From: Candidatus Thorarchaeota archaeon | Lineage (GTDB): Archaea > Asgardarchaeota > Thorarchaeia > Thorarchaeales > Thorarchaeaceae | Assembly (NCBI GenBank): GCA_008080745.1 | Contig: SHMX01000004.1 | Span: 120,001 to 152,000, forward strand | Reading direction: 5' to 3' | DNA: 32,000 nucleotides | Shown: in pieces, positions 1 to 32,000 of the stretch | How positions within the stretch are numbered: position 1 is the first letter of the stretch | Layout: the number at the start of each line of letters is the position of its first letter | Translations under genes and position numbers: made by a program | Notes under the pieces: model-generated | Seen by the model: only the letters and a program-made list of their open reading frames with translations | What the model was told of the DNA's origin: nothing | Databases searched by the model: none

Positions 1-1382
1 CCACAGGTTGTCACAAAGACATTGATACAGACCAATATGGCTGTAACTAGTGAGAACTCCATGAGAACTGACATAACAATTGTAGGCACTAAAGAAACGG
101 GTATCATCAATAGAATCGCCTCAGTTGTTCTGGCTCGGATAAATTTTCTCGACCCATACGGAGCTGCTTTCAGAATCCAGAGATGATCTTTTGATTCTAT
201 AAATCCCGTTCCACCCACAGTTACTGCAGCTATCATAGCTAACATCAAGTTAATCATCATTGTAAGAATGATTACTATAATGCTCTTGTCAGGTATTTCT
301 GAAAGAAATCCAACGTTTAAAATGAAAGGGAGTAGAACAGCAAGAAACATACCATACATCAGTCTTGATATATTCTCTGCTTTCCTTCCAAAGTCCTTTA
401 GAGCTGTTATCAACAGCACCCCACTGGGTGTTGGCCTGATTCTTCTGATAGCTCTTAGAACAATATTTTCTTTACCAGTAGTTGTTATAGATTCTGTTCT
501 TGGACCTGCTTCAAATTGAAATAGATATTCTGCACTCATGAGACCTCCTATTACTGAAACTAGGATGTATATTACAAACAGAGTTCCACTAATTACGCTT
601 TTACCTTCAATTAAGGCAGTTACAGTTGTGATTAAGGGGTTTGTGGGGTTCAAACCTGAGAAGAAAAGAGTTATTGCTGTTACGACATCAGCTCCCCAGG
701 TAGAAGGTAAAATCATAAAGACGTCCAGTCCCATGGTTGTAGCTAACTGTGGTGCAAAATACATGAGCCCATAGAGTGGTAATAGAAATAGTAGTACAAA
801 CAGCATCCCAAATGCCTTCGCAATATCTTCCCCTTTTTCAGATTCTCCAAGCTTGGCTTGAATAGCTGTACTAAGGACAATAGATATCCAGATGGTTGTT
901 ATTGCAATTATGAAGATTGTAAGATATACCAACAATATTCCAATCAATGTAACTTCATACACAATTAGGAATGGCGAGATTAGAATGGGTGCTAATAGAA
1001 ATGTAAGTAAAAAGTAACCAGGAACCTTTCCAAGAAATGTACCTACTAATATTTCTCTTGTCTGGACATTATGACTCAACATAATTTCCCATTGTCCAAT
1101 TTTAATCTCCTGTAGAGCATATATTATCGGATAGACAAGAAGCATCATCCAAAGTAACAGCATAACCGAACGCATCGCGCCCGGAAAAGCAATTGTGAGT
1201 AGTGCTTCGACTTCTCCTGCCATTAGATCTATTATTGATGCCTCGATTAATGGAACAATTAAGATAGCCCAAAAGATTGAAAATAAGTAGAGGACTATGA
1301 CTAAAGGTTTTCTCATACTTTGAAATTTTGAAGTTTGTACAAGAAATTCAGCCTTAGCAATTGCTCTCCAATTACTCGTCAA
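1..1382 (-). CDS. Large ABC-2 type exporter permease, runs off the left edge (over 460 aa; absent from the ORF track because it has no stop in the window)
   Basis: Manual translation from TTG at 1382 (GGAGGAG RBS upstream): MTSNWRAIAKAEFLVQTSKFQSMRKPLVIVLYLFSIFWAILIVP...LQEIKIGQWEIMLSHNVQTREILVGTFLGK. The first ~120 codons and the last codons at the window edge were read in frame. Many hydrophobic helices; directly downstream of an ABC ATPase. Confidence 0.8.
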   Translation of the reverse strand, partial: MTSNWRAIAKAEFLVQTSKFQSMRKPLVIVLYLFSIFWAILIVPLIEASIIDLMAGEVEALLTIAFPGAMRSVMLLLWMMLLVYPIIYALQEIKIGQWEIMLSHNVQTREILVGTFLGKVPGYFLLTFLLAPILISPFLIVYEVTLIGILLVYLTIFIIAITTIWISIVLSTAIQAKLGESEKGEDIAKAFGMLFVLLFLLPLYGLMYFAPQLATTMGLDVFMILPSTWGADVVTAITLFFSGLNPTNPLITTVTALIEGKSVISGTLFVIYILVSVIGGLMSAEYLFQFEAGPRTESITTTGKENIVLRAIRRIRPTPSGVLLITALKDFGRKAENISRLMYGMFLAVLLPFILNVGFLSEIPDKSIIVIILTMMINLMLAMIAAVTVGGTGFIESKDHLWILKAAPYGSRKFIRARTTEAILLMIPVSLVPTIVMSVLMEFSLVTAILVCINVFVTTC

Positions 1383-1386
1383 TCTA

Positions 1387-2157
1387 TTAGCTCCTCCAAC
1401 TTAGAAGTTTGGAACGGTCTACCTGCCCTCCAACAATTTTTAGATATGCATCTTCAAGATTCTTTGCATCCACATTTTCAACTATTTCTTGAGGTGTTCC
1501 GAGAGTGGTAAGTACCCCATTGGTTAGAATTCCAATTATGTCACAGATGTCTTCGGCAAAGTCTGTCATGTGTGTACATATGAAAAATGTGGTTTCGGTT
1601 TCCTTTGCCATAGCCCTGATTATTTCTTTGACCAGTGCACTTGCAGCAGGATCCAATCTTGATGTGGGCTCATCAAGAAAGACAAGTTGTGGGTCATGCA
1701 ATATAGTTGATGCTACCAATACCTTCTGTTTCATTCCAGAACTATAACTTTCCAACAGATCATTCTGCCTTCCTTCTAGACCTAACAGTGATAGAAGTCT
1801 ATCAATGCGTTTCATCAGTACTTCCCCAGACAAGTCATTAAGAGCCCCGATGAACTCCAAAAATTCTACAGCAGAGAGCTTTGAATAAACGCCTGGAGTT
1901 TCAGGTAACAATCCTGTAGACGCCTTAATTTGTTCTCTTTGAGTATATACGTCAAATCCGCATACTGATGCTTTACCTCGAGTGGGTTTCAGTAGGCCAG
2001 AGAGTATTCTTACTGTAGTTGTCTTTCCAGCGCCATTTGGTCCAAGGTATCCAAATGTGGTGCCCCGTCTAACTTTGAGTTCTAAATCTTTTACCGCAGT
2101 AACCTTTCCAAAGTCTTTAGTGAGCCACTCGGCTATGACATCGTATATTTCGGTCAA
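1387..2157 (-). CDS. ABC transporter ATP-binding protein (ABC-2/drug-exporter type)
   Basis: Walker A GPNGAGKT, signature variant YSSGMKQK, Walker B VFLDEP, H-loop CTH. Confidence 0.95.
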   Translation of the reverse strand: MTEIYDVIAEWLTKDFGKVTAVKDLELKVRRGTTFGYLGPNGAGKTTTVRILSGLLKPTRGKASVCGFDVYTQREQIKASTGLLPETPGVYSKLSAVEFLEFIGALNDLSGEVLMKRIDRLLSLLGLEGRQNDLLESYSSGMKQKVLVASTILHDPQLVFLDEPTSRLDPAASALVKEIIRAMAKETETTFFICTHMTDFAEDICDIIGILTNGVLTTLGTPQEIVENVDAKNLEDAYLKIVGGQVDRSKLLSWRS

Positions 2158-2281
2158 TATAATCCCAATTTATCACTGAAAATTAAATCTGTTAAATTTT
2201 GGCACAGAAATAATGGAATTTTTAGCATCTTTTTAGAACTTTCAACCTATTAACTACGCTCTTATCCAAAAAGATTTAAGA

Positions 2282-2363
2282 GGGTGCAAAGGCGACTGAT
2301 TCAAGTCGGACTCGCAGTGCAAAACTGCGACCACAACGGAACCCGCACTAAAAAAATTAGTGC
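2282..2363 (+). other. Candidate structured leader RNA or ncRNA (three tandem hairpins)
   Basis: CGACT-gattca-AGTCG (2293-2308), TCGCAG-tgcaaaa-CTGCGA (2312-2330), GCACTAA-aaaaa-TTAGTGC (2345-2363); possible closing pair GGGT (2282-2285)/ACCC (2341-2344). GC-rich island in an AT-rich intergenic region. Confidence 0.4.
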
Positions 2364-2393
2364 CAGTAAAACGAAGTTCTGAGGTTCACATTA

Positions 2394-3347
2394 TTGACAG
2401 AAGCGGCTGAAACTACGTCAGAAGATATTGAGTTCCTTCGAGCTCAGCTACGGGACCTAAAATCCCAAGCTCGAGAAGAATTGGAACAATTACGACGTGA
2501 TAGAGATAAAATGCGTGAATACAAGGGTATTCGCGATGAGCATAATAAAGAGGTTCGAAGTCTAATCGAATCTGTAAAAGCTGAGAGAGAAGAACGAGAT
2601 CGCATCAATGAGCAGATTGGCGAAGCAAAAAGCAAAAGGACTGCAATTCATTCTCAATTAAAGAGTGTATACGATGAGATCCGAGAATTACGAAGCAATC
2701 TTGTTGGTAGTCCATCTACTGATCAACGTAAGCTTTTACGAAGAGTCGATGAGCTAGAATGGAAGCAGCAAACCGAACAGCTAACCATTGACGAAGAAAG
2801 AGCGATTGTTGAAGAGATTGCACGAATCGAACAAAAATTAGTTCGGATTGGTCAAGAAAAAGAAAAGCAGGACCGAATTAGCGAATTACGACGGTTAGCA
2901 AGACGTCTAAAGGATGAAGCTAGTGAGGCTCATCAAAAAGTTCTTGATTTATCTGAACAATCCCAGATTCATCATCAAGAAGTTGTGAGAATCCGACCTC
3001 AGTTAGAGCAATACAAGAAATCTGCAGATACTGCACATCAGAACTTTGTTGAATGGCTTAAGAAGGTGAAGGCTGGAGAAGCTCGTCTTAAGGAGATTCG
3101 TGGTAAGATTGATGAAATCTACGGGAAGCTCAGAAAACAAGACGCTGTCGGCCGCCGTGATACAAGAGGTCGCAGAAAGAAGCAGAAGATTCAGGAACAA
3201 GAGCGTGTCGATGCTGCTGTTGAGAAACTAGAAGCTGGAAAACGGCTTACTTTTGATGAATTCATTCTTGCACAGCGTGCTGTGACCGATGACAAAAAGA
3301 AGTCTCAGAAATCAAAGTCCGATGAGGATGAAGAAGAACAAGAATAG
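2394..3347 (+). CDS. Archaeal coiled-coil protein (COG1340-like)
   Basis: All-helical and E/K/R-rich with heptad pattern; C-terminal AVEKLEAGKRLTFDEF resembles the conserved end of this family; TTG start. Confidence 0.75.
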   Translation: MTEAAETTSEDIEFLRAQLRDLKSQAREELEQLRRDRDKMREYKGIRDEHNKEVRSLIESVKAEREERDRINEQIGEAKSKRTAIHSQLKSVYDEIRELRSNLVGSPSTDQRKLLRRVDELEWKQQTEQLTIDEERAIVEEIARIEQKLVRIGQEKEKQDRISELRRLARRLKDEASEAHQKVLDLSEQSQIHHQEVVRIRPQLEQYKKSADTAHQNFVEWLKKVKAGEARLKEIRGKIDEIYGKLRKQDAVGRRDTRGRRKKQKIQEQERVDAAVEKLEAGKRLTFDEFILAQRAVTDDKKKSQKSKSDEDEEEQE

Positions 3348-3349
3348 GT

Positions 3350-3366
3350 GAGGTCAAACCGACCTC
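3350..3366. terminator. Short hairpin after the coiled-coil gene
   Basis: GAGGTC-aaacc-GACCTC immediately after the stop, followed by a pyrimidine tract. Confidence 0.3.
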
Positions 3367-3391
3367 TCCCTCTTCTTTGGGGGATAACTAA

Positions 3392-4651
3392 TTGAGTAGC
3401 GTTAGTCAGAGACCTGTTAGTAAAAGGTCTGCCTTCCGGATATTCTACATTTTGGCGATAGGTTCAGGGGTAATGAGAACCTTTTCTGTTGCCTTTGATG
3501 TGGTAGCCCTCAATACAGTATTTTCAAACCCAATCGCTTTCGGGTTTGTATCGCAATGGGTAAGTATCTTAGTAACGTTTTTTCTGGTTCTAGTTTTGAG
3601 TATTCCCCGAAAAGTGGATGAAAAAAAGCGGTCACTGGGTTTCTCGGTTGATCCGGACTTTGGCAAAATTTCACTATTACCTCGTACCCCAATGTTCTAT
3701 ATTCTGCTTGCTGGAATTTTTGCTGGAATTTCCACATACTCGTATTATCTATTGGTGGGTTCAAGTGATGCATCTACAATGCTTCCGTATGGTCAACTAG
3801 TAATTATCTATCTTCTTCTGGGAGACCTTTTTGCAGAAAAAGACACACCAACTGTAATTGAAATCCAATGCATTATTTCCATTATGCTGGGTGTCCTGTT
3901 AGTTGGTGTAACTCCTGGTGGTTTCGATATACCTACTCTACTTATCGTTCTTGTACCCATGAACTTATCCTCTGGATTGGTGACATTTTATCAGAGAAAG
4001 ACAAAACGCTATGAGATATCACCAGGACTACGTGTTGATTCGATTAATATGCGTCTTTGGACTCTATTGTTTCTGAATATCACTTACAGCATTTTCGCCA
4101 TTCCAACCATTCCCCTTGAAGCTTGGGGTCTAATGGTTGATACTTTCGGTTCCGCTTTCTGGTTCATGGTTGGATCTTCATTGACAACCTTCTTTGCTTT
4201 GGTAATGTATGTACGTGCACTCGGCCGAGGTACAATGGCGGTCGTTAATTCCCTGTCATCTGTTTCTGTTATTCTTGGTATCCCTCTCACTTTGATTGGG
4301 AACCTTTTCATACCCGGTGCGTTCGGTACTATTGATGCTGATGCATTTCTTTGGACTATCAAGATATTTGGTGTTATTCTTGTAATGATTGGTGTGATCG
4401 CGCTTGAGGCGTCTGATGTGCGAGCCATAGTACTTGTTAGAGTGAAACCACAAACTGGTGACATTCTATCAGAACTCTATGATATTAAGGGGATTCAGCG
4501 AGCAGCAGCTATAGCAGGAACTTATGATTATCTACTCACAATTAAAAGTAGAAGTCTTGCAAAGACAAGAACGGGTATCTTGAAGAAGGTACAAGCAATA
4601 CCCGAGGTTTATGATGTTGAAACATTGGTGATTATGAAAGAACACAGATAA
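3392..4651 (+). CDS. DMT/EamA-like membrane transporter with C-terminal Lrp/AsnC ligand-binding (RAM) domain
   Basis: About 10 hydrophobic helices in two repeats, then a soluble tail DVRAIVLVRVKP...AIAGTYDYLLTIK...VQAIPEVYDVETLVI matching the Lrp/AsnC C-terminal pattern. Confidence 0.75.
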   Translation: MSSVSQRPVSKRSAFRIFYILAIGSGVMRTFSVAFDVVALNTVFSNPIAFGFVSQWVSILVTFFLVLVLSIPRKVDEKKRSLGFSVDPDFGKISLLPRTPMFYILLAGIFAGISTYSYYLLVGSSDASTMLPYGQLVIIYLLLGDLFAEKDTPTVIEIQCIISIMLGVLLVGVTPGGFDIPTLLIVLVPMNLSSGLVTFYQRKTKRYEISPGLRVDSINMRLWTLLFLNITYSIFAIPTIPLEAWGLMVDTFGSAFWFMVGSSLTTFFALVMYVRALGRGTMAVVNSLSSVSVILGIPLTLIGNLFIPGAFGTIDADAFLWTIKIFGVILVMIGVIALEASDVRAIVLVRVKPQTGDILSELYDIKGIQRAAAIAGTYDYLLTIKSRSLAKTRTGILKKVQAIPEVYDVETLVIMKEHR

Positions 4652-4667
4652 ACATGGAGGAAACAAC

Positions 4668-4916
4668 ATGACGAAAAGTGTACAGGCTTACATTCTAATG
4701 GATATTGAACTGGGAAAGACAGATACTGTTGTGGATAAATTACGAACAATTGATGAGGCGATTAGAGTTTCAATAACAACGGGCATATTTGATGTGATTG
4801 TTCTAGTTGAAGTTCCCGACTTAGAAGCTCTCTATGACATTACTGTTCACAAGATTCATACAATACCTGGAATCAAACAGACTACCACTGCTGTCATTGA
4901 GAAGATGATGGAATGA
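4668..4916 (+). CDS. Stand-alone Lrp/AsnC ligand-binding domain protein (no HTH)
   Basis: VQAYILMDIELGK...ITTGIFDVIVLVE...IHTIPGIKQTTTAVI; 82 aa; GGAGG RBS. Confidence 0.9.
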   Translation: MTKSVQAYILMDIELGKTDTVVDKLRTIDEAIRVSITTGIFDVIVLVEVPDLEALYDITVHKIHTIPGIKQTTTAVIEKMME

Positions 4917-5019
4917 CCATATCCAATATCTAAGCTTATTAATACATTGCACTTCTGCGTTAGCAATCAAAATAGTAGTAAAAAATTACTATTTTTTTGA
5001 TGAATAAAACCATGGTAAG

Positions 5020-5970
5020 GTGGTTAAATTGGAAGCAGTAAAATCAACTGAATTACGTAAGACGTTTGGTGATATTATCGCCGTTGACAGTCTTAATCTT
5101 CATGTGTCCCCCGGTACTATTTTCGGCCTTCTCGGGCCAAACGGTGCAGGGAAAAGTACAACAATTCGTTTACTCTCTACTTTATTATATCCGGACTCTG
5201 GTACGGCCTCTGTGCATTATTTTGATATCCTAGAAGACCCAGTCGCTGTTAGACGAATAACTGGAGTCTTACCTGAAGAAGGTAATCATACACATTATGA
5301 TAGTCTAAGTGCTTATGAGAATTTAGAATACTTTGCAAAGCTCTACGATGTTTCAAAAGATAAAATTCATACGAGAATTGAAGAACTTCTAAATTTCATG
5401 AACCTTTGGGATAGGAAAGATGACAAGGCCGGTGAACTAAGCACCGGTAATCGTCAACGACTTGCGCTATGCCGGGCACTTTTACATGAACCAAAGGTGC
5501 TTCTCCTGGACGAGCCTACCTCTGCTCTGGACCCAATAGCTGCTAAGAGGGTCAGGGAGTTGATTCTTAATCTATCAAAGACTTATGGTCAGACGTTCTT
5601 CATTAATTCCCATAATCTTGCTGAAGTGCAGAGAATTTGTGATCAAATTGCAATTATAAATGAAGGAAAGATTTTGATTTCAGGTTCAACATCTGAACTT
5701 AGAGCAACATTGCAGACTGAGCAGGAATATCGCATTAGAATAATCGGTGATGTTGATTATGCCATATCCATTATTGAAGCTGAGGAATTTGTAGAATCTG
5801 TTGAAGCAGAAGTTGACACAATAGTTGCAATGATTAAGAATCCCATAGAGAATAATTCGATTCTGATGAAAAAGCTTCTTGATGCTGGAGTTCAAATCGT
5901 TGAATTTGCTGAAGAAGAAACTACTTTGGAGGATCTCTATCTTCAAGTTGTAACGGGAGGCGATGTATAA
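5020..5970 (+). CDS. ABC-2 type transporter ATP-binding protein with C-terminal regulatory extension
   Basis: GPNGAGKS, LSTGNRQR, LLLDEP, NSH; ends TLEDLYLQV. Confidence 0.95.
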   Translation: MVKLEAVKSTELRKTFGDIIAVDSLNLHVSPGTIFGLLGPNGAGKSTTIRLLSTLLYPDSGTASVHYFDILEDPVAVRRITGVLPEEGNHTHYDSLSAYENLEYFAKLYDVSKDKIHTRIEELLNFMNLWDRKDDKAGELSTGNRQRLALCRALLHEPKVLLLDEPTSALDPIAAKRVRELILNLSKTYGQTFFINSHNLAEVQRICDQIAIINEGKILISGSTSELRATLQTEQEYRIRIIGDVDYAISIIEAEEFVESVEAEVDTIVAMIKNPIENNSILMKKLLDAGVQIVEFAEEETTLEDLYLQVVTGGDV

Positions 5971-6716
5971 TGGTTCTCGAAAAATCTATGGTTGTCGCAA
6001 AAACCGATCTCAAGATGGCGCTTGATGTCCGTTATGTCAAATACAGTATGGTTGTAGCTGGAGGTTTTGGTCCGGTTATGGCTATACTTATGGTAGTAAG
6101 CTCATTGCTTTTGGGGATTCCTGAACTGTTGAGCATCATGGTGCTATATGCCTCCTCATTAATTGGTCTATTTGCGATTATGCCTGCTAGTCTGATTGCT
6201 GCAAATGCTCTTGTAGGCGAAAAAGAACAGAGAACTTTGGAACCTCTACTTTGTACACCCCTTTCCGATAAAGAACTGCTTATGGGTAAAGTTCTTAGTT
6301 CTTTGATTCCCAGCATGGTGATGATTATTGTAGGCACATTTGCTACCATGATTGCCGCGAATATAACATTACTTTTCTTGAATGAGCCATTTATGATCAT
6401 TCCCGATATTTCTGGTTTAGTATTAATATTTGGAGCTGGACCTCCAATGGTATTAGCTGTTATTGCGGTTATGATTCTCATTAGTGGAAAAGTAACAAGA
6501 GTCTATGAGGCATACCAAGCCAGTGGATCGGTCATTATACTTTTCTTGATTCCTATGTTTCTCCCACTCGCGAGCATGCAAAATGAAATGCTGAACCCGG
6601 AAGCAGTATGGTTTTCGGTCTTACTTACTGTGTTACTAGGGGTCTCCCTCATGGTAATCACATGGTTAATTGCATTTACTAGGTTCAACAGGAACAATAT
6701 GGTACAGCTTGTGTAG
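5970..6716 (+). CDS. ABC-2 type permease subunit
   Basis: Six hydrophobic segments; motif ALVGEKEQRTLEPLLCTPLSDKELLMGKVL; start overlaps the ATPase stop. Confidence 0.92.
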   Translation: MVLEKSMVVAKTDLKMALDVRYVKYSMVVAGGFGPVMAILMVVSSLLLGIPELLSIMVLYASSLIGLFAIMPASLIAANALVGEKEQRTLEPLLCTPLSDKELLMGKVLSSLIPSMVMIIVGTFATMIAANITLLFLNEPFMIIPDISGLVLIFGAGPPMVLAVIAVMILISGKVTRVYEAYQASGSVIILFLIPMFLPLASMQNEMLNPEAVWFSVLLTVLLGVSLMVITWLIAFTRFNRNNMVQLV

Positions 6717-6720
6717 AACT

Positions 6721-6740
6721 AAAGGGGAAATCTCCCCTTT
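6721..6740. terminator. Perfect hairpin between convergent genes (candidate bidirectional terminator)
   Basis: AAAGGGGA-aatc-TCCCCTTT followed by a T-rich tract. Confidence 0.55.
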
Positions 6741-7267
6741 TACTCTTTTATTTTCTTTAGGCCAATTGGGTATCTAATTGCAAGATTCCTATAGGTTGCC
6801 TTGAATTTTGTTAGCTCTTCCATATGTTGTTCCCTTACATCTGTGATTACTTTTGCAGGAATACCAACAGCTATCTTCCTTGCTGGAACTTCAAAATGCT
6901 GTTTAACTACTGCTCCCTCACCCACTACAGCCCACTCACCAATAAGGGCATAATCCGAAACAATTGCACCCATACCAATTACCGCATCATCATTAATGGT
7001 AGCATTATGAATAATGCATCCGTGACCCAGGGTTACATTATTTCCTATTATTGTAAGTTCGTCAGGTCTCGCATGGACTACAACATTATCTTGAACACTA
7101 GTCCCATTTCCAATTCTAACTTCACCATAATCCCCCTTAACCACAGCTCCTGGAGCAACATAACATTCTGAGCCAATAGTGACCTTCCCGATCACCGTTG
7201 CTGAATGGCTTACATAGCTATTTTTTCCTATCTTCGGTATTCTTCCTTCAAACTCGTAGATTGTCAT
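6740..7267 (-). CDS. Gamma-class carbonic anhydrase family protein (YrdA/CaiE/PaaY-like)
   Basis: Hexapeptide repeats and three Zn-ligand His (VVHA, LGHGCIIH); likely start ATG 7267 (MTIYEFEGRIP). Confidence 0.93.
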   Translation of the reverse strand: MTIYEFEGRIPKIGKNSYVSHSATVIGKVTIGSECYVAPGAVVKGDYGEVRIGNGTSVQDNVVVHARPDELTIIGNNVTLGHGCIIHNATINDDAVIGMGAIVSDYALIGEWAVVGEGAVVKQHFEVPARKIAVGIPAKVITDVREQHMEELTKFKATYRNLAIRYPIGLKKIKE

Positions 7268-7383
7268 ATTGAACACGTTTCTTTCAAGTGTAAAACTTGG
7301 TCAAGTATCTATCCCCCGAAATCTTAAAGATGGTAGATTGCATTGTCAATCATACTATAGACTGCAAATGGGACGGTGTATGT

Positions 7384-7779
7384 ATGTCCGAGAGACAAAT
7401 TGAGAATGAATATCCTCTTTTTCCTATTTTGAAGGGTGAAAGTGTAGGAGAAAGCGGCGAGTTTAGTGGAAGAGCAATTATTGTCCGTACACCCAAAGAC
7501 CTACTTAGAGAATGGGATGCAGACCATATAGTTGTTTTACATCACGATTTGGCAGAATATTTTGAAAATAACCCTGGACATCTAGATAATCTGTTTTCAT
7601 CGGTTCATGCAGTGATTGCAGAATTTGGAGAATCCATCGGTGATTTTGCGTCCTTCTCATATGTACGTGAAGTCATTGGAATTGTCAAAGTTCAGGATGC
7701 CACACACGTATTGGAGAATGATATGCATATCCGAGTGGTTGCGGAAGAAAATGTTGGCGAGATATTCTTTGTTGATTAA
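7384..7779 (+). CDS. Stand-alone PEP-utilising-enzyme mobile (swivel) domain-like protein lacking the phospho-His
   Basis: LKGESVGESGEFSGRAIIVRTPKDL...AVIAEFGESIGDFASFSYVREVIGIVKVQDATHVLENDMHIRV aligns by eye to the swivel domain consensus; likely start ATG 7384. Confidence 0.55.
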   Translation: MSERQIENEYPLFPILKGESVGESGEFSGRAIIVRTPKDLLREWDADHIVVLHHDLAEYFENNPGHLDNLFSSVHAVIAEFGESIGDFASFSYVREVIGIVKVQDATHVLENDMHIRVVAEENVGEIFFVD

Positions 7780-7973
7780 CTCGTGTAATTACTGTTTCCT
7801 ACCCCAATATTCGTCTAAATATCATTACTTTGAAGGTGCCAGTAGTATATGCAAATAGTTACTAATGCCTAAGAGCTTTGTTTCTTGAAAACACTAATTT
7901 GTAACCATTCTTTTGATTTCACTACAACAAGTCTTTATGCTGAATTTGAGATAATTTCAGGAGTGGGATTGCT

Positions 7974-8984
7974 ATGAACAAAGAAACAGAGGAACAATGC
8001 TATCCTATACTTCTGGATAAGACTGAAACTCATAGACAAATATTGAAGTACCTCTTTGTTGGTTCGATTCTATTTGTCGGTTATCTATTTGTTCTCTATC
8101 TGCTTTGCAATGATGATATTCCTATACTCCTCATTCGATTATTCTTGCAGGTAGCTGTGGGCATGGCAGCTATACGAGTAGCATTCTCATTAGGAATGAA
8201 AACTAGAGAAAGCGTGAAGGTTTTTTCTCCTAACAAAAAGGTTTCAGATTGGGAAACACATCACTTCGAAACCGGACCTGAAAGATTGAACAAAATTTTC
8301 GAACAGGCAATAGGGAAAATCGGAGATGATTTAGAAACAAACTATGATGACTGGATTGATCTTGCATGGTTTGCCGTTATGATTTGGGCTATGATTGAAA
8401 TTCTTATTTTTATCCTCTTCGATCCGATTGAAAGTGTTTGTGCATTCTCATCTATTCTTCTATCAATTCTTTGTGTAGGAGTCTTTACAAATGGATACCG
8501 TTCTGCAGATATAGGATATATCCTCGATAATCTCAACCATCTTGAATATTTACTACAAGCGAGAATGAGAATATTTTCTTCCCTGGTTACCTCCCAGAGT
8601 TTCGAAGCTATTTTTCTATTGAAAAAGAAAGGGAAGAAATGCGTGATTTATGATTTGAGGGTAGATATTCTCAGGAATAAAGAAAATAATACCGTCATTA
8701 GATATTATCTTGGTTTACCTCGCCAAGAACAAGAAAGAATTCACATTCGTTCTATCGGACCTTTATCCAAAGATGATTTAGCAAATATTGATATTTCTGA
8801 AGAGGAGAACTGGTCACTTAGAATGGACCAATCTGGAGATTATTTTGATGTATATTTTATTAATATTGATGAATCATTAGATTTGAGCAATAGCTCAACC
8901 TATGTAAAAAGCCCAGATGATATTAATCAACATAATCTTGTACTTACTAGACTGCTGGAATACATACTTGAAAAGATACAATAA
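7974..8984 (+). CDS. Hypothetical membrane protein (about 4 TM) with C-terminal soluble domain
   Basis: 336-aa ORF, GGAGTGG RBS-like motif, two pairs of hydrophobic helices. Confidence 0.75.
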   Translation: MNKETEEQCYPILLDKTETHRQILKYLFVGSILFVGYLFVLYLLCNDDIPILLIRLFLQVAVGMAAIRVAFSLGMKTRESVKVFSPNKKVSDWETHHFETGPERLNKIFEQAIGKIGDDLETNYDDWIDLAWFAVMIWAMIEILIFILFDPIESVCAFSSILLSILCVGVFTNGYRSADIGYILDNLNHLEYLLQARMRIFSSLVTSQSFEAIFLLKKKGKKCVIYDLRVDILRNKENNTVIRYYLGLPRQEQERIHIRSIGPLSKDDLANIDISEEENWSLRMDQSGDYFDVYFINIDESLDLSNSSTYVKSPDDINQHNLVLTRLLEYILEKIQ

Positions 8985-9027
8985 TTTGGATGATTGAACG
9001 ATATGCATAAGTGGTATCCTTACATGA

Positions 9028-10419
9028 ATGCAAAGGAGAGAGTATCTCTGTAAGCATCATATAGCATATGGTAATCCTGTAGAAAGTGATGTGTTTCTGC
9101 CAATGAAAATTAGACTGAGAATTGACACAAAATGGCTTCGTCTTGAACAGAAGAGTATGGATCGAATTCGTAAGACGTATGAATCATGGGAGTCAGAAAC
9201 ATTAAGAAAGGCACAGGATGCAAAGGATTTGAGTACGCTAAGAGAAGTTTTCTATCAACTAGGGGATAGATGGGAGTGGGATCAAGCAACCGGAGCTTGG
9301 CTCTCTGGTGGTGAACCTCTTGATGCAGTGGGTCTCATTCTGAGTATGCCTGGACTCGAAGAAGGAAAAGAACGTTATGTGATATATACAGTTATGGCCT
9401 ATAGTAAGGGTCTCACTCAGAAATTTGATCACTTAGGTGATAAGGAACGAATCATTGTTGAAATCGATAAGAATTCTGGTGAGATGTATTGCTGGTCCAC
9501 TACCGGACATGGTGCCATGGACCTCTTTCCTACGAGTCTAAATGCCTTTGATGATTTTCAGGATGTTCTAGAATCATGTGATTTAGTTGCTCAACCAGGT
9601 GACCATGCTCTAAGGATAGATATCCCAAAGGGAAAACGTAATTTTCCATACATCATTGAAATACTCTGGGAGATAGCAGTTGGTAAACGTGACTTTGTAC
9701 AAAAAGAGATTGATTTACTAACAAACTCAGATATCGAGGATTACCTTGGTTTCCGTTTTCATAGATATGCAAAAGCTGTAATTAGACTTGAACAAACTTG
9801 GCGGGAGCTGAATTTGGACATTGTTGATTCTGCGAGGGAGTCTATTATTGATGATATCCCCTCTGAGGTTGAAAAACAGAACAAACTATCCTTGAGAATT
9901 GTTGAAGGTTTGCTTCACATTCTTTGGTTTAAACCTCCAACCTCTCAAATAAAATCTGTACGGAAGGTATATGAAACGCTCGCATCAGTAGATAAGCCAA
10001 CAAACGTGGAGCAATCACTTATTCAATGTCTTGGTGAACTTAGTGTTGCTCTCACAGATGTTCTTGAACGAGCTCAATATTTGAAATGGAAAAGTGTGAT
10101 TGACAAAAAGGCCTATTCCGAATCTGATGTTTTTCAAGATTTATCAGTTTCAGAACTGGGAAAACAGGCTCTTGCTGTTGCTCTTGATGATATATTACGT
10201 GAACATACTCTGTCATATATTGGATACCCAGAACGCGCTAGAATTAAGGATAAACTCATGAGAATCTCATTTGGCGTTTTAGTTTTACCAATTCGACTAC
10301 TCTCATCCTTCTGGGAACGAATCAAAACGAGATTCCTAAGTGATGAACAAAAAGATGCTCATGAAACAAAGCCTGATTTTCCAAAAGAACCCCATTCTAC
10401 TAGGGATTCTGCCAGTTAG
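9028..10419 (+). CDS. Hypothetical protein with a Vps62/NPP1-like motif set in the N-terminal half
   Basis: 463-aa ORF; motifs FDHLGDKERIIVEID, WSTTGHG and VAQPGDHA. The CDS is solid; the domain call is tentative. Confidence 0.6.
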   Translation: MQRREYLCKHHIAYGNPVESDVFLPMKIRLRIDTKWLRLEQKSMDRIRKTYESWESETLRKAQDAKDLSTLREVFYQLGDRWEWDQATGAWLSGGEPLDAVGLILSMPGLEEGKERYVIYTVMAYSKGLTQKFDHLGDKERIIVEIDKNSGEMYCWSTTGHGAMDLFPTSLNAFDDFQDVLESCDLVAQPGDHALRIDIPKGKRNFPYIIEILWEIAVGKRDFVQKEIDLLTNSDIEDYLGFRFHRYAKAVIRLEQTWRELNLDIVDSARESIIDDIPSEVEKQNKLSLRIVEGLLHILWFKPPTSQIKSVRKVYETLASVDKPTNVEQSLIQCLGELSVALTDVLERAQYLKWKSVIDKKAYSESDVFQDLSVSELGKQALAVALDDILREHTLSYIGYPERARIKDKLMRISFGVLVLPIRLLSSFWERIKTRFLSDEQKDAHETKPDFPKEPHSTRDSAS

Positions 10420-10431
10420 AATATACCCACC

Positions 10432-10441
10432 ATTATATAAT
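10432..10441 (+). promoter_or_regulatory. Candidate TATA box for the 10476 gene
   Basis: ATTATATAAT about 35 bp upstream of the ATG. Confidence 0.45.
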
Positions 10442-10475
10442 ATACTAATTTTACGAAAATTTTGTTGGGATCAAA

Positions 10476-11294
10476 ATGAATGCGGATGTTCGAGATGAAT
10501 TAATCGAAACCCTCGATACCGCCCTTGCACATACTCGTTATCTTGAAGAAGAAGGCGAAAGATACGAAGCTGTGTTATATTCTGGCATTGGAAGAAGTCT
10601 TGAAGCAATACTACGACTTCTAACAGTAACTGATGCAGTTACAGATTATATATCTGGCAGTGATGCAGAGGCGGAGAGCGTTCCAGTAGAAGAGGCTGAA
10701 ACAACTATCGAAGAAGTAGCAGTTGCTGAGGCTGAAATGGAACCTACTGAAATAGTCGAAAGGGAAGAATGTGCTCCTGAGCGAAAAAATATCACTTCAA
10801 GGGTATTACCAGAACCAGGTGATGGCCTACCTGCTCAAAGAATAGCTCAAGAAACCTTAGTAGGTCCTGATGGGTCTGAACTAAGGCGAGAAACAATGAC
10901 CTATCTTGGAAAGATTGAGTGGTCTGGTAAGTGGTTGACTGCTAAAGGTGAACCTTTTGTGGTGACAACTTCAACAACTTTTACCGCCCAAGATGACACT
11001 GAAACAAAATTTGAACTTCGTCGATATAATTCAGAGGAGGCACTTCGAGCTGATACTGACCATATACTTCCTATTGTTGGAGAGATGCCGCCCTATTGGG
11101 ACGAAGACAGTGGTTTATGGGCTTTAGTTGTATCATCAGGTGATGCATCTCAGCTTGAATGGATGAAAGAAGTTGATATTATTCGGAATAATATAAATCA
11201 TGCAATGCGTCTATTCTACAGAGCAACGAGGATATTTTCAATGAAACGTCTATGCGGTGAACATGTAGAAGCAACGTTTCCTGATAAGTACTAA
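10476..11294 (+). CDS. Hypothetical protein with acidic linker
   Basis: 272-aa ORF: helical N-terminus, E/A-rich linker, C-terminal alpha/beta region; no recognised motif. Confidence 0.75.
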   Translation: MNADVRDELIETLDTALAHTRYLEEEGERYEAVLYSGIGRSLEAILRLLTVTDAVTDYISGSDAEAESVPVEEAETTIEEVAVAEAEMEPTEIVEREECAPERKNITSRVLPEPGDGLPAQRIAQETLVGPDGSELRRETMTYLGKIEWSGKWLTAKGEPFVVTTSTTFTAQDDTETKFELRRYNSEEALRADTDHILPIVGEMPPYWDEDSGLWALVVSSGDASQLEWMKEVDIIRNNINHAMRLFYRATRIFSMKRLCGEHVEATFPDKY

Positions 11295-12212
11295 GATAAA
11301 TCCAAAATAGGCAACAACTCTGATGGAGAATTGAGAATGATGGTTCCTTCAGGAGCCTTCTCTTTTTCCTCAGAGTTGGCCCAAGTAACAAGAATCGGAG
11401 TCATATCTGCTCTAATTGCTGCTTCTACATCAGCACTTACGTAGTTACCGTTCATTGTTTGTTGGACAATCTTGGACATCAGAGCGTTGGCCTCCCAGGT
11501 AACGGCACTGGGTGAAACTCTGTTCTGGTCAGGAATCTTATGTCGTTCAACCAGTACTCCATTCTGGATCACCCTATATAAGCTCCTATCGTTTTTTGTC
11601 CAGATATGTCCAAGTTTTTAGCATCTGTTTGAAACCCACGAAGGCACATAATTTTGGATTTATCTCTATTTCTCCTGCAGCTTTTAATAATGTGTAGGGA
11701 TTTGGTTTTGCATATCCTTTCACTCCACTCCACGTTACCGAATGAAGCATGTGAAGAATCTTTGATCGTTTTAGAAACGGTCGTGGATCATCATGTCGGC
11801 GAGTACAAATCCCTAACTTGAATCCATTATTGTAGAGTGCACATATTGTTTTTCTTCCATCCTCTGTGAGAGTTTCATAGTCGGTTTCGCGAGTTTCGTA
11901 TTTAAACCGCTTTTCTATCTCCAAGATAAGTTCGGTATCAATATTATCAATTCCGAGGGATGAAAATATCATTCTATCTGCGTCAATCCAATCTTCTGGA
12001 TTTTGTCCCCAGAGAGGACCAACGTTTTCTTTCACACAATATTGTGCTAGCCATTTATCAGAAACGCTGAATGCTCTTGCTACTTTCTCATCACTAAACT
12101 CTCCAAGAGATAGACCTACAGACTCACATACATCTCTAAAAACTTGTATTGGGGACATTTTGTTTTTTGTAATTTTGTGATGCAAGTCAAAGAGTACAGC
12201 TTGAATATCCAT
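11291..12212 (-). pseudogene. HAD-family hydrolase interrupted by an insertion (244 aa when restored)
   Basis: Motif I FDLHH, motif II ICTRR, motif III AKPNP. Motif IV is split: CAFVG at the end of the 11586-12212 ORF and GNYVSADVEAA in the 11291-11572 ORF. Removing 187 bp restores CAFVGNYVSADVEAA in frame (735 nt). Confidence 0.85.
11450..11633. mobile_element. 184-bp non-autonomous insertion element (MITE-like or recombinase-type mini-element)
   Basis: Flanked by ACC direct repeats (11447-11449, 11634-11636); both ends begin TTCA when read inward; TGGACA pairs with 10-bp period near the left end (11463, 11473) and inverted TGTCCA pairs near the right end (11597, 11607). Confidence 0.75.
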
Positions 12213-12234
12213 TTAGATCAATCCGTAGAATTTT

Positions 12235-12279
12235 CTCTAAGAATTACTTGTCATCGTAGCCAATAAGTAATTATTAGAG
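12235..12279. promoter_or_regulatory. 15-bp inverted repeat between divergent genes (candidate operator)
   Basis: CTCTAAGAATTACTT-N15-AAGTAATTATTAGAG, 14/15 match. Confidence 0.45.
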
Positions 12280-12311
12280 GTTTTTGATAGCAATATCTGA
12301 GGTCCATTTTT

Positions 12312-13499
12312 ATGAAGCGCATAGGAATTGTAGGGAATGGTGTTGCGTCGATAACTACAATCCGTGAATTAAGGAAACACGATAGTGACATTCCCATTGA
12401 TGTCTTTTCAGATGAAAGTTATCCATACTATCCACGACCAAAGCTAATTGATGTAGTAAGTGGAGAAGTTTCCAAGGAAGAAATTATTCAATTTGATGCA
12501 AGTTGGTATGAGAAACAAAATGTGACCCTAAGACTCTCTGAACCTGTTACTGAAATTATTCCTGATTCAAAGACCATCCTTACTACAATGGATACCTACT
12601 TCAACTACTATAAAATTTTGATTGCTACTGGCAGTCATCCCTTTATTCCACCGATTCATGGAATAGAAAAAAAGAGGGTTCATGTGGTTCGCACTCTTGA
12701 CGACGCGATATCCGTGAGGGATGATGTAAAGGGTAAAGGTCGTGAGATAATTGTAGGTGGTGGCATCCTTGGCATTGAATTAGCTGCAGCAATGAGGAAA
12801 ATTGGAGGTTCTCCCATCGTTATCAGTAATATTCATCAACTACTACCCGCCCAGTTGGATGCTGGTGCAAGTGATTTTTTGATTCATAGATTAGAGAAAA
12901 TGGGTATCACCATATATCTTGGATTTACTTGTGCTGAAATATCCGGAGCTGATCATGCAACTGGGGTGGTTTCAACCACCGGTGATAAAATCAAAGGAGA
13001 CAATGTTGTTATCGCTACAGGTGTTCGCCCAAACGTTACATTAGCCGTTTCTTCTGGAATTGAGACAGATAAAGGAATCATCGTAGATGAACATATGCAG
13101 ACCTCTGTGAAGGGTGTATATTCAGCTGGAGATTGCACAGAGTGGAAAGGTGTATGTTGGGGTATTATTCCTGTTGCATTGGATACAGCACGATGTGCTG
13201 CAAAAAATATTCTCAACCATGGTTCTGACACATACACTGGAACAACCCCCTCAAATACGCTTAAGGTAGCAAACATTGAATTGACTTCAATTGGTCTCTA
13301 TAATGTGACATCTCCTGAGTACCGCTCCATTATCAGTGCTAATGAGGAAAAGGGCACCTACTTCAAGGCGGTCTTACAAGATGATACCTTTGTTGGCGGG
13401 ATTGCATTAGGTGACAGGAAAGTAGCTATGAACATGAGAAGAGCAATCTCTCAACATCTTCAGATCACTGATCCTACTAAACAACTCTTTGAACAATAA
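12312..13499 (+). CDS. NAD(P)/FAD-dependent oxidoreductase (NirB-N/rubredoxin reductase-like)
   Basis: FAD-binding GIVGNGVAS, YPRPKL, ATGS, NAD-binding GGGILGIE, YSAGDC. Confidence 0.92.
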   Translation: MKRIGIVGNGVASITTIRELRKHDSDIPIDVFSDESYPYYPRPKLIDVVSGEVSKEEIIQFDASWYEKQNVTLRLSEPVTEIIPDSKTILTTMDTYFNYYKILIATGSHPFIPPIHGIEKKRVHVVRTLDDAISVRDDVKGKGREIIVGGGILGIELAAAMRKIGGSPIVISNIHQLLPAQLDAGASDFLIHRLEKMGITIYLGFTCAEISGADHATGVVSTTGDKIKGDNVVIATGVRPNVTLAVSSGIETDKGIIVDEHMQTSVKGVYSAGDCTEWKGVCWGIIPVALDTARCAAKNILNHGSDTYTGTTPSNTLKVANIELTSIGLYNVTSPEYRSIISANEEKGTYFKAVLQDDTFVGGIALGDRKVAMNMRRAISQHLQITDPTKQLFEQ

Positions 13500-13500
13500 T

Positions 13501-14787
13501 TCAATCTGATATCTCAAGAAGCGGTTGTCTTCCCTTACCTTGTGGAATAAGTGTGATAACACGATCTACTGATTGTTTCAATTCTTCCATATGTGTCACC
13601 ACGATGACCTGCTGAATCGAGTCTAACCCTTGAACTGCGTCTGGTAACCATCTACGTCTATAAGCATCCAAACCAGCACCTGGTTCGTCGAGTATCAATA
13701 AACCTGGAGGTGGACTAGCAATGGAATGTTTTTGGAGTGCAGTATTCATTCCCACACGCAACGCAAAATTGACACATACATCTTCCCCTCCAGATGCTGC
13801 AATCAAGGATACTTTGTTTCCCTTCAAATCATAGAGTGATATATCATAATCATCATCGATTACTAAATCACTATATTTATCGCCAAATATCTCTTTAAAT
13901 ATGGAACGAGCCTCATGTCTGATGTGGGGTCTCAGCTGAACTTCAGCTATATCGGGAATCGTTTTGAGAATTCTTTGTAATTGTTTTGAAACTTTCATCT
14001 CATGAGTTATTTCTTCGGGCCTGATTGAGATTTCTGGTTTATTCAATTCGGACTCTATGTCTTTTACTGATAGGACTACTTTATCCAGAAGAATTTTGAT
14101 AGGATCGATATCAAGGCTTGGACTATCAGTTTGAATCTTTTGCAGCGCAAGTTCTGCTTCTTTCAATTCGGTTTCCGAGGGCAATCTGGTCCGGATTTTT
14201 TCAAGATTGATCTTTGCTTCTTTAATCGATGTTAATTCCTTCTTTAGCGACCGGAATTCCTTTTTGGCCCTTGAACCTGTATTATCATATATACCCAACC
14301 CCATCATGTTGTAGAGATTCGATCTTCTTTTACTCGGCGTTGACCTTGACAGGCTATCAATTTCTCCCTGTCTTACGTAGGTTAATGCAGAAAATGCATG
14401 TCTATCCATTCCAAGCACACGTTCAATTTCTTCGTCTACTTTCTTTGGAGTACTCTCAATGGGTTTATGATCACCCTTAACAAATAGTTCTGCTTTTGTT
14501 TCGCCAGGATAAATTTTCCTGACAACGGTGTATGTTCTTTGGTTAATTGGAGCTGTGAAAGTGAGTTTTACTTTTCCCTTGGTTCTGCCATGTTTGATAA
14601 GCTCTTCAATCCTTCTAACGGTCTTGTCTTTTCTTGTAATTCTCTTGAATAATGCAAATTCAATAGCTTCTAAGATGGTGGTTTTTCCAGAACCATTTGG
14701 CCCAACAATTGCGAGAGAACCATTATGGAATTCTATTAGTTGATCAGTAAATACTTTGAAATTCTTAAGCTCCAGTGTTTCCAACAT
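13501..14787 (-). CDS. rad50: Rad50/SbcC-like SMC-family ATPase, very short coiled coil, no Zn hook
   Basis: LELKNFK, Walker A GPNGSGKT, Q-loop YVRQGEI, signature SGGE, Walker B LILDEP, H-loop VTH; only 428 aa and a single Cys. Confidence 0.85.
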   Translation of the reverse strand: MLETLELKNFKVFTDQLIEFHNGSLAIVGPNGSGKTTILEAIEFALFKRITRKDKTVRRIEELIKHGRTKGKVKLTFTAPINQRTYTVVRKIYPGETKAELFVKGDHKPIESTPKKVDEEIERVLGMDRHAFSALTYVRQGEIDSLSRSTPSKRRSNLYNMMGLGIYDNTGSRAKKEFRSLKKELTSIKEAKINLEKIRTRLPSETELKEAELALQKIQTDSPSLDIDPIKILLDKVVLSVKDIESELNKPEISIRPEEITHEMKVSKQLQRILKTIPDIAEVQLRPHIRHEARSIFKEIFGDKYSDLVIDDDYDISLYDLKGNKVSLIAASGGEDVCVNFALRVGMNTALQKHSIASPPPGLLILDEPGAGLDAYRRRWLPDAVQGLDSIQQVIVVTHMEELKQSVDRVITLIPQGKGRQPLLEISD

Positions 14788-14794
14788 CCTATAA

Positions 14795-15862
14795 TCACAC
14801 TCCCATAATACGTCCGAGAAAATCCATCAATTCATCAAGTCCCTTTTCCTCAGTCTGTTCAACATAATCTCTGATACTAGTTTCGATATTCAGTGGCTGA
14901 TTTAGTCTGATATCTCGTGGACCATAACATTCCCAATTAGGTTCAATATGGACAAAAAGAGAATTCAGTTTGCTTTCTGCATGCTGAAGAATTTTCACTC
15001 TATCTAGTCCATTCTCCGTTTCGGAGTCGATAGTTCCATTAACTCTAACAATGATTATTGAGCCATCCTTCTTTGGTGACAATTTTTCTAAAATCTTCTT
15101 CAAATAGGAATTAACCTCATCTGGCCCCATTCCAGTGATTTGAGCCTGAGGAAATTTGAACTCTCTGATATCGTTTATTTGCTCAGTTGTATACTCATTA
15201 CCTTGTTTATCACTATCAATAACTATGAGTTTCTTCGTTCCCCCAATTTCTTTATTCCAATTTACATAACACGTTGAACCTGGACGTCCAATGTCATATT
15301 CTTCATCTAACCAAAAACTATGTGCATGACCACATCCGTAATAATTGAAATGAATTGGCAATCGTTCCTTAGGAACGGGAATATGATGTGCGAATAAGAA
15401 GGCTGGATTGGTTTCTGGAATGATATCATTGAGTTTCCTCTGAAAGCTTCTCTCTCTAGTCCATGATATCAGGTGTATCTCGGTCTTCTTACCATCTATA
15501 TCTACTTCATGAAGTTTGTAGTCCGATTTACCCGTTGATTTCACAACACCGGCAGTTTCAAGACTGGTGATAGGACTCTGAATGTGATGATATCCAAAAG
15601 GAATATCATGATTTCCATGTACTAGAAAAACTTCGACTTTATCTTGGACACTCTTAAATAACTCCATTGCAAAATTCAAATCTTCCATTGATGGAAGTGG
15701 ATTATCAAACAAATCGCCTGTATGGACTAGGATATCTGGTGATTGCCTCATAGCCATACGAACAGCTTTTCTTAGACACTTTCGGACATCCTCTTTTCGT
15801 TCCACCAATTGAAATAGAGTATTTCCAAGATGTGAATCTGAAATATGAGCGATTCGTACCAT
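14795..15862 (-). CDS. mre11: Mre11/SbcD-family metallophosphoesterase nuclease
   Basis: HISDSHLG, HTGDLFD, HGNHD, AHH, GHAH, RPGS; likely start ATG 15862 with GGAG RBS; directly upstream of the Rad50-like gene. Confidence 0.88.
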   Translation of the reverse strand: MVRIAHISDSHLGNTLFQLVERKEDVRKCLRKAVRMAMRQSPDILVHTGDLFDNPLPSMEDLNFAMELFKSVQDKVEVFLVHGNHDIPFGYHHIQSPITSLETAGVVKSTGKSDYKLHEVDIDGKKTEIHLISWTRERSFQRKLNDIIPETNPAFLFAHHIPVPKERLPIHFNYYGCGHAHSFWLDEEYDIGRPGSTCYVNWNKEIGGTKKLIVIDSDKQGNEYTTEQINDIREFKFPQAQITGMGPDEVNSYLKKILEKLSPKKDGSIIIVRVNGTIDSETENGLDRVKILQHAESKLNSLFVHIEPNWECYGPRDIRLNQPLNIETSIRDYVEQTEEKGLDELMDFLGRIMGV

Positions 15863-16055
15863 TACGACAACTCCAATGAGTAGTTCCAATCAGGAGATCA
15901 TTACTTGCAAATCCTGAACTACCCTCAATACACTTTCTCTTATTCTAAAACCAATATTTCAATAATATTGTGATGTCTTAGAGATTCAGCAACTATTTAG
16001 AATTTGTTGGAGTTTATATTACTTAGAAATGATGAAGTAATGATAATTCTATCCG

Positions 16056-16982
16056 GTGGGAAAAATGACTAGTGCTACGAGTTCCTATTCAGAGCAGGAA
16101 GATAGGGAAGAACCAATTCTATCAAAAATTGGATTACTTAGAATTGCATTATTGATGTTGGTAATTGGGACGGTTTGGCGAATAGTTGATATTTTTGCAT
16201 TCCAACTGGGCGAAACTCCAATGAATATTCTTCCATCTAAATTGGGTCCTCTTCTAGTTATACTACTGGTATTCTGGAGATACCGGCCTAACGAGATTTC
16301 TACCGTTTTGGGTTTATCAAAAAAAGATTTCAGGCCTCAATTGATTTTGGGAACCATTATTGGATTCACAATAATCTTGTCAGTGAATTTTTTGGGTCCT
16401 TTAATATTCCATCTTCTATTTGATTCTACTTACCCATTAGATATTCATGTTGTATATCCCGAGTTATTTTTGTATTTGTTGATATTTTTCCTCATAAATG
16501 CAGTATTTGAAGAAATATTATTTCGAGGTATTTTGCAAAATGGTTTGATAAATCGATTTTCTTTTCCTCGGGCATTGTTGATACAATCAATCATTTTTGG
16601 AATATGGCATGCAGTATGGCCAATCGCAAACGGTCCAACTAGTGATACTTTCATTCAAGAATCATTATCTGTTGTAGTTCTATCCGGGCTAATAGGTGGT
16701 TTCTTTGGGATATATTATGAAAAATTCTCCCATCGGCGAACGCTCATTGGACCCATTGTAGCTCATACCATTTTTAATTTCATCAATGAGAGTTTCAAGG
16801 TGGGACCAGCACCTCAAGTTCAAGGGCCTGATTTTTCATTTACGGAACCAGCTCTCATGATCATCTCATTGCTTATCTTCATGGTAGTATTTTGTTCCAT
16901 GATTGTGCTAGCTCTTAAATATAGGATAGAAGATGTAATCAACCTTAGAAATCGCGTCTCTTTACTATTGAGGAGGATATAA
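16056..16982 (+). CDS. CPBP (CAAX protease/Abi) family intramembrane metalloprotease
   Basis: EEILFRG, FGIWHA, HTIFN motifs in a polytopic membrane protein; start may be ATG 16065. Confidence 0.9.
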   Translation: MGKMTSATSSYSEQEDREEPILSKIGLLRIALLMLVIGTVWRIVDIFAFQLGETPMNILPSKLGPLLVILLVFWRYRPNEISTVLGLSKKDFRPQLILGTIIGFTIILSVNFLGPLIFHLLFDSTYPLDIHVVYPELFLYLLIFFLINAVFEEILFRGILQNGLINRFSFPRALLIQSIIFGIWHAVWPIANGPTSDTFIQESLSVVVLSGLIGGFFGIYYEKFSHRRTLIGPIVAHTIFNFINESFKVGPAPQVQGPDFSFTEPALMIISLLIFMVVFCSMIVLALKYRIEDVINLRNRVSLLLRRI

Positions 16983-16983
16983 A

Positions 16984-17646
16984 ATGCAAATTCTTTCAGA
17001 AATCACATCAATAACGGCATTGGGTGCAGCAATAGTCGCCCTTGTTGTGGGACTTTATCTTTTTTACCTATGGAACCAACAAGATGTTCAGATGTATTAT
17101 GACTTGCCATTCCTATTTGGAATTACATTCATTGCTATGTTTCTAAATTTAATTATTCAATCGCTTCCTGGTTTTGGTATTATTGAGTATTCTCTTTTAC
17201 TCTTCAAAATACGTACTCTTGTTATATTTGGAACCGTCTTTCCTTTACTTGCGGCAATTCTGATTATTTGGTTTATGCGGTATCAACGCTATCACAATAA
17301 GATTCTAGCAGCACTAGCGATTTACTGGTTTGTTATAGACATCTTTGGAACTGATGAAGCATTAATAATGATATTGTTGATTCCAATAGTCTTCATAATA
17401 ATTCTTGGCTTAATTGCTACTTTCCTAGTAACATGGAGAACAAATCGATTGAAGGAGGTTCGAAGTGACTTGCTTGTATTATCTCTCATTTCGCTCATTA
17501 TCTCTCAAGCAGGTGGAGTCGCTCTACGTTCAATGAACCTCGATTGGATTGTGTACCTGATTAATGCCATTGCCACTCTTCTTGCTGCAATCAGTTTTGC
17601 AAATCCGTGGTATAGACGAAATCTGGACAAAAAACAAAATCCGTAA
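16984..17646 (+). CDS. Stand-alone 7-TM membrane protein of unknown function
   Basis: About seven hydrophobic segments in 220 aa; 1-bp gap from the CPBP stop. Confidence 0.75.
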   Translation: MQILSEITSITALGAAIVALVVGLYLFYLWNQQDVQMYYDLPFLFGITFIAMFLNLIIQSLPGFGIIEYSLLLFKIRTLVIFGTVFPLLAAILIIWFMRYQRYHNKILAALAIYWFVIDIFGTDEALIMILLIPIVFIIILGLIATFLVTWRTNRLKEVRSDLLVLSLISLIISQAGGVALRSMNLDWIVYLINAIATLLAAISFANPWYRRNLDKKQNP

Positions 17647-17675
17647 TGAATAGTTCAGGTTTGTAGAATCAACTG

Positions 17676-17703
17676 ATAGCTATGGAGAATCCTCCATAGC
17701 TAT
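17676..17703. terminator. Perfect 12-bp hairpin between convergent genes
   Basis: ATAGCTATGGAG-aatc-CTCCATAGCTAT. Confidence 0.55.
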
Positions 17704-17716
17704 ATGTTTCTCCCCT

Positions 17717-19267
17717 CTACACTAATACCTCACAAGATTCAAGAACTTTAGTATCTGTTGTAAGAGAGATTGGTTTTGCTTGAATGTGACTCGATTTTAC
17801 CACATCCTCAAAATGAGATCTTGTCATTCTGTGGAGTGTCGTTGCTCCCAGTGCTCCAGTTTCACGAACTACTCTGAATTCTTCATTTGAACTTTTTAAT
17901 CCCTCTTCAAATGCGAGCACAAACTCTCTCGGATCGGTTCTCTCTCTGAACATAGCAGCAATCACATATTTAGGAATTCCTTCTTCGACTAATCCGATTA
18001 CACTATAATCCATGACTTCAGAACTGGTCTTTGAACAAGCAAAAGCGATTGCATCTGAAACATGCGCTTCAGAGAGCTTCTCACCAGATAAATTAACCAC
18101 TCTTCCTTTTCTGGAGATAGAATGTATTGTATATGGGTCAGTGTCACCAAATGTTACGATATCTCCATTTCTATATCGATAATACCCTCCCTTGTTGGTT
18201 ATAACTATCTCATATCTGAATCCTCTTTTGACTTCGGATAATGGGATAACCTCTGGATTTGGTTTCTCACAGTCTCTTTCACGAATAAATTCAAAATACG
18301 TCAGTTGTGGAATAAGTTGCATACCTTTCGTGTCTTCATACATCTGACCAGCATAAACTCCTTCTGATCCTCCGTAAATATCCCATATTGTTACATTAGG
18401 CAATGTTTTCTTAATCCACTCTCTATATGGGTCGGTATCTATTCCTGAAGCATAAAATAATCTTAAATCCGGCATTAGTTCCGCAACATCAACCTTACCA
18501 TCGTCGTAAACTGCTCGTTTAATTCTAGCTTCATGTTTCGTTCCTTTTGTTACATCTTGCAATAAAGAACCATATTGATTCTGTAGTCTCCTCAACAAGG
18601 CAAGGGATAGAGTCGTGATGCCTTGTAATGCTGTAATTCTTTCAGTCGCAACAATCTTGGCATATTCTCGCATCTTATCGTCCATATCCATTAGATTGAA
18701 GATATCTTTACCCGGTTTCATTAGACGTTGAAAAATAGGATTTTGACGACTTGCGTACACTCCTGTTGCATATCCCACAGGTATTCCATTTATTCTATTT
18801 AATTCGATTGGTGCTCCAAAAACAAGAAGGGTTCCATCCAATATTTTTGGATTTTCTTTGTCTGCCATCATGAATGCCATTAGTGTATGCATTGATGCTT
18901 GTGATACTTCTTTGCAGGCCGTTACCGTGAACGGTAGATGCTTTGGCTTACCTGTCGTTCCTGAAGTTTGAAGGTATGCAAAGGGGGTTTCCATAGTCAA
19001 AGCTTGGCAATCTGGGTTTTCGTAAATCCTTTGAAGATATGGCATACGCGATTGATGCGTAGAGAGTGGTATACAATCGGCCCATTCTTCTATATTATGT
19101 ATTGATTGAAAATCGTATTCTTTCCCAAATTGTGTACTCTGTTGGCATTCTATTATTTCAAATAATTTCTTTTCTGTATGTTCAATTGGTGCATTCAAAA
19201 TGCCTTCCATTTGCTTGAACTTCTTACGTGCCAAAATTGACACCAGACGCCTCATAATCGACATCAC
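17717..19267 (-). CDS. GH3 family acyl-acid amido synthetase-like protein
   Basis: TQFGKEYDF, QTSGTTGKPKHLP, YGGSEG, GGYYRYRNGD, GEKLSE motifs of GH3 adenylating enzymes. Confidence 0.9.
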   Translation of the reverse strand: MMSIMRRLVSILARKKFKQMEGILNAPIEHTEKKLFEIIECQQSTQFGKEYDFQSIHNIEEWADCIPLSTHQSRMPYLQRIYENPDCQALTMETPFAYLQTSGTTGKPKHLPFTVTACKEVSQASMHTLMAFMMADKENPKILDGTLLVFGAPIELNRINGIPVGYATGVYASRQNPIFQRLMKPGKDIFNLMDMDDKMREYAKIVATERITALQGITTLSLALLRRLQNQYGSLLQDVTKGTKHEARIKRAVYDDGKVDVAELMPDLRLFYASGIDTDPYREWIKKTLPNVTIWDIYGGSEGVYAGQMYEDTKGMQLIPQLTYFEFIRERDCEKPNPEVIPLSEVKRGFRYEIVITNKGGYYRYRNGDIVTFGDTDPYTIHSISRKGRVVNLSGEKLSEAHVSDAIAFACSKTSSEVMDYSVIGLVEEGIPKYVIAAMFRERTDPREFVLAFEEGLKSSNEEFRVVRETGALGATTLHRMTRSHFEDVVKSSHIQAKPISLTTDTKVLESCEVLV

Positions 19268-19851
19268 ATTTTTCCTCCGGTGATTCTAAAGAAAACACCT
19301 ACTACTTTTGGCGCCTTTCAAAATGAAATGACTTCGCTTCATATCGAATACTCTTTCAAAACTCTCAAAACTATATATAAAATAACAATAGTTCTCCAGA
19401 ATAGTTATTATAGCTTTATAATGCCTTAATTATATCTTTAGGTAATCATAGCAGTTATTTTCACACTGGTTTGCTGATTTTATCACATTTTTCATTAATT
19501 TTAGAACGATTGTAGAAATTCTCTTTCATAACCAACAAGTTGATTTACACATGATCTAAAAAGAAAAGTTCAAACAAGTTGAAACCTATGGCATAATCAT
19601 CAGATATGGAATTAGGTTTTTTTTCGATTTTATTTAGATTTCCTCTAAAAACGTGAGATTTCAGCAATCGTGACAAGTAATAATCAATCATAACATAGAT
19701 AAACAAAAATTAAGTTCTATTATGCCTTTTTTACTATTGTGCATTCATAATATGCCTCAATTATTATTATTTGATGTTAATATATCTGGATACACTTTCT
19801 CCCAAAATTGAAGATTTCTTGAAACAATACTTCTTTTGACGGTGATAAGAA
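19268..19851. promoter_or_regulatory. 584-bp AT-rich divergent control region upstream of the large operon
   Basis: No ORF in the track; several TATA-like tracts; repeated ATGCC-core motifs and an AACAAGTTGA direct repeat. Confidence 0.5.
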
Positions 19852-20607
19852 ATGATAGCAAAGCTCGAAAGTCAACTTACTCACATCTGTAAGGACTCGG
19901 GATACAGCTCAAAGATGATTGATGCTACATCGATTCTTCAAATGGCATTCAATAACCCTGATCGTAATATCATCAAAGCGAGAATCAAGTATTCTGGTCA
20001 AAATGAAAAAACATGGATTGTAGTTATAGTTGGCTTGAGGAGTAGTGTTCTGCAGCCATTCAACAAATTCACCAATATAGCTAGTGGCCAATACTCCCCC
20101 TGTGACATTTTTGGTATTGTTCCTTGCATCGCCCAACTTGTTCGGTTCGAATCTACAGGGCCCTCTCTGAGTGCAATTGTGAAAGACGATGTCACTCGGA
20201 TTGTTTTGGTCTTTGAAGGTGATTCAGAGGCTAGATTAGGACCCATTAACTCATTGGCAACCCGACTGTGGCGGTTCATGAAACGGTGGGATGAGTGGAC
20301 AGAGGTCCTACTGGGGATTTTGGAACGTGATCAATATGTTGGTGATTGGGAGCTAAATTGGCGTGAACTTTTGGCTGGTGAATCAGGTTTTGTAACGATG
20401 CCATGGTTTTCTCCTTTGCATTATGATAATCGAGTCTTAGCTATGGCAAGAATAGTAACAGCTTCCAAAGCACTTCTCACCTCTGTTTTGAGTGGTCAAC
20501 AAATGAGTGATTCAATGATAACGGGATTACTTGATTGGTTGGAAAACTTGGAACCTCTTCCAAGAATAGAGAGTGCTCCGTCAACAGATGAGGAGGTAAT
20601 GGTATAA
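19852..20607 (+). CDS. Hypothetical protein (operon gene 1)
   Basis: 251-aa ORF, GGTGA RBS; no recognised motif. Confidence 0.8.
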   Translation: MIAKLESQLTHICKDSGYSSKMIDATSILQMAFNNPDRNIIKARIKYSGQNEKTWIVVIVGLRSSVLQPFNKFTNIASGQYSPCDIFGIVPCIAQLVRFESTGPSLSAIVKDDVTRIVLVFEGDSEARLGPINSLATRLWRFMKRWDEWTEVLLGILERDQYVGDWELNWRELLAGESGFVTMPWFSPLHYDNRVLAMARIVTASKALLTSVLSGQQMSDSMITGLLDWLENLEPLPRIESAPSTDEEVMV

Positions 20608-20608
20608 A

Positions 20609-21076
20609 ATGCTAGTAAACGAATATCTGGGTAATAGTTGGAACGGAGAATTTGGTGTTCCGGACCTATCATGGTTATCTGGTGCAAAGGCTGGAATGCA
20701 GACTTTGAGTGAGCGGAGTCCTACATGGCTTTGGGATGATTTCATTACTGATATTCAAGAGATGATTGAATTAACACGAGATCTTGGATGCACTTTCCCA
20801 GGACAAATCCCCCGCCTTGGAGATGGGCTATCTGGTTCGATTCTTAGTGCACTTGGTGGGTATATCAGTATAACAGGATGTCTTATTGTTGAAGGTCTCT
20901 TCTTCCGAGTTTCTAGGAGGTATCACGAGGATGTGAAAATTGCATTGTCCGGTATTGAGATTCAATCGGTCTATGATGGTTTGGTTATTTCTGCTTCTGA
21001 TTTTAAGCGCCTTCATAACCTCGTAACAATTTGGGGCCCACTTGAGGAGATGCTGGCTGAGGAGGTCATAAAGTGA
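20609..21076 (+). CDS. Hypothetical protein (operon gene 2)
   Basis: 155-aa ORF, GAGGT RBS-like motif; stop overlaps the radA-like start (GTGA). Confidence 0.75.
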   Translation: MLVNEYLGNSWNGEFGVPDLSWLSGAKAGMQTLSERSPTWLWDDFITDIQEMIELTRDLGCTFPGQIPRLGDGLSGSILSALGGYISITGCLIVEGLFFRVSRRYHEDVKIALSGIEIQSVYDGLVISASDFKRLHNLVTIWGPLEEMLAEEVIK

Positions 21077-22137
21077 CAGATCTTGAGTCAGTTAGTGGAG
21101 TAGGCCCTGCAGCTGCAAAGAAATTGCGTGAAGTATTCGTGACCACAGCAGAACTACTCGCGGTTCAAAATCCCGTGGAACTTCAAGCGAAGACCAAACT
21201 TGGTGAAGGAACAGTTGATAAAATCATCAAGAATGCCCGAGAGCTGGTTGGGACTTTTGGTTTCAAGAGTGGACTTGAGGTCGAACAGGATATGGCGGAA
21301 CTACCACGGCTATCAACAGGTATTTCCAAACTTGATGATGAATTACTTGGCGGCATCGAGATTGGATCAATCGTTGAATTCTTTGGCCCATCAAGAGGTG
21401 GAAAAACTCAATGGGCGGCTCAACTTGCTGTTATGACTCAGCTACCTTTAGAACAGGGGGGTCTCGATGGAAGAGTACTTTGGCTGGATAGTGAGTCTTC
21501 TTTCAAGCCTTGGATTATCAGGGCTAATGCAATACGGTTTGGAATGGATCCAGATGTAGCACTTGGCAACATTGGAAGAGCGCAAATAATTCTAAGTAGT
21601 CAACTAATGGACCTCTTTGACTCCATACCGCAACTTTGTGCAGAGAATGATTACAAACTTGTTATTGTTGATTCGCTTACTGGTTTGTTTAGAGTGGAAT
21701 ATACCGGTCTAGAAATGTTGAAGGTACGTCAACAAGATATGAATGGTCTTCTAAATACGATGCGGAGAACTGCATCTGCAACAAACACCATTTTTGCATA
21801 TACTAACCATGTAATGGCAAAGATATCACTCTATGGAGGTAATCCAAATCATCCTGTGGGTGGACATACAATTTCACATGCTTCTGATTACAGATTCTAC
21901 ACGCGTAGATCAAAGAAAGACAAAAGGAAGTTGGACCTTCAAGATAATGCAGGAGTTCCGGAATTTAGCTTTGAATTAACTATTGGTTGGGGTGGATTCT
22001 ACGGCTCTAGTGCTGAGAAGAAGGAAGTTGAGCCCAAGATAAAGGAATACTTCGACAAACATGGTTTTGCGAAACCTGAATCAAGTCCTGATGAAGAATT
22101 GGAGGAGGACATTGTAGCGGCAGGTGAGATTGAGTGA
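21073..22137 (+). CDS. radA: RadA/Rad51-family recombinase, divergent full-length paralogue
   Basis: N-terminal HhH (LESVSGVGPAAAKKL), Walker A GPSRGGKT, LDSESSF, Walker B LVIVDS, L1 LFRVEYTG..RQ, L2 TNHV..PVGGHTISH; acidic tail. Confidence 0.9.
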   Translation: MTDLESVSGVGPAAAKKLREVFVTTAELLAVQNPVELQAKTKLGEGTVDKIIKNARELVGTFGFKSGLEVEQDMAELPRLSTGISKLDDELLGGIEIGSIVEFFGPSRGGKTQWAAQLAVMTQLPLEQGGLDGRVLWLDSESSFKPWIIRANAIRFGMDPDVALGNIGRAQIILSSQLMDLFDSIPQLCAENDYKLVIVDSLTGLFRVEYTGLEMLKVRQQDMNGLLNTMRRTASATNTIFAYTNHVMAKISLYGGNPNHPVGGHTISHASDYRFYTRRSKKDKRKLDLQDNAGVPEFSFELTIGWGGFYGSSAEKKEVEPKIKEYFDKHGFAKPESSPDEELEEDIVAAGEIE

Positions 22138-22592
22138 AACAAGAACGTGGAATGTTTAGGATTTATCGTTGTCCTCAATGCAATAATATTGGTTATACTC
22201 GTGTTGAATCTGAGGATGACTTGTCTGCGTGTAGTCTATGTCGGGGAATAATTTTACATGAGTCTGGCACACTCTATGCGGCAACCGTACAGGAATCTGT
22301 TGATTTAGTTCGAGAACTTGTGATTCTTTCCAAACAAAATGGTGAGTCTAGTAAACCAACAAGAGGTAGGGGTTTACGAAAACGCATTCTTACTATTATA
22401 ATATCTCTAATTGATTTGAATAGAGGCAAACCTGTTCCCTTACGAGAAATTCTCAGAGAATGTGTTGATGCCGATATAGCTCTAGAACGAGCGATGACCT
22501 TTCTTGAACTTCTTGAAACAGAAGGAATCCTATTGAATTTTGACTCTAAAATCAGTTTAAAGAAGGAGGTAATCCAAGATGGCAGAATCTAG
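22134..22592 (+). CDS. Zn-ribbon plus C-terminal winged-helix protein (DUF1922/DUF5817-like layout)
   Basis: CPQC...CSLC; C-terminal RILTIIISL...VPLREILREC...AMTFLELLETEGIL resembles an MCM-C/wHTH fold. Confidence 0.7.
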   Translation: MKQERGMFRIYRCPQCNNIGYTRVESEDDLSACSLCRGIILHESGTLYAATVQESVDLVRELVILSKQNGESSKPTRGRGLRKRILTIIISLIDLNRGKPVPLREILRECVDADIALERAMTFLELLETEGILLNFDSKISLKKEVIQDGRI

Positions 22593-23214
22593 TTCCAAAT
22601 CAAAATCTGGTGTAGTATGGGTTCCCAGAACTCCTAAGACGGTAAAAAGAAGCTCGATGATTAATCTGGTCAATCTATTACTGAGAGAAACTTCTCATCG
22701 AGTAACTGTACTCGATAAGTCTGAAGAGCCTGATCCAAAACTGTTTGTGGTTACCCGTATTGAATGGAGAGATCCTGATATCAGAAAACCACTCCTTCCC
22801 CAGTTACCGAGATTACTATCACTATTGGAGACCCTTAGAGGCACTCGTGGTGTTCCTACTGAGATTTATTTAGACAGTACAGATGGTATTGCGGTCTATC
22901 TACCTACTCATGAAACCGTTTCCACCTTGCCTGAAAAACCAAAAGAGTGCGTACGTCATTTGATGGATTTAGTAGAAAATCATGTTGAACATACATTGGC
23001 AACTATGCAAGAGGTAGAGGAGTATTTCTGGAAGACCGCCCGTAAAAAGGGATATAGTCCTGAAATTGTTGCGAAGATTGATCTAAAAGAGAAACACTTC
23101 GACTCACCAGAACATGTCTATAGGTTCCAATATCTGCTGCAAAAATATTTCTCAATACGTTTCCGCATTCACTCAAGTGAGTCTTGTTTACGTGTGGAGG
23201 CTGGTAGTTGCTAA
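22579..23214 (+). CDS. Hypothetical protein (operon gene 5)
   Basis: 211-aa ORF, GGAGGT RBS; overlaps both neighbours. Confidence 0.8.
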   Translation: MAESSSKSKSGVVWVPRTPKTVKRSSMINLVNLLLRETSHRVTVLDKSEEPDPKLFVVTRIEWRDPDIRKPLLPQLPRLLSLLETLRGTRGVPTEIYLDSTDGIAVYLPTHETVSTLPEKPKECVRHLMDLVENHVEHTLATMQEVEEYFWKTARKKGYSPEIVAKIDLKEKHFDSPEHVYRFQYLLQKYFSIRFRIHSSESCLRVEAGSC

Positions 23215-25178
23215 CAGATACGACCGACCCGCTATCCTGGTTTCCATACCTGCCAAGACCTCATCAGGACAAAGCGGTTTACCTCTCTGCAGAGGTCTTT
23301 GGGTCGAAGAACGTGGGATTACTATCTGCTGATTGTGGTGTGGGTAAAACTATCGCAGTATTATCCGGCTATTTGGCGGCTCGATATGATGATCCAACAT
23401 CTAGGTTATTCGCTCTAACTAGAACCCACTCACAATCGAAAGTATTTGAAGAAGAATTAAGCATACTAAGAGAACAATCACTTGCTATCACAGCCACTTC
23501 TATGGTGTCAAGAGTACATGTATGTCCAATTCGTGCTCAGATTTCTTCCAATACCTCAACGGGATTCACAAAAGCTTGTTCCCAAATGGTCAAGATGGGT
23601 AGGTGCACTCATTATTGGAACATGTATAAGCGACATAGAGAAGAGGGAAAACTCACTATACGAAATCAAATTCGTTCTCTTCTGGAAGAGCTTCTAGATA
23701 CTGGAGTAGTTAGCAGAGACCGAGCAGAAGACTTTGCAAATCTTCATACTCTCTGTCCATATGAAGTGCTTCGCTGGTGTGCTAGAAATAGTCGTGTTGT
23801 GATTGGACCTTATAGTTATATGTTCAAATCCCGTGTGCGTGATTCTCTGTTGGCTTCTGTGGGAGTCCATCTTCATGAATTGGACTTACTAATTGATGAA
23901 GCCCATAATCTTCCTTCTCATGTTCTTGATTCTGAAACAGCACGGTTGACTGGGGAAGACCTGAGATATCTGAAAGAGCATAGTCGAGAATTGGTTAGAG
24001 AGACAAGAGTCGATTGGATTGGAGAAGTTGTTGATTTTCTTTGGGAAACTCTCATGGTAAAATTGGATAGTTTTGGAAATAGACGCGAAATAAAACTGGA
24101 TAAATGGGATGTAGTTCCTCGCTTTATTGAGAAAGAGAGTCTTGACCTTTTGGTTCAATCCCATGATTTGAGTCTTGGTGACCCAGAAAATGCTGTACAT
24201 GCTGAGAATCCCTTTGATCGATTTGTTGATTTTTTGTTGATTGGAAGTAAAGCTGTTGAAAGCGAAGATTGGCATATATCGCTTAACTTGATGAAAAACT
24301 GGCATGGAGAAAAGACACCGCTTAAGACCAATCTTGCTATCCGCCCTTTGAATGCAGCTGGATTAACTGCACCTGTCCTAAGAGGTGCTAGATCAGCGTT
24401 GCTGATGAGTGGAACACTCAGACCATTAGAACACTATGGGAAGCTTCTTGGTGTTTCGGGTGCTTTAAAGGAGGACCTAGAGAGTCCATATCCCAAAGGT
24501 AGTAGACTTGTTCTTATTGATAAGAAACTGTCGACAAAATACACAGAGAGAAGTTCCGAACTCTGGAGACTGTTAGCTGAGCGTATCAATGCAGTTCTGA
24601 ATACTATGCCAGCAAATAAGAGTGCCATGATTGCCTTTCCTAGTTATCATATGATGCGTGAGATTTTGAGCTATTCCATCGACACCGGTTATCGTGGGAA
24701 GATAATTGAGGATCGTGGTGCTCGTCTGGAGTTTGTAACCGAGGCGATCGAAGAACGTCCTCAAGCGGTCTTCTGTGTATATGGTGGAAAATTCAGTGAA
24801 GGAATTGATATTGTAAAAGATGGTTCTAGTATGATTGACCTAATTATTGGTGTTGGTATTCCTTTTAGCCCACCAACCAGCTATCAGCAAGCAATTCAGG
24901 ATTGGTACAATCGGAAATTTGGTGAAGGTTTAGGGTATTACTACTCGTCGGTTGTACCATCATTACGTCAGGTTGCTCAATTGATTGGCCGTCTTAGAAG
25001 ATCCCCTTCTGATTGGGGTGTGGTTACTCTTCTAGATAATCGGTTTATGAGATATTTGTCAATTCTGGGTGATGGTATCGTTTCTGATATTTGGCCTTAT
25101 GAGAGTGTATCTGAGATTCGTTCTGCTATCACATCCTTTGTAGAAATGAGAATGGGTGATAATTGTGAGATATTCTAA
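23208..25178 (+). CDS. xpd: XPD/Rad3/DinG-family Fe-S DNA helicase
   Basis: Q motif RPHQ, Walker A ADCGVGKT, four Cys of the Fe-S domain (VCP, KAC, GRC, LCPY), DEAHN, SGTL, GGKFSEGID, QLIGRLRR. Confidence 0.93.
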   Translation: MLTDTTDPLSWFPYLPRPHQDKAVYLSAEVFGSKNVGLLSADCGVGKTIAVLSGYLAARYDDPTSRLFALTRTHSQSKVFEEELSILREQSLAITATSMVSRVHVCPIRAQISSNTSTGFTKACSQMVKMGRCTHYWNMYKRHREEGKLTIRNQIRSLLEELLDTGVVSRDRAEDFANLHTLCPYEVLRWCARNSRVVIGPYSYMFKSRVRDSLLASVGVHLHELDLLIDEAHNLPSHVLDSETARLTGEDLRYLKEHSRELVRETRVDWIGEVVDFLWETLMVKLDSFGNRREIKLDKWDVVPRFIEKESLDLLVQSHDLSLGDPENAVHAENPFDRFVDFLLIGSKAVESEDWHISLNLMKNWHGEKTPLKTNLAIRPLNAAGLTAPVLRGARSALLMSGTLRPLEHYGKLLGVSGALKEDLESPYPKGSRLVLIDKKLSTKYTERSSELWRLLAERINAVLNTMPANKSAMIAFPSYHMMREILSYSIDTGYRGKIIEDRGARLEFVTEAIEERPQAVFCVYGGKFSEGIDIVKDGSSMIDLIIGVGIPFSPPTSYQQAIQDWYNRKFGEGLGYYYSSVVPSLRQVAQLIGRLRRSPSDWGVVTLLDNRFMRYLSILGDGIVSDIWPYESVSEIRSAITSFVEMRMGDNCEIF

Positions 25179-25758
25179 GAAGAAAAATTACTTCTGGAGC
25201 TTTGTTACTGGATCATTGGTTGGTTTTGTTCTGTATGTATTTCTAAACCAGACTATATTTGATGTTGTCATTGGTGTAATGGGAATTGGAATTGGAATTG
25301 GGATTATACTTCTATGGACCCAATTATTCAAGGCAAAAATCATGTGGAGTGAAACCCATGGATGTTTGGCCATTAATCGCAAGTATACTGTCGATGTATA
25401 TGCAGGATGTATTATGACAAGTGTTCCTCTTGGTATTGATCTAAGTCGTTCAGCTCGAAAAGTGCTACGAGCTATCGCTACCAGGATGAAAAATGATATC
25501 GACTGTGAGATTAGTTTTTTTGTCATTCGGCCTGTTCATAAATTCCAAACGAGGGTCGGACTACTGGTTTCACGTAATACCTTCCGTTTAGTGAATGGGC
25601 TTACTCAATCCGACTCTCTTCTAAAGCAACTGAATCAGGATGTAATGACCTTAGAGTCCGCTTTGAGAGCTGCCTATCCTCACACGCCTGTTGAAAGAGC
25701 ATCAGCTGATGATTTGCTACTTGTTACTACTGGAGGAGTCTACACCCATGAAATCTAA
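25156..25758 (+). CDS. Hypothetical membrane protein, two N-terminal TM helices plus soluble domain
   Basis: FWSFVTGSLVGFVLYVFL and VVIGVMGIGIGIGIILLW; exact start uncertain. Confidence 0.75.
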   Translation: MIIVRYSKKKNYFWSFVTGSLVGFVLYVFLNQTIFDVVIGVMGIGIGIGIILLWTQLFKAKIMWSETHGCLAINRKYTVDVYAGCIMTSVPLGIDLSRSARKVLRAIATRMKNDIDCEISFFVIRPVHKFQTRVGLLVSRNTFRLVNGLTQSDSLLKQLNQDVMTLESALRAAYPHTPVERASADDLLLVTTGGVYTHEI

Positions 25759-26050
25759 ACTACGTAGTTCCTTAGAGATACCCTCCTCTATAGAGCCAAA
25801 TGATGTGATGGAAGCACTTCGAATCGGACATGGATACCAGTGGACTAGGTTGGTTTTAGAACCAAAATTCATGGCTCATGGAAATCCTCCTTCTTCCAAG
25901 CTTCCAGAGTTGTTATTTATTGGGATAAAAACCCTCATTCTTTCTGGCGGTTCTCCTGAGTTTCCTGAGAGAATTGAGAAGATGATTGATGCAATTTGTA
26001 GAAGCTCGAAACGAAAACAGAAATTATCTGGAGGAAGGTATCATGGGTAA
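25748..26050 (+). CDS. Small hypothetical protein (100 aa)
   Basis: ATG 25748 preceded by GGAGGAG; MKSKLRSSLEIP...; overlaps both neighbours. Confidence 0.65.
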   Translation: MKSKLRSSLEIPSSIEPNDVMEALRIGHGYQWTRLVLEPKFMAHGNPPSSKLPELLFIGIKTLILSGGSPEFPERIEKMIDAICRSSKRKQKLSGGRYHG

Positions 26051-28382
26051 ACCGTTAATTCTTGGTTCAGAACCAGAAAAAGATCCACTAGAATCACGGA
26101 CTCGACAAAGCATGATTGTGAGCTCTGATACAGAGATAGATTGGGATAGTCGAAGTGTAGAACAAAAGTGGTCATTTCCGATTCTTATTGGCTTTATCAC
26201 AATATTAGTAGTATTGTTTCAACCTATTCTTTCGATTTGTTTAACTATTATCATCCTATCTACCCTTTATTTTCTTCCTACTGTTTCAGCAAGAAGAGAA
26301 ATCGATTCTATCAGAAATAGTCAATGGATTATACTGAAGCCACGTGAAAATATTCTCTCGGAAACCGATGAAACTCTACTATATCGGGATAATGATGATA
26401 ATCGTCATTTAATAGGGTTAGAATTGTTTGAACCAAGTAACATGTTGTTTGGCTCTTTGGGAAGCATGATACGCTCTCTCAATACAGACCATGGTTTTGT
26501 GCTTCGTGTTTCTATGCGATTGGAATCGATAGAAGAAGTAATTAATCAAGATAGAATTCGTTCTAATAAGGAAGAGTATCTGGAATCACTTGGTAAATCT
26601 GGCAGGCATCGATTCATTTCTGTTAGAGGCGGGCTCTGGTCTACTTATGTAATGCTTGTTGGTCATCTTAGAGATTTACATTCGGTTTCTACCTTTGAAG
26701 CTGCTATACATGGGGCAGTTCCAACATCAGGTTGGAAACAAATCGAGAATAAAGATCTCGCTAAACGATTGACCATTCAGAAGAGCGATTATTTATCCCG
26801 GTTTTATGCTCTGGGTCATGAGCTATCGGAATGGCTTGTTCAATTACCCAGTGAGTTAGCGCCCGAAGTAGGAAGCAATGTGCCCAGTGAATTCCTATCT
26901 CCGATTAAAACTATAGCTTCTGATTATCCACTTGGAGTCGCTGTGAATCCTGAAACACTCCAGACTGGGCCTGTAGTCGGATTTAGTCATAATGATTTAG
27001 TGAATGGAACTTTAGTATGTGGTGGCACCAACGCAGAACGAAAGCGGATACTTGCACTCCTCATCCAGGCATTGATTGCTAAAGAAAAACGTGTTCTCCT
27101 CATAACTGGCAATCCAAATTATGGGGATTTGGCTGGTCTCACAGAGAATGTAATTACCTTGGAGCTGGGTCATGACTTTGTTCTTAACCCCGTTGATCCC
27201 GACAATGTACCAAGGACCGAGTATGTTGGGCAATTGATTTCTGCTTTGGAGATTTTGGCAGGAGCTGACCTTACAGGAGCTGCTGATCTTGAGATAGCAC
27301 TAAACCGAACAGTAGCAATTGGGAATACCACTGTGGCAGATGTTAGATTTGATACTGCAGAAGAATTGATGGATTCCCCATCGATTGATAAGACCTCTCA
27401 GACAACAAAACCAAGTAATAAGTCCCTAGTGGGTCTTGATGCAGTCCGACTATTGCATGAGGGATCTGGTGCTCGTGCATTTTATGGAACTCAAACCATC
27501 CCTATCCGTGATTTCACTAAAATTCCCTATACAGTTCTTACCATTAACCTAGGGTCTGTCGAACTGGATACATTTGCATTTGATTTATTGATGATGAAAT
27601 TAGCCGGTCTGAAACAAGATTCCGATTTTGTAGTGATTTTTAATGAACCACTAAATCTTGTTGCTAGAAATCGACGACATTATTACAGAATTCCATGGAT
27701 AGAGTTCCTTGCTAAACGTGTGAAAAAGAGGGGCCCATTAGTTGTAGCAATGGAACACCCTGCTGATTTTTCACCTGCAACTATTGGATTGTTGACTTCA
27801 TGTGTTTCATCTAGGTTACGAGAGTCAGTGGATGTAAAAGAGGCTGTTGATCTTCTTGGTCTAAGTGTTATTCAAACTGGGATGCATAGTAAAGCACGTC
27901 ATTCTTCAAGAGAAACTTCCTTTCTACGGGTTATCCCTGATGGAATGGCTGTTATTGCAAATACTGGTGGTGAATTAGGTTATCCCGTAAAACTGAATGA
28001 TTCCCCAGACCTCTCGGAGATGACATCAACCACAGATGTAACAAAGCGTCTGGCTGAATATACGACTTGTGTAAAAGAAAGTAGCTCTAGGAAGACAGAT
28101 TCATTAATTGAGCATGTGATGGGCCGGGATTACGAACATGGCATAGCAGTATTACGTCTTCTTCAAAGATATGAACCCCTTACCCAAGAGGCTGTTAGAA
28201 AATTCATCTCTACTACAACTGATGATGTTCCTGATATAGAAGCCATTTTGATGAAATTAGAACGTGGAAGTTTGATTCTGAAGGGACATGAAATTCACAG
28301 TGGTGTCTCTTATTTGAACTATCGATTGACAATGAAAGGAACAATGGCGTTGAGGCAAAACGGGGAGGATTTGATGAAATGA
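26043..28382 (+). CDS. Membrane-anchored HerA/VirB4-fold pseudo-ATPase with C-terminal winged helix
   Basis: Likely start ATG 26043 (GGAGG RBS); TM hairpin near the N-terminus; HerA-like scaffold TLVCGGTNAERK / VLLITGNPNY / LNPVD / VIFNEP / VVAMEHPADF with destroyed Walker A and D-to-N Walker B; wHTH-like end LMKLERGSLI...YRLTMKG. Confidence 0.65.
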   Translation: MGKPLILGSEPEKDPLESRTRQSMIVSSDTEIDWDSRSVEQKWSFPILIGFITILVVLFQPILSICLTIIILSTLYFLPTVSARREIDSIRNSQWIILKPRENILSETDETLLYRDNDDNRHLIGLELFEPSNMLFGSLGSMIRSLNTDHGFVLRVSMRLESIEEVINQDRIRSNKEEYLESLGKSGRHRFISVRGGLWSTYVMLVGHLRDLHSVSTFEAAIHGAVPTSGWKQIENKDLAKRLTIQKSDYLSRFYALGHELSEWLVQLPSELAPEVGSNVPSEFLSPIKTIASDYPLGVAVNPETLQTGPVVGFSHNDLVNGTLVCGGTNAERKRILALLIQALIAKEKRVLLITGNPNYGDLAGLTENVITLELGHDFVLNPVDPDNVPRTEYVGQLISALEILAGADLTGAADLEIALNRTVAIGNTTVADVRFDTAEELMDSPSIDKTSQTTKPSNKSLVGLDAVRLLHEGSGARAFYGTQTIPIRDFTKIPYTVLTINLGSVELDTFAFDLLMMKLAGLKQDSDFVVIFNEPLNLVARNRRHYYRIPWIEFLAKRVKKRGPLVVAMEHPADFSPATIGLLTSCVSSRLRESVDVKEAVDLLGLSVIQTGMHSKARHSSRETSFLRVIPDGMAVIANTGGELGYPVKLNDSPDLSEMTSTTDVTKRLAEYTTCVKESSSRKTDSLIEHVMGRDYEHGIAVLRLLQRYEPLTQEAVRKFISTTTDDVPDIEAILMKLERGSLILKGHEIHSGVSYLNYRLTMKGTMALRQNGEDLMK

Positions 28383-30586
28383 CGACGATATCCGACGTTC
28401 CGAATCCAATTGAACAGATTCTGCATTCCGCAGGGATAAAACCCCGTGGTGTTCAAAAGAAAGCCATCAAAGCTGGGATTTATGATGGTAAAAGCATCAT
28501 GGTTTCGAGCCCTACGGGATCTGGTAAGACTCTCATCGGAGAAATGGCTCTCCTCCGTGCAGTTCTGAGTGGTAAGAAGGGCCTTTATTTGGTTCCCCTT
28601 AGGGCCCTCGCAGTACAAGTAGCGTCAGTTTTGAAAGAACGATATTTTGATTCCGAGATAAGTGTCGGATTAAGTACTGGTGACTATCATACAGATGGTG
28701 AAGAACTATCTACTTATGATGTAATTGTCACCACCTATGAACGAACAGATTCGCTTCTTCGGAAAAAGACGTCTTGGCTAGGAGAGATTGGAACAGTAGT
28801 AATTGATGAGATTCAGACTTTAGCGGAAACTCAAAGAGGAGCTAGATTAGAATCTACTATCATCCGACTAAAACATCTAATTCCAGAAATACAGCTGATT
28901 GTTTTATCTGCAACCATTGGAGCTCCAGATGAACTTGCAGAATGGTTGAGGTGTGAACTCGTAGTATCAAACGACCGTCCGATTCCACTTCATTCTAACA
29001 TAATCACTACAAGTGACAAGAGTAATGCAGTGAAAGAGATTGTTATGACTACTGTCCAGAGTAATGGTCAGTGTTTAGTATTTCATAGAACCCGTCGTGA
29101 AGCAGAGGTTCAGGCGATAAGACTTTCTGCAGATGTTGGTCGTCAATTCACAGCAGAAGAGAAGAAGAAAATAGATGACGAGTTAGGTTCTGTAGTTAAT
29201 TGGGACGTTAAACTACCTGCAGGTCTAAAAGCACTTCTTCATGATGGTACTGCATATCACCATGCTGGACTGAATTATCTTGCCCGGAGATTGGTTGAGG
29301 ATTTATTCAGACGTGGTATGATTCGCGTAATCTGTGCAACCACTACTCTAGCATCAGGAATCGATCTTCCTGCTCGTACTGTTGTTCTTACATCTGTGAA
29401 AGAGCCATCAAATCACAATCAATTCATGTCTGGAAATAAAATTCATCAGATGCTTGGAAGAGCAGGACGTCCAGGATACGACAAACGGGGGGTAGGTGTA
29501 CTGCTTGCTGGAAGCTCTGGAGAAGCAGATGTTATCAGACGTAAATACTTCAAAACTTCATCTGTTACGGAGAATAAATCTGAGATTCTTCAGCCAAAGT
29601 ATGATCGATTGTTTAGTACTCTGAATGAAACAAATGCCGTAACTGAACAGCTACTTGTTGGATTTGATATGTTTGGGTCCACCACGGTTGAAAACATTGA
29701 ACAAAGCTTATTCTCTGACTCTTTTCTGATGTATTGTAGTATTCGTGACACGCGATCACCACACAGAATTCTTCAATTAGATGAACTATCATCAGAAACT
29801 GCAATCGAACGACATGCCCTCCAAGATGCTATTAGGTCTGCAAGACAGAATGTGCTTGCAAGTGTAAAAATTAGAGAAAGCACTGATTCTGTAATTGGAG
29901 GGATTGTAACTGGATGGGAAGGAGGTAATTTCACATCACGATTTTCTGCAAAGCTTTCACCTGATGGTACCGTGGAGGGTCCAATGTGCTCTTGTGGCAT
30001 CCCTTTTGACTCGAATGGTTTACTTTGTCCTCATTTGGTGGCCTTGGGTTTTACTGCGTCAAAGGAATTAGGTACATTAGCTGATTATGTAATTCCACTC
30101 GCATTATCTGAGAGTAATCCATTAGGAGTTCTTACAAGATTAGGACTTATAGAAGGCTCTGAAGATGGTGAATATAGGATAACCCATCTAGGTAGTGTGG
30201 TTAATCGTCTATATCTTAGCATCCCAACCATCAGAGAAATGATTGCTTTGTTACCTTTCACCAGTGATGTAGAAGATCTTCTTTGGCTTCTAAGACATTT
30301 GGCTTCAATTGAAACCGGGAGTTCTCTTGATGACTCCTATGAAAATCTTGTAGCTGGTGTTGCAAGCACGGATATGGAAATTAGTAAACTGGCAGAGAGT
30401 CTTGAACTACATGTTGGTGATGCTTACGGCCTTTTAGAAACATCAAGATGGCTTCTATCTGCAATCTCTGCAGTGAGTGAAATAGGAGGATTTGAAGAAT
30501 TGGTACAAAAATCAACGAACTTGCTGAAATCGTTGGATAATCGTTTAGGAAGAACTACTCCAGAAAATCAGGAGGATGAGGAATAA
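28379..30586 (+). CDS. Ski2-like (Hel308-type) SF2 helicase with inserted SWIM zinc finger
   Basis: GVQKKA, SPTGSGKT, DEIQ, SAT, HHAGL, TTTLASGIDLPA, QMLGRAGRPGYD; CSC-x10-CPH at 29987-30034. Confidence 0.92.
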   Translation: MTTISDVPNPIEQILHSAGIKPRGVQKKAIKAGIYDGKSIMVSSPTGSGKTLIGEMALLRAVLSGKKGLYLVPLRALAVQVASVLKERYFDSEISVGLSTGDYHTDGEELSTYDVIVTTYERTDSLLRKKTSWLGEIGTVVIDEIQTLAETQRGARLESTIIRLKHLIPEIQLIVLSATIGAPDELAEWLRCELVVSNDRPIPLHSNIITTSDKSNAVKEIVMTTVQSNGQCLVFHRTRREAEVQAIRLSADVGRQFTAEEKKKIDDELGSVVNWDVKLPAGLKALLHDGTAYHHAGLNYLARRLVEDLFRRGMIRVICATTTLASGIDLPARTVVLTSVKEPSNHNQFMSGNKIHQMLGRAGRPGYDKRGVGVLLAGSSGEADVIRRKYFKTSSVTENKSEILQPKYDRLFSTLNETNAVTEQLLVGFDMFGSTTVENIEQSLFSDSFLMYCSIRDTRSPHRILQLDELSSETAIERHALQDAIRSARQNVLASVKIRESTDSVIGGIVTGWEGGNFTSRFSAKLSPDGTVEGPMCSCGIPFDSNGLLCPHLVALGFTASKELGTLADYVIPLALSESNPLGVLTRLGLIEGSEDGEYRITHLGSVVNRLYLSIPTIREMIALLPFTSDVEDLLWLLRHLASIETGSSLDDSYENLVAGVASTDMEISKLAESLELHVGDAYGLLETSRWLLSAISAVSEIGGFEELVQKSTNLLKSLDNRLGRTTPENQEDEE

Positions 30587-32000
30587 TGGTAATCTCTGAG
30601 AAAAAGGAATCTAGTGTTATTGAATCTGACACAACGGAAGATGCTGAAACTGAATATGACATTGTTCGAGCTCTTCAGAAGACAGAGCATCTTACTCATA
30701 CATATGAGAATGGACTGGTACTAGGGGTACGATTAGAAGGTGTAACTGGAACACGAGGGGTACACCTTGATATCGTACATATTCTAGACCTTAGAAAAGC
30801 AGAATTCGGCAAGACCAATTTGGCCATGCGTGCTGCTGTATTGGAGAGTATGAATCGAAGCCTTGAATCACTTCTTGAAGATGTTGGTTTGAATGATTTT
30901 CTTGAGGAAAGAACATTCATCACTGCATGGGGTCGGGTTCGCATTCCAACAATTGGTTCCGCCAAGCACAATTCCAGATCAATGATTCACGAAACTCGAA
31001 CAGTCTATGTGATTGTGAAAGACACAAAACCATCTACTGATTTTTCTTGGCTCACTGAAACAAAAAGAGTGGTGACCCCTGACGAGTTTGCTTTAGTTCG
31101 AATTACCGACACCAAGTCTCTTCTTACCAACCTCCAGAAACAGATTGCATCAGAAAAATGGAAGATACTAGAAAGGGGTTTCCGTGATAGTTGGTTAGGA
31201 ATCATCTTCTCTTCTATAATTTTGGTGGGTATAGGAAGTATTGTTGGTGTTCTACTTGTCAATAATGGCAATGTCGCTTTGCCAATATTTGCAATTATCG
31301 GTGGAGTTCTGCTAGGCGGATACTTTCTTAGCTCTTCTCGTAGACATCTCTCCGATTTTCGAGAAATGGTTTGTGTGGAGGAACAAAAGCTCTCTGAGAT
31401 GTCTGATAAGACGCGGATAGAAGAATCTGTCCTTGAGAATATGGATAGTATGCGTTTACTAGGTGATTTGAATTTTGTAGTTTCACCACTGATGGCAAAG
31501 GCTGGGAATGCATTATCTGACCTAGATCTTGATGGTGCTGTTAGCTTTGCGTGTTCGGTTATGGATGAATGTATGCGTCTATCTTCTGCAGATTTGAGTA
31601 AATTAGAGGGTTCATTCATAGGTGGTGATGAAGGTATTGCAAAATTTGTTGGGTTATTTGGAGATTTGGGTGCTGAAGAATATGAAACAGACTTGGCATT
31701 AGCTTATGTCGCACTAACAGGCTATACTATCAGTCCCATATCTGCTGAAGAGGTCATCACTCATATAGCCACTCTAAATAACGCTCTATACCATATTGGA
31801 GCTCTTAGACCTGATATAAAAGAAATAATCGACGATTTACTGAATTCGCGTGCAGGTATGGAGGCTGTAGAATATCTAAATGAGGAGCTAAGCAAACCAG
31901 AAGAACCTATTCCGGAACCTAGTTTGCCATCCAAGAAACAAGAAGAAGCAACAATCGAAGATAAAGAAGACAGCTCTGAAGAATTAGATGCACTTAAAGA
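30586..32000 (+). CDS. Hypothetical two-TM membrane protein, runs off the right edge (over 470 aa; absent from the ORF track)
   Basis: Manual translation from ATG 30586 (TAATG overlap): MVISEKKESSVIES...; open to 32000; TM pair WLGIIFSSIILVGIGSIVGVLLV / LPIFAIIGGVLLGGYFL; acidic, Pro-rich end. Confidence 0.8.
   Translation, partial: MVISEKKESSVIESDTTEDAETEYDIVRALQKTEHLTHTYENGLVLGVRLEGVTGTRGVHLDIVHILDLRKAEFGKTNLAMRAAVLESMNRSLESLLEDVGLNDFLEERTFITAWGRVRIPTIGSAKHNSRSMIHETRTVYVIVKDTKPSTDFSWLTETKRVVTPDEFALVRITDTKSLLTNLQKQIASEKWKILERGFRDSWLGIIFSSIILVGIGSIVGVLLVNNGNVALPIFAIIGGVLLGGYFLSSSRRHLSDFREMVCVEEQKLSEMSDKTRIEESVLENMDSMRLLGDLNFVVSPLMAKAGNALSDLDLDGAVSFACSVMDECMRLSSADLSKLEGSFIGGDEGIAKFVGLFGDLGAEEYETDLALAYVALTGYTISPISAEEVITHIATLNNALYHIGALRPDIKEIIDDLLNSRAGMEAVEYLNEELSKPEEPIPEPSLPSKKQEEATIEDKEDSSEELDALK

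Follow-up and report, generated by a model that had tools for sequence, protein, structure and literature searches.

A gene-less insert in a HAD hydrolase gene of an Asgard archaeon is very probably a miniature IS607-family element

A HAD hydrolase gene of this Lokiarchaeota-like Asgard archaeon is interrupted by a 184-bp insert that is very probably a gene-less miniature derivative of an insertion sequence of the IS607 family, whose coding members carry genes for a serine-recombinase transposase (TnpA) and an RNA-guided nuclease (TnpB). The observations from which we argue are the number of copies, their boundaries, the homology of their ends to tnpA-tnpB elements, a GG core, the restoration of the host reading frame and covariation in an alignment of right ends. 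The IS607 family itself is known; what is new is a gene-less form of it with an RNA-like module that is conserved across an Asgard family. A targeted full-text search of a limited literature returned no description of IS607-derived miniature elements, an absence that is not proof of novelty.

An insertion in the motif IV region of a HAD hydrolase gene

The host genome is assembled in 19 contigs (3.16 Mb, G+C 41%, completeness 98%), and the window, by which we mean the whole 32,000-nt stretch analysed, corresponds to C4:120001-152000. An earlier note, made from the sequence of the window alone, had described an insert bounded by two copies of ACC, and its coordinates proved exact: ACC occupies 11447-11449 and 11634-11636, and the 184 bp lie between them (Table 1). 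Taking out 187 bp (the 184 plus one ACC) yields, as had been stated, a single 244-aa HAD frame (...KLCAFVG|NYVSADVEAA...). Both halves of the gene are still open, and the annotated N-terminal ORF extends into the insert, to 11586.

Table 1. Features of the insert, of the interrupted gene and of a tnpB-only relative (window positions unless a contig is named)
Feature	Position	Strand	Basis or remark
Gene-less miniature IS607-family element, family A, 184 bp (very probable assignment)	11450-11633	-	About 15 copies with identical boundaries; ends homologous to tnpA-tnpB elements
Left-end GG core (CC on plus), G before and T after = GGGT	11635-11636	-	GG in all scored copies; upstream G in 12/13
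Right-end GG core (AACGG|T)	11448-11449	-	AACGG ends the element in the host genome and 12 genera
Left-end TGGACA pair, 10 bp apart, starting 22 nt from the core; predicted TnpA sites	11597-11612	-	
Right-end pair TGTCCA-N4-TGTCCA (element sense), ending 13 nt from the core; predicted TnpA sites	11463-11478	-	
Nested stem-loop, right-end half; candidate 3' module of a TnpB guide (omega) RNA	11480-11522	-	Covariation
Outer stem CAGAG/CTCTG	11518-11522 with 11480-11484	-	
Inner hairpin CCCAG/CTGGG	11508-11512 with 11494-11498	-	
HAD hydrolase, N-terminal 192 codons (CAFV, then Gly codon)	11637-12212	-	Pfam HAD_2 and Hydrolase matches
HAD hydrolase, C-terminal 52 codons (GNYVSADVEAA...)	11294-11449	-	Colinear with orthologues straight after CAFV
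tnpB-only element	C2:235583-236976		

Orthologues show the continuity that the note had proposed to check, as CAFVGNYV or CAYVGNYV is uninterrupted in eight Asgard proteins of 242-264 aa; the closest database relative, named from Candidatus Lokiarchaeota, is 57% identical and 244 aa long. Judging from these orthologues, the empty site would have read GTG GGT AAC, with a single GG, and the GGT codon of the C-terminal piece indeed holds one copy of the GG core. The N-terminal piece covers positions 1-158 of the 178 positions of Pfam HAD_2, which places the break at the motif IV region, where it had originally been put. The insertion explains a split gene that annotation would otherwise report as two fragments.

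The HAD subfamily has peculiarities of its own. Motif I reads FDLHH instead of the usual DxDxT in the window protein and in all Asgard orthologues aligned (P0002-P0010), and motif IV reads GN...D instead of GD...D, again kept in all of these orthologues. As both altered motifs are conserved, we consider the protein an atypical HAD.

The insert is not an assembly chimera. In two metagenome runs, contigs that cover the flanks reach 26-29 nt into the element, on both sides, and a unitig unique to the middle of the HAD-gene copy has a depth of 41.5, to be compared with 45 in the flanks. Given the entry of contigs from both sides and the equal depth, the insertion is real and is the main allele. 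The two runs are DNA runs of a single marine-sediment study, represented by contigs in which rare alleles are invisible; no RNA run is listed as containing the stretch. No contig of the two runs is listed as joining across the insert or as spanning a circle junction, rare forms being beyond what contigs can show.

Miniature copies and coding relatives

Searching the host genome for other copies, as the earlier note had recommended, returned 18 matches, about 15 of them full length, with 75-94% identity. These gene-less copies make it a multi-copy mobile element, non-autonomous as had been proposed, and they have fixed boundaries: when they are aligned with their flanks, similarity begins and ends at the same columns in every copy, at xxACC|GTTCATTGT on the window-left side and at TTTGMAACC|C on the window-right side. 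Since ACC is invariant at all junctions, it is not a random 3-bp duplication. The statement that both termini read TTCA inward holds for the subfamily of the HAD-gene copy and fails for the family as a whole, as about one third of the copies end in TGAAACC and most others in TTGCAACC or TGCATACC. The copy closest to the HAD-gene insert is 94% identical to it, so that the insert did not arrive very recently from a master copy present in the assembly.

A MITE of the DDE type that duplicates 3 bp (ACC) was also considered and rejected, the "duplication" being invariant in all copies and the termini not being inverted repeats. By strict definition these elements are not MITEs: the termini of most copies are not inverted repeats, and what looks like a duplication is an invariant GG(T) core. 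They do resemble the DDE-derived MITEs of bacteria and archaea in being small, non-coding, multi-copy deletion derivatives found mostly between genes. They differ from classical MITEs in lacking terminal inverted repeats and a true target-site duplication, and in that their inverted symmetry is subterminal and made of predicted binding sites.

The identity of the family emerges when the two ends of the insert are searched separately against the host genome. The window-left end alone was recovered from the ends of several contigs and from the beginning of contig C5, where it follows the antisense of a TnpB C-terminus (C5:1-590 consists of a tnpB 3' end, then the right end). The window-left end is therefore the right end (RE) of a tnpB-bearing element, and the tnpB-sense orientation of the insert is the window minus strand, that is, the sense strand of the HAD gene. 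At C1:300661-303310, inserted in a TldD-like gene, the order is left end (LE), tnpA fragment, tnpB and RE. The left end of this element consists of GGGT, AGGAAACAG (with AAACAG ahead of the hexamers) and TGGACA-N4-TGGACA, and its right end of a CCAG...CTGG hairpin, TGTCTA-N4-TGTCCA and CAATCAACGG|T; the miniature element shows these parts too, in an identical order. Contig C16 carries a left end followed by a serine-recombinase fragment (NF033518, 117 bits for a cut-off of 110). Both this fragment and that of C1 match NCBIfam NF033518, IS607 family transposase, with a MerR-type HTH followed by a resolvase catalytic domain. In all, the host genome gives four TnpB zinc-ribbon matches and two resolvase-domain matches, one of the latter directly upstream of the C1 tnpB.

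Coding elements with both family A ends are present in the host genome only as partial assemblies: C16 has a left end with the 5' part of tnpA, C5 starts with the 3' part of tnpB and a right end, and contig ends of C1 and C11 are right-end stubs. Both tnpA copies found there are truncated. No intact tnpA is assembled in the host genome, so that present-day mobility of the insert is putative. Related genomes do contain full-length tnpA genes, in G019, G021 and G046 (185-195 bits) and in G020 (155 bits), all preceded by the same left-end design, and in one relative the tnpA-linked left end begins GGGTTTCAAACAG, exactly like the HAD-gene copy. The larger elements with the same ends that the earlier note had proposed to look for thus turn out to be tnpA (serine recombinase)-tnpB elements, partial in the host genome and present in related genomes.

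The tnpB open frames at these ends are long, with 712 aa at L019:701-2839 on the minus strand (that is, G000:C1, in the host genome) and 727 aa at L065 (G020:C7). TnpB models cover only the last ~230 residues, and no family matches the N-terminal 470.

A second miniature family (family B, about 314 bp) has at least 10 copies in the host genome, for example at G000:C4:178851-179165, outside the window, and displays the same GG cores and hexamer pairs as family A. On the left it retains the decayed 5' end of a tnpA (72% identity to the C1 element), and on the right it matches the RE that belongs to the tnpB-only element of contig C2. No recognised source was found for the internal 60 nt of family A.

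The insertion sites of 13 family A copies were examined by a frame-restoration test, and only the HAD-gene copy lies in mid-gene. None of the 12 others is a clear mid-gene insertion, nor is any of seven related copies (six of family B and the C2 tnpB-only element), so that these copies provide no further empty-site checks. The C1 element splits its TldD-like host gene at FDSEG|TPSSRTTIIENG. If the GG expected from homology is used, the host reading frame is shifted by one base, and a GG one base upstream, in a GGGG run, restores it; the exact crossover position is thus not fully settled.

This distribution bears on whether the insert might be removed from RNA, as a self-splicing or endonuclease-spliced intron in a HAD gene that still works. 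At 184 nt, the insert falls far below the length of group I introns. Moreover, 12 of the 13 family A copies and all tested family B copies lie between genes or at gene ends, which is not an intron-like distribution, and the insert folds weakly and matches no Rfam intron family at E<=1. We therefore hold splicing to be highly improbable, even though the insert has the orientation of the HAD gene, both halves of which are open, and fusions of IS607 or IS605 elements with group I introns are known (PMC10690162).

Two further family copies stop at contig ends, one of family A (C5:224576-224846) and one of family B (C6:181265-181683). Both break off at the second hexamer and continue into one and the same unrelated ~70-nt sequence; the cause is either a further insertion or an artefact of the assembly graph, at the CTTGGACAT word that they share. 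Five short contigs of the assembly (C14, C15, C17, C18 and C19) have a G+C content of 62-65%, for 39-43% elsewhere in the genome, and are probably bin contamination (stated contamination 4.8%).

GG cores, phased hexamers and the recombinase

Read in element orientation, all junctions are (R)G-GG-T... on the left and ...AAC-GG-(T/C) on the right. The short core that the earlier note had seen as common to the ends and the target is thus GG, present at both junctions and in the target. GG stands at both termini and in the inferred empty target, and duplication is limited to this core, the C1 element fitting only with a 1-nt offset. Terminal inverted repeats are absent, and the subterminal repeats, two per end, are in helical phase (10 bp). 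The hexamers themselves had been described correctly: TGGACA starts at 11463 and 11473, TGTCCA at 11597 and 11607, each pair is spaced by 10 bp and the pairs are inverted between the ends. The unequal set-back is also real: the window-left terminus is separated from its pair by 13 nt and the window-right terminus by 21 nt (22 nt counted from the GG core), and in all families the interval between core and hexamers is 22 nt at the left end and 13 nt at the right end.

These pairs are more frequent than chance would predict. There are 57 TGGAYA-N4-TGGAYA sites in the 3.16-Mb genome where ~2 would be expected (an estimate from base composition) and, on our reading of the match list, 54 of the 57 are at ends of this element family. 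The left arrangement recurs just upstream of the serine-recombinase tnpA in C1, C16, G019, G020, G021 and G046. On the other side, tnpB adjoins the right end of the IS607 parent elements in C1, C5, C2 and G020, and the same right arrangement is found downstream of these tnpB genes. Like the earlier note, we regard such phased subterminal repeats as most likely recombinase binding sites rather than terminal inverted repeats of the DDE type, and more precisely as predicted TnpA binding sites. Mobilisation in trans by a site-specific recombinase, as the note had put it, is likewise suggested by ends held in common with serine-recombinase tnpA elements.

The nature of this recombinase is where we depart from that reading, which had favoured a non-autonomous element of possibly a new family, moved by a tyrosine integrase for which the hexamers would be arm-type sites, or by an IS110/IS1111-type enzyme. 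Direct repeats that are phased and asymmetrically set back, together with a short core common to ends and target, did speak for such enzymes. However, every coding element found with these ends has an IS607-type serine recombinase and/or tnpB, and no larger element combining these ends with a tyrosine recombinase or a DEDD transposase was seen in the host genome and 40 relatives. The published IS607 architecture already explains the same features (PMC6188088), so that we give a tyrosine or IS110-type enzyme very little probability.

IS607-family elements have GG in their termini and in unoccupied targets, and neither terminal inverted repeats nor target duplications; their TnpA dimers bind phased direct repeats whose distance from the terminus is ~20 bp on the left and shorter on the right (PMC6188088). 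A clostridial IS607 element has a strict requirement for GG, its TGGG target being the TAM of TnpB (PMC10690162). Members such as IS607, IS1535, ISC1926 and CboIStron resemble the insert in several respects: both termini and the target contain GG, terminal inverted repeats are lacking, nothing but the core is duplicated, and the subterminal direct repeats are phased at ~10 bp and set further back at the left. The partner genes agree as well: in the IS607 family and in the relatives of the insert, tnpB accompanies a serine recombinase that bears an HTH at its N-terminus. The G-GG target of the insert resembles the TGGG reported for CboIStron. Because the ends are shared with tnpA-tnpB elements and the architecture is that published for IS607, we assign the insert to this family and not to a new type of element. 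Against the earlier suggestion of a new family, GG in termini and target, the lack of duplication beyond the core and the phased repeats are all published IS607 features (PMC6188088; PMC10690162). In contrast to the elements just cited, the insert has no genes at all, measures 184 bp and resides in an Asgard archaeon. It has two clear repeats per end, for four or five at the left end of IS1535, and the hexamer TGGACA is specific to its lineage when compared with other IS607 elements.

Movement of the insert can be envisaged as follows. TnpA dimers supplied in trans would bind the two phased hexamers of each end and pair the ends, and recombination at the GG abutting each terminus would then release a circle and leave the donor resealed as GTGGGTAAC. 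The circle would integrate at another GG, preferably in (R)GGG(T/C), with the GG(T) core as the only apparent duplication. In the HAD gene, the target GGGT would have been provided by the Val-Gly codons of the motif IV region, and integration there would have split the gene. What looked like a new family thus becomes a defined IS607 miniature, with exact boundaries, a target motif and candidate binding sites, and the elements of 184 and about 314 bp offer very short natural substrates for studies of end recognition by serine transposases.

A stem-loop in the right-end half

The two halves of the element are unequally conserved, with 87-90% identity between copies of the host genome in the RE half and 72-84% in the LE half. 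The RE half contains a nested stem-loop (Table 1), which we examined in an alignment of 26 right ends from 12 genera. In this alignment 95.8% of cells are paired in the nested two-helix structure, and 6 of the 10 pairs show changes on both sides. None of 500 shuffles reached the observed values, and sliding the partners by 1-3 columns lowered pairing to 22-57%. Folding of single sequences gave unremarkable results for the two strands (z = -1.5 and -2.1). With only the 13 copies of the host genome, RNAalifold found almost no covariation (covariation term -0.22), and the long "stem" that it drew corresponds to the inverted hexamers. An Rfam scan of 10500-12800 at E<=1 returned three weak chance matches, none of them within the element. 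As covariation is close to nil within the host genome and the fold is weak, the claim for an RNA is founded on the cross-genus alignment.

A serine recombinase that binds double-stranded DNA has no evident need for such a stem, in contrast to a TnpB guide RNA, whose end coincides with the RE boundary. For this reason, we suggest that the right-end half may function as RNA, and the chances that it is specifically a TnpB guide-RNA (omega RNA) module appear to us about equal either way. Under this reading, the stem-loop would form the 3' scaffold of the guide RNA and the flanking HAD sequence would serve as guide, and copies within genes, such as the HAD one, could be transcribed by read-through from the host gene. 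TnpB made elsewhere would re-cut empty sites, which would favour retention of the element. More tentatively still, and with confidence somewhat below even, we propose that the commonest form of this IS607 lineage in one family of Lokiarchaeota-like archaea is gene-less, with recombinase binding sites and a guide-RNA module maintained by selection as all that is left. It would then be a double parasite, which borrows TnpA for movement and TnpB for RNA-guided retention.

A stem-loop near the right end is also what a derivative of the IS200/IS605 type would be expected to show. Under this alternative, the insert would be a PATE moved as single-stranded DNA by a Y1 HUH transposase and inserted 3' of GGGT without duplication. 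Besides the covarying stem-loop, this would account for the association with tnpB, for a conserved motif 5' of the left end and for the lack of target duplication, and gene-less PATE-like elements with guide RNAs are known for IS605 (PMC10055086). Nevertheless, the 98%-complete host genome has no match to a Y1 transposase (PF01797 / Y1_Tnp), the ends adjoin serine-recombinase genes in that genome (C1 and C16) and in four relatives, GG is found at both junctions, and the left end, for which no hairpin is predicted, displays direct hexamer repeats. We thus consider a single-strand mechanism very unlikely and retain the IS607 assignment.

The comparison is nonetheless useful, since PATEs, gene-less IS200/IS605 derivatives with omega RNAs (Meers et al., PMC10055086), share with the insert a minimal, non-autonomous organization in which two ends are served by a transposase in trans. 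The likeness may extend to a guide-RNA scaffold to be used by a TnpB encoded elsewhere. Unlike PATEs, which depend on Y1 HUH enzymes and have subterminal hairpins at both ends, the insert has hexamer repeats at these places, would depend on a recombinase of the serine class and would presumably pass through a double-stranded circle. Eukaryotic Fanzors are thought to descend from the TnpB lineage linked to IS607 (PMC10690162), and the present elements open a route to asking whether, in Asgard archaea, elements that carry a guide RNA and no genes make use of TnpB in trans.

The right end is widespread within the taxonomic family of the host. Its last 65-85 nt occur in 17 of the 24 other genomes sampled from this family, at ~80-88% identity, and in none of the 16 genomes sampled outside it. 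Among 20 RE sites fetched from relatives, only one has a tnpB in front, and in three a left end can be recognised 187-210 bp upstream; the remaining sites, to which the search pattern assigned no form, are without tnpB. One relative provides a much larger arrangement, at G020:C7 ~57400-66100 (L046, L065), where a left end with an intact tnpA lies ~8.6 kb from a tnpB with a right end, and a G+C-rich open frame of 1425 aa is located between them on the opposite strand. This locus represents either a cargo-carrying element or two separate elements.

Follow-up and report, generated by a model that had tools for sequence, protein, structure and literature searches.

What does a run of tightly coupled genes that joins recombination enzymes to membrane proteins do in a Thorarchaeota archaeon? 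The initial annotation, made on the window (the whole 32,000-nucleotide stretch analysed), had described 11 same-strand genes with junctions overlapping or 1 bp apart, continuing past the window end. All 11 (g01-g11) were found on the plus strand with such junctions (Table 1). The downstream contig, which the annotation had suggested obtaining, extends the run by 3.5 kb that hold the rest of g11 and then g12, g13, g14 and g15, before a convergent gene sets the 3' limit. The operon therefore comprises 15 coupled genes, 11 inside the window and four past its end. The region presumed to hold the promoter has a GC content of 0.32, compared with about 0.41 in the operon, and a GGTGA Shine-Dalgarno-like motif immediately 5' of the g01 start was seen by comparing the sequence with a locus of the same genus (L026).

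Table 1. Features of the operon and its upstream region (window coordinates).
Feature	Coordinates	Strand	Description	Junction with next gene
Intergenic region	19268..19851	.	AT-rich, presumed promoter; between divergent GH3 gene and g01	
g01	19852..20607	+	251-aa soluble protein, no family; first operon gene	1-nt spacer
g02	20609..21076	+	155-aa protein, no family match	4-nt overlap
g03, RadA′	21073..22137	+	Full-length divergent RadA paralogue: N-terminal HhH and RecA core	4-nt overlap
g04	22134..22592	+	Zn-ribbon (CxxC...CxxC) and C-terminal winged helix, 152 aa	14-nt overlap
g05	22579..23214	+	211-aa soluble protein, well conserved	7-nt overlap
g06, XPD′	23208..25178	+	XPD/Rad3-family Fe-S helicase paralogue, 656 aa	23-nt overlap
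g07	25156..25758	+	N-terminal 2-TM hairpin and cytoplasmic domain of ~140 aa	Short overlap; starts set by orthologue alignment
g08	25691..26050	+	Small soluble protein; likely start ATG at 25748, giving ~100 aa	Short overlap; starts set by orthologue alignment
g09	26046..28382	+	Membrane-anchored VirB4/HerA-fold protein; longest ORF from 25986	4-nt overlap
g10, Hel308′	28379..30586	+	Ski2/Hel308-type helicase paralogue; SWIM-type CxC-x10-CxH insert in C-terminal half	1-nt overlap
g11	30586..32000 (cut by window end; runs to G000:C4:152145)	+	519 aa, ORF in L002	
g12	Past window end	+	RecA-fold P-loop protein, active-looking motifs	
g13	Past window end	+	Membrane protein, ~4 TM helices	
g14	Past window end	+	RecA-fold, degenerate P-loop	
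g15, FEN1′	Past window end	+	FEN1/XPG nuclease, last operon gene	

A synteny search, also proposed at the outset, recovered an identical 15-gene order in every Thorarchaeota locus examined, at protein identities of 23-87%. Chance is ruled out as an explanation of the arrangement, which recurs in about 38 other Thorarchaeota genomes. The flanks are conserved in many genera, with the GH3 gene upstream and genes for 685-aa, 198-aa, giant and 665-aa proteins downstream. The shared order and shared neighbours, with no g09 relative detected on viral contigs, indicate that the operon is inherited vertically as one unit. In three Thorarchaeota genomes (completeness 90-92%) none of g05, g09 or g11 was found; the system may be dispensable, or it may be missing from these assemblies.

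Canonical radA, xpd, hel308 and fen1 genes lie elsewhere in the genome and exceed the NCBIfam equivalog or subfamily cut-offs, whereas RadA′, XPD′, Hel308′ and FEN1′ fall below them. The initial annotation had given conserved gene order and separate housekeeping copies as support for a dedicated paralogous toolkit, and both were borne out. It had also named a divergent RadA (g03), an Fe-S XPD helicase (g06) and a SWIM-bearing Hel308-like helicase (g10); each of these assignments held. The g03 product matches Pfam Rad51 (1.3e-52) and HHH_5, conserves the Walker A motif (GxxxxGKT) and Walker B Asp, and scores 258.4 bits against the NCBIfam RadA cut-off of 259, compared with 473 for the housekeeping RadA, with which it shares 39% identity. 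In a phylogenetic tree RadA′ lies outside the canonical RadA clade (support 100/100), and the two lineages split before the sampled Asgard families diverged. XPD′ carries DEAD_2, HBB and Helicase_C_2 domains with conserved Walker A, DEAH and four Cys; it scores 156 bits with the rad3 model (cut-off 247; housekeeping XPD 315) and is 23% identical to the housekeeping XPD. A PADLOC assignment of g06 to DinG was rejected, as the match is generic and the housekeeping XPD outscores g06. Hel308′ has DEAD and Helicase_C domains, but Hel308 models match only its N-terminal core (356 bits, versus 818 for the housekeeping Hel308). Its SWIM residues C537, C539, C550 and H552 are invariant, and this motif is absent from canonical Hel308. 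FEN1′ retains all catalytic acidic residues and a conserved, PIP box-like C-terminal QxxLxxW motif. Orthologue alignments showed that catalytic motifs are kept in RadA′, XPD′, Hel308′, g12 and FEN1′, and three operon proteins are mutual RecA-fold paralogues (hhalign probability 96-99%). Sequence change is much faster in the operon proteins than in the corresponding housekeeping proteins: between genera, RadA′ is 53-64% identical and canonical RadA 82-83%. By these comparisons, the operon enzymes are best regarded as dedicated, divergent paralogues of the housekeeping recombination genes.

The remaining soluble proteins are less readily classified. The Zn-ribbon and winged helix that had been noted in g04 were recovered, the four Cys being at least 90% conserved and the C-terminal half giving a weak profile match (E 0.005-0.014) to the MCM C-terminal winged helix. 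The four proteins that had been left as unknowns, g01, g02, g05 and g08, likewise gave no family match here, and no fold or family was recognised for these four or for g11. For g01 there was no Pfam, NCBIfam, PADLOC or PDB-profile match and no usable Atlas match; g05 had no PDB match. They are nevertheless retained: g01 orthologues occupy the equivalent position in 19 loci; the g02 position is conserved in 18 loci and is taken by a second RadA-like gene in a few genera (L022); g05 has 28 orthologues with a mean column identity of 53% and also occurs in the sister family (L019, family f2); and g08 orthologues of 89-119 aa occur in 24 loci and share conserved residues.

Membrane anchoring is supported by family-averaged hydropathy, which revealed conserved, even-numbered transmembrane hairpins in g07, g09, g11 and g13; g07 and g11 are the two further membrane proteins that had been seen in the window. 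The outer loops are very short in all of them, so that the operon itself exposes almost nothing outside. In the AF2 model of g09, a two-TM hairpin and an N-domain precede an NTPase core with a degenerate P-loop, and a winged helix forms the C-terminus. The core is structurally closest to VirB4 (4ag5; Z 26.9, rmsd 2.8 Å over 318 residues) and also matches HerA (Z 24.1), TrwB (Z 20.7) and FtsK (Z 15). No Pfam match was obtained for g09, and its database homologues are all annotated 'hypothetical protein'. In g09 the P-loop sequence is GG-x4-R: an invariant Arg replaces the Walker A Lys, and GK[ST] is missing. The Walker B Asp occurs in 30 of 33 sequences but is Asn in the archaeon studied here. 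Without the Walker A Lys and the Ser/Thr, g09 cannot function in the manner of VirB4 or CedB. The TM-anchored HerA/VirB4-fold protein of the initial annotation thus stands as to fold and anchor, but without a canonical P-loop. The g07 protein (31 orthologues) and the N-terminal part of g09 are distant relatives, since the HMMs of both match one split ORF in other Asgard families. For g11 the AF2 model (pLDDT 78) has an alpha/beta N-domain, a long two-helix membrane hairpin, a helical C-domain and an acidic tail, with no convincing fold match in the PDB or AFDB except its own orthologue.

Complex modelling, which had been recommended with the initial annotation, placed Hel308′ on g09. The pair g09(290-778) and Hel308′(395-735) scored 0.66, compared with 0.01 for the best of three controls; in calibration, the mark was reached by 58 of 80 solved complexes and by 2 of 110 mismatched pairs. 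The runs share at least 64% of contacts, with a partner pLDDT of at least 66, and the predicted interface involves the invariant AFYGTQ motif of g09 and invariant residues of the SWIM insert. Docking of Hel308′ on g09 is computationally supported, by a model score rather than a measurement. The association of the two genes also extends beyond Thorarchaeota: five other Asgard families have a g09-like gene no more than about 10 kb from a Hel308′ with the same SWIM motif, and in most of these a divergent RadA′ is also near, with the canonical RadA elsewhere in the genome. From this gene linkage, RadA′, SWIM-Hel308′ and the g09-like protein appear to form an older core. In the sister family (G025), genes for a 198-aa five-TM protein and a giant surface protein directly follow g11 on the same strand, inside the operon, whereas four other Thorarchaeota genera have them immediately 3' of the operon; the giant protein adjoining the Thorarchaeota operon has 2617 aa and Ig-like repeats.

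A machine of this kind could act solely on the cell's own chromosome, as a complex tethered to the membrane that repairs, recombines or otherwise processes the chromosome, for example at stalled forks, where DNA is attached to the membrane, or in segregation. No DNA would then cross the membrane, and g09 would be a scaffold like FtsK or HerA that binds DNA through its winged helix. The enzymes are entirely those of a homologous-recombination or fork-repair toolkit, g09 follows the FtsK order (TM, motor-like core, C-terminal winged helix) and also matches the HerA and FtsK cores, the hairpins have minimal outer loops, and the PIP box-like motif of FEN1′ would link this nuclease to PCNA. Nor was a VirB6/CedA-like channel or VirB2/CedA1-like pilin recognised (g13 and the 198-aa membrane protein being judged without a fold model). 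However, a full housekeeping set is present, so that a duplicate set evolving quickly must have a role of its own; g09 is closer in fold to VirB4 than to FtsK or HerA; and the genomic tie, in two families, to giant surface and polytopic membrane proteins is hard to reconcile with an internal task. This explanation is considered rather unlikely.

The fold of g09 could bring to mind an envelope-associated defence or exclusion system that intercepts viral or plasmid DNA by means of helicases, a nuclease and a HerA-like scaffold, like the HerA-SIR2, HerA-DUF4297 or Hachiman-type systems: it matches the HerA subunits of anti-phage SIR2-HerA and DUF4297-HerA, and DndH, while Hel308-like helicases resemble HamB, and the rapid evolution of the operon proteins would suit such a role. 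The PADLOC matches are generic, however, with the housekeeping XPD and Hel308 scoring equally or higher, and a weak match of g12 is the sole defence-family match among the other operon proteins. Strictly vertical order and flanks conserved family-wide are unlike the patchiness of defence islands, a defence system would not typically have three RecA-family proteins with a complete RadA among them, and no toxin-like or abortive-infection effector was recognised, which makes defence improbable. VirB4-fold proteins are also hallmarks of conjugative elements, and paralogous recombination genes are common in large viruses and plasmids; the operon might be what is left of a conjugative element or provirus, whether domesticated or still selfish, that came with its own recombination and replication genes. 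Against this, the same chromosomal neighbours recur across many genera, no integrase, tRNA target or relaxase lies within the operon, no relative was found among 2.9 million viral contigs, the operon GC is only slightly above that of its surroundings, and RadA′ parted from canonical RadA before the sampled Asgard families diverged. Such an origin is highly improbable.

The reading tentatively preferred, at a little under an even chance, is that the 15 genes, passed on vertically, specify a single membrane-anchored DNA-recombination machine made of dedicated paralogues, which most likely handles DNA at the cell envelope, in uptake or cell-to-cell exchange coupled directly to homologous recombination. 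The membrane-tethered paralogous toolkit of the initial annotation is strengthened by the conserved gene order, the separate paralogues, the TM hairpins and the predicted helicase docking; that the operon transfers DNA, by uptake or exchange, we infer. No relaxase or nuclease-translocase was recognised, the VirB4 fold being the sole DNA-transfer hallmark identified. In the proposed mechanism, g09 and the hairpin proteins g07, g11 and g13 would assemble into a ring-like platform on the inner membrane face, on which Hel308′ would dock through its SWIM insert and winged-helix region. Hel308′ would be the motor in place of g09 and would reel in or unwind DNA at the membrane; XPD′ would work with the opposite polarity. 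RadA′ would be loaded onto the resulting ssDNA, aided by the short RecA-fold paralogues g12 and g14 much as Rad51 paralogues assist Rad51, and FEN1′ would remove flaps or resect ends. The envelope-facing part may be formed by the neighbouring five-helix membrane protein and 2617-aa surface protein. No paper on such an operon was found in the literature, and the operon points to an undescribed machine handling DNA at the cell envelope.

Several known systems share parts of this scheme. The archaeal mre11-rad50-herA-nurA operon, which encodes the HerA-NurA complex and serves end resection, likewise pairs a HerA-superfamily ring protein, the fold matched by g09, with a nuclease and recombination functions. 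In contrast, the Thorarchaeota operon lacks NurA, Mre11 and Rad50, its g09 is membrane-anchored and without a catalytic P-loop, its nuclease is FEN1-type, and it adds two SF2 helicases and three RecA-family proteins. Bacterial natural transformation (ComEC channel, ComFA helicase, DprA, RecA, RadA/Sms) offers a functional analogy only: a membrane apparatus and an ssDNA-pulling helicase deliver the strand to a recombinase with dedicated loaders, as may happen here, but no homologous components are shared beyond the general RecA and SF2 folds.

Among archaea, the Asgard group is the most closely related to eukaryotes, in which HELQ, RAD51 paralogues, the XPD-family FANCJ and RTEL1, and the XPG/FEN1-family EXO1 and GEN1 cooperate. 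At the protein-family level this set resembles the operon (a Hel308-type helicase, an Fe-S helicase of the XPD family, a Rad2-family nuclease and a recombinase whose paralogues are catalytically unequal), but it is neither membrane-anchored nor encoded together. Matsuo et al. 2025 (PMC12722695) found two RadA clades within single genomes of Heimdall-, Njord-, Gerd- and, less firmly, Lokiarchaea, and its tree puts the Rad51 and Dmc1 of eukaryotes outside every Asgard RadA clade. Neither gene context nor Thorarchaeota feature in that study; in the present genome, too, RadA′ occurs beside canonical RadA, and the two separate with 100/100 support.

The Ced (Sulfolobales) and Ted (Thermoproteales) systems are domesticated type IV secretion systems for DNA import. 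Like the Thorarchaeota operon they combine a membrane-anchored VirB4/HerA-fold protein with small hairpin membrane proteins, and are chromosomal and kept vertically. Ted loci adjoin herA and rad50 (PMC9905601), a precedent for the present linkage to recombination genes. In Ced, each of two VirB4-like paralogues corresponds to a different part of the VirB4 N-domain (bioRxiv 10.1101/2024.09.27.615246), which recalls the relation of g07 to g09. No sequence similarity was detected between the operon proteins and those of Ced or Ted. The operon differs in the lost Walker A residues of g09 and in having no recognised CedA/VirB6-like channel or CedA1/VirB2-like pilin; it differs also in that its recombination enzymes are dedicated in-operon paralogues, one of which, the helicase, is predicted to dock on the VirB4-like protein itself.

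In the source genome (3.16 Mb, 98% complete), 11 coupled genes had been read on one strand up to the window end, and the ORF list bears this out, with every junction between -23 and +1 nt. When the genome was read onward, four additional coupled genes were found past the window end, and the operon, g01 to g15 in order, stops 5 bp short of a convergent gene. Protein identities were assigned through Pfam, NCBIfam and PADLOC scans combined with family alignments of 19-35 orthologues, and single-protein structure models were used for g09 and g11. No common promoter or operator motif was apparent by eye in the regions upstream of g01, which are too divergent between genera. Contigs related to the operon locus are labelled Candidatus Thorarchaeota or Promethearchaeota (Asgard archaea); the source DNA occurs in two public runs, both DNA from marine sediment metagenomes and probably from the sample of origin, and no RNA runs were listed. 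Full-text literature searches turned up no account of the operon, and none of VirB4-like genes in Asgard archaea or of a Hel308 that carries a SWIM motif. Upstream of the operon, the window also carries a gene pair that had been read as Mre11 and a miniature hook-less Rad50. One protein of this pair is a 428-aa ABC-type ATPase with mad3 as its best PADLOC match (1.3e-36) and further matches to LmuB, PbeC and AriA, so that an ATPase-nuclease module of defence type may be present here instead of a canonical Mre11-Rad50.

Coordinates of the operon, its surroundings and features of compared loci (G000, source genome; C4, contig SHMX01000004.1; other G codes, compared genomes; L codes, loci)
Feature	Coordinates	Strand	Remark
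Mre11/Rad50-like pair	window 13501-15889	-	ABC-type ATPase 428 aa
g01-g11 within the window	window 19852 to window end	+	
Asn in place of Walker B Asp, g09	window 27642 region	+	residue 553
g11	G000:C4:150586-152145	+	TM-hairpin protein
g12	G000:C4:152066-152842	+	true start probably later
g13	G000:C4:152790-153785	+	TM-hairpin protein
g14	G000:C4:153769-154488	+	RecA fold
g15	G000:C4:154499-155488	+	FEN1′
First ~670-aa protein	G000:C4:155494-157551 (L002:16495-18552)	-	soluble
198-aa protein	C4:157831-158427		~five TM helices; downstream of operon
2617-aa giant protein	C4:158560-166413		downstream of operon
Second ~670-aa protein	G000:C4:166435-168432 (L003:7436-9433)	-	soluble
Housekeeping XPD/RadB-like adjacency	G000:C2:269162-272587		
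Second RadA-like gene, g02 position	L022:16160-17269 (G007)		also in L054 and L055
Imm5-like immunity protein	L065:12251-12766 (G060)		downstream of split g09

Separate housekeeping copies of radA, xpd and hel308 were predicted by the initial annotation, and each is indeed encoded elsewhere in the source genome, as is FEN1. The operon paralogues (RadA′, g03; XPD′, g06; Hel308′, g10; FEN1′, g15) are 23-39% identical to their own housekeeping counterparts. Their model scores, given here against those of the housekeeping copies, are 258.4 versus 473 bits for RadA (NCBIfam cut-off 259), 156 versus 315 bits for XPD (TIGR00604; NCBIfam cut-off 247), 97.8 versus 459 bits for FEN1 (fen_arch cut-off 352) and, for Hel308, 356 bits over the core only versus 818 bits over the full length. 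As its score lies below the cut-off, XPD′ is regarded as a divergent XPD paralogue. Between Thorarchaeota genera canonical RadA is 82-83% identical and RadA′ 53-64%, and this lower identity implies that the operon set evolves faster.

The sites on which catalysis depends have been retained in the operon enzymes. RadA′ is a full-length RadA with an N-terminal HhH domain (HHH_5) and a RecA core (Rad51); its Walker A (GxxxxGKT) and Walker B Asp are conserved across 25 sequences. XPD′ is an XPD/Rad3 protein with DEAD_2, HBB and Helicase_C_2 domains, and its Walker A, DEAH and four Fe-S cysteines are conserved (34 sequences). FEN1′ belongs to the FEN1/XPG family (XPG_I, 3.4e-17) with D27, D75, E148, E150, D169, D171 and D220 conserved in 26 sequences, and its C-terminus carries a conserved QxxLxxW resembling a PIP box, through which it may be linked to PCNA. 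Hel308′ combines a Hel308/Ski2-type core with a diverged C-terminal half that bears an invariant CxC-x10-CxH (SWIM-type) insert; it does not have the full Hel308 architecture of core, winged helix, ratchet and C-terminal HhH domain, as equivalog models match residues 6 to about 450 only, at 279-356 bits (cut-offs 887-1216). Two further proteins, g12 and g14, are short RecA-fold relatives of g03 (hhalign probability 96-99%), the P-loop being canonical in g12 (GPAGSGKT) and degenerate in g14, and g04 pairs a CxxC...CxxC zinc ribbon with a winged helix that weakly resembles the C-terminal one of MCM. The operon encodes dedicated recombination enzymes that, by their motifs, should be catalytically competent. 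At the housekeeping XPD, a 228-aa Rad51-family (RadB-like) gene lies ~0.9 kb downstream, and the same genome thus has a second XPD/RecA-paralogue adjacency.

The membrane-anchored protein g09 has no Pfam match, and its database homologues are all named 'hypothetical protein'. The top fold match of its AlphaFold2 model (mean pLDDT 67, core ~88) was VirB4 (4ag5; Z 26.9, rmsd 2.8 Å over 318 residues, g09 310-676), followed by DndH-C (Z 24.5), HerA (Z 24.1), TrwB (Z 20.7) and FtsK (Z about 15). Full-length TrwK/VirB4 aligns across g09 115-687, and the C-terminal end of g09 is a winged helix. All 33 orthologues have GG-x4-R as their P-loop, with an invariant Arg352 in place of the Walker A Lys and no Ser/Thr after it. 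The Walker B Asp is present in 30 of the 33; the Asp-to-Asn change reported by the initial annotation is genuine but specific to the source lineage, and the loss of the P-loop alone is family-wide. The protein g09 has a VirB4 fold, but with its degenerate P-loop it very probably lacks conventional ATP hydrolysis, and the invariant arginine suggests that it still binds something there.

Family-averaged hydropathy indicates conserved TM hairpins in g07, g09 and g11 (two helices each) and in g13 (about four). As these counts are even and no signal peptides are present, the soluble domains of all four proteins should be cytoplasmic. For g01, g02, g05, g08 and g11 no match to any family or solved structure was found. 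Profile searches of PDB sequences with g01, g05 and g07 returned nothing or a single chance match (E 1.7), and the ESM Atlas gave no usable match for g01 or g11, the Atlas models themselves having a pLDDT of 0.39. For the g11 model, Foldseek found nothing in the PDB at E ≤ 0.001 and the AFDB clusters returned its own orthologue alone; a VIA-align resemblance of residues 286-421 to HEPN and nucleotidyltransferase-associated bundles (Z about 8) was within helical-bundle noise and was rejected, the other matches being to generic long helices. Comparison of the operon families by hhalign recovered three RecA-fold relations only, and did not confirm a relation between g07 and g09, the basis for which is solely HMM matches to split ORFs in other Asgard families. 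The operon adds at least six protein families without known relatives, as well as a VirB4-fold scaffold whose catalytic motifs have eroded.

The pair with the most consistent co-occurrence, g09 (residues 290-778, MGK-start numbering) and Hel308′ (residues 395-735), was chosen for complex prediction. Its ipSAE was 0.66 (median of three runs), against 0.01 for the best of three controls. The calibration mark was reached by 58 of the 80 complexes with a solved structure, compared with 2 of the 110 mismatched pairs. Contact agreement across the runs was at least 64% and partner pLDDT at least 66. The predicted interface comprises an invariant AFYGTQ motif and the C-terminal winged helix on the g09 side, and the SWIM-insert strands (499-538) together with residues 614-647 on the Hel308′ side; the alignments show little or no variation in either surface. 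The modelling supports binding of Hel308′ by g09.

Conservation of the gene order had also been predicted, and g01 to g15 were found without rearrangement in all recovered loci (about 38 genomes), those of SMTZ1-45, AB_25, OWC2 and one closed chromosome among them, with breaks at contig ends only. The g09 profile detected full-length orthologues in 52 of the 76 Thorarchaeota-family genomes sampled. Five genomes gave no g09 match. Two of them retain g11 and/or g05 on other contigs and are therefore explained by assembly breaks; in the other three (90-92% complete) g05, g09 and g11 were all not found, which does not itself prove loss. The operon has been inherited vertically as a stable block of the chromosome and is not an island. 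That it is a selfish element is highly improbable, as its flanks are conserved (a divergent GH3-family gene upstream; convergent 685-aa, then 198-aa, giant and 665-aa genes downstream) and the viral-contig collection held no relative of g09. A 2.1-kb contig filed as 'Desulfuromonadales bacterium' (L056, MAXT01000013.1) carries g09-g10 at 47% identity and probably represents Thorarchaeota DNA that was mis-binned. One Thorarchaeota genus has, at the g02 position directly upstream of g03, a further RadA-like gene that is very divergent (tree branch length 2.7).

An older core was found beyond the family. In G025, a genome from a sister family of the same order, g03-g04-g05-g06, two other genes and g09-g10 are followed by a g11-like gene and by homologues of the 198-aa and giant proteins, all coupled on one strand. 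Five further Asgard families have a g09 homologue split into two ORFs, one g07-like/g09 N-terminal with TM helices and the other (~520 aa) comprising the core and winged helix; a Hel308′ bearing the same CxC...CxH lies no more than about 10 kb away. With the g10 HMM these linked Hel308′ proteins score 439-550 bits, compared with 369 for the source genome's canonical Hel308, which is without the motif. A divergent RadA usually lies near the split g09, and g12-like, g04-like or FEN1′ genes sometimes do. In a closed genome of another Asgard family (G060), a gene for an Imm5-like immunity protein (Pfam, 2.6e-44) is found just downstream of the split g09-like gene.

Canonical RadA was found elsewhere in each genome checked, except G065, which is 86% complete. 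In a maximum-likelihood tree (unrooted, without outgroup or eukaryotic sequences), all canonical RadAs group together with 100/100 support, and each linked RadA′ falls outside this group. Two RadA clades have been described in several Asgard groups, with no gene context and no mention of Thorarchaeota (Matsuo et al. 2025, PMC12722695). A second Asgard RadA lineage gains a genomic context from the operon; a second RadA clade has so far been described in phylogenies only (PMC12722695), and RadA′ may or may not correspond to it.

The genes for the 198-aa and giant proteins keep their position downstream of the operon in four other Thorarchaeota genera, and in the sister family they lie within it, right after the g11-like gene. 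Linkage in two different arrangements argues that both proteins are parts of the same system as the operon. The N-terminus of the giant protein is signal-like and its C-terminus carries a TM anchor; it also contains prenyltransferase-like alpha/alpha-toroid repeats as well as MG2 and Ig-like domains. Two genes for ~670-aa proteins without a Pfam match bracket the genes for the 198-aa and giant proteins and are conserved there in other genera; they could code for regulators or for additional components of the system.

The most likely reading, held tentatively, is that the operon serves DNA uptake, or DNA exchange between cells, in coupling with recombination. The g09 protein would form a membrane platform with g07, g11 and g13, on which Hel308′ (3′-5′ by family) would dock and act as the motor, with XPD′ (5′-3′ by family) handling the other strand. 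Proteins g12 and g14 could help to load RadA′, FEN1′ could trim flaps or resect ends, possibly with PCNA, and the surface giant and the five-TM protein would connect the apparatus to the outside. The main rival, a membrane-tethered recombination/repair complex serving the cell's own chromosome only, is judged somewhat unlikely. The block would constitute a second dedicated recombination toolkit physically tied to the membrane, in which a recombinase with two RecA-fold helpers is joined by a flap nuclease and a pair of helicases with opposite polarities; a giant surface protein is genomically attached.

It is doubtful, though conceivable, that the exchange system is an ancestral Asgard envelope-spanning apparatus for DNA exchange and recombination. 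Labour would then be divided between the housekeeping RadA and a RadA′ that is dedicated to exchange and works alongside a Hel308-type helicase and RecA-fold paralogues. Such a system would be a forerunner in prokaryotes of the eukaryotic Rad51/Dmc1 and HELQ/RAD51-paralogue arrangements, or an analogue of them, and, if true, would bear on how sex originated. Whether Asgard archaea have a dedicated DNA-exchange/recombination pathway becomes a biochemically testable question.

A role in defence would be suggested by the PADLOC matches of the XPD′ core to DinG and of the Hel308′ core to HamB. However, these matches are generic, since the housekeeping copies do at least as well, and the matches were rejected as defence signs; among the other operon proteins only g12 gave a PADLOC match, weakly to mad8 (1.3e-4). 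The strictly vertical gene order and the presence of three RecA-family proteins also speak against defence, which is considered quite improbable.

The exchange reading invites comparison with the Ced and Ted DNA importers, which consist of a VirB4-like ATPase and membrane proteins. The operon resembles these and type IV secretion systems (T4SS) in the VirB4-family fold of g09, but g09 lacks the catalytic Walker A motif that the VirB4 ATPase has (GxxGxGK[ST]). Candidates for a VirB6/CedA/TedA-like channel are g13 and the five-TM protein, neither of which has a Pfam match. As to a VirB2/CedA1/TedC-like pilin, a small two-helix protein, the operon has no small hairpin-only ORF, and g07 has a hairpin but also a 140-aa cytoplasmic domain; pilin sequences diverge too strongly for this to exclude one. 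CedB and CedD are complementary VirB4-like paralogues (bioRxiv 10.1101/2024.09.27.615246), and Ted loci adjoin herA and rad50 (PMC9905601). With the HerA-NurA/Mre11-Rad50 operon only the ring fold is shared, the P-loop of g09 being degenerate, and domain scans found NurA, Mre11 and Rad50 domains absent from all operon proteins. Because the catalytic P-loop is missing and only the ring fold is common with HerA-NurA, the operon was not filed under a known system, in agreement with the initial annotation, which had recognised no named system of this composition. The nearest known systems are the Ced and Ted DNA importers.

Follow-up and report, generated by a model that had tools for sequence, protein, structure and literature searches.

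A Thorarchaeia-restricted second RadA (RadA2) encoded in an optional 15-gene operon

Estimates of when meiotic recombination arose draw on the duplication of the RadA/Rad51 recombinases, with the Asgard archaea as the relevant outgroup. Rad51 and Dmc1 both keep the arginine of the GRG motif in loop L1, and the accessory archaeal proteins RadB and aRadC are devoid of the N-terminal domain. Rad55-Rad57, the RAD51 paralogue complexes and archaeal RadB nucleate, cap or stabilise recombinase filaments, and human HELQ, a Hel308 homologue, works with the RAD51 paralogues. A second RadA clade has been described in the Heimdall-, Gerd-, Njord- and, weakly, the Lokiarchaeia, in a study that sampled three Thorarchaeal genomes and the text of which names no Thorarchaeal paralogue (Matsuo et al. 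2025, PMC12722695).

A full-length paralogue of the RadA/Rad51 family, here termed RadA2, is encoded on the forward strand at positions 21073..22137 of the window, which comprises 32,000 nt of contig SHMX01000004.1 (positions 120,001-152,000). The gene has a GTG start and codes for 354 aa, with no stop inside the frame. Residues 77-306 match the Pfam Rad51 family (PF08423; 178.9 bits, cut-off 22), and an N-terminal helix-hairpin-helix (HhH) domain (21079..21243, +) is recognised at residues 3-57 by Pfam HHH_5 (34 bits, cut-off 27), in agreement with the initial annotation of a full-length RadA paralogue retaining this domain. The helices of the HhH domain are predicted confidently in the AF2 model (overall pLDDT 88.4), and its G9-V-G-P12 motif is kept across the RadA2 family. 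Foldseek superimposes the model on the protomers of RAD51, Dmc1 and RadA filaments with TM scores of about 0.9, the best fits being those to RAD51 and Dmc1.

Scanning of genome contigs with an alignment of seven sequences located RadA2 in 54 of the 85 genomes of the window organism's family, in the one genome of the sister family (1/1) and in none of the 314 other Asgard genomes searched. The family comprises more than 120 protein clusters with 58-87% identity, and the source names given for these are all Thorarchaeota, Lokiarchaeota or Promethearchaeota. RadA2 forms a subfamily of its own among the full-length RadA/Rad51-type ATPases, is restricted to Thorarchaeia and has an intact reading frame in dozens of genomes. 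The gene was not found in 31 of the 85 family genomes, although some of these misses may represent assembly gaps. One single-contig genome is without both RadA2 and the 798-aa gene described below, indicating that RadA2 is dispensable. An apparent loss in the single-scaffold genome G341 was rejected and left out of the count of losses, as a 100-N assembly gap lies exactly at the RadA2 site and the other operon genes are present.

The motifs singled out in the initial annotation (FKSG, GPSRGGKT, YTGLEMLKVRQ, TNHV and an acidic tail) are all found in RadA2, and their conservation was counted over 118 relatives. The polymerisation-type motif F64-K-S-G67 (21262..21273, +) is of the form FxxG instead of FxxA; F64 is present in 117 of the 118 relatives and G67 in all of them, the last position being Ala in orthodox Thorarchaeal RadA and an invariant Gly in the RadA2 family. 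Hydrophobic character is likewise kept in the family at L136, L138, F144, L164, I167, A170, I185 and L/M188, which presumably line the pocket that receives the docking Phe. The Walker A motif GPSRGGKT (residues 105-112; 21385..21408, +) conforms to the GxxxxGK[ST] consensus, with G105, K111 and T112 invariant, G110 in 117/118 and a family consensus of GPARGGKT. The catalytic Glu141 (21493..21495, +) occurs in 118/118 relatives, although the orthodox DTEGTF around it has become D[ST]ESSF, and D200 and S201 of the Walker B motif LVIVDS (residues 196-201; 21658..21675, +) are invariant. The ATP loop had initially been considered altered, and Walker A is indeed unusual, but only variable positions have changed, and with the consensus, Glu141 and Asp200 intact the loop is not disabled.

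More pronounced differences are found in the DNA-binding loops and at the C-terminus. In the L1 region Y210-Q221 (21700..21735, +; YTGLEMLKVRQ at 210-220), the first Arg of the orthodox GRG motif is replaced by Leu213, and the loss noted in this one protein holds for the entire family, with Leu in 98 and Ile in 20 of the 118 relatives and Arg in none. The second Arg-Gln of L1 (R219 and Q220) is invariant. The first position is taken to be equivalent to R235, a DNA contact of RAD51 in structural work, and its substitution by Leu/Ile in all 118 sequences argues against orthodox strand exchange by RadA2. The TNHV motif (residues 244-247) and the L2 loop (248-262) are encoded at 21802..21858 (+). 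TNHV, quoted earlier as a deviation, is correct for the RadA2 of the window but is not a family trait, since position 246 is Gln in 115/118 relatives and His only in three, all from the window's own lineage. L2 is of normal length throughout the family, with I251, Y254 and P261 conserved within it and G263, G264 and H265 conserved next to it, and its residues 249-256 are disordered in the AF2 model. R207, G263-G264-H265 and D291 are also invariant among the 118 sequences. The acidic tail exists, and it is the end of a conserved C-terminal extension (21988..22134, +) which is absent from orthodox RadA and consists of WGGFY (W306 in 113/118), a helix at residues 313-329 with pLDDT 94-96 and the tail at 335-354 with pLDDT below 50. 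Median values for the family are 48.5 aa for the length of the extension and -7 for the net charge of its last 20 aa. Selection on the ATPase residues, the polymerisation Phe and L2 makes it plausible, as judged from these conserved positions, that RadA2 is filament-competent.

An orthodox RadA (344 aa; Pfam 318 bits) is encoded at C4:79460-80494, 61 kb upstream on the same contig, with the motifs GSFRSGKT, YTGRGTLAARQQ (L1) and TNQV. RadA2 is a real full-length second copy, as had been anticipated, and not the housekeeping recombinase. The two proteins share 39% identity; relative to orthodox Thorarchaeal RadA, 70 conserved positions are identical and a further 43 are conserved in each family yet different, and, compared over one set of 17 genomes, RadA2 has evolved about 2.7 times faster than its orthodox counterpart. 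The NCBIfam RadA models narrowly (PRK04301/NF003301, 258.4 versus a cut-off of 259) or clearly (TIGR02236, 234.7 versus 361.15) miss RadA2, as do the models for eukaryotic Dmc1/Rad51, TIGR02238 and TIGR02239 (195 and 187 versus cut-offs of 448 and 478). The RadB model TIGR02237 scores 52.1 against a cut-off of 172.4 which, together with the N-domain detected by HHH_5, upholds the earlier separation of RadA2 from RadB. The RadA2 family profile itself gives 298 bits with Pyrococcus Rad51/RadA, 264-298 bits with orthodox archaeal RadA, 263 bits with human RAD51 and 231-237 bits with Dmc1, but only 95-116 bits with RAD51B, RAD51C and XRCC3.

In a careful LG+C20 tree, RadA2 and its looser relatives lie on one side of a 100/98 branch, separated from orthodox RadA, from the paralogues of other Asgard lineages and from Rad51/Dmc1, and Rad51 and Dmc1 form a 100/99 clade of their own on the opposite side of the tree, the eukaryotic clade having been checked with NCBIfam. 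The phylogenetic distinctness from orthodox RadA that had been proposed is thus recovered, and no characterised paralogue clade was found to contain RadA2, also in line with the proposal. Its comparison to the Rad51/Dmc1 split stands as a concept, in that there are two full-length paralogues, but RadA2 is unrelated to that split. A recent Thorarchaeal duplication of orthodox RadA is rejected by the AU test of a joint clade (p 0.0009), a result which fast evolution and long branches could mislead. The 28 RadA-like genes taken from 15 further Asgard genomes all fell outside the RadA2 clade. In the looser relatives within this clade L1 has decayed altogether, and in two lineages RadA2 is adjoined by a degenerate tandem copy in which the catalytic Glu is replaced by Gly. 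A viral origin was considered and rejected, the best relative on viral contigs being 29% identical and no close one being detected. The divergence of RadA2 roughly tracks that of orthodox RadA (r 0.51).

RadA2 belongs to a 15-gene accessory operon, a context that had not been considered in the earlier reading of the DNA. Gene junctions overlap by 4-14 nt, suggesting that RadA2 is translationally coupled to its neighbours. The gene order is repeated in at least 16 genomes, one of them from the sister family, the downstream genes are kept in eight of the nine family genomes checked, and in different genera the operon lies at the same chromosomal site, bordered on either side by the same genes. 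Its G+C content is 0.40-0.43, compared to 0.35-0.37 in the 6 kb upstream. For every recognisable enzyme of the operon, including the second copies of XPD, Hel308 and XPG/FEN1, the genome encodes a higher-scoring copy at another locus.

The first operon gene (19852..20607, +; 251 aa), which occupies the same position in 16 related genomes, and the 211-aa gene at 22579..23214 (+), syntenic in 16 genomes, belong to no known family, with no match in Pfam, NCBIfam or PADLOC and no usable lead from the protein atlas. Directly upstream of RadA2, and with a stop that overlaps the RadA2 start, lies a gene for a 155-aa protein (20609..21076, +) with a LAGLIDADG homing-endonuclease fold. Its AF2 model (pLDDT 87.5) aligns in VIA-align with PI-PfuI (Z 10.5), I-Tsp061I (Z 9.1) and WhiA (Z 7.4), ranks 1-20 all being LAGLIDADG proteins, and its motif LGGY[IV]S[IV]TG is without acidic residues. 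The protein is predicted to bind DNA as a LAGLIDADG protein that is catalytically dead. A complex prediction with RadA2 scored 0.00, which speaks neither for nor against binding. In two lineages the tandem RadA2-like copy replaces the 155-aa protein; homology between the two was considered, and hhalign detects nothing. The other small operon proteins show no similarity to RadA2.

The start of the next gene (22134..22592, +; syntenic in 17 genomes) overlaps the RadA2 stop, and the encoded 152-aa protein carries a CxxC...CxxC zinc ribbon, its C-terminal part being, to judge from the sequence, probably a winged helix. Beyond the 211-aa gene follow XPD2, a second XPD/Rad3-type helicase (23208..25178, +; Pfam DEAD_2, HBB and Helicase_C_2; 71.2 bits, compared to 110.8 bits for the better XPD at C2:269369), and two small genes recognised by synteny (25156..26050, +), coding for a 200-aa protein with an N-terminal transmembrane hairpin according to hydropathy and a 119-aa protein. 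A syntenic gene at 25986..28382 (+) codes for a 798-aa membrane-anchored, HerA/VirB4-like protein with a transmembrane helix at residues 73-91, the family profile of which matches HerA-type ATPases weakly (E 0.004-0.02). The second Hel308/Ski2-like helicase (28379..30586, +) scores 356 bits with NCBIfam PRK02362 and 279 bits with Hel308, both below cut-off, and a better Hel308 is encoded at C2:409265 (585 bits). The gene for a 519-aa membrane protein (30586..32000, +) runs past the window end. Beyond the window, open reading frames, Pfam and hydropathy identify an AAA ATPase (258 aa), a polytopic membrane protein (331 aa), a RadB-like protein (239 aa) and an XPG/FEN1-like nuclease (329 aa). 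The source genome contains separate short RadB/KaiC-like genes, one of which is that inside the RadA2 operon.

RadA2 is best read as a DNA-pairing ATPase dedicated to the optional 15-gene operon, a role to which a probability of about one half is attached. RadA2 would bind ATP via its intact P-loop, Glu141 and Asp200, and would assemble head-to-tail by docking Phe64 in the hydrophobic pocket of a neighbouring Rad51-fold protomer, either another RadA2 or the operon's RadB-like protein. Single-stranded DNA would be held by the conserved L2 loop and Arg219/Gln220, while capture of a second DNA may be changed or gated by the combined effect of the loss of the first L1 Arg, the C-terminal helix and the acidic tail. 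Bacterial RecA likewise ends in an acidic tail, and that of RadA2 might work in the same way.

The main rival holds that RadA2 does not pair DNA itself but is a mediator or co-filament partner of orthodox RadA, which nucleates, caps or stabilises its filaments. Such a role is conceivable, if somewhat unlikely. It would fit the loss of the L1 Arg in every member, the decay of L1 in the looser clade members, the faster evolution relative to RadA and the degenerate tandem copy in two lineages; a degenerate copy paired with a paralogue is typical of heteromeric accessory paralogues. The conserved Phe64 could insert into orthodox RadA, and the operon supplies a RadB-like protein, an AAA ATPase and a Hel308-like helicase, the last of these recalling HELQ. 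However, the parts that mediators usually lose are kept by RadA2, namely the N-domain, the full-length L2, the catalytic Glu and His265, which is taken to be the trans-acting ATP contact. Its profile is far nearer to the true recombinases than to RAD51B, RAD51C and XRCC3, and the gene is tied to separate helicases and a nuclease, not to radA.

A broader reading of the operon, which is rather doubtful, is that of a membrane-anchored machine for DNA import or exchange, equipped with a recombination toolkit of its own. It would be the equivalent, in Thorarchaeia, of the crenarchaeal Ced system joined to a private recombinase. DNA would be taken up by four membrane proteins, including the HerA/VirB4-like one, guided by the dead LAGLIDADG protein and the zinc-ribbon protein, processed by XPD2, the Hel308-like helicase and the XPG-like nuclease, and paired with the chromosome by RadA2 and the RadB-like protein.

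The optional nature of the operon (54/85 genomes) would also suit an anti-virus or anti-plasmid defence system in which RadA2 would be the ATPase that senses or processes DNA. In PADLOC, XPD2 shows similarity to DinG, the helicase of type IV CRISPR systems, and the Hel308-like helicase to the Hachiman protein HamB, and the best PDB matches among the HerA ATPases that the 798-aa protein weakly resembles presumably derive from defence complexes. Such a function is nevertheless improbable, as RadA2 has no PADLOC match, the helicase matches are generic superfamily ones and viral contigs hold no close RadA2 relative. The fixed chromosomal site with the same flanks across genera and the divergence that follows orthodox RadA look like vertical descent with loss rather than a mobile defence island. 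That RadA2 is a redundant or decaying duplicate, or the cargo of an integrated mobile element, without a dedicated cellular role, as its fast evolution, patchy presence and the slightly raised G+C of the operon might suggest, is very improbable given frames intact in dozens of genomes, invariant catalytic residues (n=118), a gene order that is strict across the whole family and the sister family, and the lack of an integrase in Pfam scans of the operon genes and of a close relative in the viral-contig scan.

With RadA2, one Asgard class possesses a second RadA that is full-length and well conserved, arose independently of Rad51/Dmc1 and is accompanied by helicases, a nuclease, a Rad51-fold partner and membrane proteins of its own. 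The loss of the L1 Arg, the FxxG motif and the acidic tail make it a natural experiment in recombinase re-tuning, and it is a concrete candidate, amenable to cloning, for a specialised pathway of recombination or DNA exchange among the Asgard archaea. If the import reading were true, the closest prokaryotic relatives of eukaryotes would possess a dedicated, optional gene-exchange pathway. In phylogenies of Asgard RadA, the RadA2 clade should be recognised instead of being dropped as 'highly divergent'.

Among the known systems, orthodox archaeal RadA (1PZN, Pyrococcus furiosus Rad51/RadA; 2BKE, Saccharolobus RadA) shares with RadA2 the fold (TM 0.7-0.9), the HhH domain, the docking Phe, Walker A and B, the catalytic Glu, L1, L2 and PVGGH. 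RadA2 differs from it in the FxxG motif, the L1 Leu/Ile and the WGGFY, helix and acidic tail, as well as in being an optional member of an accessory operon with about 2.7-fold faster evolution and a separate clade. The second RadA clade published for other Asgard lineages similarly reflects RadA duplication within these archaea; the 28 genes sampled from 15 other Asgard genomes stay outside the RadA2 clade. RadB and aRadC are, like RadA2, accessory Rad51-fold proteins occurring beside RadA, but of the three only RadA2 has the N-domain. As with RadA and RadA2, eukaryotic Rad51 and Dmc1 are two full-length recombinase-type paralogues in one genome, although this pair forms its own clade and has no specific kinship to RadA2. 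The likeness of the RadA2 operon to the BCDX2/CX3 complexes and HELQ, where Rad51-fold proteins (of unequal ATPase competence in BCDX2/CX3) occur alongside a Hel308-family helicase, is organisational, with no sign of common descent (95-116 bits with the RAD51 paralogues versus 263 bits with RAD51). In bacterial RecA, too, the recombinase core is followed by a C-terminus that is disordered and strongly acidic. By this functional analogy the RadA2 tail may be autoinhibitory, but it is of independent origin and, unlike that of RecA, comes after a conserved extra helix.

The gene for RadA2, a second RadA/Rad51-fold protein, is a continuously open reading frame of 354 codons (window 21073-22137, forward strand) with a GTG initiation codon. 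It shares 4 nt with each neighbouring gene, at the stop of the preceding one and at the start of the following one. Pfam places a HHH_5 domain at residues 3-57, in agreement with the N-terminal HhH domain described in the initial annotation, and assigns residues 77-306 to a Rad51 core (178.9 bits). RadA2 reaches 258.4 with one NCBIfam RadA model (cut-off 259) and 234.7 with another (cut-off 361), and stays far under the cut-offs of the RadB, Rad51 and Dmc1 models. All motifs quoted in that annotation are found in the protein, namely FKSG (64-67), GPSRGGKT (105-112), YTGLEMLKVRQ (210-220), TNHV (244-247) and an acidic tail. The contig also carries a canonical radA, 61 kb upstream (C4:79460-80494), so RadA2 represents a second copy in this 98% complete genome (3.16 Mb, 19 contigs). 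The product of the canonical gene, orthodox RadA, scores 318 bits with Pfam Rad51, carries the motifs GSFRSGKT, YTGRGTLAARQQ and TNQV and shares 39% identity with RadA2. The genome further contains three short RadB/KaiC-like genes.

An unrooted phylogeny of 74 sequences (IQ-TREE, LG+C20+F+G4 by PMSF) included RadA2, looser relatives from a 50%-identity library, orthodox Thorarchaeal and other Asgard RadA, 12 other Asgard paralogues, other archaeal RadA and eukaryotic Rad51 and Dmc1, the identity of the eukaryotic sequences being confirmed via NCBIfam. All 30 RadA2-type sequences fall together on one side of a branch (support 100/98), nearly all others form one group (99/98), and Rad51 and Dmc1 constitute a clade of their own (100/99). 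A joint clade of RadA2 and orthodox Thorarchaeal RadA is rejected (AU test, p 0.0009). In 17 genomes compared for both proteins, the evolution of RadA2 is ~2.7 times faster than that of orthodox RadA; given this rate and the unrooted tree, RadA2 may be either an old paralogue or an offshoot that evolves fast. The looser clade members have WGGFY in common with RadA2, a decayed L1 and different gene surroundings. A second RadA clade has been described in Heimdall-, Gerd-, Njord- and, weakly, Lokiarchaeia, from a sample including three Thorarchaeal genomes (Matsuo et al. 2025, PMC12722695); the RadA2 paralogue is absent from the text of that study, and a literature search beyond it found no report on RadA2.

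At E ≤ 1e-70, RadA2 is present in 54 of the 85 Thorarchaeaceae genomes searched and in the single sister-family genome searched, and in none of 314 genomes from all other Asgard families. More than 120 clusters at 58-87% identity were retrieved from 5.8 billion proteins, with Thorarchaeota, Lokiarchaeota or Promethearchaeota as the source wherever a name was given. Species-representative genomes yielded 37 loci at ≥47% identity, mostly titled Thorarchaeota, the rest Promethearchaeota, 'uncultured archaeon', 'archaeon' and one Hermodarchaeota; no close relative was found in the viral contigs scanned. Some Thorarchaeal genomes encode extra RadA2-type copies, with three at 50-73% identity in G021 (contigs C20, C144 and C188) and, in G012 (contig C31, L035:8589-9629), a third one that is more loosely related and lies away from the operon. 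In the single-scaffold genome G341, which retains the operon, a 100-N gap (L178:13924-14023, on C1) spans the place of RadA2 and two upstream genes, so some apparent absences can be assembly artefacts. The absence looks real in genomes G379, G014 and G003, where neither RadA2 nor the operon's 798-aa gene was found.

Across 118 full-length members, G105, K111 and T112 of Walker A are invariant and G110 is kept in 117; the Walker A sequence is unusual rather than disabled. Also invariant are G67, E141, D200, R207, R219, Q220, G263-G264-H265 and D291, and F64 is kept in 117. The first L1 Arg of orthodox RadA has indeed been lost, position 213 being Leu in 98 members and Ile in 20. Position 246 is Gln in 115 and His in three, so TNHV is confined to the window's own lineage and is not a family trait. 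L2 is as long as in orthodox RadA, and its I251 and Y254 are conserved. In a comparison with 38 Thorarchaeal RadA proteins of the orthodox type, 70 positions are conserved and identical, and 43 are conserved within each family and different between them. A family-specific C-terminal extension (median 48.5 aa) begins with WGGFY after the core, and its last 20 residues have a median net charge of -7. In the AlphaFold2 model (pLDDT 88.4), residues 313-329 of the extension form a confidently predicted helix and the tail after it is disordered; L2, as usual, is disordered too. RadA2 is a distinct, selected, full-length RadA paralogue: its ATPase site is intact, the docking Phe and L2 are conserved, the L1 Arg is lost, and a helix and acidic tail have been added.

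These features suggest that RadA2 oligomerises via Phe64; the positions that correspond to the Phe pocket of the RAD51-BRC4 structure are still hydrophobic. It may bind ssDNA in an ATP-dependent manner, and the L1 change and acidic tail could alter or gate second-DNA capture. We propose that RadA2 serves as the pairing ATPase of the module that its operon encodes; the main rival explanation is that it is a mediator of orthodox RadA.

RadA2 comes third in a tightly coupled, same-strand operon of 15 genes. The order is kept in at least 16 genomes, sister family included, and the downstream part in eight of the nine genomes checked. Genes 1 (251 aa), 5 (211 aa) and 8 (119 aa) are without an assigned family, gene 2 encodes a 155-aa LAGLIDADG-fold protein and gene 4 a 152-aa Zn ribbon protein. 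Genes 6 and 10 encode second genomic copies of an XPD-type and a Hel308-like helicase, gene 12 an AAA ATPase (258 aa), gene 14 a RadB-like protein (239 aa) and gene 15 an XPG/FEN1-like nuclease (329 aa). At least four products are membrane proteins: those of gene 7 (200 aa, transmembrane hairpin), gene 9 (798 aa, with a single TM helix and weak profile matches of the HerA type at E 0.004) and, beyond the window end, gene 11 (519 aa, 1-2 predicted TM helices, L036:586-2145) and gene 13 (331 aa, ~5 predicted TM helices, L036:2790-3785). For RadA, XPD, Hel308 and FEN1 alike, another locus of the genome encodes a copy that scores better. The one for XPD (C2:269369-272587) lies ~2 kb from a short RadB-like gene, linking a helicase and a Rad51-fold protein at a second locus too. 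RadA2 is limited to Thorarchaeia, and its operon, which is optional, combines second copies of repair enzymes with membrane proteins. The latter, with the HerA/VirB4-like product of gene 9 among them, would also fit a possible module for DNA import plus recombination. A defence system is less likely, since the locus is fixed and its descent roughly vertical.

The 155-aa protein (window 20609-21076, forward strand), translationally coupled to the RadA2 start, has a confident predicted fold (pLDDT 87.5) matching the LAGLIDADG homing endonucleases PI-PfuI (Z 10.5) and I-Tsp061I (Z 9.1) as well as WhiA (Z 7.4), and its matches ranked 1-20 all have this fold. Its motif, LGGY[IV]S[IV]TG, is without the catalytic acidic residues, and the protein has probably been domesticated to bind DNA without cutting it. 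In two Thorarchaeal lineages its gene is replaced by a tandem RadA2-like gene (L027:10157-11269, reverse strand; L060:9006-10004, forward strand), whose product retains Walker A, has the catalytic Glu and the TNQ Gln each replaced by Gly, and has a decayed L1. By arrangement, RadA2 and this degenerate copy look like a heterodimeric paralogue pair. Among the flanking genes, a GH3-family adenylating enzyme (window 17717-19267, reverse strand) lies beside the operon in most genomes, and two looser RadA2-like genes that sit in different surroundings likewise have GH3 genes as neighbours (L119:902-5628 and L035:11628-13205), in one case together with a ThiF/E1-like gene. Genes for a Mre11-like metallophosphoesterase (363 aa) and for an SMC/Rad50-like ATPase that is unusually short (427 aa) adjoin each other ~4 kb upstream of the operon (window 13501-15889, reverse strand).

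The top Foldseek matches of RadA2 are filament protomers of RAD51, Dmc1 and RadA (TM ~0.9 by target). Scored against solved structures, the RadA2 family profile gives 298 bits for Pyrococcus Rad51/RadA, 263 for human RAD51 and 231-237 for Dmc1, compared with 95-116 for RAD51B, RAD51C and XRCC3.

Follow-up and report, generated by a model that had tools for sequence, protein, structure and literature searches.

A predicted non-catalytic, membrane-anchored VirB4-like protein with a C-terminal winged helix, encoded in an optional recombination-gene cassette of Thorarchaeia

The open reading frame at positions 26043 to 28382 of the window (the whole 32,000-nucleotide stretch of Thorarchaeota DNA analysed here) encodes a membrane-anchored VirB4-like protein of 779 amino acids plus stop codon, which has no Walker A motif and ends in a winged helix. 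Judged by its alignments and its predicted structure, the protein belongs to the VirB4 branch within the FtsK/HerA/VirB4 P-loop superfamily and is predicted to be non-catalytic, and we propose with moderate confidence that it serves as a membrane-bound organiser for the DNA handling of the cassette that encodes it. To our knowledge, no ATPase other than VirB4 is shared by every type IV secretion and conjugation system, and VirB4 activity is regarded as indispensable. In the literature, we found no described family in which strong selection has maintained the VirB4 body with the P-loop replaced and a DNA-binding domain added, and no paper describing this pseudo-VirB4 family or its cassette.

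Full-length orthologues of ~780 amino acids were found in 98 cases (38–68% identity, 70 invariant alignment columns), a degree of conservation that indicates strong purifying selection. Translation was taken to start at the ATG at 26043, where the aligned orthologues open with MGK or MGR. A longer frame starting with TTG at 25986 was considered as well and was unsupported by the orthologue alignment. The open reading frame and four degenerate ATPase motifs lay exactly where a preliminary description, made from the sequence alone, had put them. The AlphaFold2 model of the protein had a mean pLDDT of 77.6.

All features of the window described below are on the + strand. The protein opens with a cytoplasmic peptide (residues 1–40, positions 26043–26162) that is disordered in the model (pLDDT < 50) and in which G8, P11, D14, P15, W34, and R37 are invariant or nearly so. 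Residues 41–83 (26163–26291) are hydrophobic (hydropathy 2.79) and are broken by a conserved proline in the turn, forming a predicted two-helix transmembrane hairpin, in agreement with the membrane anchor noted previously. This hairpin sits in what we take to be the place of VirB3 when it is fused to VirB4. It is followed by a VirB4-type N-terminal domain (residues 92–262, 26316–26828), assigned from structure matches of the domain folded alone, then by a linker (residues 258–290, 26814–26912), and by a RecA-like C-terminal domain of the VirB4/HerA type (residues 285–660, 26895–28022), assigned from structure and profile matches. The linker is highly conserved, with W264, Q267, E271, L272, E275, G277, P281, and F284 invariant, yet its residues 267–282 were modelled at pLDDT < 50; its P-[AS]-E-F-I-x-P part was also found in distant relatives. 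A basic loop in the RecA-like domain (residues 613–631, 27879–27935) is a candidate nucleic-acid contact. K617, R619, S621, R623, and E624 are invariant in this loop, distant relatives retain its G-h-[HY]-S-x-x-R pattern, and it is flexible in the model (residues 610–616 at pLDDT < 50).

The C-terminal end (residues 688–779, 28104–28379) was identified as a PadR-like winged helix-turn-helix from DSSP, profile, and Pfam matches. DSSP assigned helices to residues 688–710, 715–725, and 732–741 and strands to residues 745–752 and 755–762, followed by a further helix. Searched as a profile, the C-terminal ~97 residues matched PadR/MarR structures (best hit 3l7w, E 9.5e-5), including many PadR chains, and Pfam HTH_34 and PadR were detected in six and five of 20 family members, respectively; the protein under study matched neither. 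These results bear out the winged helix of the preliminary description, and the domain is retained in distant relatives, including those that have the N-terminal part split off. The three-part architecture that had been called unfamiliar is in fact the VirB4 layout of hairpin, N-terminal domain, and C-terminal domain with a PadR-like winged helix added.

Structure comparisons placed both globular domains closest to VirB4. A Foldseek search with the model found TrwK/VirB4 (8rtd_O, E 1.3e-14) and HerA (4d2i, E 5e-12). In VIA-align comparisons, the RecA-like domain was best matched by the VirB4 C-terminal domain 4ag5_A (Z 28.0, rmsd 2.7, 322 aa), DndH-C (7es4) ranked third among the structural matches of the core (Z 25.4 over 315 aa), and HerA 4d2i and TrwB gave Z of 24.8 and 21.7, respectively. 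The match to FtsK (2iut, Z 16.9, 212 aa) was weaker than that to VirB4. Furthermore, the alignment to full TrwK spanned residues 103–672 of the model (Z 20, 481 residues). When the N-terminal domain was folded alone (pLDDT 87.1), Foldseek ranks 1 to 14 were all TrwK/VirB4 (TMq 0.56–0.66), followed by a sharp drop. An exhaustive VIA search with the isolated domain gave TrwK 7o42_A as the sole match with Z >= 8 (Z 8.2, 162 of 171 residues aligned, chain 209–392), and there was no HerA chain among the matches listed for this domain by Foldseek or VIA. The two-domain VirB4 body, that is, the N-terminal domain plus the RecA-like C-terminal domain, is present in the model. The HerA/VirB4 fold suggested in the preliminary description was recovered in the RecA-like core by Foldseek, VIA-align, and hhalign; however, with both domains closer to VirB4 than to HerA, the modelled protein is VirB4-like rather than HerA-like and carries a fused two-helix membrane anchor.

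It should be noted that the RecA-like core is also homologous to DUF87, as indicated by the family profile and by structure. The profile reached true DUF87 proteins (E 5e-6), and a profile-profile comparison by hhalign of the family with a bona fide DUF87/HerA protein (probability 93%, E 2.8e-7) paired G327...R333-K334 with GttGsGKT, N534-E535 with the acidic pair of Walker B, and MEHP with TQSP. A Pfam scan of the single sequence up to E 10 matched no family, including the VirB4 models (CagE_TrbE_VirB and AAA_10), DUF87, and FtsK_SpoIIIE, and no match was obtained from NCBIfam, PADLOC, or a single-sequence PDB search.

The Walker A site reads GGTNAERK (residues 327–334, 27021–27044), with a family consensus of C-G-G-x4-R. 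Among 109 Thorarchaeia orthologues, arginine occupied the lysine position in 107 and GK[ST] was found in none. The Ser/Thr position was L, R, M, K, or H, the glycine before the lysine position was S, D, or E, and G327, G328, and R333 were essentially invariant in the family. Distant Asgard relatives had arginine at the lysine position in 78 sequences versus lysine in seven. By these alignments, the absence of Walker A, as first reported for this protein, is family-wide and not the outcome of local decay. The strand position where IIDPxGEY would be expected reads ITGNPNY (27102–27122). The Walker B strand reads VIFNEP (27633–27650), with the codon of Asn534 at 27642–27644. The Asp-to-Asn change reported here is real but peculiar to the lineage: in 110 sequences this position was D in 96, E in 12, and N in two, so the family keeps the aspartate. 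The catalytic glutamate position was variable among the 110 orthologues (G in 32, D in 28, E in 22, also T or S); after the acidic residue of Walker B comes a conserved E/D-N. In the sensor motif, where MEHP (27750–27761) replaces TQxP, only the proline was conserved (108 of 110). The invariance of G-G...R, together with the retained aspartate of Walker B, suggests that the former nucleotide site still has some ligand, and the label "dead" may therefore be too strong. The preliminary description had named a missing RecA-like fold or orthologues with intact Walker motifs as grounds against its interpretation; since the fold is present and the Walker A loss is conserved throughout the family, with an intact motif in 0/109 orthologues, neither ground was borne out.

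The neighbouring genes suggest a link to DNA handling at the membrane. Gene G (200 aa, 25156–25758), two genes upstream, is predicted to encode a paralogue that consists of the membrane hairpin and the VirB4-like N-terminal domain alone. The hhalign comparison of the G family with 21 distant full-length relatives gave a probability of 90.8% (E 1.2e-6), placing residues 79–190 of G on residues 140–280 of the N-terminal domain. Phmmer matched G to a 253-aa protein of a distant locus (L034, E 8.7e-4), and the ESM Atlas model of G aligned with archaeal DUF87 ATPase cluster models (TM 0.51 by query, G residues 58–196). G-equivalent genes of 253–277 aa lie directly upstream of the pseudo-VirB4 gene in all four distant loci (4/4). 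The relationship emerged only with the broader family profile: BLASTP of G against the N-terminus of the target gave no match, and hhalign against a Thorarchaeia-only profile of the N-terminal domain gave a probability of 2.6%. Between G and the target lies gene H (25748–26050), which encodes a conserved small soluble protein of ~100 aa (14 orthologues; start inferred from the alignment) and whose stop overlaps the target start by 8 nt. The preliminary description had spoken of two flanking helicases. A Hel308/Ski2-like helicase paralogue (28379–30586) does adjoin the target directly, overlapping its stop codon, but the XPD/Rad3-family helicase paralogue (23208–25178) is separated from it by two small genes. 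Another Hel308-like gene is found elsewhere in the same genome, as is a second XPD-like gene (C2:269246).

These genes belong to a 13-gene cassette with extra paralogues of RadA, XPD, Hel308, and FEN1. Its first gene encodes the RadA paralogue (21073–22137), which scores 180 bits versus 318 bits for the canonical RadA at C4:79775. Gene K (519 aa, 30586–32000), which runs past the end of the window, has two central transmembrane helices and no recognised family. Beyond it, synteny indicated that the cassette continues with a P-loop RecA-like protein, a protein with four transmembrane helices, a Rad51 paralogue, and an XPG/FEN1-like nuclease, so that two RecA/Rad51-like proteins are encoded besides the RadA paralogue. 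Four further membrane proteins are encoded by G, K, and M in the cassette and by the flanking gene B, none with a recognisable family; the ESM Atlas models of K and M were of low confidence. None of the cassette membrane proteins could be recognised as a VirB6/CedA-like polytopic channel or as a VirB2-like pilin, and a trans-membrane conduit is therefore not evident. Likewise, the operon proteins scanned included no NurA, SIR2, or DUF4297 partner.

Presence was patchy within a single family of genomes (53 of 85), and the cassette occupied one fixed chromosomal site with a gene order conserved across genera. One genome (G346) lacked it cleanly, with the same flanks joined; an apparent absence in another (G332) was due to an assembly break inside gene K. 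The flanks, consisting of GH3, A, and B on one side and an Lrp-like gene on the other, were shared by carriers and the non-carrier G346. A mobile element is not favoured, given that no integrase was found in the annotated flanks and that these flanks were the same with and without the cassette. A search for sequencing runs listed two DNA runs of marine sediment, probably the source sample, and none of RNA.

Among known systems, VirB4/TrwK (R388, 8rtd and 7o42; Thermoanaerobacter, 4ag5) has the same two-domain body and an N-terminal membrane association. However, the target differs in its missing Walker A, its degenerate Walker B and sensor, its extra winged helix, and its lack of a Pfam VirB4 match, and it is found without recognisable VirB2, VirB6, or VirB8 neighbours in a chromosomal recombination-gene cassette rather than a conjugative element. 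The HerA (DUF87) hexameric translocases, including SIR2-HerA and DUF4297-HerA with their link to defence, share the RecA-like core, the motif order, and a C-terminal R-L-x-x-x-D block. In contrast to HerA, the N-terminal domain of the target is VirB4-like, with no HAS-barrel match among those listed, a membrane anchor and a winged helix are added, the ATPase motifs are lost, and NurA, SIR2, or DUF4297 does not accompany it. FtsK/SpoIIIE has a parallel layout of N-terminal anchor, RecA-like domain of the FtsK/HerA superfamily, and C-terminal winged helix, of which FtsK gamma is a DNA-binding example. Nevertheless, the structural match to FtsK is weaker, the FtsK_SpoIIIE model was not matched in Pfam, the winged helix is PadR-like, and the ATPase motifs are lost. 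As for DndH, which is part of a phosphorothioation-dependent restriction system, there is no sign of such a system here, and the target has no Dnd, Pbe, or Ssp genes in its vicinity. CedB and TedB have been described as ATPases powering DNA transfer, and in Ted DNA-import loci, Rad50 and HerA genes accompany the gene of a VirB4-like ATPase (PMC9905601). Going by that description, the cassette resembles these archaeal systems in encoding a VirB4-like protein with small membrane proteins, and may be likened to Ced and Ted as chromosomal, domesticated systems feeding recombination; it differs from them, on the same description, in that the target family has no ATPase motif and that no CedA/TedA-like channel or pilin was recognised.

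We suggest that the protein has lost ATP hydrolysis and acts as a membrane-bound organising subunit. It would probably oligomerise as VirB4 does, together with the product of gene G, while its basic loop and winged helix would probably hold DNA or a partner. The protein could thereby couple a membrane complex to the cassette helicases and recombinases, which would supply the energy. As suggested in the preliminary description, it may form a ring, serve as a scaffold or passive channel, and bind DNA through its winged helix, with the helicases as motor. By analogy with the Ced and Ted systems of Crenarchaeota, which derive from T4SS and import DNA, the cassette would most likely perform membrane-associated DNA handling, with uptake or exchange followed by recombination. 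A bolder version, which we consider improbable as it stands, is that the cassette is an Asgard DNA-exchange apparatus derived from a T4SS/Ced-like machine, with an inactivated VirB4 and its N-domain-only paralogue as the membrane dock and a second recombination set (RadA paralogue, two RecA/Rad51-like proteins, Hel308-like, XPD, and FEN1-like) importing and integrating foreign chromosomal DNA. The family offers a concrete and testable approach to whether, and by what means, DNA is exchanged and recombined at the membrane of Asgard archaea, and to how ring translocases use dead subunits.

As the main alternative, the cassette could be an anti-virus or anti-plasmid defence system, with the pseudo-VirB4 as a membrane sensor or platform for incoming DNA and the helicases and FEN1-like nuclease as effectors; it would then be a new and unusually large one. 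Its patchy presence and its clean absence between the same flanks in G346 fit this idea, as does the repeated use of HerA-fold proteins in defence (the best structural matches of the target include SIR2-HerA, DUF4297-HerA, TdpAB, and DndH). PADLOC also matched the Hel308-like helicase to Hachiman HamB models and XPD to a type IV CRISPR DinG model. However, these helicase matches reflect general SF2 similarity, the target and seven others of the ten operon proteins scanned had no PADLOC match, the site is fixed with conserved order across genera rather than a variable island, and RadA and Rad51 paralogues are untypical of defence systems. We regard this explanation as rather unlikely. Slightly less likely still is a nucleotide-binding switch or slow NTPase using a deviant P-loop with Arg333 in place of lysine, rather than a passive scaffold. 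The near-invariance of G327, G328, and R333 and the acidic residue at the Walker B position in 108 of 110 sequences, followed by the conserved E/D-N, would on that account mean that the nucleotide pocket is still used. Against it, the Mg2+-holding Ser/Thr and the glycine before the lysine position have been replaced, the catalytic glutamate position has drifted, the sensor glutamine is lost, and the target has asparagine in Walker B; moreover, Lys-to-Arg substitution in the Walker A of P-loop NTPases is known to abolish hydrolysis.

The likeness of the C-terminal domain to PadR/MarR repressors, and its retention in distant relatives with a split-off N-terminal part, could also point to a membrane-tethered transcription regulator whose winged helix controls the operon and whose VirB4-like body is a sensor or anchor only. 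For such a role, a conserved body of ~650 aa, a paired N-domain-only paralogue, and tight coupling to helicase and ATPase genes would be excessive, and winged helices also commonly serve translocases as DNA-handling modules, as in FtsK gamma; we give this explanation little credence. The rare additional Asp-to-Asn change in Walker B might be read as a sign of local decay, the gene then being what is left of a conjugation or HerA gene that was formerly active. The frame is intact, however, at least 98 full-length orthologues retain the conservation described above, the same motif loss recurs across Asgard lineages, and the gene order is conserved. Because of this conservation, local decay is rejected as exceedingly improbable.

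The favoured reading, a non-catalytic organiser at the membrane, can also be set beside the distant Asgard loci. In one of them (L032), the gene directly downstream of the target relative (L032:9131–11752) specifies a HerA-like ATPase paralogue with an intact Walker A, GGTNMGKS, which matches the family profile at E 1.9e-11 and occupies the slot of the Thorarchaeia Hel308-like helicase; an intact paralogue beside a pseudo-VirB4 fits a dead subunit working with an active motor. A second locus (L007) has a HerA/TraG-like ATPase nearby (Walker A GIPKTGKS) that is not detectably similar to the family profile. In a third (L033), an orthologue of the Hel308-like helicase (353 bits) is linked to a split pseudo-VirB4. 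The link of the family to Hel308-like and RecA-like genes is conserved across Asgard lineages.

The open reading frame at 26043-28382 (+ strand) of the window encodes a 779-aa protein that combines a VirB4 body, which has lost its P-loop family-wide, with a membrane anchor and a PadR-like winged helix. An alternative, longer frame begins at TTG 25986; we placed the start at ATG 26043 because all orthologues begin at the residue aligned with that ATG. The sequence had no match in Pfam (to E 10), NCBIfam, PADLOC or a single-sequence PDB search. A strongly hydrophobic stretch, residues 41-83, is broken by a proline found in the alignment consensus; this points to a two-helix hairpin and agrees with the membrane anchor proposed in the preliminary description.

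An AlphaFold2 model was built on 44 orthologues (mean pLDDT 77.6). Its top Foldseek match in the PDB was TrwK/VirB4 of plasmid R388 (8rtd_O, E 1.3e-14, 640 columns), followed by HerA, SIR2-HerA and TrwB. By VIA-align, model residues 285-658 were closest to the VirB4 C-terminal domain (4ag5_A, Z 28.0, rmsd 2.7, 322 aa), ahead of DndH-C (Z 25.4) and HerA (4d2i, Z 24.8), and full-length TrwK aligned over 481 aa (model residues 103-672, Z 20). Since one domain can dominate structure-match lists, the N-terminal domain (residues 92-262) was folded separately (pLDDT 87.1). Foldseek ranks 1-14 for this domain were all TrwK/VirB4 (TMq 0.56-0.66), and both probability and TM-score collapsed below rank 14. 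In an exhaustive comparison with 48,161 PDB representatives, the sole match at Z >= 8 was TrwK (7o42_A, chain 209-392, 162/171 residues, Z 8.2); although modest in itself, this score spans the full domain and is clearly separate from the other matches, the second-best of which aligned only 93 residues. The TrwK match over residues 92-262 and the VirB4 match over 285-658 indicate that both globular domains are VirB4-like. The HerA/VirB4 fold assigned earlier is borne out by these structural matches and can be refined: "VirB4-like" suits the protein better than "HerA-like".

The four motif strings reported earlier were recovered exactly: GGTNAERK at the Walker A site (27021-27044), the ITGNPNY strand (27102-27122), VIFNEP at Walker B (27633-27650, with Asn534 at 27642) and MEHP at the sensor (27750-27761), all on the + strand. 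A family profile searched against 1.84 billion representative proteins found 153 proteins at E <= 0.001, and among the weakest of these were genuine DUF87/HerA proteins whose P-loops are intact (E 5e-6). Profile-profile alignment with one genuine DUF87/HerA protein (probability 93%, E 2.8e-7) placed G327...R333-K334 on GttGsGKT, N534-E535 on both Walker B acidic residues and MEHP on TQSP, confirming the original motif mapping.

Motif residues were counted at each site in 109-110 Thorarchaeia orthologues. Walker A began with C (103), G (109) and G (106), the Walker Lys position was R in 107, and the Ser/Thr position was L/R/M/K/H; GK[ST] occurred in none of 109, which contradicts local decay. 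At the sensor, Pro alone was kept (108), and the catalytic Glu position was variable (G32, D28, E22). The Asp-to-Asn change at Walker B holds for the window's copy but not for the family (D 96, E 12, N 2). In 98 more distant matches, at least some of them genuine DUF87/HerA proteins, the Lys position was R in 78 and K in 7, and GK[ST] was absent from all five distant full-length relatives read directly. At least 98 orthologues of ~780 aa share 38-68% identity with the protein, with 70 invariant columns. Judged from these alignments, the P-loop loss is conserved family-wide rather than local.

The predicted C-terminal winged helix was also upheld. In the model, the last ~97 residues form a helix-helix-helix-strand-strand pattern, and a PDB search with their profile recovered regulators of the PadR and MarR types (3l7w, E 9.5e-5). 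In 5-6 of 20 family members, the window's copy not among them, there was a match to Pfam HTH_34 or PadR. No stretch of the protein is more conserved than the inter-domain linker (26814-26912, residues 258-290), which has eight invariant residues despite a pLDDT below 50 and whose P-x-E-F-I-x-P part is present even in distant relatives.

The protein is paired with a paralogue of its N-terminal part. Gene G (25156-25758, 200 aa), which encodes a membrane hairpin and an alpha/beta domain, is by sequence comparison a stand-alone paralogue of the membrane anchor and N-terminal domain. In hhalign, 13 G orthologues matched 21 distant full-length relatives (probability 90.8%, E 1.2e-6; G 79-190 on N-domain 140-280). 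Plain phmmer matched G to a 253-aa protein of a distant Asgard locus (L034) and to protein P0138 at ~1e-3, and the ESM Atlas model of G (residues 58-196) resembled archaeal DUF87 ATPase cluster models (TM 0.51 by query). The pairing recurs in distant Asgard loci: in all four that were examined, the pseudo-VirB4 gene is directly preceded by one for a protein of 253-277 aa with homology to the first ~280 residues of the family (E 1e-31 to 1e-44). One such locus, L033, carries a naturally split form, in which a 277-aa protein (L033:7198-8031) contains the anchor and N-terminal domain and an overlapping gene (L033:8001-9602, 533 aa) the C-terminal domain and winged helix. The conserved link to Hel308-like and RecA-like genes extends to this form (Hel308-like orthologue, 353 bits; small RecA-like ATPase); a ParA-like gene is also nearby.

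In another distant locus, L032, the pseudo-VirB4 adjoins an intact 873-aa paralogue (L032:9131-11752; Walker A GGTNMGKS) that passes the DUF87 cut-off and matches the family profile (E 1.9e-11), suggesting a duplicated active/inactive pair. The first four letters of its Walker A are those of the window's GGTNAERK. Locus L007 encodes a 794-aa ATPase (L007:12547-14931) with GIPKTGKS and HerA_C/TraG similarity, and no detectable similarity to the family profile. In Thorarchaeia, the Hel308-like helicase holds the position of the intact neighbour. Both loci also encode a 4-6-TM protein (L032:5058-5717, L007:8533-9246) with weak similarity to M50/zincin-like membrane peptidases (E 2.4e-5 and 6e-3), for which the Thorarchaeia cassette showed no recognisable counterpart.

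The gene belongs to an optional cassette that combines second copies of recombination enzymes with membrane proteins. The conserved Thorarchaeia order is a RadA paralogue, two small proteins, XPD, G, H, the pseudo-VirB4, Hel308-like, K (2 TM), a P-loop RecA-like protein, M (~4 TM), a Rad51 paralogue and an XPG/FEN1-like nuclease, spanning 21073 to ~35488 and continuing past the window as L005:1-5488 (compare L028:1-5480). Elsewhere the genome carries canonical RadA, FEN1, a further XPD, a further Hel308-like gene and six DUF87 loci. The 13 genes behave as one unit: in genome G346 they are absent, and the flanking GH3 gene and genes A and B run straight into the Lrp-like gene that follows the cassette in carriers, with only ~57 bp at the junction and no cassette remnant. 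An apparent absence in genome G332 was rejected because of a contig end. Searched with the family profile, 53 of the 85 genomes in the window's GTDB family gave a match, as did the order's one other family; source-labelled members were all from Asgard metagenome-assembled genomes, mostly Thorarchaeota. Literature searches found no description of the pseudo-VirB4 family or the 13-gene cassette; we regard the family as an inactivated VirB4 branch that carries a fused winged helix.

We propose that the protein probably acts as a non-catalytic subunit that organises a membrane complex. Its winged helix, together with a basic loop conserved at residues 613-631, would hold DNA or partners, and the helicases and recombinases would supply the energy. 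The nearest functional parallel is with the T4SS-derived Ced/Ted DNA-import systems of Crenarchaeota, in whose loci repair genes accompany a VirB4-like ATPase (PMC9905601), much as this gene lies beside recombination genes. No channel or pilin homologue was recognised in the cassette, which is a weak point of the proposed role. The main rival, that the cassette is a defence system, is supported by its patchy distribution and by the frequent use of HerA folds in defence, and we consider it possible but unlikely.

Because G-G...R is invariant and the Walker B Asp has been retained, the old nucleotide pocket seems to be still in some use. Canonical Mg-ATP hydrolysis is very unlikely, judging from general knowledge of P-loops. 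A deviant nucleotide-binding switch seems somewhat less probable than a defence role; a membrane-tethered regulator is doubtful, and a decaying gene, which the conservation contradicts, is scarcely credible.

In gene N (L005:3769-4488), the cassette's Rad51 paralogue of 239 aa, Walker A is likewise eroded (GVDKSPLT); it neighbours gene L (L005:2066-2842), a 225-258-aa RecA-like protein with intact GPAGSGKT, making a second active/inactive pairing within one operon. ESM Atlas look-ups of K and M were uninformative, and a search of sequencing runs listed none of RNA. Gene H (25748-26050), whose stop overlaps the pseudo-VirB4 start, encodes a small soluble protein of ~100 aa with GHGY-W and AHG-P...MPELL motifs and no detectable family, and is conserved in all the Thorarchaeia cassettes that were examined. 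At 19001-20000, over the divergent spacer that separates GH3 from gene A, GC content falls to 0.32, compared with ~0.40-0.43 in the operon; this is likely the promoter region.

Follow-up and report, generated by a model that had tools for sequence, protein, structure and literature searches.

Why would an Asgard archaeon that already encodes a canonical Hel308 keep a second Hel308-like helicase, one whose winged helix is interrupted by a SWIM-type module and whose chain stops where the ratchet domain ends? The question is raised by an open reading frame (P0001, Table 1) in the window, by which we mean the whole stretch of 32,000 nucleotides analysed here. The first-pass annotation had proposed this architecture, together with the idea that the SWIM finger docks a RadA paralogue of the same operon. 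The frame and all sequence strings on which the proposal was built were located: EQLLVGFDMFGSTTVENIEQSLFSDSF, CSCGIPFDSNGLLCPH, LTRLGLIE...YRITHLGSVVNRLYL and GDAYGLLETSRWLL.

Table 1. Position of the helicase gene, its domains and the operon genes discussed here (coordinates in the window; residues numbered in P0001).
Feature	Residues	Position	Strand	Evidence or remark
RadA paralogue, 354 aa		21073..22137	+	Full length; HhH N-domain and Rad51 core; Walker A GPSRGGKT
XPD/Rad3-like helicase, 656 aa		23208..25178	+	Operon partner
798-aa protein		25986..28382	+	Predicted TM segment(s); translationally coupled to helicase start
P0001, SWIM-bearing Hel308-like helicase		28379..30586	+	Complete ORF, 735 aa plus stop
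RecA1 and RecA2 motor domains	~1-395	28379..29563	+	Pfam, motif alignment, identity to canonical Hel308
Winged-helix domain 3, first part	~410-458	29606..29752	+	phmmer, DSSP
Insert of ~124 aa inside the winged helix	459-582	29753..30124	+	Comparison with canonical Hel308, model
SWIM core, beta1-beta4 and CxH-bearing helix	495-563	29861..30067	+	Pfam SWIM, structural matches
Zinc-ligand motif CSCGIPFDSNGLLCPH, CxC-x10-CxH	C537, C539, C550, H552	29987..30034	+	Sequence, conservation
Winged helix, second part: helix, wing hairpin (591-593, 599-601), THLGSVVNRLYL helix	583-612	30125..30214	+	
Ratchet domain 4, with ratchet helix GDAYGLLETSRWLL (680-693)	613-724	30215..30550	+	
Acidic disordered C-terminal tail	725-735	30551..30583	+	pLDDT below 50
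519-aa acidic protein		30586..32000	+	2 predicted TM segments; start coupled to helicase stop

The motor part of the protein is complete. All SF2 motifs are intact, namely I (PTGSGKT), Ia, Ib, Ic, II (DEIQ), III (SAT), IV, IVa (HHAGL), V and VI (QMLGRAGRPG), and Pfam places DEAD at residues 25-181 and Helicase_C at 291-366. Identity to the canonical Hel308 of the same genome is 37% over residues 26-395, and the best solved relatives are Hjm/Hel308 (2zj2 and 2p6r, E 1e-70 to 1e-73). Superposition of an AF2 model (pLDDT 86.9) on Hel308/Hjm supports the predicted fold, with a VIA-align Z of 33 for some 560-580 aligned residues at ~30% identity, spanning model residues 7-728, and a Foldseek E of 1e-33; winged helix and ratchet domain form a ring with the motor, as in Hel308. 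The assignment as a Hel308-like helicase is thereby upheld.

Downstream of the motor, DSSP of the model gives three helices of a first winged-helix part (418-432, 437-443 and 449-458), and the phmmer alignment with Hjm 2zj2 reaches query residue 462. Between reference positions 455 and 583 there are 128 residues, versus 13 in the canonical Hel308 of the same genome, and across the SWIM lineage the insert measures ~115-125 aa. The winged helix then resumes, with L585, G605 and the RLYL pattern conserved in both P0001 and canonical Hel308. In the model, the insert is made, in order, of a loop, two short helices, a four-stranded sheet (495-537), a zinc knuckle and two helices, of which the first runs from residue 551 onward; its pLDDT is 81-94 in the full model and 81.9 when it is folded alone.

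Conservation of the four predicted zinc ligands is strict: they are invariant in 28 Thorarchaeota family members (47-75% identity) and present in 25/25 distant Asgard relatives (27-38% identity), the spacing n of CxC-xn-CxH varying from 8 to 21, the typical SWIM range. Pfam SWIM (PF04434) matches 16 of the 28 family inserts, at best with E 1.3e-4. The P0001 copy scores 11.5-12.5 bits, below the gathering threshold of 19.6, and a distant member (P0270) scores 27.7 bits, above it. In structural searches, Atlas returned SNF2-associated SWIM and FAR1 clusters (TM 0.58-0.61), and AFDB Swiss-Prot returned FAR1/FHY3/FRS, ZSWIM4-8 and B. subtilis YwqB at a probability of 0.9 or more; nearly all AFDB Swiss-Prot matches above 0.7 are SWIM proteins, aligned at their SWIM regions. 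Matches across the PDB were weak (ZSWIM8, Z 4.2). Judged from sequence and model, the insert is a genuine SWIM-type module, as the first-pass annotation had it; it is of the generic type, with predicted zinc binding.

What the module might do was considered next to its conservation. Lineage-wide, conservation is confined to the four ligands and a handful of glycines and hydrophobic positions, as would be expected if the insert, through its zinc, served as a structural buttress to the winged helix, retained for historical reasons and devoid of a binding function of its own. Within Thorarchaeota, however, the module is conserved as much as the motor (67-69% mean column identity), and the genome also encodes a sister paralogue, predicted to be ATPase-dead, in which motifs I-III are gone but the SWIM ligands are retained; this argues for a function of the module independent of the motor. 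A mere buttress is therefore very unlikely.

The module could instead be a nucleic-acid-binding element, giving the winged helix an additional contact with a duplex or branch point and, in the branch lacking domain 5, making up in part for the DNA contact that went with that domain. In Hel308, the winged helix contributes to DNA binding and to unwinding (Northall et al. 2017, as cited in PMC13623763), DNA or protein binding was what was first predicted for SWIM domains, according to a passage in PMC5727457, and two arginines of the sheet, R499 and R521, are invariant within the Thorarchaeota family. These arginines are nevertheless not conserved in the wider lineage, and the net charge of the module, -4 in P0001, ranges from -6 to +10 across it, which gives no clear pointer to either DNA or protein binding. 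Moreover, SWIM forms that retain domain 5 carry the module too, so that it did not arise as a domain-5 replacement. Nucleic-acid binding of this kind is possible, but we consider it unlikely.

The C-terminus of the protein lacks the usual last domain. Pfam detects Helicase_dom4_arc at only E 0.005, and the last similarity to Hel308 found by BLAST is the ratchet helix, residues 680-707 matching canonical 614-641 within a region that covers canonical residues 600-641. Only 28 residues follow, and of these the terminal 11 are disordered. The structural alignment ends at residues 628-648 of A. fulgidus Hel308 and at 628-662 of the Hel308/Hjm chains. No HHH_5 was matched by Pfam and no equivalent of domain 5 appeared in the structural alignment, whereas two positive controls were recognised: HHH_5 at 662-715 of the canonical Hel308 of the same genome, and the tail of the Loki-type SWIM form, 41% identical to canonical domain 5. 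The proposal that domain 5 and its HhH segment are absent thus stood up both in the sequence and in the model.

In canonical Hel308, domain 5 acts as an intramolecular brake and as a DNA-annealing module. Describing the present protein as unbraked extends to it what domain-5 deletion studies found in other Hel308s (PMC13623763); by this analogy it may be so, and partners acting in trans may offset it. Nanopore work, as cited in PMC13623763, has deletion of domain 5 changing translocation little, so that its loss may matter less than assumed.

The canonical Hel308 encoded elsewhere in the genome covers the whole profile of the NCBIfam equivalog NF040935 with 585 bits, whereas P0001 reaches 279 bits, far below the cut-off, with coverage 7-415 of 704. 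In a Hel308 tree computed after the insert columns had been taken out, the canonical Hel308s group in a single clade (99), and a second, separate clade (95) unites 30 of the 32 SWIM forms; monophyly of all 32 was not rejected (p-AU 0.52). From these sequences, the SWIM forms make up a paralogue lineage of their own, which is Asgard-wide and so far found only in Asgard archaea, and P0001 is not the housekeeping Hel308 orthologue. One family, apparently of the Loki type, has the SWIM form as its only Hel308-like gene in 6/6 genomes. Since the Loki-type and Heimdall-type forms retain a true domain 5, the pairing of SWIM with absence of domain 5 is not ancestral, and the loss of domain 5 is, on the same sequence comparison, a derived state. 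A literature search found no paper describing a Hel308 with SWIM in its winged helix.

The gene stands in a Thorarchaeota operon of ~15 genes. At its junction with the upstream 798-aa frame, stop and start overlap by 4 nt; at the other end, its own stop overlaps the start of the next frame, which continues beyond the end of the window. The cluster contains the RadA paralogue, small RecA-like ATPases, the XPD-like helicase, an XPG/FEN-like nuclease, a g9-like protein and membrane proteins. As had been noticed at first pass, the RadA paralogue belongs to the same operon as the helicase; it is distinct from the canonical RadA encoded separately in the genome. Homologues of the 798-aa protein occur near SWIM helicases of other Asgard classes, and beyond Thorarchaeota, in Helarchaeota, Jordarchaeum and one further Asgard genome, the domain-5-less forms again have near them a core made of RadA paralogue, RecA-like ATPase, XPG-like nuclease and g9-like protein.

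Given that HamB of the Hachiman system is itself a Hel308-like helicase, the gene might belong to a mobile anti-phage defence system, Hachiman-like for example. The PADLOC models HamB, PDC-M23B and BrxH do match the helicase core (E 1e-41 to 1e-25), but they cover the generic motor only. No neighbour of the helicase matches HamA in PADLOC, and the other operon proteins have no match to a defence model except a generic DinG on the XPD-like gene. Furthermore, synteny of the operon and of its two flanks extends through the family, even to members only ~50% identical, and the gene is present in 36/43 genomes of the family, a pattern of vertical, core inheritance. A defence function is extremely unlikely on these grounds. 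In the domain-5-less branch, the gene forms part of a cluster of recombination genes that has been inherited vertically. The Loki-type form lies outside any such cluster, hence the SWIM module itself is independent of that context.

This bears on the partner that had been suggested for the SWIM finger, the RadA paralogue, in an archaeal counterpart of the Shu complex built on an unbraked helicase. Precedents exist: the SWIM domain of yeast Shu2 directly contacts the Rad51 paralogue Shu1 (PMC5727457), human HELQ binds the RAD51-paralogue complex BCDX2 (PMC13623763), and divergent RadA paralogues recur beside domain-5-less SWIM helicases in four Asgard lineages. However, Shu2/SWS1 proteins are defined by the extended motif CXC...CXHXXA with a conserved Ala (PMC6316741). 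P0001 itself has Ala at H+3, but this is no family trait, the residue being found in 15/28 Thorarchaeota and 7/26 distant sequences, and the closest structural matches (plant FAR1/FHY3, ZSWIM4-8 and bacterial SNF2-associated SWIM proteins) include no Shu2/SWS1. A SWIM of the Shu2/SWS1 type was thus not borne out. The partners in Shu are minimal RecA cores. The RadA paralogue, by contrast, has an HhH domain and is full length, and the small RecA-like g12 and g14 would resemble those partners more closely. The RadA gene also lies six genes upstream of the helicase, to which two other proteins are translationally coupled, and the Loki-type forms keep the module outside such clusters. Docking of the RadA paralogue therefore seems quite unlikely.

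The best explanation as a whole, with a probability of about 0.55 on the strength of these sequences, is that P0001 would be an ATP-driven DNA translocase/helicase of the Hel308 type (Ski2-like SF2), probably serving as motor subunit in a multi-protein machine dedicated to recombination or DNA processing. The SWIM module would offer a zinc-stabilised surface on which a partner subunit or a DNA structure docks, and the regulation once exerted by domain 5 would now be supplied by partners in trans. A bolder version, which we regard as decidedly doubtful, has the SWIM helicase, the RadA paralogue and the small RecA-like ATPases forming an Asgard-specific machine in which SWIM docks a RecA-family subunit. 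If true, the eukaryotic HELQ-BCDX2 and Shu (SWS1-SWSAP1) partnerships would have a counterpart in prokaryotes, which might even be related to them by descent, and the loss of domain 5 would mark a shift in how the helicase is controlled, with those partners taking over from an internal brake.

Compared with known systems, P0001 shares with Hel308/Hjm (2p6r, 2va8, 2zj2) and with the helicase domains of HELQ/POLQ a complete motor, a winged helix and a ratchet helix. It differs from Hel308/Hjm by a winged helix split by the 115-125-aa module, by the lack of the HhH domain 5, RAR motif and swivel linker, by DEIQ as motif II, and by its place in a clade apart from the canonical Hel308s of the same genomes. 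The module has the CxC-xn-CxH motif and the sheet followed by a CxH-bearing helix of SWIM zinc fingers (PF04434), but is internal to a helicase accessory domain, while in other SWIM proteins it is terminal or stand-alone. In Mtr4 and Ski2, which are RNA helicases, the arch serves adaptors and substrates as a platform to dock on. This arch, too, is inserted in the winged-helix domain (PMC10946056), so that what the two share is the host domain of a Ski2-like helicase; the folds of the accessory modules are unrelated, a helical stalk with a KOW barrel in one case and a SWIM zinc module in the other. As for Shu2/SWS1, a SWIM module is encoded alongside RecA/Rad51-family paralogues in a recombination context, here as part of a large helicase instead of a small stand-alone protein, and known from gene linkage. 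Human HELQ keeps domain 5, has no SWIM, and interacts physically with separately encoded partners; like HELQ-BCDX2, the present locus associates a Hel308-family helicase with RAD51 paralogues (PMC13623763, PMC13125761), in this case through gene linkage.

The 735-residue helicase (P0001) joins an intact Hel308-type motor to a SWIM module set in the winged helix (WH), lacks domain 5 (the C-terminal HhH domain of canonical Hel308), and shows conserved linkage to genes of recombination. Its intact ORF overlaps two others: a 798-aa ORF, whose stop lies over its start, and a 519-aa ORF, whose start lies over its stop. The closest solved proteins by sequence were archaeal Hjm/Hel308 (2zj2, 2p6r, 2va8; E 1e-65 to 1e-73), with Brr2, ASCC3 and POLQ next. 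The full set of helicase motifs is intact. In the Thorarchaeota clade, motif II is DEIQ (Q146 being invariant in 28 members), versus DEIH in the other SWIM forms and in canonical Hel308. An AF2 model made from 28 homologues (mean pLDDT 86.9) superposed on Hel308/Hjm at Z ~33 over 560-580 residues (Foldseek E 1e-33), which, with the intact motor motifs, bears out the first-pass annotation of a Hel308-like helicase.

The same annotation had placed a SWIM finger inside the WH. From the end of the WH helix (~458) to the LTRLGLIE helix at 583, P0001 has 128 residues, against 13 in the canonical Hel308 of the same genome. In the model, this insert has two short helices and four strands (495-537), then a knuckle holding C537 and C539, and a helix from 551 with C550 and H552; modelled in isolation, it took the same fold (pLDDT 81.9). 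The four ligands (C537, C539, C550, H552) were invariant in 28 family members at 47-75% identity and in 25 distant relatives at 27-38% identity, with a CxC-xn-CxH spacer of n = 8-21 across the lineage. The Pfam SWIM score of P0001 alone was sub-threshold (E 0.11-0.23). SWIM was matched, without any competing family, in 16 of the 28 family inserts (best E 1.3e-4), and the distant member P0270 scored 27.7 bits, above the Pfam gathering threshold (19.6). An ESM Atlas search with residues 486-580 returned bacterial SNF2-associated SWIM, small SWIM and plant FAR1/MULE-SWIM proteins (TM 0.58-0.61), and in AFDB Swiss-Prot the insert matched the SWIM regions of FAR1/FHY3/FRS, ZSWIM4/5/6/8 and YwqB (probability >=0.9). 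The ESM Atlas feature search with the insert gave no usable match. When the isolated insert was searched against the whole PDB with VIA, every Z was <5 and sulfatase C-domains tied with ZSWIM8 (Z 4.2-4.4), so that no clear solved homologue was found. Ligand invariance, insert size and the SWIM-type structural matches uphold the proposed finger, no loss of the Cys/His residues having been found in either set of relatives, and we accept the insert as a SWIM-type module, predicted to bind zinc.

For domain 5, the 748-aa canonical Hel308 of the window's genome served as a positive control: HHH_5 was detected there by Pfam and not in P0001. The ratchet helix of P0001 (680-707) aligns with canonical residues 614-641; past this match 28 residues are left, of which the final 11 are disordered in the model, and structural alignments stop at residues 628-648 of A. 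fulgidus Hel308. Because the tail is this short, HHH_5 is missing and the alignments end there, domain 5 is absent from P0001, as had been claimed, and the model holds no equivalent of it.

Coordinates of the helicases, their domains and associated features
Feature	Position	Strand	Basis or remark
P0001, intact ORF, 735 aa	window 28379-30586	+	ORF analysis
DEAD	P0001 aa 25-181		Pfam
Motif II	window 28796-28822
Helicase_C	P0001 aa 291-366		Pfam
RadA paralogue	window 21073-22137
Operon span	window 19852-32000 + L013:587-5489 (G000:C4:139852-155488)
Canonical Hel308, window's genome	L001:1483-3729		positive control
HTH_61	canonical Hel308 aa 396-487		Pfam
Helicase_dom4_arc	canonical Hel308 aa 530-656		Pfam
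HHH_5	canonical Hel308 aa 662-715		Pfam
Divergent 739-aa paralogue, window's genome	G000:C2:74778-76997 (L035:10779-12998)	+
P0273, Helarchaeota label, 884 aa	L018:10001-12655
SWIM form of family f9, example locus	L032:1414-3942		genomes G139, G040, G064, G145, G175, G008

P0001 is a paralogue and not the housekeeping Hel308. In a Hel308 profile search of the window's genome, the separate full-length Hel308 scored 585 bits versus 279 for P0001. Close homologues of the C-terminal half of P0001 formed 133 clusters, nearly all labelled Thorarchaeota, and an exhaustive search with a profile of the WH-SWIM-ratchet alignment revealed a second tier of 700-880-aa proteins, with the source labels Hermodarchaeia, Jordarchaeum, Ranarchaeia, Heimdallarchaeota, Loki-/Promethearchaeota and Helarchaeota. 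A survey of 201 genomes of the phylum placed the module in 36 of 43 from the window's family and in eight or more other families, and did not find it at E <=1e-8 in several others; the lineage is Asgard-wide. In a tree computed from Asgard sequences only, with the insert columns removed, canonical Hel308s formed one clade (SH-aLRT 99) and 30 of 32 SWIM forms another (support 95), and monophyly of all 32 was not rejected (p-AU 0.52). The SWIM forms are thus a clade distinct from the canonical Hel308s that reside in the same genomes, a co-residence also found in four other families.

Within this lineage, loss of domain 5 is a derived state, and it accompanies operon embedding. HHH_5 is kept in the long-tailed SWIM forms P0264 (Heimdall label), P0270, P0271 and P0280, and the tail of the Loki-type form P0300 shares 41% identity (E 3e-11) with canonical residues 649-711, a stretch that includes the YG[IV]xEEL linker and the RAR motif. 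SWIM forms devoid of domain 5 fall mostly into one clade of 19 rows (support 85-96). The Helarchaeota-labelled P0273 has a 189-residue tail beyond the ratchet with no HHH_5 match, and therefore carries another C-terminal domain in place of domain 5.

One family (f9) has a SWIM form of ~845 aa as its sole Hel308-like match in six of six genomes (99-100% complete), with CxC-x21-CxH plus a true domain 5; canonical Hel308 was not found in these six at E 1e-30 to 1e-40 or better. The motif is nearly identical to that of a Lokiarchaeota-labelled protein, and the family is apparently Loki-type. Hel308 was reported absent from 13 of 15 Lokiarchaeota genomes (PMC10946056), an absence that the SWIM-only state fits and may account for.

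A second SWIM-bearing Hel308-like paralogue in the window's genome, 739 aa long and very divergent, carries CSCESWKYQGLKRHRLCKH at residue 551. Helicase motifs I, II and III are gone from it, and it is matched by neither DEAD nor Helicase_C in Pfam. It stands alone amid housekeeping genes (succinyl-CoA ligase, RsmB, PAC2) and looks like an ATPase-dead adaptor that retained the SWIM module.

The Thorarchaeota operon is tightly coupled and has ~15 genes, the helicase being the tenth. The order is two unknown genes, the RadA paralogue, two more unknown, an XPD-like helicase, small membrane proteins, the 798-aa unknown protein (g9), the SWIM helicase, a 519-aa acidic TM protein (g11), an AAA/RecA-like ATPase, a multi-TM protein, a RadB-like ATPase and an XPG/FEN-like nuclease; TM segments are predicted in g7, g9, g11 and g13. 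Members only ~50% identical share the gene order and what flanks the operon on either side (GH3 upstream, a giant surface protein downstream), which argues for a vertically inherited core operon rather than a mobile island. The neighbourhoods of domain-5-less forms in Helarchaeota, in Jordarchaeum and in one more Asgard genome share a core of genes, with the order rearranged. It consists of a divergent RadA paralogue whose Walker A is atypical, a small RecA-like ATPase, an XPG-like nuclease and a g9-like protein. The RadA-family gene adjoining the Heimdall SWIM form is canonical RadA, and the Loki-type form lies outside such a recombination cluster. A reading as a defence system was rejected, since PADLOC matched the generic motor only. 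A sequencing-run search listed no RNA run, only two DNA runs of marine sediment, from which the assembly may derive.

The RadA gene of the operon had been called a paralogue, and the genome does encode a separate canonical RadA elsewhere (318 bits versus 180 for the operon copy). In the operon protein, the N-terminal HhH domain (HHH_5) is retained and Walker A is atypical (GPSRGGKT versus GSFRSGKT in the canonical copy); its score is just below the NCBIfam RadA cut-off (258.4 versus 259). Its family comprises Thorarchaeota-labelled records only, at 58-87% identity. Complex prediction with the C-terminal half of the helicase, run without controls, scored 0.00 against a mark of 0.32 and gives no answer either way.

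Domain 5 curbs ATPase as well as helicase activity, and it also mediates strand annealing (PMC13623763). P0001 may supply the motor for a dedicated machine of recombination or DNA processing, in which the SWIM module would serve as a docking surface and control of the helicase would be handed to trans-acting partners. As partners of the module, the translationally coupled neighbours g9 and g11 are no less likely than the RadA paralogue. Charge of the module is not conserved across the lineage, and so does not clearly indicate whether it binds DNA or protein.

No paper that links a SWIM domain with a Hel308/Ski2-like helicase or with Asgard archaea turned up in full-text literature searches, and the architecture is unmentioned in a 2024 survey of archaeal Ski2-like helicases and a 2026 Hel308/HELQ review. 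How domain 5 controls Hel308/HELQ, and how these helicases are linked to RAD51 paralogues, is under active study (PMC13623763). Among the archaea closest to eukaryotes, the lineage supplies naturally varied forms of a Hel308-type motor with a predicted zinc docking module; some have domain 5 and some do not, and those lacking it are hard-wired in operons that also encode RadA paralogues and a FEN/XPG-like nuclease. The lineage is also relevant to the report that most Lokiarchaeota genomes lack Hel308 (PMC10946056), and its proteins look soluble and amenable to standard biochemistry.

An analogy with the eukaryotic Shu complex, where the SWIM domain of Shu2 contacts the Rad51 paralogue Shu1 (PMC5727457), had also been suggested. 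It failed one family test: the CXHXXA signature of Shu2/SWS1 (PMC6316741) is not conserved in the SWIM-Hel308 family. Accessory insertions in the WH are known from Ski2-like helicases, as in the arch of Mtr4/Ski2 (PMC10946056).
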